The position numbers and the translations under genes are program-made. Positions 1 through 32,000 of a DNA stretch of 32,000 bases are shown here, piece after piece. Source of the stretch: Trichlorobacter lovleyi SZ. GTDB taxonomy: Bacteria; Desulfobacterota; Desulfuromonadia; Geobacterales; Pseudopelobacteraceae. Each line of letters starts with the position of its first letter. The stretch's first letter is position 1. The DNA lies in NCBI RefSeq assembly GCF_000020385.1, contig NC_010814.1:2220001-2252000 (forward strand). Reading direction: 5' to 3'. The notes below the pieces were generated by a model. It had not been told where the DNA came from. It did no database searches and was given only the letters and a program-made list of their open reading frames with translations.

Positions 1-670
1 GCAGCATGATCACCACGTCTGCGTCCTGGATCGCCTCTTTCATGGTGCCGCAAACAGTGACATTACCCAACTGCTCCACGCCAGGTGGCATCATGGTAGG
101 GGGGCCAGCCAGAAAGATGGAAGAGCCCATCTTGGTCAGTCCCTGAATGTTAGAGCGGGCCACCCGACTGTGGGTAATATCGCCTACCATGGCCACCTTA
201 AGGCCATCCAACCTGCCAAACTTATCCTTGATAGTCAACATATCCAGCAGTCCCTGGGAGGGATGCTCGTGGGCACCGTCACCGGCATTGATAATGGAGC
301 AACCGACCTTCTTGGATAAGAAGTAATGGGAACCGGAGACCGCATGACGCATCACAATGATGTCCGGCTTCATGGCCAGCAGGTTCAGAGCCGTATCAGC
401 CAGGGTTTCACCCTTGGTGGCAGAGCTGTTGGAGGGGGCAATATTGACCGTATCAGCTGAAAGCCGCTTACCTGCAATCTCAAATGAGGTACGGGTACGG
501 GTGGATGATTCGTAGAACAGGTTGATGATGGTCTTGCCCCGCAGGGTGGGCACCTTCTTGATATCCCGGCTGTTCACCTCTCGCATGTTTTCAGCAGTGG
601 AGATCAACAACTCAATCTCTTCCTTGCTCAGGTCACGCAGTGCAATAATATCCTTATGCTTGAATTCCAT
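1..670 (-). CDS. pyrB: Aspartate carbamoyltransferase catalytic subunit (partial; 3' end lies beyond the window start)
   Basis: My own reverse-strand translation from ATG at 670-668 gives [32 protein letters not shown]...[20 protein letters not shown]...[14 protein letters not shown]. It carries the STRTR carbamoyl-phosphate motif and an HP(S/T)Q motif. A purine-rich SD (GGGGAGGGG) lies just upstream. The gene is absent from the ORF track because the window edge truncates it. Confidence 0.9.
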
Positions 671-682
671 GGCCCCTCCCCT

Positions 683-1315
<633 letters not shown>

Positions 1316-1316
1316 T

Positions 1317-1332
1317 TAACCTCACGGGGTTA
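1317..1332 (-). promoter_or_regulatory. Candidate PyrR-binding hairpin (anti-antiterminator element)
   Basis: The minus-strand RNA UAACC-CCGUGA-GGUUA forms a 5-bp stem with a CNGNGA-type hexaloop. This resembles the CAGAGA loop of the Bacillus PyrR binding loop UCCAGAGAGG (recalled from memory). It lies about 35 nt upstream of the terminator. Confidence 0.35.
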
Positions 1333-1390
1333 GATTAAAAGGCAGATATGAAAAGAAGTGAGCTACTCTACCACTCTCCAGCGAAAACGG

Positions 1391-3004
1391 TCAAGGAGAA
1401 GTTTTGACCGAAGCCATATGAATCGCCCTGATAAAGGTAGCCTCGGTTGCCTGCTTGATCTCCTCGATCACCGCCTGGGAAACAGCGGAATCAATCGAGA
1501 GGATGACCATTGCCTCACCTTTTTTCTCACTGCGCCCCAGGTTCATGGAACCGATATTGATCTCATGCTTGCCCATGATGGTGCCAATCTTGCCGATCAT
1601 ACCGGGACGGTCAGCATAATGCAGCAACAGCATATGCTCTTCCGGGGTAAAGTCCATGGCATAGTCACGCAACCGGACAATGCGTGGTGCTCCTTCAAAG
1701 AGCGCACCGGCAATGGTGCGACGCTTGCCGTCACCTTCAGCAATCAGGGTAATCAGGTTGGAAAAGGCATCAGCCGAAGTAGTCTTGGTCTCTTCCACCA
1801 CAATCCCCATCTGCTCGGCGATCAGGGAGGCGTTCACCATGTTGACATCCTGGTCAACCACCCGTCCCAGCAGTGCTGCCAGACCACACACCGTCAGCGG
1901 TGAACAGTCATAGTGGGCAATGGCACCGGCATAACTGAAGGTGATCTTCTCTGGATGACCATCCAGCAACTGGATACCAAAATCAGCCATTACATTAACC
2001 AGATTCAGGAATGGCCGCATCTGATCCATCAAGGCCATATCAAAGCGAGGAATATTCACCGCATTTTCCAACGGCTTTTCATCCAGATAGTTCAGGATCT
2101 CCTTGGACACATCCACGGCCACATTGATCTGGGCCTCGTGGGTATTGGCCCCCAGGTGAGGAGTGACCGTGACTCTGGGATGGGCGATCAGTCCTTTAAG
2201 GACATCTGTCTTGGGTGGTTCTTCACTCCAGACATCGACCCCGGCAATGGCGATCTTGCCATTATTCATGGCATCCAGCAGGGCCGGTTCATCAATGATC
2301 CCGCCCCGGGCCACGTTCATCACAATCACGCCGTCTTTCATCATGGCCAGTTCACGGGCACCGATCATCCCCTTGGTCTCATCAGTCAGCGGGGTATGGA
2401 CGGTAATGATGTCGCATTTTTTGTAGATCTCGTCATGGGAAACCAGCTTAACCCCCAGATCATGGGCCCGCTTGACCGCAATATATGGATCACAGGCCAG
2501 CACCTCACATTCAAAGGCCTTCAAACGGGTTGCAACACGACCACCAACCTTGCCCAGACCAATCACCCCGGCTGTCTTGCCTTTCAGTTCAACCCCGGTA
2601 AAAGGGGCACGCTTCCACTCACCGGCCTTCAGCGAGGCGTTGGCCACCGTCACGTTACGACAGGCCGCCATCAGCAGCGCCATGGTATGCTCGGCGGCAC
2701 TGTTAGTATTGCCAAAGGGGGCATTCACCACAATCACCCCTTTTGAGCTGGCATAGTCCACATCCACGTTATCAATGCCAACACCAGCCCGGGCAACCAT
2801 CTTCAGGTTCTTGGCCGCATCCAGCAAATCTTTGTCGACCGTCGTGCCACTACGGGTAATGATCACTTCATAGTCACCGATCAAGGCAAGCAATTCTTCC
2901 TTTTTCAAACCCAAACGGATATCCATCTCAATGCGTGGATCCTGTTTGAGAAGTTCCAGCCCTTGGTCAGCGACCTCATCAGTAACAATAATTTTCATGG
3001 TCAT
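1391..3004 (-). CDS. serA: D-3-phosphoglycerate dehydrogenase (long form with C-terminal ASB/ACT regulatory domains)
   Basis: The ORF contains the NAD-binding motif GVIGLGKVGGRVA, the 2-hydroxyacid dehydrogenase core (VHTPLT...ARGGIIDE) and a C-terminal ACT-like tail. I trimmed the start to MTMKIIVTDE (ATG 3004-3002, GGGGA SD upstream). The 30 extra residues in the track ORF look like leader sequence. Confidence 0.9.
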   Translation of the reverse strand: MTMKIIVTDEVADQGLELLKQDPRIEMDIRLGLKKEELLALIGDYEVIITRSGTTVDKDLLDAAKNLKMVARAGVGIDNVDVDYASSKGVIVVNAPFGNTNSAAEHTMALLMAACRNVTVANASLKAGEWKRAPFTGVELKGKTAGVIGLGKVGGRVATRLKAFECEVLACDPYIAVKRAHDLGVKLVSHDEIYKKCDIITVHTPLTDETKGMIGARELAMMKDGVIVMNVARGGIIDEPALLDAMNNGKIAIAGVDVWSEEPPKTDVLKGLIAHPRVTVTPHLGANTHEAQINVAVDVSKEILNYLDEKPLENAVNIPRFDMALMDQMRPFLNLVNVMADFGIQLLDGHPEKITFSYAGAIAHYDCSPLTVCGLAALLGRVVDQDVNMVNASLIAEQMGIVVEETKTTSADAFSNLITLIAEGDGKRRTIAGALFEGAPRIVRLRDYAMDFTPEEHMLLLHYADRPGMIGKIGTIMGKHEINIGSMNLGRSEKKGEAMVILSIDSAVSQAVIEEIKQATEATFIRAIHMASVKTSP

Positions 3005-3099
3005 AGTCCCCGTGTTTGTTGTATTCAAGTTTTTGCATCCTAGACCTGACCCGCAAAAAATGCAAGCGGACTGAAACTGTCTTGAGGTATACATTACCT

Positions 3100-3564
3100 A
3101 TGAAAACCTTCAACATTGTACTGATTGAGCCAGAAATACCACCTAACACCGGCAACATAGCCCGCCTTTGTGCAGCCACTGCTGCAACTTTGCATTTAGT
3201 CGGCAAACTGGGATTTTCCATTGATGATCGCTACCTGAAACGGGCCGGACTTGATTACTGGGACAAGGTTGACTTAAAGCGATGGGAGAACCTGGAACAG
3301 TTGCAGCAACAGCACCCGGAAGGCCGTTTCTGGTACCTCAGCACCAAGGTTGCCAGAAACTGCTATGAGCAGGGGATTTATCAACCAGGAGATTTTCTGG
3401 TCTTTGGCAAGGAAACCGCCGGCCTGCCGGCAGAGCTGCTACTGGCGAACCAGGAACGCTGCCTGACCATACCGATGCCGGGTCAGGTACGCAGCCTGAA
3501 CCTGTCAAACGCTGCAGCAGTGGTGCTGTATGAGGCATTACGTCAGACAGGACAACTACAGTAG
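3100..3564 (+). CDS. trmL: tRNA (cytidine/uridine-2'-O)-methyltransferase TrmL (SpoU/TrmH family)
   Basis: From MKTFNIVLIEPEIPPNTGNIARLCAA...RAGLDYW...FGKETAGLP...RSLNLSNAAAVVLYEALRQ the protein is near-colinear with E. coli YibK/TrmL as I recall it. The start was trimmed from the track ORF (3016) to the ATG at 3100. Confidence 0.9.
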   Translation: MKTFNIVLIEPEIPPNTGNIARLCAATAATLHLVGKLGFSIDDRYLKRAGLDYWDKVDLKRWENLEQLQQQHPEGRFWYLSTKVARNCYEQGIYQPGDFLVFGKETAGLPAELLLANQERCLTIPMPGQVRSLNLSNAAAVVLYEALRQTGQLQ

Positions 3565-3565
3565 C

Positions 3566-4432
3566 CTACACCCCATGCACCAATGAAAGAAAGAAGTCTT
3601 CCAGATTTTTCCGGCGTGGTTCAACCAGGACTATTTCACGACCAGTTGCGACCTGTTCAGCAAGAAAACGGTCAAGCAACTCTTTAGGCACCTCTTCATC
3701 CAGCACTGCTCCATCAGCATCCTTTAAACGGACCTGATAGCCAACTATGCCACGTGACATAATGGCATCCACCCGGTCCACCAGCTTTAGTTCACCATGC
3801 AGCAGAATACCTACACGGTCACAGACCTTTTCAACATCATCAGTAATATGGGTGCTGAAAAAAACAGATTTCCCGCGTTTTTTCAAATCAACGATAATTT
3901 CCTTCACCAGTGCCCGACCAATCGGGTCCAGACCACTCATCGGCTCATCCAGAATATAGACATCAGGATCATGAATCAGCACCTGCGCCAAACCGACCCG
4001 CTGCACCATCCCCTTGCTGTAGCCACGGATAGGACGCTTACGCGCTTCCCACAACTCAAGTTGTTTCAATACCTCTGCAGAGCGGCGGGTTAACAGTGCA
4101 TCAGGCATTTTGAATGTTTTACCCACAAACTGCAGATACTCTTCCGCTGTCAGATAATCATAAAAAGCCGGGTTCTCAGGCAAGTAACCGACATTACGAC
4201 GGGAAGCCTCTGACCCGATCGCCTCTCCCATAATTGAAGCAGTGCCGGATGTTGGCCGGATCAACCCCATCAAACATTTGATGGTCGTACTTTTACCGGC
4301 ACCGTTGGGGCCTAGAAAGCCGAACACCTCACCCTGCTCTATTGAAAGTGTCAGTCCCTTCAACGCCTCAACGGTCTGGCGTTTTTTACCTTTAAATGAT
4401 TTACTCAGACCCTGCATATCAAGAGCGTACAT
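3566..4432 (-). CDS. ABC transporter ATP-binding protein (ABC-2/DrrA-type exporter ATPase)
   Basis: It has Walker A GPNGAGKST, the signature YSKGMVQRV, Walker B ILDEPMSGLD and an H-loop (STH). A strong SD (GAGGTGA) lies 4-5 nt upstream of the ATG at 4432. Confidence 0.9.
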   Translation of the reverse strand: MYALDMQGLSKSFKGKKRQTVEALKGLTLSIEQGEVFGFLGPNGAGKSTTIKCLMGLIRPTSGTASIMGEAIGSEASRRNVGYLPENPAFYDYLTAEEYLQFVGKTFKMPDALLTRRSAEVLKQLELWEARKRPIRGYSKGMVQRVGLAQVLIHDPDVYILDEPMSGLDPIGRALVKEIIVDLKKRGKSVFFSTHITDDVEKVCDRVGILLHGELKLVDRVDAIMSRGIVGYQVRLKDADGAVLDEEVPKELLDRFLAEQVATGREIVLVEPRRKNLEDFFLSLVHGV

Positions 4433-4441
4433 CAGCTCACC

Positions 4442-5308
4442 TCACTTATTTTTTGTTGCAAAAGCAAACTTGCTGGTTGTTGTCACCTTGCCGGAGGGTT
4501 CAAGATAGAATCTTCCACCGTAGGGATCTGCCGGTGCCGGAGCAAGCAAACCGAGCTGCACCAATTGTTCAACAGAGACGGGTAAACCGCCATGCTCTGC
4601 CATAAATCTATCCCTTGCAATTTCAATTCGCTTGACTTCATAGAAGGCTGCCAACCGGATCTGGTAGTCTTTTTTTATAGATTGGTTTCTCTCACCTTTT
4701 TCAATAACTGTCAGATAGGCAATAGCCAAATCTGTCTGCCCTGATTCTTGCATATAACGTCCGGCAAGACTCTTGTGCAGTTCTTGACCACTTAAATCAG
4801 CGGCTCTCTTGTAATATGCAGCAGCTTTTGGATAGTCCTTTAAAAAATAGGCACTATTAAAGCCGGCAAAAAACGGTAGATACCAGTCCCAAGTACGGTA
4901 TTTCATACCGTAGTCAAGCAAGTCGTTAGCAACCTTAAACTGTTTGGCATCCCACGTTAGAAAACCTTGTGCGAAATAGTAGGCATCCATATTGTAGGGG
5001 TCTAGTTGCACAGCACCATGCAGCAATCGAGACATTCCCTGCAAATCAAGCGGCTCGCTGATCACCTTATCCTCTTGAGCCTTGCCTATAATGCCACCAA
5101 AGTACATCAACACCTTCATCACCAAAGATGCGCCTACCAACTCCTTTTGATCAGCACTCAGCGGCTTCAGAAGCTTCACACTGGGGACATATCCAAGCTT
5201 CTCCTCAATCGGCTTATTGGCCATATACGAGGAAAAAGGAACTATCAGCAGTCCATAGCAAAGCAGACCGCTAACCAGCAAAGCAACCGGAATACGCAGG
5301 CTGTTCAC
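4442..5308 (-). CDS. Membrane-anchored TPR-like protein encoded inside the ABC-2 exporter operon
   Basis: The 288-aa ORF has an N-terminal TM segment (IPVALLVSGLLCYGLLIV) followed by TPR-like helical repeats (DPYNMDAYYFAQGF..., YPKAAAYYKRAADL..., DLAIAYL). Its GTG start overlaps the permease stop (GTGA), and a 9-nt gap separates it from the ATPase gene. Confidence 0.6.
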   Translation of the reverse strand: MNSLRIPVALLVSGLLCYGLLIVPFSSYMANKPIEEKLGYVPSVKLLKPLSADQKELVGASLVMKVLMYFGGIIGKAQEDKVISEPLDLQGMSRLLHGAVQLDPYNMDAYYFAQGFLTWDAKQFKVANDLLDYGMKYRTWDWYLPFFAGFNSAYFLKDYPKAAAYYKRAADLSGQELHKSLAGRYMQESGQTDLAIAYLTVIEKGERNQSIKKDYQIRLAAFYEVKRIEIARDRFMAEHGGLPVSVEQLVQLGLLAPAPADPYGGRFYLEPSGKVTTTSKFAFATKNK

Positions 5309-6099
5309 TTCATTTCCCTCCGGTTAAACAGCAGAGCTGCACTACCCAGCAAAATGGCAGTGTAGCCAGCAAAGTAGCCCACAGTCATCGCAAGTCCTTG
5401 TGGATTGGGGGCAATACTGTATATCGCGTTCACCTTCAGATCAAATCCAGCCAGATTAGGCAACAGGTAATAAACGACTGACGCGACAGCCTTTAAAAAC
5501 GGTGAAACCGCCTGCACCGATGCCGTAGAGTGTACAAATTCATAGACTTGTTGAGTAATGCTACTGGCCAAAAATGTGCAGATGGAGCCAAAAACTGGCA
5601 AAAAGAAGGAAGTACTAACCGTGGAAAGCAGCATTGCCACTGCTACCAGCAGGATATACTTAAAGGTGATGAACAGTAAGGTCAGTAGCAGATAATTCCA
5701 GACAACGGGACGAGCAGGAGGATACATTCCTGACGCCACCTTGATCACCAGTAACGAAACCGCTCCAAGTACGGCTGAAGTCAGTATTAGGAACAGGGCC
5801 AAGCCCAAAAAACGGCCTAGCAGATAAGAACTACGGCTAAGAGGCAGGCTAAGTACGCTAAAGGTATAGCGTCGTTCCATATCCCTCCAGAGCGAGGTTG
5901 CCCCCAAAAAGACTGAAAGAAGCAACAGAATAAACGAGATCAGTGAAAGCGAGAGTGTAATAGAAAGCTCGGTTACCTGACGCATAGAAAGCGAGGCAGC
6001 TGAAGGAATAAAAAGAAACAAAACAGCCAAGGCCATGATCCCTTGGAATACTCGATCTCGAAAGATACCTATAAGCGTAATCTTCATAATGTTGGTCAT
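5305..6099 (-). CDS. ABC-2 family transporter permease
   Basis: The product is a polytopic hydrophobic protein with about 6 TM segments. It is translationally coupled to the downstream TPR gene and the ATPase. I prefer the ATG at 6099 (GGAG 8-11 nt upstream) over the TTG at 6117 used by the track. Confidence 0.75.
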   Translation of the reverse strand: MTNIMKITLIGIFRDRVFQGIMALAVLFLFIPSAASLSMRQVTELSITLSLSLISFILLLLSVFLGATSLWRDMERRYTFSVLSLPLSRSSYLLGRFLGLALFLILTSAVLGAVSLLVIKVASGMYPPARPVVWNYLLLTLLFITFKYILLVAVAMLLSTVSTSFFLPVFGSICTFLASSITQQVYEFVHSTASVQAVSPFLKAVASVVYYLLPNLAGFDLKVNAIYSIAPNPQGLAMTVGYFAGYTAILLGSAALLFNRREMK

Positions 6100-6184
6100 A
6101 AAAGCTACTCCGTTCAACTACAATATTATAGATTGATCCTGCCCACCATCGACACCGAAGTCCCTCAAGCAAAATTTAGATCTA

Positions 6185-7060
6185 TCAAAGCAAACCTTGT
6201 ATTAAGTCAGCAAGCTCTTGATTTGTTTTACGAATATTTTCCAAGTACTGCTGCGCCTTCTTGACCTTGCCTGCACTACCGAGCAACCTAATCAGGCCGC
6301 AATGCGCCTGAAATGACTCATTATCAAATTTTAAAGCACTTCTATACATAGTAAAAGCTTTAGCAAACTTATCATTTTTTTGGTAGAAATCTGCCATCAT
6401 CAGATACTCATCAACCCCAGCCATATCACGCTCTAGCAGCTGTTCACAGAATCTGATCGCTTCTACAAACTGCCCCAATTCCCAACATTCAGAGGCTATT
6501 TCAGCAAGATACAAACTTTCATCAACATGTTCTCGCTTTATAAGTCTCGCTTGAATATCACTTACAGCGTTAACATAATGCCTAATGGCAAATTTCTTTT
6601 CTTCTTCGCTTTTCTCTTGCCAATAAGGGTCCAAAAGCAAATTACAATCAAAATTAAAATCAACAGTCAGGGGATAGTGATCTAATCGGTTAATAAGTCT
6701 CCATTTTTTACTAAAATAATAAAAAGTTGCCTCTGATATAGCCCTGAGGTGAGTGGGATCCTGCCACGCCCTGATACTGGAATAATAAGGGGCGATAATT
6801 TCAGCTTTCGCGCCTACTTTCATAATGCGATACAGTTCATTAATAAAGGCGATGAGATCAGGAGTATGCTCAATGTAATGAGAGCAGAAAACCTCATCAA
6901 CACTATTATCTTCAAAAGGCCATGGGAATTGCCATAAATCAACGACAATATCCGCCCCCTCCCAAAGATCTACACCAACAAAACCGGGACGTTTGTTTTT
7001 CCCACACGCGATATCTAGCTTCAGCTCTCTTTGAATATCATCTCCAGCTATTTGCTGCAT
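6185..7060 (-). CDS. Class I SAM-dependent methyltransferase fused to a C-terminal TPR-like domain
   Basis: The N-terminal half has motif I LDIACG, post-I VGVD, and VDEVFCSHYIEH (Methyltransf_11/23-like). The C-terminal roughly 100 aa are TPR-like helices (GQFVEAIRFCEQLL..., DKFAKAFTMYRSALKFD..., GKVKKAQQYLENI). The start overlaps the stop of the upstream gene by 13 nt. Confidence 0.7.
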   Translation of the reverse strand: MQQIAGDDIQRELKLDIACGKNKRPGFVGVDLWEGADIVVDLWQFPWPFEDNSVDEVFCSHYIEHTPDLIAFINELYRIMKVGAKAEIIAPYYSSIRAWQDPTHLRAISEATFYYFSKKWRLINRLDHYPLTVDFNFDCNLLLDPYWQEKSEEEKKFAIRHYVNAVSDIQARLIKREHVDESLYLAEIASECWELGQFVEAIRFCEQLLERDMAGVDEYLMMADFYQKNDKFAKAFTMYRSALKFDNESFQAHCGLIRLLGSAGKVKKAQQYLENIRKTNQELADLIQGLL

Positions 7061-10000
7061 TTGTAGTCACTCCATATTTTATCAAGTGCGCTTTCAAAAG
7101 ATCGGGCAAAAAGTTCACCATCAAACAACGAAGAGTTGATAAAACATTCACGGATAGACTGTCGAAAATTTGGACGCTGGCAAATATTCTCAGCTAACAT
7201 AACCGCCCGATCAATATAATCGTTTCTATCTCTTGCAACTAGCTCTGATAATCCGATCCGATTTAAAATTGATGCTCCAACTCTTCCCGCATGTCGATCA
7301 CCTGTAAAAGTGACCACAGGGACCCCCATCCACAAGGCCTCACAGGTTGTAGTTGTACCATTATAGGGAAAGGTATCTAATGCTATATCGACATGCTGGT
7401 ACATACAAAGGTGTTCCTTGATATCGGGGGCTGCTGGTAACAAAATAATCCTATCCGATGTAATTCCAAACGCTGCAAACCCATCATAAAACTTTTGTTG
7501 TATAGATTGATCGGAGAAAAACCAGTTTTTCAACATTATGACTGAACCTTCAACTCTGTTAAGAATTGTAGCCCATGTTTCTATTACATAAGGAGACGTT
7601 TTAGAAATATTGTTAAATGAACCAAATGTGACACATCCTTTTCTGATACAAGGAAAGTCAGTAACATTTGGTGCCTCTTTCGGCGGTTCGTAACATAAGA
7701 AACCTTCAGAAAGTCTAACTAGCTTTTCAGTATACCATCTATCATCACCATCTACAGGGTCTGCTATATCGTCAGTAAATCTATAATCAATCTCTGTTAG
7801 GCCTGTAGTATTGGGGTAGCCCAACCATGAAACTTGTATAGGACTCGGCTTTGCAGCAAACACCTCCAACCTGTTTCTAGAAGTGTGACCCGCCAGATCA
7901 AATAAAATATGCACATGATTTTCTTTAATAACTTCAAACAACTCCTGATGAACAATGCCAAACACCTCATGCCATTCATCTGCATATGATTGCAAACGAT
8001 TTGTTACTTGGTCATTTTTAATTACATCAGAAAAACATACAATTTCGTATTTTTTCTTATCCAGATGACTAAATAACGGACCAAGAAAATAGGCCACAGA
8101 GTGTTTTCTAAAATCAGGCGAAACAAATCCAATTCTTAACTTCTCAGGTACGACAGCATCCTGGACTAACAAATCATTGTAATCAAGCGCACTTGCTTGC
8201 CACCCTATATACTGTTTCCAAGCAACACTTCTCGTATAGTATTCTTCCTGCGTGACTTTTGGAGTATAATTCATAAAAAGCAATTGGTTTGATCTAATAT
8301 GAAGCCTCTCGGGCTGTAATGCATAGGCCTTGTCATATGATTTACTTGCCTCAGACATGTTACCGCAAACCATTTGCAAACTTGCCTTATTATTCCATGC
8401 CTCAGCGTAACGATCTTCAATCTCAAGGGCCTTATCAAAACACTCAAATGCTTTGTTCAGCTGTCCAAGTGAGGAATAAACGAGCCCCAAGCTGTTGTGT
8501 GCAATAAAATTATTTTTGTCTAAAGCAATCGCCTTCTTAAACAATTTTTGGCTCGAGAGAGGATTATTTCGTTCCCTAGTGAAGTTCCCTTGTTGAGTAC
8601 ATAACTGTGCATACTCTATAGCTTGGTGAGTATTTTGTTCACCGCCCCCCCATAACTGAAACAGTAACTCTTCAACATCATGTGCGAACCTTCTCCCATC
8701 GCAAAGCGGAGAGTTAAGTAAAGCTGGACGTAATGAGTCTCGAAAAAACTGCAGTTTTTCAAGGTCAAAAGACAACTTTACTGCTGTTTCAATATATTCA
8801 TCTTTATTTGTTGTAACAAGTTCATAAAGCCCTAGTAAATCAAGAAATGTTTTGGTTTGCCTGCTTATTGGGGTAGTACCAGCCAGTGTAATTATTGGGA
8901 CCCCCATCCACAAAGCATTCAAACTTGTCATGCCTCCTGTAAAGGGAAATGTATCCAGCATGATATCAATATCTCCGTGTTCCATAAGCATGAGATATGG
9001 AGATGAAAATGTCCGAAACTCAATCCTACGGGGAGAAACTCCATACGTCGAAAATAGCTCTCTAAATCTTCGCCGAACAGACACATCCTTAAAGGTACTA
9101 AATTTTAAAACTAAACGGGACTTCGGCACCCTCTTCATAATATCAGACCATACTTCAACTACATTTTCTGAAATTTTCAAAGGATTGTTGAAACTACCAA
9201 AAGTTATGAATTCTGAATCAAGACAAGGAGATTCAACTACTTCTGGGCTAGGTGATGGTTGCACAAAACAAAAGCGGCTATACGGCAGACATACAACCCG
9301 TTCAACGAACCACTGTTCATCTTGCGGCTGTATAAAATCATTATCTGCAATTATATAGTCAATCGAATCCAGACCAGTTGTATGCCCGTATCCCATCCAT
9401 GTCATTTGAATAGTCGCTGGCCGAAAACAAAAAATCTGTATCCTGCTCTTAACGGTATGACCAGCAAGATCGATTAATATATCAATTTTATCGTTTCTAA
9501 TTATTTCAGCAGCGTCCTGATCACTTAAGGCCGTAATATCTCGCCATATAGCTGCTTTTTCTTGATAGCTATCGGTTATCTGGTCATGCCTACTACCGTT
9601 GCTATAACAAAACAATGAAAGTCGTTCAGAATTATAATTCTGGAACAGAGCAAGCAATAAAATACCAACCGGATGATGACAAAAATCTGGAGAGACAAAA
9701 CCAACTCGCAACAGCTTTTTCTTCTTACGCGGAAGACAGTCACTCCAAGGTTCAGCGTCAAGCTCTAAAACATCGGCTACTTGCCTGGACAGTTCAAAAA
9801 CATCACTTTGTTTGGCAGTAGCATCATAAAACAGAAACGACATCAAGGTTGTCAGCATCTCATAGTTAAAAGGAGATATCTCAACGCCTCTTTTAAGTGT
9901 CTGGACAGCCTTGGAAATATCACCCATTGCACCTTGGGCAAGCGCAAGATTTCCAATCGCCCCTAAATGATCGGGCGCTAGTTCTAGCGCACGCTCACAA

Positions 10001-12192
10001 CAAACTACTGAATCATGTATACGATCAAGAATCCTGTTAACAATACCCAGATTAACTAATGCGTGAGTATTTTCAGGACAAAGTTCAAGCACCTTAAGAA
10101 GATGCTTCCTGGCAAGCTGATGCCTAGCCACAGATAAGTACAGAATTCCAAGTTGCAGCCTAGACTCAAAACGTTTTGGATAACGTCGAACTCCAGCACG
10201 ATACATGCTTATGGCTTTTTCCAGCTGACCAAGTTTTTTATAAGCACCAGCCAACAGATTAATTGCTTCATAATGAGCCGGCTCTCGCTTAAGTAACTCT
10301 GTGAGCAATCTGATTGTATACTCTGGGTCTTCATCATTCAGAGCAACAGCCCCTGAAGAATAGAGTTCTTCAGGACTAAAATGTTCCAAAGATGCAGGAG
10401 AATCGCAATTTGTTTGCCAGTTTTCTAAAATTTCCTTATACAGAGTCTCCATGTTTTTAGCAAAAGCAAGGCCATCACATAAAGGGGAGCTTGCCATTTC
10501 TCTTCTCAAGTTCCTCCTCATTAATGACAATCTGTTTGGATCTAAAGCAAGATTTTGAGCAATTTGAACATAATCGTCTAAGGTAGACGCCACCAATTCA
10601 TGATGATCTATGGCATACAAAAATGCTTTGCTTTGACGACTAATAGGGGTTCCCATCTCAAGAGTAACAACCGGAACTCCCATCCAGAGTGCTTCACAAG
10701 TACTAGCGCCACCATTGTACGGAAAAGGGTCCAGAGCTATATCTATTTCTCCGTATTCCTGAAGCATTTCATAGTGAGACGATAATTTTTTAAAAATAAT
10801 CCTGTTAGACGAAATACCATGTATTTTAAAACGACGTATAAAATCATCTACAACGACATCATCACTGAAAGATTTGGATTTGAGAAGCAGCTTTGAATGA
10901 GATACGGCATGTAAAACTCTAGACCACGCATCAACAACCTCTGCCGTTAGTTTGTGGATTGAGTTAAAGGAGCCAAAGGTAATATATCCATTTTTCAAAC
11001 ATGGAGCGGCAGTTGTTGGAGGAGTGTAGGGCATCGGTTCATAACAGAACCTGCACACAGGCAATCGAACAATCTGCTCCGCAAAAAACAGATCATCCTT
11101 CAAAGGGATTGTAATCGGATCGCTAATAAGATAGTCAATGGATTCCAAGCCTGTGGTATTAAAATATCCCAACCAGGTGACTTGCACAGGAGCCGGTTTT
11201 TGAGCAAAGAGTCCTAACCTGTTGAACCCAGTATGACCGGCAAGATCCACCAGAATATCAATACAATCACAACGGATCAACTTTGCAGCCTGAGTATCTG
11301 ATAAGTTATATATATCCCTCATGGCTGCGACATTGCCGGCCAATGTCTCGGTAACCTCGTCTCTCAAAGGAAATGAGTTGTAGAGATATATTTCAAACGT
11401 GTCTTTGTCATGATTTAGAAGGAGTGGTTTTAAATAGTAAACAACCGGATGCAGCTTAAAATCACCTGAGACATAGCCAACTCTAATTTTACGTTCCCTG
11501 CATACAGAATTTAAATATCCGCGATTAGATCTATTTTGATTATCGTAATTTTTTTGTGCCAGTTGCACTGTTTTTTGATAAATATCCTGCTGGCTGAATT
11601 CCGGTAGTAGGTTCATTGTAAATAAAACACTAGATATCAGAGCATCTGTTGCCCGTAATTTCACCCCGTGACTAAAATAAGTGTATGCTTCTTCTGGCTT
11701 ACCAAATGAAAGCATAAGACTACCCAAATTTTGATAATTTAACGCAATGTCAGGGCAAAGCTGCAATGCTTTGGTGCAAAACTCTTGTGCCTCTTCTGTC
11801 TCTCCCTTGGTAATCAACACTGACGCAAGTAATGCCATTGTTTTTGCATTTTCAGGTGCGAGTTTCAGCACTTGCCTATAAAGCTGCTCAGACTCTTCAA
11901 AGAGGAGCATTCCAGACAGAATAACACCCAGATTTTGCAAGGCATCCGCATAACCTGGCTTAAGTTTTATTGCCTCACGAATGAGCTGTTCGCCGACTTC
12001 AAATTCACCAGTCCTGTAGCGAAGCATTCCCATCGCATGCAGGATTCTTGGATTATCATGAAAAGCAACTGACAACTCTTCACAAATTTTTAAGGCATCA
12101 TGCAACTTGCCACTATCCGCAAGTCCATTAATTAGCTTAAACTGTTCATCTATAGATGTTTCACTGATCTTCGTTACATTTTTTAAGTTCAT
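7048..12192 (-). CDS. Giant protein with three tandem TPR + GT41 (O-GlcNAc transferase / SPINDLY-like) glycosyltransferase modules
   Basis: The 1714-aa ORF contains three colinear repeats. Each has TPR helices followed by R(V/I)G(Y/F)VS.DF..H.V ... DLAGHT...F...P.P(V/I)Q(V/M).W.GY..TTGL..IDY ... TFGSFN...K ... D.(F/P)PY/F.G..T...ALWMGVP(V/I)(V/I)T ... SPLCDG/SSLFDG. These closely parallel human OGT segments as I recall them (GYVSSDFGNHP; RPAPIQAMWLGYPGTSG; FNQLYK; GHTTGMDVLWAGTPMVT). Confidence 0.8.
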   Translation of the reverse strand: MNLKNVTKISETSIDEQFKLINGLADSGKLHDALKICEELSVAFHDNPRILHAMGMLRYRTGEFEVGEQLIREAIKLKPGYADALQNLGVILSGMLLFEESEQLYRQVLKLAPENAKTMALLASVLITKGETEEAQEFCTKALQLCPDIALNYQNLGSLMLSFGKPEEAYTYFSHGVKLRATDALISSVLFTMNLLPEFSQQDIYQKTVQLAQKNYDNQNRSNRGYLNSVCRERKIRVGYVSGDFKLHPVVYYLKPLLLNHDKDTFEIYLYNSFPLRDEVTETLAGNVAAMRDIYNLSDTQAAKLIRCDCIDILVDLAGHTGFNRLGLFAQKPAPVQVTWLGYFNTTGLESIDYLISDPITIPLKDDLFFAEQIVRLPVCRFCYEPMPYTPPTTAAPCLKNGYITFGSFNSIHKLTAEVVDAWSRVLHAVSHSKLLLKSKSFSDDVVVDDFIRRFKIHGISSNRIIFKKLSSHYEMLQEYGEIDIALDPFPYNGGASTCEALWMGVPVVTLEMGTPISRQSKAFLYAIDHHELVASTLDDYVQIAQNLALDPNRLSLMRRNLRREMASSPLCDGLAFAKNMETLYKEILENWQTNCDSPASLEHFSPEELYSSGAVALNDEDPEYTIRLLTELLKREPAHYEAINLLAGAYKKLGQLEKAISMYRAGVRRYPKRFESRLQLGILYLSVARHQLARKHLLKVLELCPENTHALVNLGIVNRILDRIHDSVVCCERALELAPDHLGAIGNLALAQGAMGDISKAVQTLKRGVEISPFNYEMLTTLMSFLFYDATAKQSDVFELSRQVADVLELDAEPWSDCLPRKKKKLLRVGFVSPDFCHHPVGILLLALFQNYNSERLSLFCYSNGSRHDQITDSYQEKAAIWRDITALSDQDAAEIIRNDKIDILIDLAGHTVKSRIQIFCFRPATIQMTWMGYGHTTGLDSIDYIIADNDFIQPQDEQWFVERVVCLPYSRFCFVQPSPSPEVVESPCLDSEFITFGSFNNPLKISENVVEVWSDIMKRVPKSRLVLKFSTFKDVSVRRRFRELFSTYGVSPRRIEFRTFSSPYLMLMEHGDIDIMLDTFPFTGGMTSLNALWMGVPIITLAGTTPISRQTKTFLDLLGLYELVTTNKDEYIETAVKLSFDLEKLQFFRDSLRPALLNSPLCDGRRFAHDVEELLFQLWGGGEQNTHQAIEYAQLCTQQGNFTRERNNPLSSQKLFKKAIALDKNNFIAHNSLGLVYSSLGQLNKAFECFDKALEIEDRYAEAWNNKASLQMVCGNMSEASKSYDKAYALQPERLHIRSNQLLFMNYTPKVTQEEYYTRSVAWKQYIGWQASALDYNDLLVQDAVVPEKLRIGFVSPDFRKHSVAYFLGPLFSHLDKKKYEIVCFSDVIKNDQVTNRLQSYADEWHEVFGIVHQELFEVIKENHVHILFDLAGHTSRNRLEVFAAKPSPIQVSWLGYPNTTGLTEIDYRFTDDIADPVDGDDRWYTEKLVRLSEGFLCYEPPKEAPNVTDFPCIRKGCVTFGSFNNISKTSPYVIETWATILNRVEGSVIMLKNWFFSDQSIQQKFYDGFAAFGITSDRIILLPAAPDIKEHLCMYQHVDIALDTFPYNGTTTTCEALWMGVPVVTFTGDRHAGRVGASILNRIGLSELVARDRNDYIDRAVMLAENICQRPNFRQSIRECFINSSLFDGELFARSFESALDKIWSDYKCSK

Positions 12193-14083
12193 GTTTCAAT
12201 AGCCCCAGATTTTTTTTGCCTTTGGGTGATTTCTCAGAAATAATCGTTACAGCCGCATCAAAATATTGTTTGGCCGCCTCACATTTATTTATCTGTGTTG
12301 AAGCAATTATGCCTGAATAAAAAAGATTTAGATCTTCAGACAGCCTGTAATGTTCAACAAGATATTCAAGTTCAAGACCTTTCAATACTACATCGTATTT
12401 TGTTCTTGCTGAAATCTGTTCATCCTGCATCTCTCTAATTAGTAAAACTGTAGCTTTTAAAGTAGAAACTAGATTTCTGGATTTACGAGCCAACGCCTTT
12501 TGATACAGACATAATGCCGTATTATACATCTTCTTTTCCCTTAACTTTGAAGCGATCATCACTTCCGCCTGTTCGTCAAAGTCAGGAGATGGCAGCAGGG
12601 TCGATGCATCAGAATATTCGTCCAGAGCTTCATCCGTAAACCCTTTTTCAACCAAAGCATGTATATAAATATTTCTCAATTTTCTTATTTTCTGATTTTG
12701 TGACACCGTATCCTGAAAGAGTGTCACATTGGACACCCAGGTTTGGTTACGGCTAAAGGTTATACAAGCAGCTATTAAGCAGATGGATGCTAAAAGCGCA
12801 TAAATATAACGTGACGGAAATGTTTTGATGTTTTGTATTTTTTCAATCCAGAGGCATAATCCAATTATAAAAAATGCAGTTGAAAGGTAAATATACCGCT
12901 CGGCATATGCTGTCCATGCAATAGTACCAAAAACAAAAGGCAAAGCAGGTAATAATAGACTTAAACCGAGCAATAAAAAAATAGATGCCAATGTACGCTT
13001 ATGCAATAAAAATGCAGTTAAGAGCAAAACAGCTATACCAATGAAGTCGTATAATGGATCTATTTCAAGTATAAAAAAATTTAATGGCAAGGGTATAAAA
13101 AACTTCTTTACATAAAAACCTAGTGCACCAATGAACATTGATAGTGTGTAGTTTTTATCAGCTAGCATCAGGATGATTGTTTGCGATATTTTATTGACGC
13201 TAGACAGAAAAACAACCTGGCGTATCAGAAAAAACAGACCAACTGCTACAGACATAAATATAATTAATAAAACAAATTTTTTCCAAAAAACTGCTGATAA
13301 AAAATTAATTCCATTTTTGTAATCAGTAGAAACTATATGTAGAAAATATAAAAGCACCAGAACTGCTACAGCCCAATAACATCCAGTGAACAATGCGACT
13401 AGAAACGAAATAGAATAGTAGCCAAGGTATAAACGCCAATCAAACAAGCGTGTTTCTTGTATAGCCCCATCAGAGCGCGTATATATTACCAGCAACGAAA
13501 CTCCAATCAGAAAGCCAAAAGCGGCTTCTTTTGCTAAAAGAGCAAAAAAAACCGCAATAATAGAGACTAGCAATGCAATCTTTGACTTCTTGTGTAAAAA
13601 ATATAGATACGACAATGTGCCCGCAAGAATAAACGTACCCATCATAACATCGGTTCTGCCAGACAACCAGTTCACTGATTCAGTGGTAATGGGATGCAGT
13701 GTAAAAAGAAGAGCTGAAAAAAGCGGCAAATAATATATATGCTGCCTGTTTACAAGATTAAGCGCAGTTCTGGTAATATAAAAAACTAAAATGCCGTTTA
13801 AAAGGTGTGCAACAACACTCTCAAAATGCATAATCTGATGTTGTAAAAACCATAGTTTTTTATCAAGCAGGTAGCTTAAGCCAATTAATGGCCGGTAGTA
13901 CCCTCCCCCCATATTCTGAGGCGAAAAAATATTACGTAGAGAACTGGTATCACTACCAAATACGCCAGCTAAAGCGCCCAGGTCATCAACAAGGCAAATT
14001 TCGCCAAACTGAGTTGGATAAAACACCAGTAGAACTAATGCACTAATCGCCATAATTTGAAACGTAACAGACAATTTTTGCAT
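12161..14083 (-). CDS. GT-C fold membrane glycosyltransferase (TMTC/PMT-like) with C-terminal TPR domain
   Basis: The 640-aa ORF has roughly 10 or more TM segments. An acidic DD motif follows TM1 (EICLVDDLGAL), then YYRPLIGLSYLLD and HPITTESVNWLSGRTDVMMG, a pattern typical of TMTC/PMT-family enzymes (D-D/E loop, YRPL, HP..TE.V.W...R.D). The last roughly 170 aa are TPR-like. The stop overlaps the next gene's start by 32 nt. Confidence 0.75.
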   Translation of the reverse strand: MQKLSVTFQIMAISALVLLVFYPTQFGEICLVDDLGALAGVFGSDTSSLRNIFSPQNMGGGYYRPLIGLSYLLDKKLWFLQHQIMHFESVVAHLLNGILVFYITRTALNLVNRQHIYYLPLFSALLFTLHPITTESVNWLSGRTDVMMGTFILAGTLSYLYFLHKKSKIALLVSIIAVFFALLAKEAAFGFLIGVSLLVIYTRSDGAIQETRLFDWRLYLGYYSISFLVALFTGCYWAVAVLVLLYFLHIVSTDYKNGINFLSAVFWKKFVLLIIFMSVAVGLFFLIRQVVFLSSVNKISQTIILMLADKNYTLSMFIGALGFYVKKFFIPLPLNFFILEIDPLYDFIGIAVLLLTAFLLHKRTLASIFLLLGLSLLLPALPFVFGTIAWTAYAERYIYLSTAFFIIGLCLWIEKIQNIKTFPSRYIYALLASICLIAACITFSRNQTWVSNVTLFQDTVSQNQKIRKLRNIYIHALVEKGFTDEALDEYSDASTLLPSPDFDEQAEVMIASKLREKKMYNTALCLYQKALARKSRNLVSTLKATVLLIREMQDEQISARTKYDVVLKGLELEYLVEHYRLSEDLNLFYSGIIASTQINKCEAAKQYFDAAVTIISEKSPKGKKNLGLLKHELKKCNEDQ

Positions 14084-14109
14084 ATTCGGCCTTGTTTGAG
14101 ATATTTGCT

Positions 14110-14150
14110 AAAAAAAAGGGTTGGCACAAAATAGCCAACCCTTTAAAAAA
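14110..14150 (-). terminator. Strong (bidirectional-looking) intrinsic terminator immediately after the PilA-C-like gene
   Basis: The minus strand reads UUUUUUUAAAGGGUUGGC-UAUUUUGU-GCCAACCCUUUUUUUU. The GC-rich core stem is 8 bp (GGGUUGGC/GCCAACCC) and can extend by A-U pairs, and a U8 tract follows. It sits 16 nt after the pilA-C stop and about 27 nt before the next ATG. Confidence 0.75.
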
Positions 14151-14165
14151 ACTATAACCTTGAAA

Positions 14166-14525
14166 CTACATAGAAGTCCAATCAGTTCCCGTAAAACTTG
14201 TATTTGTGGCAATTGCTGATGCAACAGACGTAGCATTTCCAGGGGTTGTTGTCTTAAAATAGAGCTTTGCATCACTCTGGTTACTTGCAATGGCCTTATC
14301 CCCCTGACCATGGGCAGCAGCAATACCGTATGCCGTACCAGCAAAACCGGTAGAAACACCTGAGTCAGATACATAGTAGGCGCTAACCTTGTTAGATGAA
14401 GAAAAACTACTACCTCCTACAGATGTAGCACCGGAAAGAGTAAGAGTTGCAGCATAAGAAGCAGAAGCTGCAACCATACTGAGAACAACCACAACAGCTA
14501 ATTTTAGCATATTTTTCTTTGCCAT
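14166..14525 (-). CDS. PilA-C-like secreted Ser/Thr/Gly-rich protein (second half of a split Geobacter-type pilin)
   Basis: The 119-aa ORF has a Sec signal peptide (MAKKNMLKLAVVVVLSMVAASASYA|AT). The mature part is about one third Ser+Thr by my count (31/94). An AAAGGAG SD lies 8 nt upstream, and the gene is 43 nt downstream of pilA-N with no terminator between them. Position and size match the PilA-C (GSU1497-type) partner of truncated geopilins. Confidence 0.75.
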   Translation of the reverse strand: MAKKNMLKLAVVVVLSMVAASASYAATLTLSGATSVGGSSFSSSNKVSAYYVSDSGVSTGFAGTAYGIAAAHGQGDKAIASNQSDAKLYFKTTTPGNATSVASAIATNTSFTGTDWTSM

Positions 14526-14568
14526 GATTTAATATCTCCTTTCTTGGAAAACTTAAATAAAAATGGAC

Positions 14569-14781
14569 TTAGGAACCAGGATATCCTTGACGATCTGCAA
14601 AAACAGACTCAAGAACGGTTTTCAGGTTACGCAAATCACTGGTTGCGTTTGAATTGTAACCCTTGATACGATAGGTTGTAAACTGGGGGATGGCCACGGC
14701 TGCCAGGATGCCGATGATCGCCACAACGATCAGCAGCTCGATGAGGGTGAAGCCTTTTCTGTTCCGAATCTTGTTTAGCAT
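14569..14781 (-). CDS. pilA: Truncated type IVa pilin PilA-N (geopilin)
   Basis: The sequence is MLNKIRNRKG|FTLIELLIVVAIIGILAAVAIPQF..., with a class III signal peptide, the G|F cleavage site and Glu5. The 60-aa mature protein has aromatics at F1, F24, Y27, Y32, F51 and Y57, the same positions as G. sulfurreducens PilA as I recall it. An AAAGGAG SD is present. Confidence 0.93.
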   Translation of the reverse strand: MLNKIRNRKGFTLIELLIVVAIIGILAAVAIPQFTTYRIKGYNSNATSDLRNLKTVLESVFADRQGYPGS

Positions 14782-14804
14782 AGATTCTTCTCCTTTCTGG
14801 TTGT

Positions 14805-14822
14805 CCTGCTGTATATAGCAGG
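14805..14822 (-). promoter_or_regulatory. Perfect 6-bp inverted repeat / 5'-UTR hairpin upstream of pilA-N
   Basis: CCTGCT-GTATAT-AGCAGG lies between the predicted sigma54 promoter and the SD. Its function is unknown; mRNA stability or an operator are possibilities. Confidence 0.3.
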
Positions 14823-14866
14823 TGTAAATTTAAACTGACTACTTAGTTGGAATCAGCTAAAGTTTA

Positions 14867-14882
14867 AGCAAAATACAAGCCA
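14867..14882 (-). promoter_or_regulatory. Sigma54 (RpoN) -24/-12 promoter for pilA-N
   Basis: The minus strand reads TGGCTT-GTATT-TTGCT against the consensus TGGCAC-N5-TTGCW. GG and GC have correct spacing and 9 of the 11 specified consensus positions match. It lies about 85 nt upstream of the pilA-N ATG. Geobacter pilA is known to be RpoN/PilR dependent. Confidence 0.6.
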
Positions 14883-14964
14883 ACATAAAAAAAGAACTAA
14901 CTATCAGTCTTCACGCAACTTTATCCATCCATATTGGAAAACAGTCTAGCATAGGCATGCTGTT

Positions 14965-14992
14965 TGTCAAGCCGCGCTGACATTTTTTGTCA
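14965..14992 (-). promoter_or_regulatory. Candidate enhancer-binding-protein site (TGTCA-N8-TGACA palindrome plus a third TGTCA half-site)
   Basis: The sequence is TGTCA(14965-69)-AGCCGCGC-TGACA(14978-82)-TTTTT-TGTCA(14988-92). It lies about 85-110 bp upstream of the -24/-12 element, the usual UAS distance for NtrC-family activators. Confidence 0.3.
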
Positions 14993-15179
14993 ACGACGTT
15001 CACTTCAACCATATAAGCTGATTGAAGTGGTTGCGGTTTTTGAGACATGAGTATTATCAACGAACCAATCCCCTTAAAAGGAGAGGTCCCATGCAGCACC
15101 GCACCCGTTTCTACCCACTCAATTCGACAAAGAACCTTTTGTTCTTTAAGCCTTACTCTACCTACGGCACCAAAAAACT

Positions 15180-16820
15180 TCAATATCTCTGCTCCATCCT
15201 GGGCACATACCACCTGATCAGATTATGCCCAATCCCAGCAGGGGCAGGCTCTATGCCGCGAATACGAGACGAAACAACCGGCAGCGCATCTGGCACATAA
15301 AGGAAGGTGTAGGGTTGTTCCTCAGCCAGGATATCCTGAATCCGGTAGTAGGCCTGTTTACGTTTTTCAATATCAAAGGTGCTACGCCCTTCTTCCAGCA
15401 GACGGTCCACTTCAGGGTTGTTGTAGCCGATAAAATTCAGCTCCCCTGGTTTGGTCTTGCTGGAATGCCAGATGTCGTACATATCCGGATCCTGTGAGGT
15501 AAGCCAGGCCAGCAGCACCACCTCAAAATTACCTTTGTCAATAAACTCTTTCAGGAAAGCAGCCCATTCCACAACCCTGATCCGTACATCAATTCCGACC
15601 TGTTTCAGGCGTTGCTGAATAATCTGGGCTGTCATCAAGCGTTGCTGATTCCCCTGGTTTGTCAGGATGGTAAAACGCAGCGGTTTGCCGTCTTTTTGCA
15701 AAAAACCGTCCGGTCCGGCCTGCCATCCCGCTTCTGCCAGCAGCTGCCGGGCATAGGCCGGGTCATAGGCAATATCCTTCACATTCGGGTTATGCGCCCA
15801 TCGGCCTGGTATCATCGGACCATTGGCCTTTTGTCCCATGCCAAACAGCACCCCCTGGATCAGTTCCTGTTTGTTGATGGCAGCGGTTATGGCACGACGG
15901 ACACGTGTATCTTTGAACGTCGGATGGCGCAGATTGTAGCCAAGGTAGAGGTAGCCATTTGACGGGTAACGATATTTGTTAAAGGCAGATTTGAAACGCG
16001 ACGAATCGGTCTGCCTGGCAAATTGCACCGGGGTCAACCCCATCTGATCAATGCCGCCAGCCTTCAGCTCCATATACATGGTGGAAGTATCAGGAATCAA
16101 ACGAAAAACGTATCGATCAAGATAGGGACGCCCTTCAAAGTAGTCCTTGTTGGCCTCCAGCACGATTTTCTGGCCAGCCACCCACTCTGCAAAACGGAAC
16201 GGCCCGGTGCCGACAGGCTTGCGGGCCAGTGGACTCCTGGTGATATCCTGTCCTTCCAGTAGATGGCTGGGCAGGACCGCCACGCCCCACGAGGCAAGGG
16301 ATGGCGCATAGGGCCTTGCATAACGTACCACCACAGTATGAGCATCCGGTGCCGCAACCGCAGCAACCTGTTTGAAGTCTTCTGAATAGGCAGTGGGGGT
16401 TTTGGGATCAATAATGACACGGTAGGTATAGAGCACATCACGTGACGTAAACGGCTTGCCATCATGCCAGGTGACGTTACGACGCAGCTTGAAGGTAATG
16501 GTCAGGCCATCGGATGAGACCAGATATGATTCTGCAAGGTCACCGACAATTTTGAGGTTTTTGTCGTATTTTATCAGGCCGTTGTAGATCAGACCTGCCA
16601 CGCTGTGGGAGGCACTGTCAGAGGCAAGAATGGGGATCAGGGTGGATGCTTCACCAATGGTACCCTCAACCAGCGTGTCGCCGTAGGCCGGTGGTGCTGC
16701 AGAAACGTTCTGCTTGGCGGGAGGGGCCTCACTACCTGTGCAGGCTGCACACAGCAGCCAGAGAACAACCGGTAAGGTGGCACGCAGACAGAAGCTTCGA
16801 AACCCGCCCTTTACGGTCAT
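15180..16820 (-). CDS. ABC transporter substrate-binding lipoprotein, family 5 (peptide/nickel/opine type)
   Basis: The 546-aa ORF has a lipobox (LLCAAC|TGS) and family-5 SBP-like sequence throughout (e.g. GPFRFAEWVAGQKIVLEANKDYFEGRPYLD, PDMYDIWHSS). It overlaps the upstream TPR gene by 4 nt. Confidence 0.88.
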   Translation of the reverse strand: MTVKGGFRSFCLRATLPVVLWLLCAACTGSEAPPAKQNVSAAPPAYGDTLVEGTIGEASTLIPILASDSASHSVAGLIYNGLIKYDKNLKIVGDLAESYLVSSDGLTITFKLRRNVTWHDGKPFTSRDVLYTYRVIIDPKTPTAYSEDFKQVAAVAAPDAHTVVVRYARPYAPSLASWGVAVLPSHLLEGQDITRSPLARKPVGTGPFRFAEWVAGQKIVLEANKDYFEGRPYLDRYVFRLIPDTSTMYMELKAGGIDQMGLTPVQFARQTDSSRFKSAFNKYRYPSNGYLYLGYNLRHPTFKDTRVRRAITAAINKQELIQGVLFGMGQKANGPMIPGRWAHNPNVKDIAYDPAYARQLLAEAGWQAGPDGFLQKDGKPLRFTILTNQGNQQRLMTAQIIQQRLKQVGIDVRIRVVEWAAFLKEFIDKGNFEVVLLAWLTSQDPDMYDIWHSSKTKPGELNFIGYNNPEVDRLLEEGRSTFDIEKRKQAYYRIQDILAEEQPYTFLYVPDALPVVSSRIRGIEPAPAGIGHNLIRWYVPRMEQRY

Positions 16821-18517
16821 TTTTCTTCCAGTTCTCCGCGCAGAATCCGCCTGATTTTTTCATCCAAACCCTTTTTACGGGGATCCAAAGCCCGTGCCTT
16901 TTTGTAGTATTTCAGGGCATGTTTCGGTTCCTTGCGGGCAAGATGGGCATCCCCGAGATGTTCAAGAATAGTCGGGTCATCAGCCACCAGCTCAACTGAT
17001 TTTTCAAGATACCGGACAGCATCATCGTAGCGTTTCATCTGGTAATAGACCCAGCCCAGGCTATCAATGAAAAAACCATCATCCGGTCTGATTTCCAGGG
17101 CTCGTTTGACATGGGTCAGCGCTTCTTCAAGGTTGATTCCCATTTCAGCATAGGTATAGCCAAGAAAGTTGTGAGCCTGGGCATCCTTGGGATTTAACAC
17201 CACAACTTTTTTCATCCGTTCGATGGATTCCGGACGTTTGCCAAGCTTGTCGTATAATATTCCCATTCTGAACTGAAACCTGGGATCATCGGCGAAGCGC
17301 GCCTCAACCCCCTGCAGCAGCTTAAGACCTTCTGCAGGATGCTGCAGAGCATCGTGGAGTGTTGCCAGAGAGAGATACAGATCAAGCTTGTCCTGGTTGG
17401 CGGCAATCGTCTGCTCCAACAGCCTGACAGCCTCATCCCCTCTGCCCAGTTCTTTATAGATGAACGCCAAATGGCCAACCGCTTCAGGATAAACCGGTGC
17501 ATCGGCCGGAATTTTATGAAATTCTACAACAGCCCGCTCAAGCTCGTTCTTTTCTTCAAAAGCACTCCCCAGATAGAGCCGAATCTGGTGTGCATCCGGA
17601 TCGGTCTCCAGCATTTGAGAGAATACTTTAATTGCATCATCGTACTGTTCAAGCTCCAGATAGATCAAACCGATTTTACGATTGGTCTCGGCTGTTGCCA
17701 GACCCATCTGATCCAGCTTCTTGAGATAGGTCAAGGCATCCTCATAACGCCTGTTCTGTATAAACAGCTGAATCAGGTGTTGAATCAGAGGAGCCCGGTT
17801 TTCTGCATCCTCAAGGGCATTTTTGTATGCTGCAATCGCCTTGTCATACTCCCCGAGCGCCTCGTACGAAATAGCCATATCAATGGTTGCCTGAATAAAT
17901 TCCGGCCTCAGTTCAAGCGCTTTCTGATAATAGCCGATTGATTCCCGGTACAACTTCATCTGGCTGTAGACTTTGGCCAGATAGTAATTACCTACGGCAG
18001 ATTCCGGCTTAACTTTAATCAATGATTTCAGCACAGTTACCGACTCTTCATATTCAAAAAGCTGCATCAGAGTCGTCACCAGGTGCAATACGGCATCTTC
18101 CTTGCCCGGCTCAAGCCTGACCGCATTCCGGAGGTAGGCCGCGGCCTCCTTGGTCTTACCCATTGTGGACATGATACTGCCGCCCAGTAGATAGGAAGGT
18201 CGATAATCAGGTGCCACCTTAATAGCACGGTCAACAGCGGCCAGAGAGTCTTGCACACGGCCTGATTTCAGCAATATTTCAGCTTCCAGCAGGATCGGAT
18301 AGGGCGTGACAGGATCGGCGGTTTGGGCCTGACGTGTCAGTATCAGGGCCTGTTCAACGTTTCCTTCGTTCCAGAAAAGACGGGCTTGGGCATAGGCGCC
18401 CAGTCCACTATGGAGATGAGCAGAGGCGACACCATCCTCTGGAGAATCGGCAGGACGAACAGAACCGCAGGCTGCAAGCAGACAGAGACCAACACAGCAA
18501 AGCAAGTATCGTAACAT
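16817..18517 (-). CDS. TPR-repeat lipoprotein
   Basis: The 566-aa ORF has a lipobox (CLLAAC|GS) followed by about 12-14 consecutive TPR units (repeated A..Y..AL...P pattern). Confidence 0.8.
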   Translation of the reverse strand: MLRYLLCCVGLCLLAACGSVRPADSPEDGVASAHLHSGLGAYAQARLFWNEGNVEQALILTRQAQTADPVTPYPILLEAEILLKSGRVQDSLAAVDRAIKVAPDYRPSYLLGGSIMSTMGKTKEAAAYLRNAVRLEPGKEDAVLHLVTTLMQLFEYEESVTVLKSLIKVKPESAVGNYYLAKVYSQMKLYRESIGYYQKALELRPEFIQATIDMAISYEALGEYDKAIAAYKNALEDAENRAPLIQHLIQLFIQNRRYEDALTYLKKLDQMGLATAETNRKIGLIYLELEQYDDAIKVFSQMLETDPDAHQIRLYLGSAFEEKNELERAVVEFHKIPADAPVYPEAVGHLAFIYKELGRGDEAVRLLEQTIAANQDKLDLYLSLATLHDALQHPAEGLKLLQGVEARFADDPRFQFRMGILYDKLGKRPESIERMKKVVVLNPKDAQAHNFLGYTYAEMGINLEEALTHVKRALEIRPDDGFFIDSLGWVYYQMKRYDDAVRYLEKSVELVADDPTILEHLGDAHLARKEPKHALKYYKKARALDPRKKGLDEKIRRILRGELEEK

Positions 18518-18700
18518 GGAACACCACCCAGAATTCAGCAGGTTGCAGAAATAATTAAGTATTAAACGCTACCATACAACCGGACGAGCGTCAAACGATT
18601 CCGTTGAAAGAAGATTTCATCGGCCTTCGGTTGCGTGTGGTATGGTTCGATGGTAAGATTTCACGCGTCTGATCTGAACTTGAAAGGAGCTGTATGCCCC

Positions 18701-18964
18701 ATGTGGCACTCAACCAGACATAGAATTCTCAGACGGCTGCATTTGCGGGAGTCATGGGTGATCTTCTTTGTACTGGGAAATGTCATGCTCAACTTCCCGT
18801 TTCTTAAAATATTCAATCAACCCAGCACATTATTCGGATTCCCTCTACTGTATCTCTATTTCACGGTCGGTTGGGCCATTTCAATCGGTGTCATCTATCT
18901 GTTTGCCAGTTCGGTTGAGCCGGAGCCCGGTGATCAACAGTCAGAAGAGCAGGCCCCGCCGTGA
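18701..18964 (+). CDS. Small two-TM membrane protein (DUF3311-like companion of solute:sodium symporter-type domains)
   Basis: The protein MWHSTRHRILRRL...WVIFFVLGNVMLNFPFL...FGFPLLYLYFTVGWAISIGVIYLFA has two hydrophobic helices. An AAAGGAG SD at 18683-18689 lies 11 nt upstream of the ATG at 18701. Its stop overlaps the GTG of the next gene (GTGA). The start is uncertain, since the track ORF begins at 18635. Confidence 0.6.
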   Translation: MWHSTRHRILRRLHLRESWVIFFVLGNVMLNFPFLKIFNQPSTLFGFPLLYLYFTVGWAISIGVIYLFASSVEPEPGDQQSEEQAPP

Positions 18965-21900
18965 CGCTGAACATCCTGCATGTTACCGCTATTGCAGCCG
19001 CCTATACCGGACTGCTGTTTCTGGTGGCCTGGTATGCACGCAGACGCTTTGAACAGGGCCGTAGTCTGGTCAACAACCCCTATGTCTACAGCCTCTCCAT
19101 AGCGGTCTATTGTACATCCTGGACGTTCTACGGCAGCGTCGGCAAAGCTGCCACCAGCGGAATCGACTTTTTGATGATCTACCTTGGGCCATCGCTGGTC
19201 GCTTTTTCCTGGTTCTTTATCCTGCGACGCATTATCAGGATCAGCAAAGAAAACAATGTCTCCTCCATTGCCGATTTCATCAGTCTGCGGTATGGCAGCT
19301 CCCAGTTGCTTGGTTCCCTGATCACCCTGATAGCAGTACTGGGGATCATGCCGTATATTGCTTTGCAAATAAAGGCGGTGGTAACCTCCTTTGCACTGGT
19401 CAGCGGAGTTACTGAGCGAACTATCACCCTGCCCGGTGCGGATTCATCCGTAATACTCCCCACCGGTTTAACGCTGGCAGTCATACTCTCGATTTTCGGT
19501 GTGATCTTCGGTGCCCGGCGCCTCCCCTCAACTGAACGTCATGAAGGATTGATTGCCGCCGTCGCATTTGAGTCGGTGGTAAAGCTGGTCAGCCTGGTCG
19601 GGGTGGGAGTCTTTGTCACCTGGTATCTGTTTGACGGTTTTGAAGACATTTTATTCCGTTTTCACACCCAGTATCCGCTGTTGTTTGAACGCTTGTTTAC
19701 CCTCAATACGACACAAGGCAACGATGTCATCCCTTCTTCAACCATGTTGTTCCTGTCCATGGGGGCGATCATCCTGCTACCGCGTCAGTTCCATGTGCTT
19801 GTCATAGAAAATGCTGATTTAAGACATATCAGCAAGGCAATGTGGCTCTTTCCCACCTACCTGTTCCTGATCAACCTGTTTATCATGCCGATCGCCCTGG
19901 GTGGTATCCTGCAAAGCGGCAGCAATATAGGTGCGGACTATTTTGTAATCAGTGTGCCTCTGGCCGCAGGGAATGAATCAATGGCACTACTGGCCTTCCT
20001 GGGGGGGCTGTCTGCTGCGGCCGGTATGGTCATGGTTGAATCCGTAGCCATTTCCACCATGCTGCTCAACAACCTGTTCATGCCGGTCATTGTCAGGATC
20101 ACTCCCAAGCAATGGTTTCCACTGCTGCTGATCAACCTGAAGCGGGTAGCGATCTTTCTGGTGGTTTTTTTAGGTTACTTCTACTATCAGGCAGTTGGTG
20201 ACTCCTTCATGCTGGTCAATATGGGACTAATCTCGTTTTTGGCGGCAATGCAGTTTTTGCCGGCCTTGCTGGGGGGATTATACTGGCCAAAAGGGAATAA
20301 AATAGGTGCCATATCCGGTATGGCGCTGGGCTTTATCATCTGGTCTTACACCCTGTTGATCCCGTCTTTCTTCGCTGCCGTACCGGACAGCCCGATTATG
20401 CGGGATGGCCTGTTCGGCCAGGCACTGCTGAAACCCACGGCCCTGTTTGGCCTGACCGGCATGGATATGTGGAGTCATGCGCTGTTCTGGAGCATGCTGT
20501 TCAATGTGGGCGCCTATCTGGTCTGTTCGCTGCTTATCTCGCAAAGTGACCTTGAAAAGGAGCAGGTCCGCCGTTTCATCGGCAAGTTTGAAACTGAACG
20601 GCGCCAGGTCAAAAGTGCTGCCAAACGCCTTTCAAAACCGGTTACCATCCCGCAGTTCATCGGTCTGATGGGTAAATTTATCGGACCCGAAGAGGCCTCA
20701 CAGGCTATGACCAGCTACCTGAAGGGACGGATGATCGACGAGGAAATCATGGTTCCCGAATTTGAGCTGCCGGCCATGAAACGCTTTGTCGAGCGGACCC
20801 TGGCCGCTTCAGTGGGAGCGGCAGCAGCAGGCGCCATCATGGACAGTTATCTGTCCGATATGGGTAGCCGGATGGAGTCGGTCTACGATATTTTCAGCAC
20901 CGTCAGGGCCTCCCTTGACCAGAGCCGTGAAGCATTATATGTCCGCCTCAAGGCCTCTGAGATCATCAACCGCACCCTTGACCTGCAGACAATCATGGAT
21001 GAACTGCTGCAATTGCTGCTCAAGGAGTTCAGGCTTGACGTCGCCCTGATCCAGATCCGCACCAGCAGTGACGTGCCGCTGTCTGTGCAGAGCTACCAGG
21101 GCTGTGACCGCCGCCCCATCAATCCTGAACACTGGTATCTGGAGAGTGACCCCTACATCAAGATGGCAATGATCGACCAGACCACCCACTTCGTCAATGA
21201 CATCAAAAACCTGCAAGCGATCATCGATCTCTCGAAGACGACATCTGAAGGTTTCGTCTCATTTGCGCATATTCCGATCTATCGCGAGGGTGAAGAGAGC
21301 CTGGGTGTGTTGTCGGTGTACTCAAAATCCATTATCGGTCTCTTTACGGAAGAATTTGTCGGCCTGCTGACCAGTCTGACCGGCCAGCTTGCGCAGGCTG
21401 CCCGCCTGGCCAGTGAAATGCAGGCCAAAGAGCGGGAGCGCCGGGAAAAGGAACAGGCCTTGCTGGCCAATGCACGGGTCAAGCGCGATATGGAGATTGC
21501 GGAACAGATCCAGCTTTCACTGTTGCCTGCCTCCCCGCCGGTTCTATTCGGGATTGAACTTGCCGGACGTTGCTATCCAGCAGCCCATGTCGGTGGTGAT
21601 TACTATGATTTTTTCAAACGTGATGATCACACCATTGATCTTCTGATCGCCGATGTTTCCGGCCATAGTGTTGGGGCAGCCCTGATCATGGCTGAGGTGC
21701 GCACCCTGTTGCGCGCCCATTCCAGCCGGGCAGTCAGTCCCAGCAGCATCCTGGGTGTCCTTAACAGCCAACTCTACGAAGATCTGACCAGAGCGGAACT
21801 GTTCATCACCATGTTCTACGCCCGCTACAGCGCAGCCACCGGCCGCCTGTCCTATGCCAACGCCGGGCATAACAAACCGCTGATACACCGCCAGGGTGAG

Positions 21901-22209
21901 CAGAGTTGCATAGAGCTTGATGCAGAGGGATTGATTCTCGGTATCAAACCATCCATGATCTTTGAAGAGCGCTCCATAAATCTGCAGCAAGGCGACACGC
22001 TGCTCTTTTATACCGACGGCATTCCCGAGGCGACCAACCGCACCGGAGAACTGTTGGGAACCGGCCAGGTCTGTCAACACCTCACTCTGCAGAGCACCTT
22101 ACCGGTGGACACAATTGCCGACTCGTTCTTTGAGCTGGTTAAAGAGTACAGTCAGAGTACAACCCTTCAGGATGATGTCTCAATGGTAGTTATGAAAATT
22201 GTCGCCTAA
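18961..22209 (+). CDS. Sensor phosphatase: SLC5/sodium-solute-symporter-like membrane domain + STAC-like linker + GAF + PP2C/SpoIIE serine phosphatase
   Basis: The N-terminal roughly 520 aa are polytopic and carry the YCTSWTFYGSVG and PYIALQIKAV motifs typical of SLC5-type sensor domains (CbrA/CrbS-like). A helical linker follows (PQFIGLMGKFIGPEEA...FVERTLAASVGAAAAGAIM), then a GAF-like region. The C-terminus is PP2C/SpoIIE (GGDYYDF, LLIADVSGHSVGAAL, YANAGHN, LLFYTDGI, QDDVSMVVM). Confidence 0.85.
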   Translation: MTLNILHVTAIAAAYTGLLFLVAWYARRRFEQGRSLVNNPYVYSLSIAVYCTSWTFYGSVGKAATSGIDFLMIYLGPSLVAFSWFFILRRIIRISKENNVSSIADFISLRYGSSQLLGSLITLIAVLGIMPYIALQIKAVVTSFALVSGVTERTITLPGADSSVILPTGLTLAVILSIFGVIFGARRLPSTERHEGLIAAVAFESVVKLVSLVGVGVFVTWYLFDGFEDILFRFHTQYPLLFERLFTLNTTQGNDVIPSSTMLFLSMGAIILLPRQFHVLVIENADLRHISKAMWLFPTYLFLINLFIMPIALGGILQSGSNIGADYFVISVPLAAGNESMALLAFLGGLSAAAGMVMVESVAISTMLLNNLFMPVIVRITPKQWFPLLLINLKRVAIFLVVFLGYFYYQAVGDSFMLVNMGLISFLAAMQFLPALLGGLYWPKGNKIGAISGMALGFIIWSYTLLIPSFFAAVPDSPIMRDGLFGQALLKPTALFGLTGMDMWSHALFWSMLFNVGAYLVCSLLISQSDLEKEQVRRFIGKFETERRQVKSAAKRLSKPVTIPQFIGLMGKFIGPEEASQAMTSYLKGRMIDEEIMVPEFELPAMKRFVERTLAASVGAAAAGAIMDSYLSDMGSRMESVYDIFSTVRASLDQSREALYVRLKASEIINRTLDLQTIMDELLQLLLKEFRLDVALIQIRTSSDVPLSVQSYQGCDRRPINPEHWYLESDPYIKMAMIDQTTHFVNDIKNLQAIIDLSKTTSEGFVSFAHIPIYREGEESLGVLSVYSKSIIGLFTEEFVGLLTSLTGQLAQAARLASEMQAKERERREKEQALLANARVKRDMEIAEQIQLSLLPASPPVLFGIELAGRCYPAAHVGGDYYDFFKRDDHTIDLLIADVSGHSVGAALIMAEVRTLLRAHSSRAVSPSSILGVLNSQLYEDLTRAELFITMFYARYSAATGRLSYANAGHNKPLIHRQGEQSCIELDAEGLILGIKPSMIFEERSINLQQGDTLLFYTDGIPEATNRTGELLGTGQVCQHLTLQSTLPVDTIADSFFELVKEYSQSTTLQDDVSMVVMKIVA

Positions 22210-22226
22210 TTGAAAGGAGGAACGCA

Positions 22227-22562
22227 ATGAATCTGAAGCTTGAAGACAACGGACAGGTGGTGCTGCTGATCGTCAAGGAGGAACGGCTCGATGCCCATAA
22301 TTCTGAACATCTTAAACAGGAATTGGGCAGATTGTTCGGAGAGGGCAAGGCCAGGGTGGTGGTTGACCTGAAAGAAGTACGTTTTATCGACAGCTCAGGC
22401 TTGGGTGCGCTGGTATCAGGCTTCAAGAATGCTTCGGCCCGGCAGGCCGCCTTGAAACTTTCAAGCCTGCAGAGCCAGGTAAAATCGATGTTTGAGCTTA
22501 CCAGACTGCACCGGGTATTTGACATCTACACCACCGTTGATGAGGCAATTGAGGCGTTCTGA
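22227..22562 (+). CDS. STAS-domain anti-sigma-factor antagonist (RsbV/SpoIIAA-like)
   Basis: The 111-aa ORF has the conserved phospho-acceptor context FIDSSGLGALV. GGAGG lies upstream of the ATG, and the gene starts 17 nt after the phosphatase gene. Confidence 0.88.
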   Translation: MNLKLEDNGQVVLLIVKEERLDAHNSEHLKQELGRLFGEGKARVVVDLKEVRFIDSSGLGALVSGFKNASARQAALKLSSLQSQVKSMFELTRLHRVFDIYTTVDEAIEAF

Positions 22563-22584
22563 GCAGGACGTACGGAGAGCAGCG

Positions 22585-23016
22585 ATGAAAAATCAGATCG
22601 AGCTGCAGATCAAAGTACCCAATCAGACCCGCTATCTGAGCCTGATCGGACGGATCAGTGAAGAGCTTGCCGCCCAGCTGCAGAACTATAGCGGCGACCG
22701 GGAGGCTTTGGCCAACCAGATTAACGTGGTACTGACCGAGGCCCTGGTCAACGCTATTCGTCATGCCAATGCCGATAATCCTGATGAAGAGGTGGAGATC
22801 AGGATTAGCGTCACAGATGAAGAACTGCTGTTACAGGTAGTTGATCATGGCAGCGGGTTTAATCTGGCAGGCATTACACATTCGCCCGTGGTTGCAGGAG
22901 ATAACCTTGAGGATCATGGCAGGGGGCTGTACATTATGCGATCATTGATGGATTCCGTGGAATACCGTCAGGTTGAGGGCGGCAACATACTGGAAATGCG
23001 TAAACGTTTTCACTGA
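22585..23016 (+). CDS. Anti-sigma regulatory factor, Ser/Thr protein kinase (RsbW/SpoIIAB-like, HATPase_c_2)
   Basis: It has N-box EALVNAIRHA, G1 DHGSGF and G2 GRGLYIMRSL. The start was trimmed to ATG 22585 (GGAGAG SD at 22574-22579); the track ORF from 22492 would overlap the STAS gene. Confidence 0.85.
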   Translation: MKNQIELQIKVPNQTRYLSLIGRISEELAAQLQNYSGDREALANQINVVLTEALVNAIRHANADNPDEEVEIRISVTDEELLLQVVDHGSGFNLAGITHSPVVAGDNLEDHGRGLYIMRSLMDSVEYRQVEGGNILEMRKRFH

Positions 23017-24035
23017 GCCACGCTCACAGGATCGAAATAGTTGATAGTTTCACCGGAACTTGTCTGTACCTGCCAGACCGCCTCTCCAACTCTGGTCAGA
23101 CTGTCCGGCAGAACAGGCACCTTGCCTTTGCCTCCTGGCAGATCAATCACAAAATGAGGGATCGCCATACCAGAAATCTTTCCCCTGAGCGCCCCGATCA
23201 GCTGTCGGCCGTGTTCAAGCGGCGTCCGAAAGTGAGCCGTACCGCGCACCAGATCCATCTGATGCAGGTAGTATGGCCGGACTTGCAGCCGCAACAACCC
23301 GGTTAACAGTGCCTGCATGGTCGGACTGTCGTCATTCACTCCTTTCAGCAACACCGTCTGATTGCCCAGCGGCACCCCTACCGAGGCAAGCAGCCTGCAG
23401 GCCTGTGCAGCCTCTGAAGTCAACTCTTGTGGATGATTGAAATGGGTATTCAGGTAGAGGGGATGATGCTCTGCCAGCATGCGACAGAATGCGGGAGTAA
23501 TCCGGGCGGGTGCGGTAACCGGCATACGGCTGCCGATCCTGATAACTTCAACATGAGGGATTCTGCGCAGTGCCAACAGGATCTCATGCAGTTCATCATC
23601 TGACAACATCAACGGATCGCCACCCGACAGGATGATATCCCGCAGCTGAGGGGTCGCCGCAATATATTCCAGTGCTGCTGAAAGAGCGGGTTGGCCGCCT
23701 GCACAGCCTACTCTGCGCTTGCGCATGCAAAAACGGCAATAGGTAGCACAGCGATTGGATACCAGCAGGACTGCCCGATCCGGGTAGCGGTGAATCAGGC
23801 CCGGCACAGGACTCAAGCGTTCCTCATCCAATGGATCAGGATGTTGCTCTGTGTCCACAAGCTCCAGCAGTGATGGCACGCACTGTTGCCAGATCGGATC
23901 ATGGGGGGCGGTAATCAGGCCGGCGTAATAGCTGCTGATACGGTAGGGATAGAGATCTGCAACCGGTTTAAGCGGTGTTTCATCAAACTTGAAGCGATGG
24001 GCCAATTCAGCAAGGGATACGGTTTGAAACGGCAT
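23010..24035 (-). CDS. KamA-family radical SAM aminomutase (lysine 2,3-aminomutase / EpmB-like)
   Basis: It carries the CATYCRFCMRKRR (CxxxCxxC) radical-SAM cluster motif, and its length (341 aa) and layout resemble YjeK/EpmB. The ATG at 24035 shares one nt with the pgsA stop (TGATG); the TTG at 24038 in the track is less likely. Confidence 0.85.
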   Translation of the reverse strand: MPFQTVSLAELAHRFKFDETPLKPVADLYPYRISSYYAGLITAPHDPIWQQCVPSLLELVDTEQHPDPLDEERLSPVPGLIHRYPDRAVLLVSNRCATYCRFCMRKRRVGCAGGQPALSAALEYIAATPQLRDIILSGGDPLMLSDDELHEILLALRRIPHVEVIRIGSRMPVTAPARITPAFCRMLAEHHPLYLNTHFNHPQELTSEAAQACRLLASVGVPLGNQTVLLKGVNDDSPTMQALLTGLLRLQVRPYYLHQMDLVRGTAHFRTPLEHGRQLIGALRGKISGMAIPHFVIDLPGGKGKVPVLPDSLTRVGEAVWQVQTSSGETINYFDPVSVAQ

Positions 24036-24622
24036 CAACGGGCGATCACCTTGACGAACTTTGCAAGATAGTCAACACCTGACCAAACAGTCAGAACAAA
24101 GGCGATCCAGAAGAAAAACATGCCGGCATTATGCATATTAACCGTCAACAACGGATGGGCAATACCGAAAAACCAGTTATAGTCATAATGCAACAAAAGC
24201 CCAATGATCGCGGTAAGTTGAAAGATGGTCTTATACTTACCCAGGTCGGAGGCCTGGATCACAATTCCTTCCGAAGAGGCGATGCTGCGCAGGCCGGTAA
24301 TCACAATTTCCCGTGCCAGTACAACAAATACCATCCATGCCGGTACCCGGCCAAAAGGCAGAATCATGATCAGCGCTGCAGTCACAATCAGCTTGTCTGC
24401 TATCGGATCAAGAAACTTGCCGAATACGGTTTCAATGCCCATCCTGCGGGCTAGATGGCCATCAAACCAGTCAGTGGCAGAAGCAAGGGCAAACACCCAG
24501 GCAGCCCAGAAACAGGCCTCCCGCGAAGGTGAAAACAGCAAAACCACCATCAAAGGGATGCAGGCGACCCTGAACAGGGTCAGAATATTGGGGGGATTCA
24601 GAATGGGATGGTGCTGGGACAT
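24035..24622 (-). CDS. pgsA: CDP-diacylglycerol--glycerol-3-phosphate 3-phosphatidyltransferase
   Basis: The CDP-alcohol phosphatidyltransferase motif is DWFDGHLARRMGIETVFGKFLDPIADKL (D..DG..AR...G...D...D). It also has the NILTLFR N-terminus and multiple TM segments. Confidence 0.9.
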   Translation of the reverse strand: MSQHHPILNPPNILTLFRVACIPLMVVLLFSPSREACFWAAWVFALASATDWFDGHLARRMGIETVFGKFLDPIADKLIVTAALIMILPFGRVPAWMVFVVLAREIVITGLRSIASSEGIVIQASDLGKYKTIFQLTAIIGLLLHYDYNWFFGIAHPLLTVNMHNAGMFFFWIAFVLTVWSGVDYLAKFVKVIAR

Positions 24623-24626
24623 TGCA

Positions 24627-25265
24627 TTATCTCATGTATGACAGAACCCTGCTGACATAGGTTCGGGTCTCTTCGTAGGGTGGAATACCGCCGTATTTGG
24701 CAACTTTGGAAAGTCCTGCATTGTAGGCGGCAAGGGCCAGTGAAACATCACCTTTAAAGGTATCAAGCAAGAATTTCAGGTACCGAACACCGCCGTCAAC
24801 ATTCTGGTGAGGATCAAAGCGGTCAGCAACCTTCAGGTGTTTTGCGGTACCGGGCATCAACTGCATCAAGCCACCGGCACCGGCCCGGGAAACCGCCTGG
24901 GGGTTGTACCCTGATTCGGCCTGAATAACCGCCCTGATCAGCGAGGCACTGACACCGTACTTGGCTGAAGCAGATGCAATCAGGTGCTCAAATTCCTGCG
25001 GATTACCGTAGGCGATGCGAAAACGGGTCCGCAATTGACGATCCTTGCGCAGATCGCGCATGAAAATCTTGAATTTTTTGTCAGTCGGTGCATCGGTAAA
25101 ATGCACCACCCCTTCTTCATCTTCATAGCGATAAATGTCTGCACAGGAAGGGGCAGGGAAGAGTGTGACAGACAGAAACAACAGGCCCAGCAGAGACAAA
25201 ATGCAGGGACAGCACATATCTCTGTCACAGATATGGTCGACAAGTCGGCTCATGTTAGTTAACAT
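24627..25265 (-). CDS. Lytic murein transglycosylase (SLT domain) with N-terminal DUF4124-like segment
   Basis: The SLT catalytic region is AVIQAESGYNPQAVSRAGAGGLMQLMP...ALAAYNAGLSKV, and IYRYEDEEGVVHFTD is a DUF4124-like motif. The start was trimmed to ATG 25265 (or 25253), because the track start at 25430 would overlap the divergent purM start. Confidence 0.8.
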   Translation of the reverse strand: MLTNMSRLVDHICDRDMCCPCILSLLGLLFLSVTLFPAPSCADIYRYEDEEGVVHFTDAPTDKKFKIFMRDLRKDRQLRTRFRIAYGNPQEFEHLIASASAKYGVSASLIRAVIQAESGYNPQAVSRAGAGGLMQLMPGTAKHLKVADRFDPHQNVDGGVRYLKFLLDTFKGDVSLALAAYNAGLSKVAKYGGIPPYEETRTYVSRVLSYMR

Positions 25266-25422
25266 AACGGCAAAAGTGCCCGATTTGTCAAGTTTAAAGT
25301 ACCCGCATGCCGGATTAAAATGTACAGTTGATTGACTTTTCTCCCCCGATTGGCTAGAAGAAATATCTTCACCAATCAGTCTGCTGAAGATGACTTTTTT
25401 GCCTGATAAGGAGCAGTAACCC

Positions 25423-26472
25423 GTGAGCAAACCTCGTGCAACCTACAAAGAAGCCGGTGTCGATATTGAGGCTGGCAACAGCTTTGTCCAGAAAATCAAG
25501 CCACTGGTCAAATCCACCTTCCGTCCGGAAGTGATGACCGAAATCGGTGGCTTTGGCGGGCTCTTTTCGCTGAATGCAGCCAAGTATAAAAACCCGGTCC
25601 TGGTATCAGGTACCGATGGTGTCGGTACCAAGCTGAAACTGGCTTTTCTGGCGGACCGCCACGACACGGTCGGTATTGATCTGGTGGCAATGTGCGTCAA
25701 TGACATTGTGGTCCAGGGGGCTGAGCCGCTCTTCTTCCTGGATTACCTGGCCACCGGCAAGCTTGACCCGGACAAGGCGGCCCAGATTGTGGCAGGCATT
25801 GCCGAGGGATGCCGTCAGGCCGGATGCGCACTGATCGGGGGAGAAACCGCTGAAATGCCGGGCTTTTATGCGGACGGAGAATATGACATTGCCGGCTTCA
25901 CAGTCGGCGTGGTTGAAAAAGACCAGATTATTGACGGCTCTTCCATCACCGTCGGCAACAAGCTGATCGGTATCGGCTCAAGCGGTCTGCACAGCAATGG
26001 CTACTCCCTGGCGCGTCGTATCATCTTTGACCGGATGGGACTTGCTATCAACAGCCCGCTACCGGACAGCACTAAAACCGTAGACGAAGAACTGCTGACA
26101 CCTACCCGGATTTATGTCCGCTCCGTCATGAACCTGCTCAAGGATTTCAGGATTAACGGGATTGCCCATATCACTGGTGGCGGGCTGCTTGAGAACGTCC
26201 CTCGCATACTTCCCAAGGGCTGTTCTGCCAGCTTCAAGCTCGGTTCATGGGATATGCCGTCCATTTTCACCACCCTTCAGGAAGCTGGGAATGTCGAGCA
26301 AAACGAGATGTACCGCACTTTCAACATGGGTATCGGCATGGTACTGGCGGTAGCGGCAGCCGATGTGGATGATATTCTCTCACGCCTGAACGGACTGGGT
26401 GAGCAGGCCTGGCTGATCGGCGAGGTAAAGAGCATGAGCAAAAACCAGACTGAACAGGTGGTGCTGGTCTGA
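25423..26472 (+). CDS. purM: Phosphoribosylformylglycinamidine cyclo-ligase (AIR synthetase)
   Basis: The protein begins [12 protein letters not shown]...GGFGGLF...[13 protein letters not shown]...[10 protein letters not shown], the classical PurM N-terminus. An AAGGAG SD lies 10 nt upstream of the GTG. Confidence 0.93.
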
Positions 26473-27092
26473 TGGGCACAGCACCGATCAAGCTGGCGGT
26501 ACTGGTGTCCGGCAACGGCTCCAACTTTCAAGCTATTATCGATGCCATAGAGGCCGGCCGGATTCCCAACACCCGTGTTGCCTGCCTGATCAGTAACAAG
26601 AGTGAGGCCTTTGCTCTGGAACGGGCCAGGAAACACAACGTCAAGACTATCGTGCTTGACCACAAAGCCTATCCGAATCGGCAAGCCTATGACACCGCCC
26701 TGGTTGAACTACTGCGTCAGCACGAAGTAGACCTGGTAATTCTGGCTGGATTTATGCGGTTACTGTCACCAATCATGATCGACGCCTTCCCGAACGCCAT
26801 CATGAATATTCATCCGGCATTGCTGCCAGCCTTTCCGGGTCTTGATGCCCAGCAGCAAGCCTTTGACTACGGGGTACGTTACACCGGTTGTACCGTACAT
26901 TTTGTTGACAAGGGGACCGATACCGGCCCGATCATCCTGCAATCCGTTGTCCCGGTGCTTGGCAGTGACACCATCGAGAGCCTGACCCAGCGCATACATG
27001 GAGAAGAGCATCGCACCTATGTGGAGGCCGTACGCCTTTTCTGTGCAGGACGCTTGAAGGTCGAAGGCCGCAAGGTCATAATCAACGAATAA
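26472..27092 (+). CDS. purN: Phosphoribosylglycinamide formyltransferase
   Basis: The protein contains LAVLVSGNGSNFQAIIDA, DLVILAGFMRLL, NIHPALLPAFPG and GCTVHFV. Its ATG overlaps the purM stop by 1 nt. Confidence 0.92.
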   Translation: MGTAPIKLAVLVSGNGSNFQAIIDAIEAGRIPNTRVACLISNKSEAFALERARKHNVKTIVLDHKAYPNRQAYDTALVELLRQHEVDLVILAGFMRLLSPIMIDAFPNAIMNIHPALLPAFPGLDAQQQAFDYGVRYTGCTVHFVDKGTDTGPIILQSVVPVLGSDTIESLTQRIHGEEHRTYVEAVRLFCAGRLKVEGRKVIINE

Positions 27093-27105
27093 AAGTACTT
27101 TCTCC

Positions 27106-27134
27106 TTGACAGCCTCAAGGCAGCATGCTAAAAA
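27106..27134 (+). promoter_or_regulatory. Sigma70-type promoter for rpsT
   Basis: TTGACA (27106-27111) is followed by 17 nt and then TAAAAA (27129-27134). This lies about 60 nt upstream of the rpsT GTG, which is preceded by a GGAGG SD at 27184-27188. Confidence 0.45.
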
Positions 27135-27194
27135 TTTCGCTTCAATTAGATTACAATCAGCATATGACTGCTGTACAACATTCGGAGGTAGCAC

Positions 27195-27458
27195 GTGGCT
27201 CATCACAAATCGGCAATCAAGCGTATCAAGCAGAACGAAAAGCGCAATGCCCGTAACCGTCATCAAAAATCAACGCTCAAGACCTATATCAAGCGGGTTC
27301 GTGAAGCGGTTGAAAGCAAAGATAAAGAGGCTGCAGTAGCTGCCCTGCAGGTTGCAATTCCGGTTATTGACAAGACTGCCACCAAAGGGGTCATCCACAA
27401 GGCCAATGCCTCACGCAGCGTATCCCGTCTGACCAAACTGGTTAATACACTGGGCTAA
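27195..27458 (+). CDS. rpsT: 30S ribosomal protein S20
   Basis: The sequence [26 protein letters not shown]...KGVIHKNAASR-like is the canonical S20 sequence (87 aa). Confidence 0.93.
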
Positions 27459-27493
27459 ACCTCCGCAACAGACCAGCCCGGCACCATTCAGAT

Positions 27494-27527
27494 AAAACCC
27501 TACCTAGTTTCCAGGTAGGGTTTTTTT
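27494..27527 (+). terminator. Rho-independent terminator after rpsT
   Basis: The sequence is AAAACCCTACCT-AGTTTCC-AGGTAGGGTTTTTTT, with an 8-bp GC-containing stem (27498-27505 / 27513-27520) and a T7 tract. Confidence 0.8.
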
Positions 27528-27628
27528 GTTCTCTCCAGCTATCCCGCTTGCAATCCGCCCCCCCATGGCATAATTTATGTCAATTAAATTAGGTTCCCAA
27601 CTAAAATTCGCACAAAAGGCTTGGTTTT

Positions 27629-30136
27629 ATGCGACTACTTCCGGCAAAGCTTGTACTGATTTCCCTTGTAACGGCATCTATCGGTCTGTTTCAGCAGGCC
27701 AGCGATGCAGCCGCCACAGCCCAACTCATGGTCACGGTCAACGGCCAAGGTGCTGTCAGCGGCACTCCAGCCACCATTGCATGCTCGACCGGTTCCTGCA
27801 GCTACTCCTTCGCAACCGGAACCTCAATCACCCTGGTTGCGGTCCCTGCTGCCGGTTCTTCGTTTGCCGGATGGCTGGGAGGTTCATGCACAGGGGCAAA
27901 CAGCTGTTCCTTGACGCTCACAGGTGATACCACCATGAGTGCAACTTTTGTTGAAGGACCGGCAAAGGTACGGATTCAAGGAACACCATCGCGTTATTAT
28001 CCAACACTTCAGACGGCGCTTGACCATGCCGCTAACGGCGAGGTTCTACGCGCTGCAGGCGGCGTGTTCCACGAGGATATCCTGCTGACAAACCCGGCAC
28101 TGCTTAACTTGCAGGGCGGGTATAACAGCAGTTTTGAAAACCGGGACAGTGTCTCACTGCTGGATGGCACCCTGACCATTGCCGGCGGCAGTCTTACGGT
28201 GAGCGGTTTGACCATTGCATCCGGCATATCCGCAACCCAGCCAATGGCCAATGCCGGCTCCGACCGTTTAAGTTTCCCCAGCTGGCCGGTCCAGCTGGAT
28301 GGCACCGGCAGCAGGGATGCAGGCAGCAATCCGCTCTCCTACAGCTGGGATCTGGCAGTCAAGCCGCAAGGCAGTTCAGCAGTCCTCTCCGGAGCAACCA
28401 CGGCAAACCCAGCCTTTACACCTGACCTCCCTGGCCTTTACGTGGCCCGGCTGATTGTCAACAACGGCCAACTGGACAGCACGGCAGACACGGCAACAGT
28501 CACGGTGCAACAGGTTACTGCGCCCTACTCCGCCAGCTCCCTCTTCAGCCAGCCGGAAGCAGCAGCAGTAACGGACTCGCCAAATACATTCTATACAGCT
28601 GAGCAGCAGGCAGCTGTGCTGCAAGCTGCCATAAAGACCTTTAATACTGCTTATACTGGCGGTGTCTACACCTTTGATCTGGTCAATCAGGATACCGACC
28701 CCAATGACACCTGGGAACCTGAAGTCAGCGCCCATTTCCTGGCCGATGACTACCCTGATGACGGCGTAACAGCCAATGCCACACTGCGGCTGCGCGGCAA
28801 CAGTTCACGCCTTGCCGTCCAGAAATCATACCGGGTAAAACTCTCAAAAGATGCCAGCAGCGTCCAGCGCTACTGGCGTAATGAGACGACCCTGCAACTC
28901 AACAAACATCCCTGGGATTTGGCCAGGGTCCGCAACAAGCTTGCCTTTGACCTGTTCCGTGACATTCCGCATCTTCCCAGCCTGCGGACCCAGTTCATGC
29001 AGATCACTATCGATGACGAAAACAACAGCAACGATGGCGATTACGGGCTTTTTACCCATGTGGAAAAGGTGGGTAAGGAATATCTCTCAAACCGGGGACT
29101 GGCAACGGACGGCAACATCTACAAGGCCAACAATTTTACATTTCGCATGGAGGATGGTCTGACGCTCGGCAGCGATGGCAAAAAACCGTTAGACAAGGCT
29201 GCCTTCGAGCTGATTCTGGAGATTGAAAACGTGAATACCGATCACCGGCCGCTTATTGCCATGATCAACGCCGTCAATAACGACAGCAGCAGCATCAATG
29301 ACACGATCGCAACCTATTTTGACCGTAACAACTATATCACCTGGCTGGCAACCAATATCCTGGCCGGCAACCGTGACACCATCACCCAGAATTTTGAACT
29401 ATACCAACCGGCTGCAGGGAGCAGATTCTATTTCATACCCTGGGATTATGACGGTGCATTCGGCTTTGAAAACCAGCCGGATATTCAGGCTGCTGGCAAT
29501 CTGTATGCCCCCTGGCAGATGGGGATCGGCAACTGGTGGGGAGTCCCGCTTCATAACCGTTTTCTCATGGATGCCACCAACAGGGCTGATCTTACCCGGA
29601 CCGTGCTGGATATCTACAGCACCTACCTGACGCCGGAAAGAATCAAGGCGTTACTGGACAGCTACAGGCCGCTGGTTCAACCGCTTATCACCAGGAGCCC
29701 TGATCTTGATCATCTGCCCACCGTTGCAGGGGCAGATTCAGAGGAACAGTGGGCACATGAGTATGCCCGCCTTGTGACGGTGACAAAAATCAACCTTGAT
29801 CGTTATCTGGCGTCATTGAATCAGCCAATGCCGTTTTGGCAGAGTGCAACCGTGGAGGGATCAACTCTGGTGCTGGCCTGGGATCCTGCCGTGGATTTAC
29901 AAGGCGGGGCTGTCACCTATGACATTCAGATTGCAAGTGACCCTGCGTTCAGTACCGTTATCCATAGCACCTCAACCTATTCGGACACCAGTCTGACCAT
30001 GGCCAAACCAGCTGCCGGAACCTACTATCTGCGGGTGATTGCCAGAAATGCGGCAGGGCTGACGACCACCGGGTTTGATCGCCATGATACTGAAGGAACA
30101 ACCTATTGGGGGGTTTTACAGTTCACGGTATCCTGA
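27629..30136 (+). CDS. Secreted multidomain CotH-family (atypical kinase fold) protein with InlB-B-repeat-like, PKD-like and FN3-like domains
   Basis: It has a signal peptide (MRLLPAKLVLISLVTASIGLFQQASDAAA). A Cys-containing 'bacterial repeat' follows (VTVNGQGAVSGTPATIACSTGSCSYSF...FAGWLGGSCTG), then a PKD-like segment (ANAGSD...LDGTGSRD...LSYSWDL). The CotH core is LRLRGNSSRLAVQKSYRVKL...LQLNKHPWDLARVRNKLAFDLF...FYFIPWDYDGAFG, and the C-terminus is an FN3-like beta domain. Confidence 0.8.
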   Translation: MRLLPAKLVLISLVTASIGLFQQASDAAATAQLMVTVNGQGAVSGTPATIACSTGSCSYSFATGTSITLVAVPAAGSSFAGWLGGSCTGANSCSLTLTGDTTMSATFVEGPAKVRIQGTPSRYYPTLQTALDHAANGEVLRAAGGVFHEDILLTNPALLNLQGGYNSSFENRDSVSLLDGTLTIAGGSLTVSGLTIASGISATQPMANAGSDRLSFPSWPVQLDGTGSRDAGSNPLSYSWDLAVKPQGSSAVLSGATTANPAFTPDLPGLYVARLIVNNGQLDSTADTATVTVQQVTAPYSASSLFSQPEAAAVTDSPNTFYTAEQQAAVLQAAIKTFNTAYTGGVYTFDLVNQDTDPNDTWEPEVSAHFLADDYPDDGVTANATLRLRGNSSRLAVQKSYRVKLSKDASSVQRYWRNETTLQLNKHPWDLARVRNKLAFDLFRDIPHLPSLRTQFMQITIDDENNSNDGDYGLFTHVEKVGKEYLSNRGLATDGNIYKANNFTFRMEDGLTLGSDGKKPLDKAAFELILEIENVNTDHRPLIAMINAVNNDSSSINDTIATYFDRNNYITWLATNILAGNRDTITQNFELYQPAAGSRFYFIPWDYDGAFGFENQPDIQAAGNLYAPWQMGIGNWWGVPLHNRFLMDATNRADLTRTVLDIYSTYLTPERIKALLDSYRPLVQPLITRSPDLDHLPTVAGADSEEQWAHEYARLVTVTKINLDRYLASLNQPMPFWQSATVEGSTLVLAWDPAVDLQGGAVTYDIQIASDPAFSTVIHSTSTYSDTSLTMAKPAAGTYYLRVIARNAAGLTTTGFDRHDTEGTTYWGVLQFTVS

Positions 30137-30153
30137 GAATATGAAAGTATGGC

Positions 30154-31164
30154 TCAACGAGCCATACCGGCCACTGTCCCGGCACAGGCGTCATAGACCA
30201 GTCCTTGCAGAACCGTTGCTGCTGAGGAGCCGGTCTTGACCCCGACATCCCCCCGGTACAACCGCTCAAACAGGGCCTCCAGCTCAGTCACCGGATATTT
30301 TTTAGCCTGGGTGACCTGTTCACCCAGAAAAAACTGGTGGATCTTGAGTTGCTTGCCGATATCAGCAGGGGGCATCTTCTGATCCAGCAGTTCCCGGATC
30401 CGCCAGATCCTGCGAAAATGACTGGCCAGAGCCCCCAGGATCATGACCGCCTCTTCACCATTTTGCAACATGGCTTGCAAGGTAGCCAATGCCTTTGCCA
30501 GATTCTTTTCCCCCATGAATCTGGCCAGCTCAAAGGCGGTAAATGACTTGCTTTGGCTGACGATTGCCTTGACATCCTCAACCCCGATCACCGGACGACT
30601 ACCAACATACAGGGCAGCCTTCTCAATCTGTGAAACCAGCTCCTGTAGATTGTTACCCACCATGAAGCCCAGCATCTCGGCTCCTGCCCCATCTATCTTC
30701 TTGCCATGCACCGCAGCCTCAGCATTGATAAACGGCCCCAGTTTATTGTCATACAGCTTCTTAAATTCCAGCGTACCGGGCTGTTTCTTGAGCTCGGAAA
30801 AAAATTTGCGGCGCAGATCAGGTTTGGCAGCCAGGAACAGCAGGCAGGTTTCCGGACAGGGATTGGCCAGATAGGGCAGCAGCCCCTCCTGGGTTGCTGC
30901 CGGCAGCTTGTCAGCCTGCCTGACCACCACCACCCGGCGTTCTGCAAACATCGGTAATGTCTGGGAGGTATCAAGGATCTCGGTCCCTTTGCAATCCGCA
31001 CCGTAATAGATGTTCAGGTTAAAATCTTTCATGGCAGGATCAACCGCCTTCTCCATGACACGACGACCAGCCCGCTCAACCAGAAACGGCTCTTCACCAT
31101 AAAAGAAATAGACCGCTGAAAAGCTGCCGGTCTGAAGTTGTTTTTCAAGTTCCTGTTCAGTCAT
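30154..31164 (-). CDS. holA: DNA polymerase III subunit delta
   Basis: The 336-aa ORF has a typical HolA N-terminus (SAVYFFYGEEPFLVE) and a clamp-loader delta-like helical C-terminal domain. It is convergent with the CotH gene. Confidence 0.85.
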   Translation of the reverse strand: MTEQELEKQLQTGSFSAVYFFYGEEPFLVERAGRRVMEKAVDPAMKDFNLNIYYGADCKGTEILDTSQTLPMFAERRVVVVRQADKLPAATQEGLLPYLANPCPETCLLFLAAKPDLRRKFFSELKKQPGTLEFKKLYDNKLGPFINAEAAVHGKKIDGAGAEMLGFMVGNNLQELVSQIEKAALYVGSRPVIGVEDVKAIVSQSKSFTAFELARFMGEKNLAKALATLQAMLQNGEEAVMILGALASHFRRIWRIRELLDQKMPPADIGKQLKIHQFFLGEQVTQAKKYPVTELEALFERLYRGDVGVKTGSSAATVLQGLVYDACAGTVAGMAR

Positions 31165-32000
31165 CAGGTTACCTGTTTCTGTGTACAGACCTTCACAACC
31201 CTGTCCCGTCCTGCATTTTTCGCTGCATAGAGCGCATTATCAACCTGCTGGATAAATTCATCGATACTGCACCCGGCGCAAAACGCCCCCACCCCGAAAC
31301 TCATGGTCAAATGAATCGGTTGAGTATCCCAGACAATCTCTTTCCCGCGCACTGCAGCAGCAAGTTTTTCAGCCACTATCACAGCCTGCTCAAGCGAGGT
31401 CTCTGGCAACAGAACCATGAATTCTTCACCGCCCCAGCGGGCGCACACATCCTCTGAGCGCAGGTTGTCTTTCAGCTGAGTTCCAATCTGCCGCAGCACC
31501 CGGTCTCCGGCCAGATGGCCAAAGGTATCGTTTACCTGTTTGAAGAGATCCAGGTCACCCAGAATCAGTGAAAAGGTCTTGTTGTGGCGTTCTGAACGTT
31601 TTAGCTCAACCTCAAGCTGGTTCAGCATCTCCATCCGGTTGGCAAGTCCGGTCAGAATATCGGTCCTGACCATCAGCTCAAGACGCATATTCAGATCCTG
31701 CAACTGAAACTGATAGGAATCACTGATAGTGACAATCTTGCTAAAACGCCTCAACAGCTTGGCATAGCGGCTGACAATTTTTTCCAGTTCCGGGGTCAAC
31801 GGATCGCCAACAGTTGAGATCCTTTCCAGCAGCTCTTTCATTTCACGCAGTGGTTCATCTTCCGGCGCTGCGGCTTTCTGACGTTCACTCTGCAGTTGCG
31901 ACAGAACAGCAGCAGGCTGTCCCCGTCCTTCCAGCTTGCTGTAGGTTGTTTTGACACAGTCCGGACAGATGCCGTGACTGAACATGATATCCACATGACT
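31164..32000 (-). CDS. Diguanylate cyclase (GGDEF) with coiled-coil linker and N-terminal Cys-motif region; the 5' end may continue beyond the window
   Basis: It has the GGEEF active site (RWGGEEFMVLL), an I-site RSED 5 residues upstream, and LGDLDLFKQVNDTFGH. The N-terminal SHGICPDC motif occurs right at the window edge, and the reading frame is still open at nt 32000. Its stop shares one nt with the holA ATG. Confidence 0.85.
   Translation of the reverse strand, partial: SHVDIMFSHGICPDCVKTTYSKLEGRGQPAAVLSQLQSERQKAAAPEDEPLREMKELLERISTVGDPLTPELEKIVSRYAKLLRRFSKIVTISDSYQFQLQDLNMRLELMVRTDILTGLANRMEMLNQLEVELKRSERHNKTFSLILGDLDLFKQVNDTFGHLAGDRVLRQIGTQLKDNLRSEDVCARWGGEEFMVLLPETSLEQAVIVAEKLAAAVRGKEIVWDTQPIHLTMSFGVGAFCAGCSIDEFIQQVDNALYAAKNAGRDRVVKVCTQKQVT

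Follow-up and report, generated by a model that had tools for sequence, protein, structure and literature searches.

The genes downstream of the split type IV pilin in Trichlorobacter (Geobacter) lovleyi SZ raise the question of how three enzymes, each joined to TPR repeats, came to lie beside a pilin pair, and on what they might act. Within the 32,000-nt stretch of DNA analysed here (NC_010814.1:2220001-2252000; this is the window, and positions are counted from its first nucleotide), the ORFs at 12161-14083, 7048-12192, and 6185-7060 all lie on the minus strand and encode proteins of 640, 1714, and 291 aa. The 640-aa ORF ends with a TGA at 12161-12163 and overlaps by 32 nt with the next gene, whose ATG is at 12192, and the 1714-aa ORF ends with a TAG at 7048-7050 and overlaps by 13 nt with a methyltransferase gene whose ATG at 7060 has a GGAG ahead of it. 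These upstream, overlapping starts are credible because, in relatives, tblastn matches to the 1714-aa protein already begin at its residues 2-3 and because overlaps of 29 and 13 nt are retained in a sister contig (L084). The ORF ends and both start codons bear out an earlier account made from the DNA alone (the sequence-only reading), which had described three same-strand genes with overlaps of these lengths.

The pilin genes are on the same strand. The first, pilA-N (14569-14781), encodes a 70-aa truncated type IV pilin recognized by Pfam N_methyl (E=7e-11) and by the NCBIfam prepilin-type cleavage/methylation domain, and the second (14166-14525) encodes a PilA-C-like 119-aa secreted protein that has a Sec-type signal peptide and a mature part with 33% Ser+Thr. 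A sequence read as TGGCTT-N5-TTGCT (GG-N10-GC; 14867-14882, minus strand), approximately 85 nt upstream of pilA-N, may serve as a sigma-54-type -24/-12 element. The gene for the 640-aa protein, a GT-C glycosyltransferase, begins 82 nt past pilA-C, and between the two a strong hairpin resembling an intrinsic terminator, with 11 pairs and a T run (14115-14144, minus strand), sets the pilin pair apart from the genes for the enzymes.

The sharp drop in composition that the sequence-only reading had reported was recovered in every measure computed. Positions 6185-14083 have a G+C content of 0.390, versus 0.518 for the remainder of the window, and GC3 is 0.31-0.36 for the three enzyme genes versus 0.49-0.61 for neighbouring genes. 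In 500-nt windows the mean is 0.392 +/- 0.025 inside (n=17) and 0.521 +/- 0.031 outside (n=45), and the two sets are disjoint (inside maximum 0.432, outside minimum 0.442; Mann-Whitney p=1.6e-9); tetranucleotide usage correlates at 0.72-0.77 between island and flanks, versus 0.84-0.91 between flank and flank. The edges of the G+C trough fall at about 5950-6100 and 15050-15200, and the tract exceeds the upper coordinate that had been proposed for it, 14083, so as to include both pilin genes.

The break in G+C and tetranucleotide usage is what speaks for the origin first proposed for this region, namely that a foreign mobile island, with no relation to the genes around it, was inserted recently and lies wedged between the pilin genes and an exporter. 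We regard such an insertion as very improbable. No tRNA and no repeat at the boundaries were found, and the ORFs scanned include neither an integrase nor a transposase; the pilin genes themselves share the low G+C content; and in many relatives the same module likewise has a G+C content below that of its flanks. Moreover, the corresponding site in a close relative is not empty. A comparison by blastn with CP058409.1 (contig L085), from the T. lovleyi group, gave 90.9% identity across 1-6098 of the window and 90.2% across 15177-24033, and between these, from 6099 to 15176, the sole remaining match is a 210-nt stretch of pilA-N. The site in CP058409.1 holds a different cassette, with an altered gene order and without the methyltransferase, whose PilA-C, GT-C, and GT41 proteins are 39%, 38%, and 34% identical to those of the window, while the flank proteins are 92-99% identical. 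The replaceable unit therefore spans approximately 6099-15176 of the window and contains both pilin genes, and the polymorphism at this site is one of replacement, not insertion.

Other genomes extend this picture. The sister contig L084 carries the same allele type as the window (PilA-C 89%, GT41 85%, and methyltransferase 91% identical), despite an ABC-2 flank that is more distant (83%), and another contig, L007, carries a third allele type; elsewhere the slot also holds TylF and FkbM O-methyltransferases, extra PMT_2 GT-C proteins, and a GT2. A wider comparison drew on the 80 related loci found with a GT-C profile, which span Geobacterales, Desulfuromonadales, Desulfobulbales, and Nitrospirota. 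A pilA-N gene lies within 10 kb of the GT-C gene in 65 of them, its product being 62-89% identical to that of the window, and most of these 65 loci have GT-C in the same position; a signal-peptide protein of 105-130 aa follows pilA-N in nearly all of the related loci. As 73 of the 80 loci contain pilA-N and/or an ABC-2 module, and as GT-C occupies the same position in dozens of genomes from several phyla, its partnership with PilA-N/PilA-C is conserved and GT-C is not an insertion.

The comparison with Geobacter sulfurreducens, suggested by the sequence-only reading as a check for insertion, leads to the same conclusion, with GT-C sitting where xapA (GSU1498) sits, a correspondence of order and size only. 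The pilA-GSU1497-xapABCD series runs from pilA through a small secreted protein to products of 582 aa (xapA, a ‘membrane protein’), 263 aa (xapB, also a membrane protein), and 284 aa (xapC), and ends with the ABC ATPase xapD; the window matches it with an ABC-2 permease at 5305-6099 (Pfam ABC2_membrane_2; likely start ATG at 6099, with GGAG ahead), a membrane-anchored 288-aa protein of unknown function at 4442-5308, which has no Pfam match and is always found with the permease and the ATPase, and an ABC transporter ATPase of 288 aa at 3566-4432 (Pfam ABC_tran, E=3e-30; xapD/GSU1501 position in the G. sulfurreducens gene table), all on the minus strand. The two loci differ in that G. sulfurreducens has no GT41 or methyltransferase-TPR gene between xapA and xapB, and in that xapE-K follow there (a phosphoglycosyltransferase, glycosyltransferases, a second ABC-2 exporter, and an FkbM methyltransferase) but are missing from the T. 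lovleyi site.

This resemblance raises the possibility that the enzymes belong to an exopolysaccharide pathway of the Xap type, in which GT41 and the methyltransferase would assemble a glycan or cap it, for the ABC-2 module to export and for GT-C to polymerise or ligate outside the cytoplasm, the pilins being mere neighbours. Indeed, GSU1498-1508, directly downstream of pilA-C in G. sulfurreducens, are called the cluster for an extracellular anchoring polysaccharide, which needs xapD, the TylF and FkbM methyltransferases in the slot of other genomes are typical glycan modifiers, and GT-C and the ABC-2 module occur together in 58 of the 80 loci. We nevertheless consider this pathway unlikely at the T. 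lovleyi site, where the glycan-assembly genes xapE-K are lacking, where the ATPase has no carbohydrate-binding extension, and where TPR, a protein-binding repeat, is present in all three enzymes, the acceptors of every characterised GT41 enzyme (OGT, SPY, HMW1C/NGT) being proteins. Moreover, the exporter is constant while enzymes and pilins are replaced jointly in CP058409.1; because the permease and the 288-aa membrane-anchored protein remain 92% and 94% identical while the cassette changes completely, the exporter is assigned to the conserved flank. Of the two clients once suggested for these enzymes, the pilins are likely and the exporter is not supported. The same account had noted that genes for Und-PP-glycan assembly are absent, and none were found nearby; its description of a self-contained system did not hold, as the window encodes neither a polyprenyl-phosphate-sugar synthase nor a known flippase for the GT-C donor.

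What, then, are the three enzymes? The 640-aa protein has approximately 11 TM helices in residues 1-448 and a TPR domain at about 452-640. It has no Pfam match, even at E<=1 (PMT_2 and TMTC_DUF1736 included), and its UniRef name is ‘Glycosyltransferase RgtA/B/C/D-like domain’; among the 29 members of its family, 7 match PMT_2 (best E=3e-6), 3 match GT-C_AftD, and 23 match TPR_2, and in the PDB the family profile finds consensus TPR proteins (E=8e-15) as well as the TPR domain of OGT. An AF2 model of residues 1-460 (pLDDT 82.9, pTM 0.88) retrieved GT-C proteins as all of its top 8 Foldseek PDB matches (STT3A, PglB, yeast Stt3, ArnT; probability 0.92-1.0), with modest TM-scores of 0.29-0.48 (Pmt4 0.48), whereas non-GT-C matches had a probability of <0.2, and helical hairpins are modelled across residues 452-639. 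The GT-C and TPR assignments are thus predictions recovered at the family level and by modelled structure only.

The residues invariant across the 29 homologues are D33 D34, Y63 R64 P65, R143/D145, K185 E186, P382, and E395 R396 Y399, with P379 kept in at least 90%. Ligand-binding motifs M1-M7, including SHKSYRP, RxD, KE, DW, PxxP, and ERxxY, have been defined for TMTC proteins (PMC7801869), and six of the seven are present here (M1-M4, M6, and M7: DD, YRP, RxD, KE, PxxP, ERxxY); M5, ‘DW’, was not found. Residues D33 and D34 (M1) come after TM1, which the AF2 model places at residues 6-20, and fall in the first extracytoplasmic loop, and hydrophobicity places the end of the final TM helix at about residue 445, ahead of the TPR domain. 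Because M7 maps to loop EL5 and two further TM helices follow, we infer that the TPR domain, like the DD loop, is on the periplasmic side.

The metazoan TMTC1-4 protein O-mannosyltransferases (CAZy family GT105) combine 11 TM helices with a lumenal TPR domain. The enzyme described here shares this architecture but differs in being bacterial and linked to pilins, and it would take its sugar from a bacterial polyprenyl-phosphate donor. Full-length prokaryotic TMTC homologues exist, one of them Deltaproteobacterial (PMC7801869). A counterpart in architecture and gene position, as these have been described and apart from any sequence comparison, is TfpW from P. aeruginosa group IV pilin strains, a D-arabinofuranosyl/oligosaccharyl transferase of the GT-C plus TPR type that is encoded directly downstream of pilA, has a DDX motif on the periplasmic side, and is needed for the pilin to be glycosylated (bioRxiv 10.1101/2020.04.19.049825). 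The two proteins are of similar length (646 versus 640 aa), and each has approximately 11 TM helices; in both, the first periplasmic loop bears a DD(X) motif and the C terminus forms a large TPR domain in the periplasm, and both genes belong to a pilin-allele-specific accessory set directly downstream of the pilin gene or genes. The proline motif of TfpW, YX6PFX7P, is matched only in part (Y324-X6-P331-L-P333...P343), the pilin of T. lovleyi is split into PilA-N plus PilA-C, and TfpW is accompanied by neither a GT41 enzyme nor a methyltransferase.

The 1714-aa protein matches Pfam Glyco_transf_41 (E=3.1e-155, 517.9 bits; cutoff 25) in six stretches, corresponding to three units of two lobes each, with TPR_1, TPR_2, and TPR_8 matches ahead of each catalytic domain. 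It has no hydrophobic segment (19-residue Kyte-Doolittle maximum 1.39), and its best PDB matches are SPY, TtOGT, human OGT, XcOGT, and HMW1C. Units 1 (10393-12192), 2 (8638-10392), and 3 (7048-8637, with three TPRs), all on the minus strand, share 35-36% mutual identity, and the LAGHT, TFGSFN, and ALWMGVP blocks are invariant among them. The key residues of GT41 enzymes are a catalytic Lys (SPY K665, hOGT K842) and an active-site His (SPY H495, hOGT H558), and the position of SPY Y744 has been linked to donors smaller than GlcNAc (PMC9715652). All three units have the catalytic His and Lys (H248 and K414 in unit-1 numbering), and at the Y744 position they have Tyr, Phe, and Tyr, respectively. 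Unit 3 is the closest to plant SPINDLY, a protein O-fucosyltransferase (phmmer against the PDB: Arabidopsis SPY, E=1.4e-127, residues 10-526); it aligns to SPY residues 328-844 and keeps His-Ser, Lys, and Y-x-G-T-T-T, the equivalents of H495, S496, K665, Y744, and T747-T749. The likeness does not extend to the whole protein, which is bacterial, has three units per chain, and in units 1 and 2 has the OGT-like His-Pro and altered T-T-T positions.

Soluble glycosyltransferases that act in the cytoplasm on a surface-filament or adhesin protein not yet secreted are known from HMW1C/NGT with HMW1 and from FlmG with flagellin. HMW1C belongs to GT41 but makes an N-linked hexose, and FlmG has an N-terminal TPR for substrate binding and a GT-B domain but uses pseudaminic acid and has not been shown to be GT41; the acceptors and export routes of both are unlike those proposed here. 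A precedent beside pilA itself is Ogt of Synechococcus elongatus PCC 7942 (Synpcc7942_0051), a cytoplasmic TPR-GT41 encoded two genes from pilA and required for PilA glycosylation (PMC9306852). Its Lys is retained in all three units of the T. lovleyi protein (K414 and equivalents); Ogt itself has one unit in place of three fused ones, has been reported to use GlcNAc, and has no GT-C partner described.

One might also suppose that GT-C alone acts on the pilus, and that the triple GT41 and the methyltransferase modify other proteins, either in an OGT/SPY-like regulatory capacity or as modifiers of another secreted protein, and merely share the variable slot. Of the 80 GT-C loci, 56 have no GT41, and the core module therefore functions in its absence; giant proteins with several GT41 units are common in bacteria; and the composition of PilA-C is independent of GT41, the Ser/Thr fraction being 0.265 in loci with and 0.241 in loci without it (p=0.25). 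This division of labour is nonetheless quite unlikely in our view, since GT41 genes are on the pilin strand, either amid the genes for pilin, GT-C, and ABC-2 or directly next to them, in 23 of the 24 loci that have them (the exception, L047, has GT41 on the opposite strand, upstream of pilA-N), since GT41 is replaced jointly with the pilin allele, and since pilin glycosylation in Synechococcus needs a TPR-GT41 adjacent to pilA. Arrays in these 24 loci range from 1 to 5 units, and the triple enzyme is thus not unique.

The 291-aa protein (6185-7060) is a class I SAM methyltransferase at about residues 10-170 followed by TPR at about 180-290. Methyltransf_11 is matched with 30.8 bits (cutoff 21.2; aligned profile positions 55-91 only), TPR_14 and TPR_19 are above cutoff, and motif I, LDIACG, is followed by the acidic VGVDL; it has no hydrophobic segment. 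The pairing of TPR with a separate chemistry in each product, and the division of the enzymes between two compartments, agree with the sequence-only reading, the latter by motif mapping for the DD loop and TPR of GT-C and by the lack of hydrophobic segments in the other two.

The most likely function of the locus would be allele-linked pilin glycosylation: the region from about 6099 to 15176 is probably one allele of a hypervariable cassette of pilins and pilin-modifying enzymes, which would glycosylate and methylate the split pilin. The cassette would supply a Geobacter-type pilin composed of PilA-N and a Ser/Thr-rich, Sec-exported PilA-C. Before export, the cytoplasmic triple TPR-GT41 would O-glycosylate the pilin from nucleotide sugars, a step for which Synechococcus Ogt-PilA, HMW1C-HMW1, and FlmG-flagellin offer precedents, and the three units, which are ancient and have diverged, probably have different donors or sites. 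The cytoplasmic methyltransferase would act on the installed sugar, or possibly on the protein. The TfpW/TMTC-like GT-C at the XapA position, an inner-membrane protein whose DD loop and TPR face the periplasm, would move a sugar from a polyprenyl-phosphate donor to pilin Ser/Thr. Lineages would swap cassettes through homologous recombination within the flanking DNA that they conserve (the SBP gene on one side and the ABC-2 permease on the other), perhaps under selection by, for example, pilus-specific phage, and we propose that the low G+C content and the diversity of alleles arise because cassettes are exchanged between lineages in this way.

Several observations count against pilin as the acceptor. 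The terminator-like hairpin, which may uncouple the enzyme genes from pilin expression, the indifference of PilA-C Ser/Thr content to GT41, and the absence of the GT-C donor synthase from the window are among them, and a Sec substrate glycosylated in the cytoplasm would be unusual. In addition, no glycan on Geobacter PilA-N or PilA-C is reported in the literature searched, and the G. sulfurreducens xapD mutant has been described as an exopolysaccharide mutant.

A broader and doubtful extension is that Geobacter-type PilA-N/PilA-C pili are glycoproteins made in two compartments, with a cytoplasmic multi-unit GT41 of the SPINDLY/OGT type (and a methyltransferase) acting on PilA-C before Sec export and a periplasmic TfpW/TMTC-like GT-C adding a second sugar derived from polyprenyl phosphate, the pilin and the enzymes being exchanged jointly as allele cassettes. 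If this were true, the G. sulfurreducens protein XapA would glycosylate pilin, the Geobacter ‘Xap exopolysaccharide’ and pilus phenotypes would in part reflect pilin glycosylation, and no multi-catalytic GT41 enzyme before the triple one would have had a defined bacterial substrate. The view of the sequence-only reading that no characterised pathway has this combination holds for the combination only; each half already has a precedent adjacent to pilA, in TfpW and in Synechococcus Ogt. The methyltransferase-TPR protein itself has approximately 70 homologues of 280-300 aa with the same fusion to TPR and >1000 homologues with PF08241, and in several proteins GT41 and Methyltransf_11 are fused.

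The locus is read from the minus strand and begins with pilA-N (70 aa, 14569-14781) and a gene for a PilA-C-like secreted protein (119 aa, 14166-14525), followed by those for a 640-aa multi-pass membrane protein (GT-C; 12161-14083), a 1714-aa TPR/GT41 protein (7048-12192) and a 291-aa methyltransferase-TPR protein (MT-TPR; 6185-7060), and then for an ABC-2 permease (5305-6099), a 288-aa membrane-anchored protein with no assigned function (4442-5308) and an ABC ATPase (3566-4432). Upstream lie genes for an SBP_bac_5 protein and a TPR lipoprotein, and farther downstream are housekeeping genes (SpoU/TrmL-type methylase, SerA, phosphoribosyltransferase). The enzyme genes overlap by 32 nt (12161-12192) and 13 nt (7048-7060), exactly as a sequence-only reading of this DNA had stated, and the overlaps are credible because alignments of homologues to the 1714-aa protein begin at its residues 2-3 and the sister contig L084 has corresponding overlaps of 29 and 13 nt. 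A sigma-54-type -24/-12 element (TGGCTT-N5-TTGCT, that is GG-N10-GC; 14867-14882, minus strand) is located ~85 nt upstream of pilA-N, and neither pilR nor pilS adjoins pilA in the window, in contrast to G. sulfurreducens, where pilR precedes pilA (published gene table). Between pilA-C and the GT-C gene there is a strong intrinsic-terminator-like hairpin (11 pairs, 6 of them GC, with a T run; 14115-14144, minus strand), so that the enzyme genes would need either read-through or a promoter of their own; a sigma-70 promoter scan, which returned fewer sites than shuffled sequence, was uninformative.

The nature of the locus becomes apparent when it is compared with CP058409.1, a second complete genome of the T. 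lovleyi group. The two share neighbours on one side (a radical-SAM gene, a SpoIIE protein, a TPR protein and the SBP) and on the other (the ABC-2 permease, the 288-aa protein, the ATPase, SpoU and SerA), with flank proteins 92-99% identical and DNA identities of 90.2% over window 15177-24033 and 90.9% over window 1-6098. Between these conserved flanks CP058409.1 carries two pilA-N copies (85% and 66%), a 106-aa PilA-C (39%) and a 1753-aa triple GT41 protein (34%) encoded ahead of the GT-C (649 aa, 38%), and MT-TPR is absent. The window's own allele type is found in L084 (PilA-C 89%; triple GT41, also of 1714 aa, 85%; MT-TPR 91%), despite a more distant ABC-2 flank (83%). Divergence between L084 1268-8315 and window 7048-14083 is mosaic, in that GT-C is 64% and GT41 residues 1-700 are 64-87% identical, whereas GT41 units 2-3, MT-TPR and PilA-C are 88-98% identical, a pattern suggestive of either a recombination tract or diversifying selection acting locally. 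L084 also has an extra gene for a 467-aa FkbM-type methyltransferase (9211-10614) between MT-TPR and the ABC-2 permease, at a position where the window has only an 85-nt spacer (6100-6184). A third allele type occurs in a close relative (L007, flank proteins 82-90% identical), in which a second PMT_2 GT-C is followed by a 243-aa GT2 (13769-16134). A polyprenyl-phosphate-sugar synthase and the GT-C that uses its product are typically paired in this way; no such synthase for the GT-C donor is encoded in the window.

Since the cassette differs between conserved flanks, it is a hypervariable cassette, swapped by recombination in those flanks. The pilin genes are part of what is exchanged and the ABC-2 exporter is not. 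The earlier view of a self-contained inserted island with the exporter as a client therefore holds in part: the segment is one allele, at the pilA-xap locus, of pilins with their probable glycosylation enzymes, and the exporter belongs to the conserved flank. A mobile element was also considered and rejected, as tRNA genes, boundary repeats and mobility genes were looked for at the cassette and none was found.

The homology breakpoints against CP058409.1 coincide with the edges of a trough in G+C that extends from ~6000 to ~15100 and includes both pilin genes. G+C is 0.390 over 6185-14083 versus 0.518 in the rest of the window, GC3 is 0.31-0.36 in the three enzyme genes versus 0.49-0.61 in their neighbours, the G+C ranges of 500-nt windows inside and outside do not overlap (p=1.6e-9), and tetranucleotide usage is less alike between island and flanks (r=0.72-0.77) than between flank and flank (r=0.84-0.91). 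The compositional break that had been noticed from the sequence is thus borne out. Among related loci (L002-L030), the pilin/GT-C/GT41 module lies 3-15 points below flank G+C in many relatives (0.39-0.43 versus 0.57 in L021, 0.43-0.45 versus 0.55 in L016), the conserved GT-C gene usually being lowest, which argues that low G+C is a long-standing property of the locus and not the mark of one recent transfer.

A scan with a GT-C profile, taking one genome per species, yielded 80 loci from taxa that include Geobacteraceae, Geomonas, Oryzomonas, Desulfuromonadaceae, Desulfobulbales-type MAGs, Nitrospirota and Thermodesulfovibrionales. PilA-N was encoded within 10 kb in 65 of these, and PilA-N and/or the ABC-2/288-aa module in 73, the exceptions being mostly truncated contigs or distant paralogues; almost everywhere the gene next after pilA-N encodes a 105-130-aa signal-peptide protein with 20-30% Ser+Thr. 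This linkage defines a core module of PilA-N, PilA-C, GT-C, ABC-2 permease, 288-aa protein and ATPase, in which the GT-C gene precedes the transporter in 32 loci and follows it in 18. Of the 80 loci, 24 have GT41 genes, with 1-5 units to a polypeptide, the giant arrays including five in a single 3040-aa ORF (L013 764-9886), at least four in one of >2059 aa that runs off its contig end (L008 41-6220), and three in one of 1911 aa (L024 1068-6803). MT-TPR was found in six loci; in other genomes the slot is filled by different methyltransferases (a TylF O-methyltransferase, one of FkbM type, and a TPR-methyltransferase whose domains are in the reverse order), by additional PMT_2 GT-Cs, by a GT2 and by radical-SAM proteins. 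A ~200-aa protein with an N-terminal 'LNVGGNxK' is encoded beside GT-C or GT41 genes in six loci (L005 16427-17044, L008 11935-12564, L013 11901-12506, L018 4869-5489, L019 5318-5923 and L024 6829-7428); the one member scanned, that of L005, had no Pfam match, and the protein is possibly a divergent SAM methyltransferase.

With regard to the enzymes, the GT-C assignment is the weakest claim, as a direct Pfam scan of the 640-aa protein gave no match and an NCBIfam scan nothing useful, but it is nevertheless well supported. A family-profile sequence search of the PDB returned TPR proteins only, and such proteins also dominated the Foldseek matches of the full-length model, so the transmembrane domain (residues 1-460) was re-modelled alone for a clean Foldseek result. 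The confident PDB matches of this AF2 model (pLDDT 83, pTM 0.88) were all GT-C enzymes (STT3, PglB, ArnT and Pmt4), with modest TM-scores of 0.29-0.48. In an alignment of 29 homologues (32-64% identity), D33-D34, Y63-R64-P65, R143/D145, K185-E186, P382 and E395-R396-Y399 are invariant and P379 is conserved in at least 90%; these residues correspond to six of the seven motifs described for ligand binding in TMTC O-mannosyltransferases (PMC7801869), the 'DW' motif not being found. PMT_2 was reached by 7 of the 29 family members, and the C-terminal 190 residues are TPR-like by both family profile and model. Motif mapping would place both the DD loop and the TPR domain on the periplasmic side.

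The 1714-aa protein matches Pfam Glyco_transf_41 (E=3e-155) in six stretches, and its three GT41 units share 35-36% mutual identity, which marks them as ancient duplicates or fused genes and not as the outcome of a recent tandem duplication. The active-site His and the essential Lys are present in every unit, along with the LAGHT, TFGSFN and ALWMGVP blocks; the roles of the active-site residues are taken from PMC9715652. Unit 3 matches Arabidopsis SPINDLY (E=1.4e-127) and has its His-Ser and Y-x-G-T-T-T signature, whereas units 1 and 2 have His-Pro, like OGT. At the position proposed to gauge donor size (PMC9715652), which is Cys in GlcNAc-using OGT, units 1-3 have Tyr, Phe and Tyr, and none has Cys, which hints at donors that may be smaller than GlcNAc. 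No hydrophobic segment was found in the protein. GT41 giants with multiple units also occur widely beyond this clade, and several of them are fused to Methyltransf_11 (P0246, P0289, P0302, P0306, P0312, P0327, P0349 and P0356) or, in P0303, to a sulfotransferase domain (PF00685) in its place; the Methyltransf_11 fusions are a Rosetta-stone link, suggesting that GT41 and methyltransferase work in a common pathway. We know of no bacterial multi-unit SPINDLY-like GT41 enzyme with a defined substrate.

MT-TPR exceeds the gathering score of Methyltransf_11, although the match spans a short stretch only; its motif I is LDIACG, and TPR_14 and TPR_19 both score above cutoff. About 70 MT-TPR proteins of equal length were found, and stand-alone homologues of the methyltransferase domain (180-200 aa, ~60% identity) sit in unannotated clusters with a GT2 gene, neighbourhoods that offered no functional lead. 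Pfam, motifs and AF2/Foldseek thus agree with the folds first proposed from sequence, namely GT-C, triple GT41 and methyltransferase, all with TPR.

The cassette probably encodes a pilin together with its own decoration enzymes. The GT-C would act in the periplasm, where it would attach a sugar from a polyprenyl-phosphate donor to Ser/Thr of the pilin; the triple GT41 would work in the cytoplasm with nucleotide sugars, its most plausible acceptor being the Ser/Thr-rich PilA-C prior to Sec export; and the methyltransferase would cap an installed sugar. Each half has a characterised precedent, and the locus may be regarded as pilin-allele-linked glycosylation, a kind already known. The GT-C half is matched by TfpW of P. 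aeruginosa, a 646-aa GT-C that has 11 TM helices and, on the periplasmic side, a DDX motif and a C-terminal TPR domain. Its gene lies immediately downstream of pilA, pilin O-glycosylation requires it, and it goes with one pilin allele out of five, all of which have accessory genes of their own (bioRxiv 10.1101/2020.04.19.049825); the equivalence rests on order, size and architecture. The GT41 half is matched by Ogt of Synechococcus elongatus, a cytoplasmic TPR-GT41 encoded two genes from pilA, on which PilA glycosylation depends (PMC9306852), and the pairs HMW1C/HMW1 and FlmG/flagellin are cases of surface proteins glycosylated in the cytoplasm ahead of export. Our literature searches found no characterised system in which a GT-C, GT41 units and a methyltransferase act on one pilin.

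In G. sulfurreducens the gene order is pilA, GSU1497, xapA (a 582-aa 'membrane protein'), xapB, xapC and xapD (ABC ATPase) (published gene table), which agrees with the core module in order and sizes, so that by these features, rather than by sequence, the T. lovleyi GT-C stands at the xapA position. As the xap genes have been described as exopolysaccharide genes, the main rival explanation is that the enzymes serve exopolysaccharide synthesis; this seems unlikely, given that all known GT41 enzymes act on proteins, that all three enzymes have TPR domains, that the pilins are replaced along with the enzymes, and that the exporter stays constant while the cassette changes. Against pilin decoration stand the hairpin between pilin and enzyme genes, the absence of a nearby gene for the GT-C donor synthase, the xap description, and the composition of PilA-C, which across loci is not richer in Ser/Thr where GT41 is present (p=0.25); any difference in PilA-C motifs with and without GT41 is confounded by phylogeny.

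Pili of the Geobacter type (PilA-N plus PilA-C) have long been disputed as either conductive 'e-pili' or secretion pseudopili, and their surface chemistry has been assumed to be that of plain protein; our literature searches turned up no report of glycans on the PilA-N/PilA-C of Geobacter, nor any on what xapA does. A conserved TfpW/TMTC-like GT-C accompanies the pilin genes, joined in many lineages by cytoplasmic GT41 arrays and methyltransferases, and the complete pilin-plus-enzyme set is swapped between close strains. If the function is as proposed, it would be a new variant of pilin glycosylation and no new principle. The locus is of interest for the dispute over Geobacter pili, for what xapA means and for the multi-unit SPINDLY-like enzymes of bacteria. 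Glycosylation of these pili becomes directly testable, as do the question of whether xapA, and hence part of the G. sulfurreducens 'Xap' phenotype, is about pilin modification, and the role of the multi-unit enzymes; the locus also makes TMTC-type GT-C enzymes tractable in a bacterial model.

Elsewhere in the window (18961-23016) lies the gene of a 1082-aa membrane protein that has GAF and SpoIIE/PP2C domains and is 98% conserved in the sister genome. Small genes for a STAS protein (anti-sigma antagonist) and a HATPase_c_2 protein (anti-sigma kinase) come after it, and the arrangement looks like a partner-switching module.

Follow-up and report, generated by a model that had tools for sequence, protein, structure and literature searches.

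A three-module SPINDLY-like GT41 protein in a pilin cassette of Trichlorobacter lovleyi SZ, a candidate pilus glycosyltransferase

Trichlorobacter lovleyi SZ encodes a protein, here called 3xGT41 (ACD95809.1 / WP_012470148.1 / UniProt B3E3J0), in which three complete TPR + GT41 modules (M1 to M3) follow one another in one chain. All three are nearest to plant SPINDLY (SPY), and the gene lies in a replacement cassette together with pilin genes (Table 1). That 3xGT41 acts as a multi-active-site pilus glycosyltransferase, whose substrate and sugars we infer, is a proposal with about an even chance of being correct.

Table 1. Features of the window, the whole 32,000-nucleotide stretch that was analysed; positions are counted from its first letter.
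Feature	Position	Strand	Description
ABC-2-type exporter	3566..6117	-	conserved backbone just outside the cassette
Exporter ATPase	3566-4432	-	
Exporter partner	4442-5308	-	288 aa, no family assigned
Exporter permease	5305-6117	-	ABC2_membrane_2
Replacement cassette	6099..15176	.	9.1 kb, low GC (0.39 vs 0.50-0.53)
SAM methyltransferase	6185..7060	-	291 aa, Methyltransf_11, C-terminal TPRs
3xGT41 gene	7048..12192	-	ATG start, 1714 aa, three TPR+GT41 modules
M3 (aa 1182-1714)	7051..8649	-	~3 TPRs + GT41 catalytic domain, full SPINDLY-type donor pocket
K1531 codon (M3)	7600-7602	-	equivalent to SPY K665 / human OGT K842, essential
H1364 codon (M3)	8101-8103	-	equivalent to SPY H495 / human OGT H558
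M2 (aa 593-1181)	8650..10416	-	~5 TPRs + GT41 catalytic domain
K1006 codon (M2)	9175-9177	-	equivalent to SPY K665 / human OGT K842, essential
H840 codon (M2)	9673-9675	-	equivalent to SPY H495 / human OGT H558
M1 (aa 1-592)	10417..12192	-	~5 TPRs + GT41 catalytic domain
K414 codon (M1)	10951..10953	-	equivalent to SPY K665 / human OGT K842, essential
H248 codon (M1)	11449..11451	-	equivalent to SPY H495 / human OGT H558
Membrane protein	12161..14083	-	640 aa, polytopic, C-terminal TPR-like helices
Terminator-like hairpin	14115..14144	-	11-bp stem + T-run, between the genes for PilA-C and the membrane protein
PilA-C-like protein	14166..14525	-	119 aa, signal peptide
PilA-N-like short type IV pilin	14569..14781	-	70 aa, N_methyl motif FTLIELLIVVAIIGILAA

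Architecture and family placement of the modules

The three-module organization, recognized in the initial annotation, is confirmed by matches far beyond chance. M1, M2 and M3 score 166, 169 and 195 bits against Pfam GT41 (gathering cut-off, 25 bits), each carries a separate TPR run in the domain scan, and all are colinear with solved GT41 structures across ~500 residues. The AlphaFold2 model of M1-M2 (pLDDT 90.1) agrees, superposing on SPY/GDP-fucose with a TMt of 0.85 and on Thermobaculum OGT with a TMt of 0.92 (rmsd 2.1 Å). Pairwise protein identities among the modules are 36, 36 and 33%, and comparison of the three at the DNA level reveals no meaningful similarity and no DNA repeat, so the modules were triplicated or fused long ago, as had been supposed. 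The catalytic regions are under purifying selection, with dN/dS of 0.12 in M1, 0.11 in M2 (0.109, the lowest of the three) and 0.13 in M3. Inspection of the N-terminus reveals no evident signal peptide and no evident transmembrane segment.

The nearest relatives of every module are SPINDLY and compact bacterial SPY-like proteins, and Arabidopsis SPY is matched with E values of 6e-99 (M1), 4e-86 (M2) and 1e-127 (M3). At the position of SPY-689 all modules have Lys, SPY-744 corresponds to Y/F/Y in M1/M2/M3, and SPY A731 to E/E/M. The identity as OGT that was originally given to the protein is rejected, since SPINDLY is nearest, the OGT intervening domain is absent from M1, M2 and M3, and none of the residues of the OGT/SEC donor signature (L866/R904/C917) occurs in any module; the name is unsuitable for 3xGT41 and should not be used.

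Donor pockets of the three heads

The His and Lys positions named in the initial annotation are correct, and alignment finds both residues kept in all three modules. The Lys is indeed the essential phosphate-binding residue; the His of the DFGNHP motif, which had been taken as catalytic, is now viewed as structural in GT41 enzymes and not as the catalytic base. Around these residues the pockets are mutually different, which fits the earlier idea of three different sugars or sites. M3 (H1364, S1365, V1366, N1527, N1528, K1531, K1555, H1594, Y1610, T1613-T1615, E1618) equals SPY at 10/10 signature positions and is the only module with the full SPY GDP-fucose pocket, the contacts in common being S496, V497, N661, N662, K665, K689, H728, Y744, T747, T748 and E752 (SPY numbering). 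M1 (H248, P249, K414, K438, M476, Y492, G495, A496, S497, E500) and M2 (H840, P841, K1006, K1030, M1068, F1084, G1087, M1088, T1089, N1092) depart from SPY, having Pro at 496, Met in place of the base-stacking His at 728, and G-A (M1) or G-M (M2) in place of T747/T748. The M1-type and M2-type pockets are each invariant across 40 orthologous units, which argues for alternative pockets and not for decay.

The earlier statement that all three heads are competent holds as far as the conserved His and Lys and the purifying selection go. However, it is too strong for M2, in which N1092 (SPY-752) replaces the ribose-binding acid, a residue essential in SPY, where E752A abolishes activity. A mixed-function fusion would take account of this: only some heads would be catalytic, with M3, perhaps also M1, transferring sugar, and M2 would be a pseudo-enzyme module that acts as a scaffold or binds acceptor or nucleotide. 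The position is unconstrained in the 40 M2-type orthologues (F11 E7 L7 H6 N5 Y3), and the substitutions of the base-stacking His and of T747/T748 in M1 and M2 point the same way. Such a fusion is nevertheless doubtful, because M2 has the most strongly constrained catalytic region by dN/dS, its D836, H840, N1002, N1003, K1006, K1030 and T1089 are invariant or near-invariant in the orthologues, and the deviating residues M1068, F1084, G1087 and M1088 are also invariant, as expected of a functional alternative pocket.

The pilin cassette and the proposed function

Both flanks of the cassette are 90-91% identical to T. lovleyi CP058409, and the cassette itself has no DNA similarity to that strain except for 210 nt of pilA-N. 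CP058409 carries a different cassette, with a 3xGT41 protein 34% identical and a membrane partner 38% identical to those of SZ. In SZ the 3xGT41 gene overlaps both neighbours, its stop end by 13 nt with the start of the methyltransferase gene and its start by 32 nt with the stop end of the membrane-protein gene. In the membrane protein, which is probably of the GT-C (PMT_2 / RgtA-D-like) type, TM1 is followed by an invariant D33-D34. Mature PilA-C, the candidate glycosylation substrate, consists of 33% Ser+Thr and contains 3 NxS/T sequons.

In every one of the 13 Geobacteraceae-type loci that had usable flank, homologues of PilA-N and PilA-C adjoin a GT41 gene, whose product has 1, 2, 3 or 6 heads; this linkage is absent from every other taxon sampled. 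PilA-C, which forms the outer pilus surface, has 25-38% Ser+Thr and is divergent between cassettes; PilA-N is nearly invariant. Some cassettes have the SPY-type head fused and others encode it in a gene of its own alongside, which implies that the heads are parts of one functional unit. The literature that could be searched contains no report of glycosylation of Geobacter or Trichlorobacter PilA-N/C. The pilin context was not part of the initial annotation.

From this setting, which is circumstantial evidence for the substrate, 3xGT41 may be pictured as a soluble cytoplasmic enzyme in which three SPINDLY-like units for protein glycosylation, each bearing a short TPR arm, are fused. It would belong to a horizontally exchanged pilus cassette (pilA-N, pilA-C, the GT-C-like membrane protein, 3xGT41 and the methyltransferase) and would most likely glycosylate pilus subunits before export, above all PilA-C, the Ser/Thr-rich subunit at the surface. 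Because PilA-C is exported through Sec and PilA-N is inserted into the membrane, glycosylation in the cytoplasm would have to precede export; this order is known for HMW1, but the need for it counts against the proposal. The heads probably differ in donor specificity, acceptor specificity or both: M3 would be the canonical SPY-type head, its pocket suiting a small or 6-deoxy hexose linked to GDP, M1 and M2 would form a dedicated pair whose alternative pockets are conserved, and the methyltransferase would probably methylate the sugar.

The neighbouring genes also suit another, rather unlikely, arrangement, in which an oligosaccharide or polysaccharide, either free or attached to a lipid, is assembled by the three heads, capped by the methyltransferase, carried across the inner membrane by the ABC-2 exporter and handed by the GT-C-like membrane/TPR protein to a periplasmic acceptor, PilA-C or a Xap-like matrix polysaccharide. 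All neighbours would then be accounted for, including the membrane partner that co-occurs with GT41 in pilin loci and the exporter, which is always adjacent in the loci examined and stands where G. sulfurreducens has its xap polysaccharide exporter. Pilus glycosylation has no need of a conserved membrane partner or an adjacent exporter, which counts against it, as do the loss from M2 of the ribose-binding acid and the little or no in vitro (O-GlcNAc) activity detected in several bacterial SPY/OGT-like proteins (TtOGT, XcOGT). Moreover, no other glycosyltransferase gene was found in the locus, the GT41 enzyme HMW1C can make hexose-hexose bonds, and multi-GT polypeptides with a methyltransferase are typical of O-antigen/S-layer-type pathways, to whose ABC-transporter-dependent forms (WbdA/WbdD/Wzm-Wzt, WsaE) this arrangement may be likened. 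However, protein is the acceptor for every characterised GT41, and each head keeps the TPR arm, the family's protein-binding device. The locus shows no initiating phosphoglycosyltransferase, support for placing the membrane protein in GT-C is weak, and the exporter, being part of the 91%-conserved backbone beyond the swapped cassette, does not co-vary with the heads. The pilin cassette favours protein (pilus) glycosylation over the free trisaccharide-repeat polymerase raised earlier, which is the less likely function. General intracellular regulatory O-glycosylation of many cytoplasmic proteins, as by plant SPY or animal OGT, would make the pilin adjacency incidental; it is suggested by the nearness in sequence and fold to a nucleocytoplasmic regulator and by the lack of an export signal. 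It is very improbable, given a low-GC, strain-variable cassette in which the gene travels with the pilin genes, the linkage in 13/13 loci, and 1 to 6 heads at the same locus in different strains, as is usual where surface structures diversify but not for a conserved regulator.

Relation to known enzymes and spread of the architecture

Arabidopsis SPY (PDB 7Y4I, 8DTF-8DTI), a protein O-fucosyltransferase, is the best sequence match of all three modules and ranks as the best fold match; in both, the TPR arm runs straight into the N-Cat/C-Cat lobes. By contrast, SPY has one catalytic unit and 11 TPRs, is a homodimer and serves eukaryotic nucleocytoplasmic signalling, whereas 3xGT41 has three units with 3-5 TPRs each in a single chain. 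The compact bacterial GT41 proteins, Thermobaculum terrenum 'OGT' (5DJS) and Xanthomonas XcOGT (2JLB/2VSN; TMt ~0.80), resemble a module in size and layout, with ~3-5 TPRs and a catalytic domain, and have the sugar-gate Tyr of M1 and M3, but are single units. In common with 3xGT41, human/metazoan OGT and plant SEC have the GT41 fold, the His of the DFxxH motif (H558) and the Lys of FNxxxK (K842), but the structural match is weaker (TMt 0.55-0.67).

The closest functional analogues are the cyanobacterial Ogt (Synechococcus elongatus Synpcc7942_0051) and OgtA of Nostoc punctiforme. These cytoplasmic, single-headed TPR-GT41 enzymes are encoded next to pilA (synteny with pilin genes in 77/201 genomes) and are needed for normal piliation and for pilin glycosylation, which depends on the catalytic Lys. 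They differ in their reported donor, UDP-GlcNAc, and in acting on full-length pilins; the Trichlorobacter system has three heads, split PilA-N/PilA-C, a GT-C-like membrane protein and a methyltransferase. HMW1C/NGT is likewise a cytoplasmic GT41, encoded next to its substrate, which modifies many sites on a secreted surface protein before Sec export and adds hexose to hexose. Its sugar-gate Phe is that of M2, but it lacks a TPR arm and its glycosylation is N-linked; M3 reaches only 70 bits against the NGT model (cut-off, 1000 bits).

In Pseudomonas aeruginosa, pilA travels with tfpO or tfpW as strain-specific alleles between conserved flanks, TfpW being a GT-C membrane enzyme, and in WbdA and WsaE several GT domains and a methyltransferase act together next to an ABC-2 exporter. 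These systems employ O-oligosaccharyltransferases, GT-C enzymes, or GT2/GT4 domains on lipid carriers; none is known to use GT41 heads.

Multi-headed GT41 proteins are common and not unique, yet unstudied. Between 2 and 6 GT41 units occur in all 150 best representatives from a 1.84-billion-protein library and in all 120 best matches of another search, which weakens the initial finding; that characterised GT41 enzymes have a single unit still stands, as no characterised multi-unit member was found in the literature that could be searched. Elsewhere, some multi-GT41 proteins carry a fused class I methyltransferase domain, and Alphaproteobacteria have parallel loci in which a 4xGT41 protein and a methyltransferase adjoin a giant ORF.

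Architecture and pocket residues of the three modules

The three-unit gene of the window, 3xGT41, encodes a protein of 1714 aa (ACD95809.1, WP_012470148.1, UniProt B3E3J0), which public records name 'OGT, SPINDLY family protein' or 'TPR protein' and nothing more. It had been read as a chain of three TPR + GT41 modules, M1 (aa 1-592), M2 (aa 593-1181) and M3 (aa 1182-1714), and this reading holds. Scanned separately, the modules match Pfam PF13844 (Glyco_transf_41) with 166.3, 168.8 and 195.1 bits, respectively, far above the curated cut-off of 25 bits, and each includes its own TPR run. In sequence searches of the PDB the top match of every module is Arabidopsis SPINDLY (SPY; E 6e-99 for M1, 4e-86 for M2 and 1e-127 for M3), aligned colinearly over about 500 residues per module (517 in M3), followed by the Thermobaculum 'OGT' (TtOGT, 5DJS), human OGT, whose N-Cat and C-Cat pieces match apart, and the Xanthomonas protein XcOGT. 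With 35 orthologues as input, AlphaFold2 predicts M1-M2 at a pLDDT of 90.1 and a pTM of 0.69, the latter too low to fix inter-module packing; in each module the model displays about 11 TPR-type helices followed by two α/β lobes. It superposes best on SPY with GDP-fucose (TMt 0.85, rmsd 3.2 Å) and on TtOGT (TMt 0.92, rmsd 2.1 Å), and M3 was compared with GT41 structures by sequence alone. The modules share the GT41 layout, in which a TPR superhelix lies directly N-terminal to a two-lobed GT-B catalytic domain, this being predicted from sequence in M3. Because the modules are only 36, 36 and 33% identical in pairwise protein comparisons and show no meaningful blastn similarity, an old triplication or fusion, as originally proposed, is the right explanation, and a recent DNA repeat is ruled out.

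Synonymous divergence from the 85%-identical orthologue at L001, a locus of another genome, is uneven along the gene. Over aa 1-792 (M1 and the M2 TPRs) dS is about 0.9-1.1, and it falls to about 0.27-0.32 in the M2 catalytic region and M3. The breakpoint near aa 790 (about nt 9820) suggests recombination within the gene, and modules or half-modules may therefore swap between alleles.

For comparison of the pockets, SPY residues 328-844 were reconstructed from the alignment and their numbering was verified against 21 published residues. H248, H840 and H1364 align to SPY H495, and K414, K1006 and K1531 to SPY K665, which correspond to H558 (the histidine of DFGNHP) and K842 of human OGT (Zhu et al., 2022, PMC9715652). 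The equivalence of these residues to those of human OGT, claimed in the initial annotation, is thus correct as an alignment, but the catalytic role given to the histidine is not, since the motif histidine of GT41 is now viewed as structural rather than as the catalytic base, while the lysine is essential (PMC9715652). The GDP-fucose contacts of SPY comprise S496, V497, I592, N662, K665, K689, H728, Y744, T747, T748 and E752, among which V497, I592, K665, K689, Y744 and E752 are indispensable (Kumar et al., 2023, PMC10027727). M3 (pocket string H S V L N N K K H Y T T T E) has an essentially complete SPY pocket, identical throughout the contact set but for I592L. M1 (H P V L N S K K M Y G A S E) departs from this set at P249, S411, M476, G495 and A496, and M2 (H P V M N N K K M F G M T N) at P841, M1068, F1084, G1087, M1088 and N1092.

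The name 'OGT' used initially is not sustained. GT41 clans are distinguished by K689/A731/Y744 in SPY-like proteins and L866/R904/C917 in OGT/SEC-like ones, and a prokaryotic 'intermediate' group has also been described (Kumar et al., 2023, PMC10027727). None of the three OGT/SEC residues is present in any module, their places being taken by K, E/M and Y/F. At the SPY-clan positions 689, 731 and 744, M1 has K/E/Y (two of three), M2 K/E/F (one of three) and M3 K/M/Y (two of three), a combination that appears to resemble the intermediate group. The PDB sequence alignments also reveal no OGT intervening domain between the N-Cat and C-Cat lobes of any module: the human OGT alignment splits into query 233-383 (OGT 553-705) and query 400-589 (OGT 838-1024), while SPY aligns in one stretch. 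Both the donor signature and the intervening domain of OGT are missing, and the protein is read as a SPINDLY-like GT41 rather than an OGT. With 70.4 bits for M3, far below the NF049992 cut-off of 1000, it does not belong to HMW1C/NGT either, a group that, unlike these modules, carries no TPR arm.

Decay of M1 and M2 finds little support in their conservation. The best 120 database matches include 35 two-unit orthologues of M1-M2, with 53-59% identity per unit, and five three-unit orthologues colinear with M1-M2-M3. Among 40 M1-type units, D, H, P, K665, K689, M728, G747 and T749 (SPY numbering) are invariant or nearly so, and position 752 is E or D. The 40 M2-type units keep the same set and add an invariant F744 and a near-invariant M748, with position 752 unconstrained (F11 E7 L7 H6 N5 Y3). 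From these patterns M1 and M2 are read as conserved alternative pockets, the one real doubt being ribose binding in M2. The earlier view that all three modules are apparently competent is accordingly reasonable for M1 and M3, and less certain for M2. Relative to the L001 orthologue, dN/dS is 0.121, 0.109 and 0.125 in the catalytic regions of M1, M2 and M3 (0.135-0.20 in the TPR arms), and all three heads are therefore selectively maintained.

A large class of multi-headed GT41 proteins

The protein belongs to a large and apparently uncharacterised class. In the best 120 matches of a search of 5.8 billion proteins, counting with a catalytic-region HMM gives two units in 36, three in 43 and four in 41. 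With one catalytic unit as query, 20,695 proteins were found at E<=1e-30 in a representative library of 1.84 billion proteins clustered at 50% identity, and each of the best 150 contains 2-6 matched stretches. Since the best 120 and best 150 matches are all multi-unit, the architecture is not unique, which weakens the novelty initially attached to it, although no characterised example was found in the literature. Among the matches listed by a genome scan (at least 600) are loci from Geobacteraceae, Planctomycetota, Cyanobacteria, Alpha-, Beta- and Gammaproteobacteria, Nitrospirota and Verrucomicrobiota. A targeted literature search, with most subscription-journal papers outside its reach, found no description of multi-unit GT41 proteins; as far as we can tell, they are common yet uncharacterised.

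Most of these heads are intact and unlike one another. The histidine and a lysine or arginine are kept in 732 of 765 heads of multi-unit proteins, and heads of unlike pocket signature are combined in 102 of 121 two-unit and 74 of 94 three-unit proteins. OGT, SPINDLY and HMW1C have been studied as single-site enzymes, while proteins with 2-6 fused heads make up a large and varied group that seems to have escaped study; as most of their heads are intact and differ, it may be asked in what way several GT41 active sites work together on a single substrate.

Several members of the class deserve separate mention. In 365 catalytic units (database proteins P0001-P0120) K665 is replaced by R in 108, together with N662R (115), Y744H (109) and K689N/D (109), and these K665R heads represent a distinct pocket type found chiefly in three- and four-unit proteins. 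Six units are carried by single ORFs, with 3750-3769 aa in two Geobacteraceae-type MAGs (L011 7937-19186 and L014 3073-14379, pilin loci with a separate SPY-type single-unit gene after each) and 4891 aa in one cyanobacterial MAG (L009). Five- and six-unit proteins of 3000-3850 aa are also present in the representative library (P0241-P0244, P0252).

The pilin cassette and its gene neighbours

The 3xGT41 gene lies 2-2.6 kb downstream of pilA-N and pilA-C, on the same strand and in the same low-GC cassette (6099-15176; 39% GC against 50-53% in the flanks).

Features of the window in and around the pilin cassette
Feature	Coordinates	Strand	Remark
ABC-2 exporter	3566-6117	-	
288-aa protein	4442-5308	-	between ABC-2 permease and ATPase; no known family
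Methyltransf_11 + TPR protein	6185-7060	-	start overlaps GT41 stop by 13 nt
3xGT41 gene	7048-12192	-	
Polytopic membrane/TPR protein, 640 aa	12161-14083	-	stop overlaps GT41 start by 32 nt
Strong terminator-like hairpin	14144-14115	-	in the gap between pilA-C and the membrane-protein gene
PilA-C-like secreted protein, 119 aa, ACD95811.1	14166-14525	-	
PilA-N-type short pilin, 70 aa	14569-14781	-	N_methyl motif
GAF-SpoIIE phosphatase, 1082 aa	18961-22209	+	

Both flanks are 90-91% identical to the complete T. lovleyi genome CP058409 (L003), whereas the cassette itself has no DNA similarity to that genome save 210 nt of pilA-N. At the equivalent site CP058409 carries two short pilins, a 106-aa PilA-C-like protein, a 3xGT41 protein 34% identical to that of the window and, on the opposite side of its GT41 gene, a membrane partner 38% identical (E 2e-114). 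As the flanks are alike and the cassettes differ, 3xGT41 belongs to a replaceable cassette of pilin and modification genes. The tandem PilA-N-like genes of CP058409 (L003 8914-9545) encode 70 and 71 aa, where SZ has one such gene and L004 also two. The hairpin behind pilA-C would let the pilins be expressed strongly while weakening read-through to the genes for the membrane protein, 3xGT41 and the methyltransferase.

The pilin linkage was surveyed by searching six-frame ORFs of the fetched loci with the proteins of the window. A GT41 gene adjoins PilA-N and PilA-C homologues in the window, L001-L008, L010, L011, L014 and L050; these 13 are every Geobacteraceae-type locus with a usable flank. 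Their head number is 1, 2, 3 or 6, and all but the short L008 also include a homologue of the membrane protein. The full combination of GT41, PilA-N, PilA-C and membrane protein was seen in no other sampled taxon. L007 (JBAYZR010000131.1, labelled as a Pedobacter sp. MAG) contains Geobacter-type pilA-N/pilA-C, a two-unit GT41 ORF and a separate SPY-type ORF, and its Bacteroidota label is probably a binning error. PilA-N is nearly invariant, while the PilA-C-like proteins, with 25-38% Ser+Thr in the mature part, diverge strongly between cassettes; Pfam (E<=10), NCBIfam and PDB sequence searches returned nothing useful for PilA-C. In Geobacter the outer surface of the pilus is formed by PilA-C (PMC10710030).

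Each pilin locus has exactly one head with the full SPY signature HSKKHYTTTE. In the window, L002 and L003 this head ends the fusion, and in L004, L007, L011 and L014 it is encoded by a separate gene directly downstream. The nearest non-orthologous relatives of M3 (49-51% identity) include ordinary single-unit bacterial proteins, while M1 and M2 are a dedicated pair. Because the SPY-type head is found either fused or as an adjacent gene, the three-headed protein looks like a two-headed protein fused with its SPY-type neighbour, and the heads behave like parts of a single functional unit. In L004 Glycos_transf_2 and a SPY-type GT41 unit occur together in an 817-aa protein (15122-17575) encoded downstream of a 3xGT41 gene, which shows that GT41 heads also form fusions with other GT families.

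The 640-aa membrane protein is likely, but not established, to be of GT-C type. GT-C enzymes (PMT, ArnT, OST) are polytopic and carry acidic residues in their first periplasmic loop. In the 640-aa protein D33-D34 after TM1 are invariant, a UniRef label gives 'RgtA/B/C/D-like', and a few homologues match PF13231 (PMT_2) weakly, while the protein itself has no useful Pfam (E<=10), NCBIfam or PDB sequence match. Its model is confident (pLDDT 85.7), and the Foldseek search was swamped by TPR matches; the assignment is unproven because the sole membrane-enzyme matches, to PglB/STT3, are weak (TMq about 0.30, E > 1e-3). As for the downstream methyltransferase, a broad 'Rosetta stone' link to GT41-fused methyltransferase domains was rejected: BLAST matches a single protein (P0278, 37% over 108 aa), and the other fused domains agree at the level of the Pfam family alone.

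Other genes lie around the cassette. The 288-aa protein is conserved wherever the exporter is present (E 1e-75 to 4e-182 in L002-L004, L006, L010 and L050) and probably serves the exporter as its third subunit. The GAF-SpoIIE phosphatase adjoins a 566-aa all-TPR protein and an SBP_bac_5 protein, both bordering the cassette; beside its counterpart at the syntenic locus of T. lovleyi lie partner-switching genes (STAS and HATPase_c).

Possible roles of the multi-headed protein

The architecture, conservation and pilin linkage of the protein are matters of observation, and its genomic setting points to strain-specific pilus glycosylation. The nearest functional precedent is the cyanobacterial Ogt/OgtA, a single-headed TPR-GT41 encoded beside pilA. 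This cytoplasmic enzyme is required for pilin glycosylation and piliation, depends on the catalytic lysine, and in 77 of 201 genomes its gene shows synteny with those of pilins (PMC9306852); the adjacency of a TPR + GT41 gene to pilin genes is shared by the 13 Geobacteraceae-type loci. HMW1C, another GT41, acts on many sites of a secreted protein while this is still unexported, and can also join hexose to hexose. On these precedents, 3xGT41 is proposed to be a cytoplasmic glycosyltransferase with several active sites that would act on the pilus, above all on PilA-C. The donor of M3 would carry a small or 6-deoxy hexose linked to GDP, other donors or other sites would fall to M1 and M2, and the methyltransferase, co-translated with 3xGT41, would modify the transferred sugar. 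A targeted literature search, with most subscription-journal papers beyond its reach, found no glycosylation of Geobacter or Trichlorobacter PilA-N/C. Taken as a whole, with substrate, donors and timing inferred, this proposal has about an even chance of being correct.

The main rival is a glycan polymerase that feeds the ABC-2 exporter, with the membrane protein as a periplasmic transferase. In ABC-transporter-dependent glycan polymerase systems of the WbdA/WsaE kind, a polypeptide with several GT units goes together with a neighbouring ABC-2 exporter and a methyltransferase that ends the chain. All these gene types are found in the locus, and the conserved partners are better accounted for in this way, but the GT family is a different one and every known GT41 is directed at protein. 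In G. sulfurreducens pilA-N/pilA-C are followed by xap, a polysaccharide cluster (GSU1498-1508) that includes the ABC ATPase XapD; the exporter of the window occupies the xap exporter position, but it is part of the conserved backbone and lies outside the variable cassette. Moreover, the Pfam matches of neighbouring ORFs include no initiating phosphoglycosyltransferase or lipid-carrier family, which could sit elsewhere in the genome. A polymerase is, on this balance, unlikely.

It is a bolder and rather improbable idea that multi-headed GT41 proteins are single-chain glycan assembly lines on a protein acceptor, in which a SPY-type head starts and variable heads extend. The single conserved SPY-type head (M3, fused or separate) would prime Ser/Thr of the pilus surface subunit, and the 'HP...M...G.T' heads, 1-6 in number, would add sugar after sugar. 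A strain-specific pilus glycan would thereby be written in how many heads there are, of which type and in which order, a modular logic akin to that of NRPS/PKS but for protein O-glycans, exchanged by cassette together with the pilin.

For Geobacter and Trichlorobacter, pilus glycosylation as proposed above predicts that PilA-N/PilA-C pili bear strain-specific, possibly methylated O-glycans set by a swappable cassette. Such glycans would bear on surface chemistry, adhesion and recognition by phages or predators, and would affect the reading of disputed pilus or nanowire preparations.

Four-headed GT41 genes also occur beside very large ORFs. In Hyphomicrobium (L085, CP115706, 1-17641) and Phenylobacterium (L086, CP073078, 2557-17467) such a gene directly follows an ORF of 5975 or 2175 aa, respectively, and a 253-aa RMNT_CmcI-type sugar O-methyltransferase. 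Neither giant ORF has a Pfam match, and dTDP/GDP-deoxysugar genes lie near both four-headed genes. These loci may represent a system for glycosylating a giant surface protein, a pattern in line with a more general role of multi-GT41 proteins and methyltransferases in decorating large surface proteins.

Follow-up and report, generated by a model that had tools for sequence, protein, structure and literature searches.

A TMTC-related GT-C protein with a TPR-like domain, encoded beside split pilin genes in Trichlorobacter lovleyi SZ, as a candidate pilin glycosyltransferase

TfpW of Pseudomonas aeruginosa Pa5196/PA7, a GT-C pilin D-arabinofuranosyltransferase of 646 amino acids, is required for pilin glycosylation. 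Its first periplasmic loop carries a DD(x) motif that is essential, its C-terminus is a periplasmic TPR domain, and its gene comes directly after that for the major pilin; tfpO, too, follows pilA. TfpO/PilO and PglL are functional analogs in that they glycosylate type IV pilins in the periplasm, but they are Wzy_C-type O-oligosaccharyltransferases, a different protein family from the GT-C protein described here, and they transfer preassembled undecaprenyl-pyrophosphate-linked glycans.

Metazoan TMTC1-4, which are O-mannosyltransferases of cadherins and protocadherins, form a family that we take to be GT105 in the CAZy numbering. ArnT (GT83) and the fungal and animal PMT enzymes (GT39) use a polyprenyl-phosphate monosaccharide donor; the acceptor of ArnT is lipid A, and PMT carries a lumenal MIR domain. 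Seven motifs have been described for the TMTCs, M1 to M7, namely DD, SHKSYRP, RxD, KE(T/Q)xxT, DW, PxxP, and ERxxY (PMC7801869), and their DUF1736 loop, which lies before TM8, carries a proposed metal ligand. Full-length prokaryotic TMTC homologs have also been noted, for example AMJ42_05695 of Deltaproteobacteria bacterium DG_8 (Eisenhaber et al. 2021). These also have a GT-C domain followed by TPR repeats and come from 'Deltaproteobacteria', but no genomic context, substrate, or function was given for them, and linkage to pilin genes was not mentioned.

The window analyzed here is the full 32,000-nt stretch of the Trichlorobacter lovleyi SZ chromosome, NC_010814.1:2220001-2252000, and positions are counted from its first letter. 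The genes and elements of interest are as follows.

14569-14781, minus strand: pilA-N, a short type IV pilin with a 70-aa precursor (N_methyl, 7e-11); alternative acceptor
14166-14525, minus strand: a pilA-C-like secreted protein of 119 aa with a signal peptide; candidate acceptor
14115-14144, minus strand: terminator-like hairpin, an 11-bp stem followed by a T run, in the gap from the pilA-C stop to the GT-C start
12161-14083, minus strand: TMTC-like GT-C glycosyltransferase with a C-terminal TPR-like domain, 640 aa, from an ATG-start ORF
7048-12192, minus strand: 1714-aa cytoplasmic protein with three TPR plus GT41 (O-GlcNAc-transferase-like) modules (Glyco_transf_41, 3e-155, six stretches)
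6185-7060, minus strand: 291-aa protein with a partial methyltransferase domain and TPR, overlapping the GT41 gene by 13 nt
3566-6117, minus strand: ABC-2 transporter trio (permease, 5305-6117; unknown protein, 4442-5308; ATPase, 3566-4432)

The pilA-N product matches the Myxococcus-type PilA model of NCBIfam (1.6e-16). An earlier note, made from the sequence alone, had placed the GT-C gene first after the pilin pair and had described its neighbor as Ser/Thr-rich; both statements agree with the present analysis, since the GT-C gene starts 82 nt past pilA-C and the predicted mature part of the pilA-C product is 33% Ser plus Thr. PilA-C relatives are secreted, most contain 18-35% Ser/Thr, and one Ser/Thr position, S44 of PilA-C, is kept in 58 of 58 distinct relatives. 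However, the 82-nt gap holds a strong hairpin, and consequently co-transcription of the GT-C gene with the pilin genes is not assured. At its other end, the GT-C stop is overlapped by 32 nt by the start of the GT41 gene. The pilin, GT-C, GT41, and methyltransferase genes occupy a low-GC block (36-42%, versus about 52% in the flanks), and this common block supports a shared history for them. A sigma-54-like promoter pattern upstream of pilA-N is well placed, but its frequency in the window is that of chance (two found, 1.45 expected).

The protein has a GT-C fold and is homologous to the TMTCs in its membrane domain. A protein search with the window protein yielded more than 312 relatives, and a family HMM was built from 53 relatives that are 32-64% identical to it. 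This HMM scores 51-72 bits on twelve animal TMTCs (TMTC1-4) in hmmsearch, whereas segments of ArnT, Pmt1, PglB, and STT3 score 0 bits or less. Comparison of the family with a TMTC alignment by hhalign gives 99.8% and an E-value of 6e-27 over 396 columns in global mode, and 99.1% with 6e-19 in local mode. The homology extends across the membrane domain, apart from the loop at the DUF1736 position, which stays unaligned when the profiles are compared; PF08409 (DUF1736) was not matched by the window protein or by the 63 relatives scanned. Thus, of the description 'TMTC/PMT-like' given previously, the first half stands while the second is too loose. A PMT (GT39) identity was rejected on the basis that neither a PMT nor a MIR match was obtained and yeast Pmt1 scores -13 bits, and membership with ArnT was rejected at -0.3 bits; what ArnT and PMT share with the GT-C protein is a GT-C-A type fold and the acidic motif of loop 1. 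It is very likely that the family belongs to the prokaryotic TMTC-homolog set of Eisenhaber et al. (2021).

Structural comparison led to the same fold, as had been proposed from the sequence. A search with the full-length model (pLDDT 86.9, pTM 0.87) was dominated by TPR proteins, and the membrane domain was therefore modeled separately (pLDDT 85.9, pTM 0.90). The meaningful Foldseek matches of this domain are all GT-C enzymes (PglB, STT3, ArnT, ALG12, Pmt4, EmbB, and AftA), the best being PglB with a probability of 1.00 and a TMq of 0.40; E-values for these enzymes are weak, at 0.014 and above, and the remaining matches are low-probability transporters. In Pfam, PMT_2 is matched by seven of the 53 relatives (best, 3e-6) and GT-C_AftD by three, while the window protein itself has no match of any kind, TPR included, even at E<=10; in NCBIfam it has a weak PgaA-TPR match alone, at residues 440-538. 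An O-antigen ligase or unrelated family had been named as the outcome that would count against a GT-C assignment. No Wzy_C or unrelated-family match appeared, and an O-antigen ligase identity was set aside, since Pfam and NCBIfam gave no match of this kind for either the protein or its relatives.

The conserved motifs, located by translation, argue for the same relationship.

13982-13987, minus strand: DD (D33 D34), in the first periplasmic loop just after TM1; TMTC motif M1 and GT-C catalytic acid
13889-13900, minus strand: YYRP (Y62-P65), in loop 1; YRP core of TMTC motif M2 (SHKSYRP)
13649-13696, minus strand: HPITTESVNWLSGRTD (H130-D145), in periplasmic loop 2; spans TMTC motif M3 (RxD)
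13526-13531, minus strand: K185 E186, in loop 3; TMTC motif M4 (proposed phosphate and metal ligands)
12887-12949, minus strand: P379-x-x-P382 followed by E395 R396 Y397 I Y399; TMTC motifs M6 (PxxP) and M7 (ERxxY)

The VDD, YYRPL, and HPITTESVNWLSGRTD strings quoted in the earlier note are present in the translation, and DD, YYRP, and HPITTESVNWLSGRTD are invariant in the 53 relatives; at 32-64% identity they are consequently not chance strings. Within HPITTESVNWLSGRTD, the invariant positions are H, P, E, S, W, S, G, R, T, and D, and the stretch aligns with the corresponding 16 residues of the TMTCs as the highest-scoring block of that comparison. TMTC1-4 share DD, YRP, HPxxTE(A/S)V..GRxD, KE, PxxP, and ERxxY in the same order. 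Motifs M1, M3, M6, and M7 are present and invariant in the family; M2 is kept just as YRP and M4 just as KE, both cores being invariant as well. In contrast, the DUF1736 loop of TMTC1-4 is not recognizable in the family, and its motif M5 (DW) has no confident counterpart in the family alignment.

The protein divides into two parts.

12755-14083, minus strand: membrane (catalytic) domain, residues 1-443, with 13 predicted TM helices and a cytoplasmic N-terminus (hydropathy and positive-inside count)
12164-12754, minus strand: TPR-like helical repeat domain, residues 444-640, predicted to be periplasmic (family profiles, model, and topology)

The 13 hydrophobic helices agree with those of the AlphaFold model, and the protein is polytopic, as had been said of it. 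The TPR tail that was also claimed finds support at the level of the family, although not in Pfam matches of the protein itself: Pfam TPR models are matched by 35 of the 53 relatives, the family profile finds consensus TPR proteins in the PDB at 3.5e-15, and the model has ten paired helices across residues 452-639. The tail comprises about five TPR-like hairpins, fewer than the TMTCs carry. In the PDB, the family profile matched TPR proteins alone, so that the set searched seems to be one without a TMTC membrane domain; phmmer with the window protein found nothing there. Across the family, Lys plus Arg is denser in the loops that the 13-helix topology places in the cytoplasm (0.21) than in the periplasmic loops (0.08). 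Since the helices are odd in number, and by the positive-inside rule, the TPR-like domain is predicted to lie in the periplasm, in keeping with the topology expected beforehand. TMTC1-4 likewise have a TPR domain after the last helix on the non-cytoplasmic side, but they have eleven TM helices rather than 13, the two extra helices of the GT-C protein being inserted between loops 3 and 4.

The earlier note had cited TfpW for its fold and its place downstream of pilA, and this comparison was understated. As described in the literature, TfpW has the same architecture, being 646 aa to the 640 aa of the GT-C protein, with an equal domain order and a DD motif loop in common, and the GT-C gene is similarly placed after pilA-C. 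Loop 4 of the GT-C protein contains an invariant Y324-x6-P331-L-P333 ... P343; the first half of the TfpW motif YX6PFX7P of periplasmic loop 4 fits Y324-x6-P331, but the last Pro is spaced differently. There are other differences: TfpW is predicted to have 11 helices rather than 13, its pilin is the product of one gene rather than two, and it depends on a D-Araf precursor cluster of the DprE1/DprE2 type, whereas no DprE1/DprE2 or DPPR synthase gene was found among the window ORFs scanned. In addition, no TfpW-type NCBIfam match to the window protein was obtained.

Among 80 unrelated genomic loci, which were collected without regard to pilins, the 'pilin glycosylase position' proposed for this gene is conserved: in 64 of them, the GT-C gene comes after a short pilA-N and a PilA-C that is secreted and rich in Ser/Thr. 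It comes directly after pilA-N and a pilA-C-sized ORF in 40, whereas the ABC trio alone intervenes in 20 and GT41 genes intervene in four. Pilin-linked loci come from the Geobacterales, Desulfuromonadales, Desulfobulbales, and Nitrospirota. In nine loci for which 4 kb or more of upstream DNA is present, the neighborhood is free of pilin genes.

The protein might instead be a general periplasmic protein O-glycosyltransferase that acts on extracellular cytochromes, lipoproteins, or minor pilins, with the pilin at most one substrate among others. Neisseria PglL, which was at first taken for a pilin-specific enzyme, is a precedent, and TPR domains can serve many clients. Furthermore, several genomes have extra GT-C copies, some of them away from pilin genes, and the membrane domain alone retrieves about 20,000 cluster representatives at E<=1e-3, indicating a large and diverse superfamily. 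Densities in the OmcE filaments of G. sulfurreducens have also been interpreted as glycosylation; however, the clusters linked to OmcE are described as containing GT2, GT4, and GT39 enzymes at another locus, and tight adjacency to pilA-N/pilA-C across phyla fits dedicated enzymes, of which TfpO and TfpW are examples, better than a general one. A general enzyme is thus quite unlikely.

The ABC-2 trio accompanies the pilin and GT-C genes in 50 of the 80 loci, and its presence bears on a further alternative, in which the acceptor is a glycan or lipid. The GT-C protein would then perform a periplasmic step in an ABC-transporter-dependent surface polysaccharide, the 'Xap' exopolysaccharide of Geobacter, adding side-chain sugars or extending or attaching the polymer in the manner of ArnT, GtrC-type enzymes, or Emb proteins, and its linkage to pilin genes would reflect co-regulation of pili and matrix. 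By gene order, the GT-C gene probably corresponds to xapA (GSU1498) of G. sulfurreducens, and the trio is probably equivalent to XapB-D of that organism and PilG/H/I of Myxococcus; no G. sulfurreducens protein was among the best 120 matches of a search from a Geomonas relative. Published work describes this region as an exopolysaccharide operon, with xapA as its first gene, and reports that it is needed for about half of exopolysaccharide production. In addition, non-protein acceptors are common among GT-C enzymes, with ArnT, Emb, and AftA among the fold matches, and the window cluster also holds the multi-domain GT41 transferases and the methyltransferase. These observations have to be set against several others. 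The nearest characterized relatives, TMTC by sequence and TfpW by architecture, are described as acting on proteins. The ATPase of the trio is of the DrrA/GldA type and does not match the Wzt-type O-antigen exporter model. The conserved core is the pilin, the GT-C protein, and the ABC trio, and most loci are without polymer-building transferases, an example being Pelobacter propionicus, where the order is pilR, pilA-N, pilA-C, GT-C gene, ABC trio; a GT41 gene is nearby in 23 of the 80 loci. A similarly placed ABC system, PilGHI, lies inside the pilus gene cluster of Myxococcus. Finally, PilA is reported to be undetectable in a G. sulfurreducens xapD mutant, a result that would not be predicted by a role in exopolysaccharide alone. 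A glycan or lipid acceptor is consequently unlikely, although it is the strongest of the alternatives.

The reported need for both GSU1497 (PilA-C) and xapD in PilA accumulation would also be compatible with a non-catalytic pilin chaperone or assembly factor that retains a GT-C-like scaffold in the membrane and whose TPR domain, a protein-binding module, holds PilA-C or PilA-N. However, every residue whose counterpart in TMTC and ArnT has been proposed to act in catalysis or to bind metal or phosphate is invariant in the 53 relatives, which would be unexpected for a dead enzyme, and such a role is very improbable.

Given all of this, there is about an even chance that the GT-C protein is a TfpW-like, TMTC-related periplasmic O-glycosyltransferase of the PilA-N/PilA-C pilin. 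In this model, an active inner-membrane enzyme of the TMTC lineage, with its catalytic loops and TPR-like domain in the periplasm, would take a sugar at the periplasmic face from a polyprenyl-phosphate-linked donor, by analogy with TMTC, ArnT, and TfpW. The host being a bacterium, this donor cannot be dolichyl-phosphate-mannose, unlike that of TMTC1-4, and no gene for a polyprenyl-phosphate sugar synthase or flippase was found among the annotated parts of the window. Activation of the acceptor would fall to D33/D34, the metal and the lipid phosphate would be bound by K185/E186 and E395/R396/Y399, and the sugar would be transferred to Ser/Thr in a periplasmic protein that has docked on the TPR domain. 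The proposed acceptor is the heterodimeric pilin encoded just upstream, in place of the cadherin of the TMTCs, with PilA-C as the first choice and PilA-N as the second; the preference for PilA-C over PilA-N, a different protein, or a glycan is purely an inference, as is O-linked transfer. Modification would precede pilus assembly, and the role would match that of Pseudomonas TfpW, with glycosylation there contributing to the stability and surface properties of the pilin.

Counted for the pilin as acceptor were TMTC homology with invariant motifs, the GT-C matches in Foldseek, topology, gene linkage, the Ser/Thr-rich PilA-C, the precedent of TfpW, the low-GC block, and the reported xapD mutant without detectable PilA. 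Counted against it were the terminator-like hairpin, the nine loci without a pilin, the off-site copies, the published description of an exopolysaccharide operon, the non-conserved DUF1736 loop, and the lack of a donor synthase or flippase gene in the annotated parts of the window. Modification of a Geobacter pilin has been reported, as glycerophosphate on PilA Tyr32; this would not be expected from a GT-C enzyme and hence also counts against pilin glycosylation. It was the sole Geobacter pilin modification, and no direct report of PilA-N/PilA-C glycosylation was found, in the literature covered, which is that outside the cryo-EM papers on PilA-N/C filaments.

A more extended hypothesis, tentative and somewhat unlikely, is that the split PilA-N/PilA-C pili of Geobacter and related bacteria are glycoproteins, with a TMTC-type enzyme, probably XapA in G. 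sulfurreducens, glycosylating periplasmic PilA-C, possibly at the conserved Ser, while the ABC-2 system (XapB-D, PilGHI-like) supplies or flips the lipid-linked donor. The 'xap exopolysaccharide' operon would then be a pilin glycosylation module, the loss of PilA in xapD mutants would be explained, and the animal cadherin O-mannosyltransferases would gain a bacterial relative whose protein substrate is defined. There is dispute over what Geobacter PilA-N/PilA-C filaments consist of and what they do, and a dedicated, conserved enzyme predicts a pilin modification that would alter filament surface chemistry, stability, and adhesion. If the GT-C gene is the equivalent of xapA, the phenotypes in biofilms and on electrodes that have been attributed to an 'anchoring polysaccharide', as well as the unexplained loss of PilA in xapD mutants, may need to be reinterpreted. 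Furthermore, prokaryotic TMTC homologs have been noted before but never with a substrate; a bacterial TMTC-like member with a small and tractable candidate acceptor would be an experimental model for how TPR-bearing GT-C enzymes choose folded proteins as substrates, and would suggest an evolutionary origin of the animal enzymes.

The family also varies in length. An inserted hairpin at residues about 206-270 of the GT-C protein is absent from relatives of about 575-590 aa, which match the protein in two stretches, and three of ten shorter relatives match Pfam PMT_2.

The 640-aa protein encoded by 12161..14083 is, from its sequence and by analogy, best regarded as a TfpW-like GT-C glycosyltransferase related to TMTC. 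Its gene belongs to a same-direction run on the minus strand that extends from the split pilin gene pilA-N through an ABC-2 transporter trio, and it begins 82 nt past pilA-C, which bears out the claim that it is the first gene after the pilin pair.

Features of the pilin and glycosyltransferase region, in window coordinates
14867-14882, minus strand: sigma-54-type -24/-12 match (TGGCTTGTATTTTGCT), ~85 nt upstream of the pilA-N start
14569..14781, minus strand: pilA-N, a 70-aa prepilin with an N-terminal methylation motif
14166..14525, minus strand: pilA-C, 119 aa, with a signal peptide and a predicted mature part of 33% Ser+Thr
14115-14144, minus strand: strong terminator-like hairpin, directly 3' of pilA-C, in the 82 nt that separate pilA-C from the GT-C gene
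12161..14083, minus strand: GT-C glycosyltransferase, 640 aa
7048..12192, minus strand: three TPR + GT41 modules in tandem, 1714 aa, without a signal peptide (GT41 being O-GlcNAc-transferase/NGT-like)
6185..7060, minus strand: methyltransferase-TPR protein, 291 aa, in which TPR repeats are joined to a partial class-I methyltransferase domain
3566..6117, minus strand: ABC-2 transporter trio of a permease, an unknown protein and a DrrA/GldA-type ATPase

The GT41 gene shares 32 nt at its start with the end of the GT-C gene and, at its own end, 13 nt with the methyltransferase-TPR gene; homologues of the methyltransferase-TPR product are encoded in the most closely related loci (L002-L004). Given the hairpin that separates it from pilA-C, expression of the GT-C gene may be uncoupled from that of the pilin genes. 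The G+C content is 36-42% over ~6200-15000 versus ~52% in the flanks, and this low-GC block covers exactly the methyltransferase-TPR, GT41, GT-C, pilA-C and pilA-N genes; the ABC trio beside it has 42-53%. Thus, the pilin and glycosyltransferase genes look like one compositionally distinct cassette, which suggests a surface-structure cassette that is horizontally exchanged or fast-evolving. The annotated parts of the window yielded no donor-synthesis gene.

The three motifs on which the earlier note relied (the D33/D34 pair, YYRP in loop 1 and the H130-D145 stretch of loop 2) are all in place, and none of them varies across 53 aligned relatives, which are only 32-64% identical to the window protein. 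Hydropathy, together with an AlphaFold model built on this alignment (pLDDT 86.9, pTM 0.87, a confident model), yields 13 membrane helices, as expected of the polytopic protein that had been proposed. Across the family, the density of Lys+Arg is 0.21 in loops assigned to the cytoplasm versus 0.08 in those assigned to the periplasm, and this predicted topology places all of the conserved motifs, along with the C-terminal domain, in the periplasm, again in line with the earlier reading. The claim that this domain is a TPR tail holds at the level of the family and in the model, but not in the window protein by Pfam, which finds no TPR there. TPR models are matched by 35 of the 53 relatives, the family profile matches consensus TPR proteins at 3.5e-15, and the model has ten paired helices across residues 452-639; it is the family, not the window sequence itself, that carries the TPR assignment.

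Searching curated profile libraries with the single window sequence gave no family placement. Among the relatives, seven of 53 match PMT_2 and three match GT-C_AftD; none matches DUF1736 or Wzy_C, the latter result speaking against placement among the O-antigen ligases, an assignment that would have undone the earlier interpretation. When the membrane domain alone was submitted to Foldseek, the only high-probability matches were GT-C enzymes (PglB, STT3, ArnT, ALG12, Pmt4, EmbB and AftA), which agrees with the proposed fold, although with modest scores (E 0.014 at best, TM-score 0.40). For a direct comparison, a published alignment of the membrane domains of TMTC1-4, with structure-aligned segments of ArnT, STT3, PglB and Pmt1, came from the supplementary data of Eisenhaber et al. 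2021 (PMC7801869). An HMM of the family membrane domain scores 51-72 bits on all twelve TMTCs versus 0 bits or less on ArnT, STT3, PglB and Pmt1. Profile-profile comparison of the family with the TMTCs likewise gives a match at 99.8% probability (E 6e-27, 396 columns; in local mode, 99.1%, E 6e-19), so that the likeness to TMTC that had been suggested is found by both methods.

The strongest aligned block runs from YRP through 'HPxxTE(A/S)V..GRxD' (family consensus 'LLFALHPIxTESVNWISGRTD') to KE, and a PxxP...ERxxY block ahead of the last helices aligns as well. Seven TMTC motifs have been tied to the binding of metal, phosphate, sugar and lipid (PMC7801869), and six of these have invariant counterparts in the family, M2 only as YRP and M4 only as KE. 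However, the 'DW' motif of the DUF1736 loop does not align between the family and the TMTCs, and two helices of the window protein (residues ~206-270) are absent from the TMTCs. The protein is thus a true TMTC homologue, but an untypical member. Many relatives of ~575-590 aa (among proteins P0137-P0257) match in two stretches that skip residues ~206-270, so the 13-helix form looks like a derived insertion variant; the shorter relatives are without these two additional helices and would be expected to adopt the 11-helix arrangement that TMTC and TfpW are reported to have. Full-length TMTC-like proteins have been noted in poorly characterised prokaryotes, where they were given no function (PMC7801869). 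A search with the membrane domain alone retrieves 270 cluster representatives at E<=1e-30, a number that rises to about 20,000 at E<=1e-3. Within this setting, 12161..14083 represents a 13-helix, DUF1736-less bacterial branch that is tied to split PilA-N/PilA-C pilins and an ABC-2 transporter.

That tie emerges when one genome per species is scanned with two family peptides, and no pilins, as the query. The scan returned 80 loci, from Geobacterales, Desulfuromonadales, Desulfobulbales and Nitrospirota. In half of these (40/80), the GT-C gene comes after pilA-N, with just enough room between the two for pilA-C; in 20 the ABC trio, and in four GT41 genes, come in between. A pilin gene is absent from nine loci for which 4 kb or more of upstream DNA is available, and seven have too little upstream DNA for linkage to be judged. 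In 50 of the 80 loci the ABC trio occurs together with pilA-N/pilA-C and the GT-C gene, and in 23 the GT-C gene has multi-module GT41 genes for company. The complete genome of Pelobacter propionicus (L085) has the order pilR, pilA-N, pilA-C, GT-C gene, two membrane proteins and ABC ATPase, with the ABC-2 trio at 10777-13363. Here pilR adjoins the pilin genes, unlike in the window, where neither pilR nor pilS does so and the upstream genes instead encode an SBP_bac_5 protein and a TPR protein. Five loci (L011, L039, L055, L063 and L078) are Geobacter-type pilA-N/pilA-C/GT-C clusters in MAGs labelled Pedobacter, Shewanella, Chitinophagaceae, Pacearchaeota or Paludibacter; these implausible labels are probably binning errors.

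In G. sulfurreducens, pilA-N and pilA-C are GSU1496-1497, and the xap cluster, described as an exopolysaccharide operon, begins at GSU1498, with the ABC ATPase gene xapD at GSU1501. Counting genes from the pilins, and thus from gene order alone, the GT-C gene should be the orthologue of xapA, and the ABC trio would by gene order correspond to xapB-D. The main rival reading, that the GT-C enzyme acts in the synthesis of exopolysaccharide or another glycan, agrees with how this operon is described and with the presence of ABC transporter and GT41 genes; it seems rather unlikely. The 1714-aa GT41 protein may serve either cytoplasmic protein glycosylation or the building of a lipid-linked glycan. 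The trio is similar to PilG/H/I, an ABC system encoded in the pilus gene cluster of Myxococcus, and is linked to the pilins, which suggests a pilus-associated role for the "xap exopolysaccharide" exporter. A xapD mutant is reported to lack detectable PilA. Both this phenotype and the presence of a similar system in the Myxococcus cluster fit a picture of pilin glycosylation.

By architecture and gene position, the closest characterised enzyme, compared by description, is TfpW of P. aeruginosa, a 646-aa protein whose GT-C domain needs a DD motif in periplasmic loop 1 and is followed by a TPR domain at the C-terminus, on the periplasmic side. The tfpW gene directly follows pilA, its product is required for D-arabinofuranose on the pilin, and this glycosylation matters for pilin stability and assembly. 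Combining the TfpW precedent with TMTC homology leads to a model in which a polyprenyl-phosphate sugar would be presented at the periplasmic face to an active site of D33/D34, K185/E186 and E395/R396/Y399. The TPR domain would dock the acceptor, and the sugar would go to Ser/Thr of PilA-C, or of PilA-N, ahead of pilus assembly. Such periplasmic pilin glycosylation by a TfpW-like, TMTC-related GT-C enzyme has, on sequence and analogy, roughly an even chance of being correct. In reported Geobacter pilin modifications, only glycerophosphate on PilA Tyr32 has been found, and no pilin glycosylation. General protein glycosylation is an alternative of low probability, in keeping with the extra copies that some genomes carry away from pilin genes and with Geobacter cytochrome filaments that appear glycosylated. 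A non-catalytic chaperone is very improbable, because the active-site residues are invariant. Taken together, what the earlier note observed is confirmed, and its interpretation is supported as far as computation reaches.

The candidate acceptor is PilA-C, and in the related loci the ORF after pilA-N almost always encodes a secreted product, ~105-130 aa long and mostly 18-35% Ser/Thr. The position of S44 in the window PilA-C, within the motif F-x-x-S-x-K-V, is Ser or Thr in all 58 distinct PilA-C-like proteins, drawn from many taxa (55 Ser, 3 Thr), and H72, G75, V47 and a C-terminal W-T-S-M are also nearly invariant among them. The conserved S44 might serve as a site of modification or make structural contact with PilA-N.

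Elsewhere in the window, 27629-30136 on the plus strand encodes an 835-aa protein, unrelated to the GT-C gene, with CotH kinase, PKD and InlB-B-repeat-like domains.
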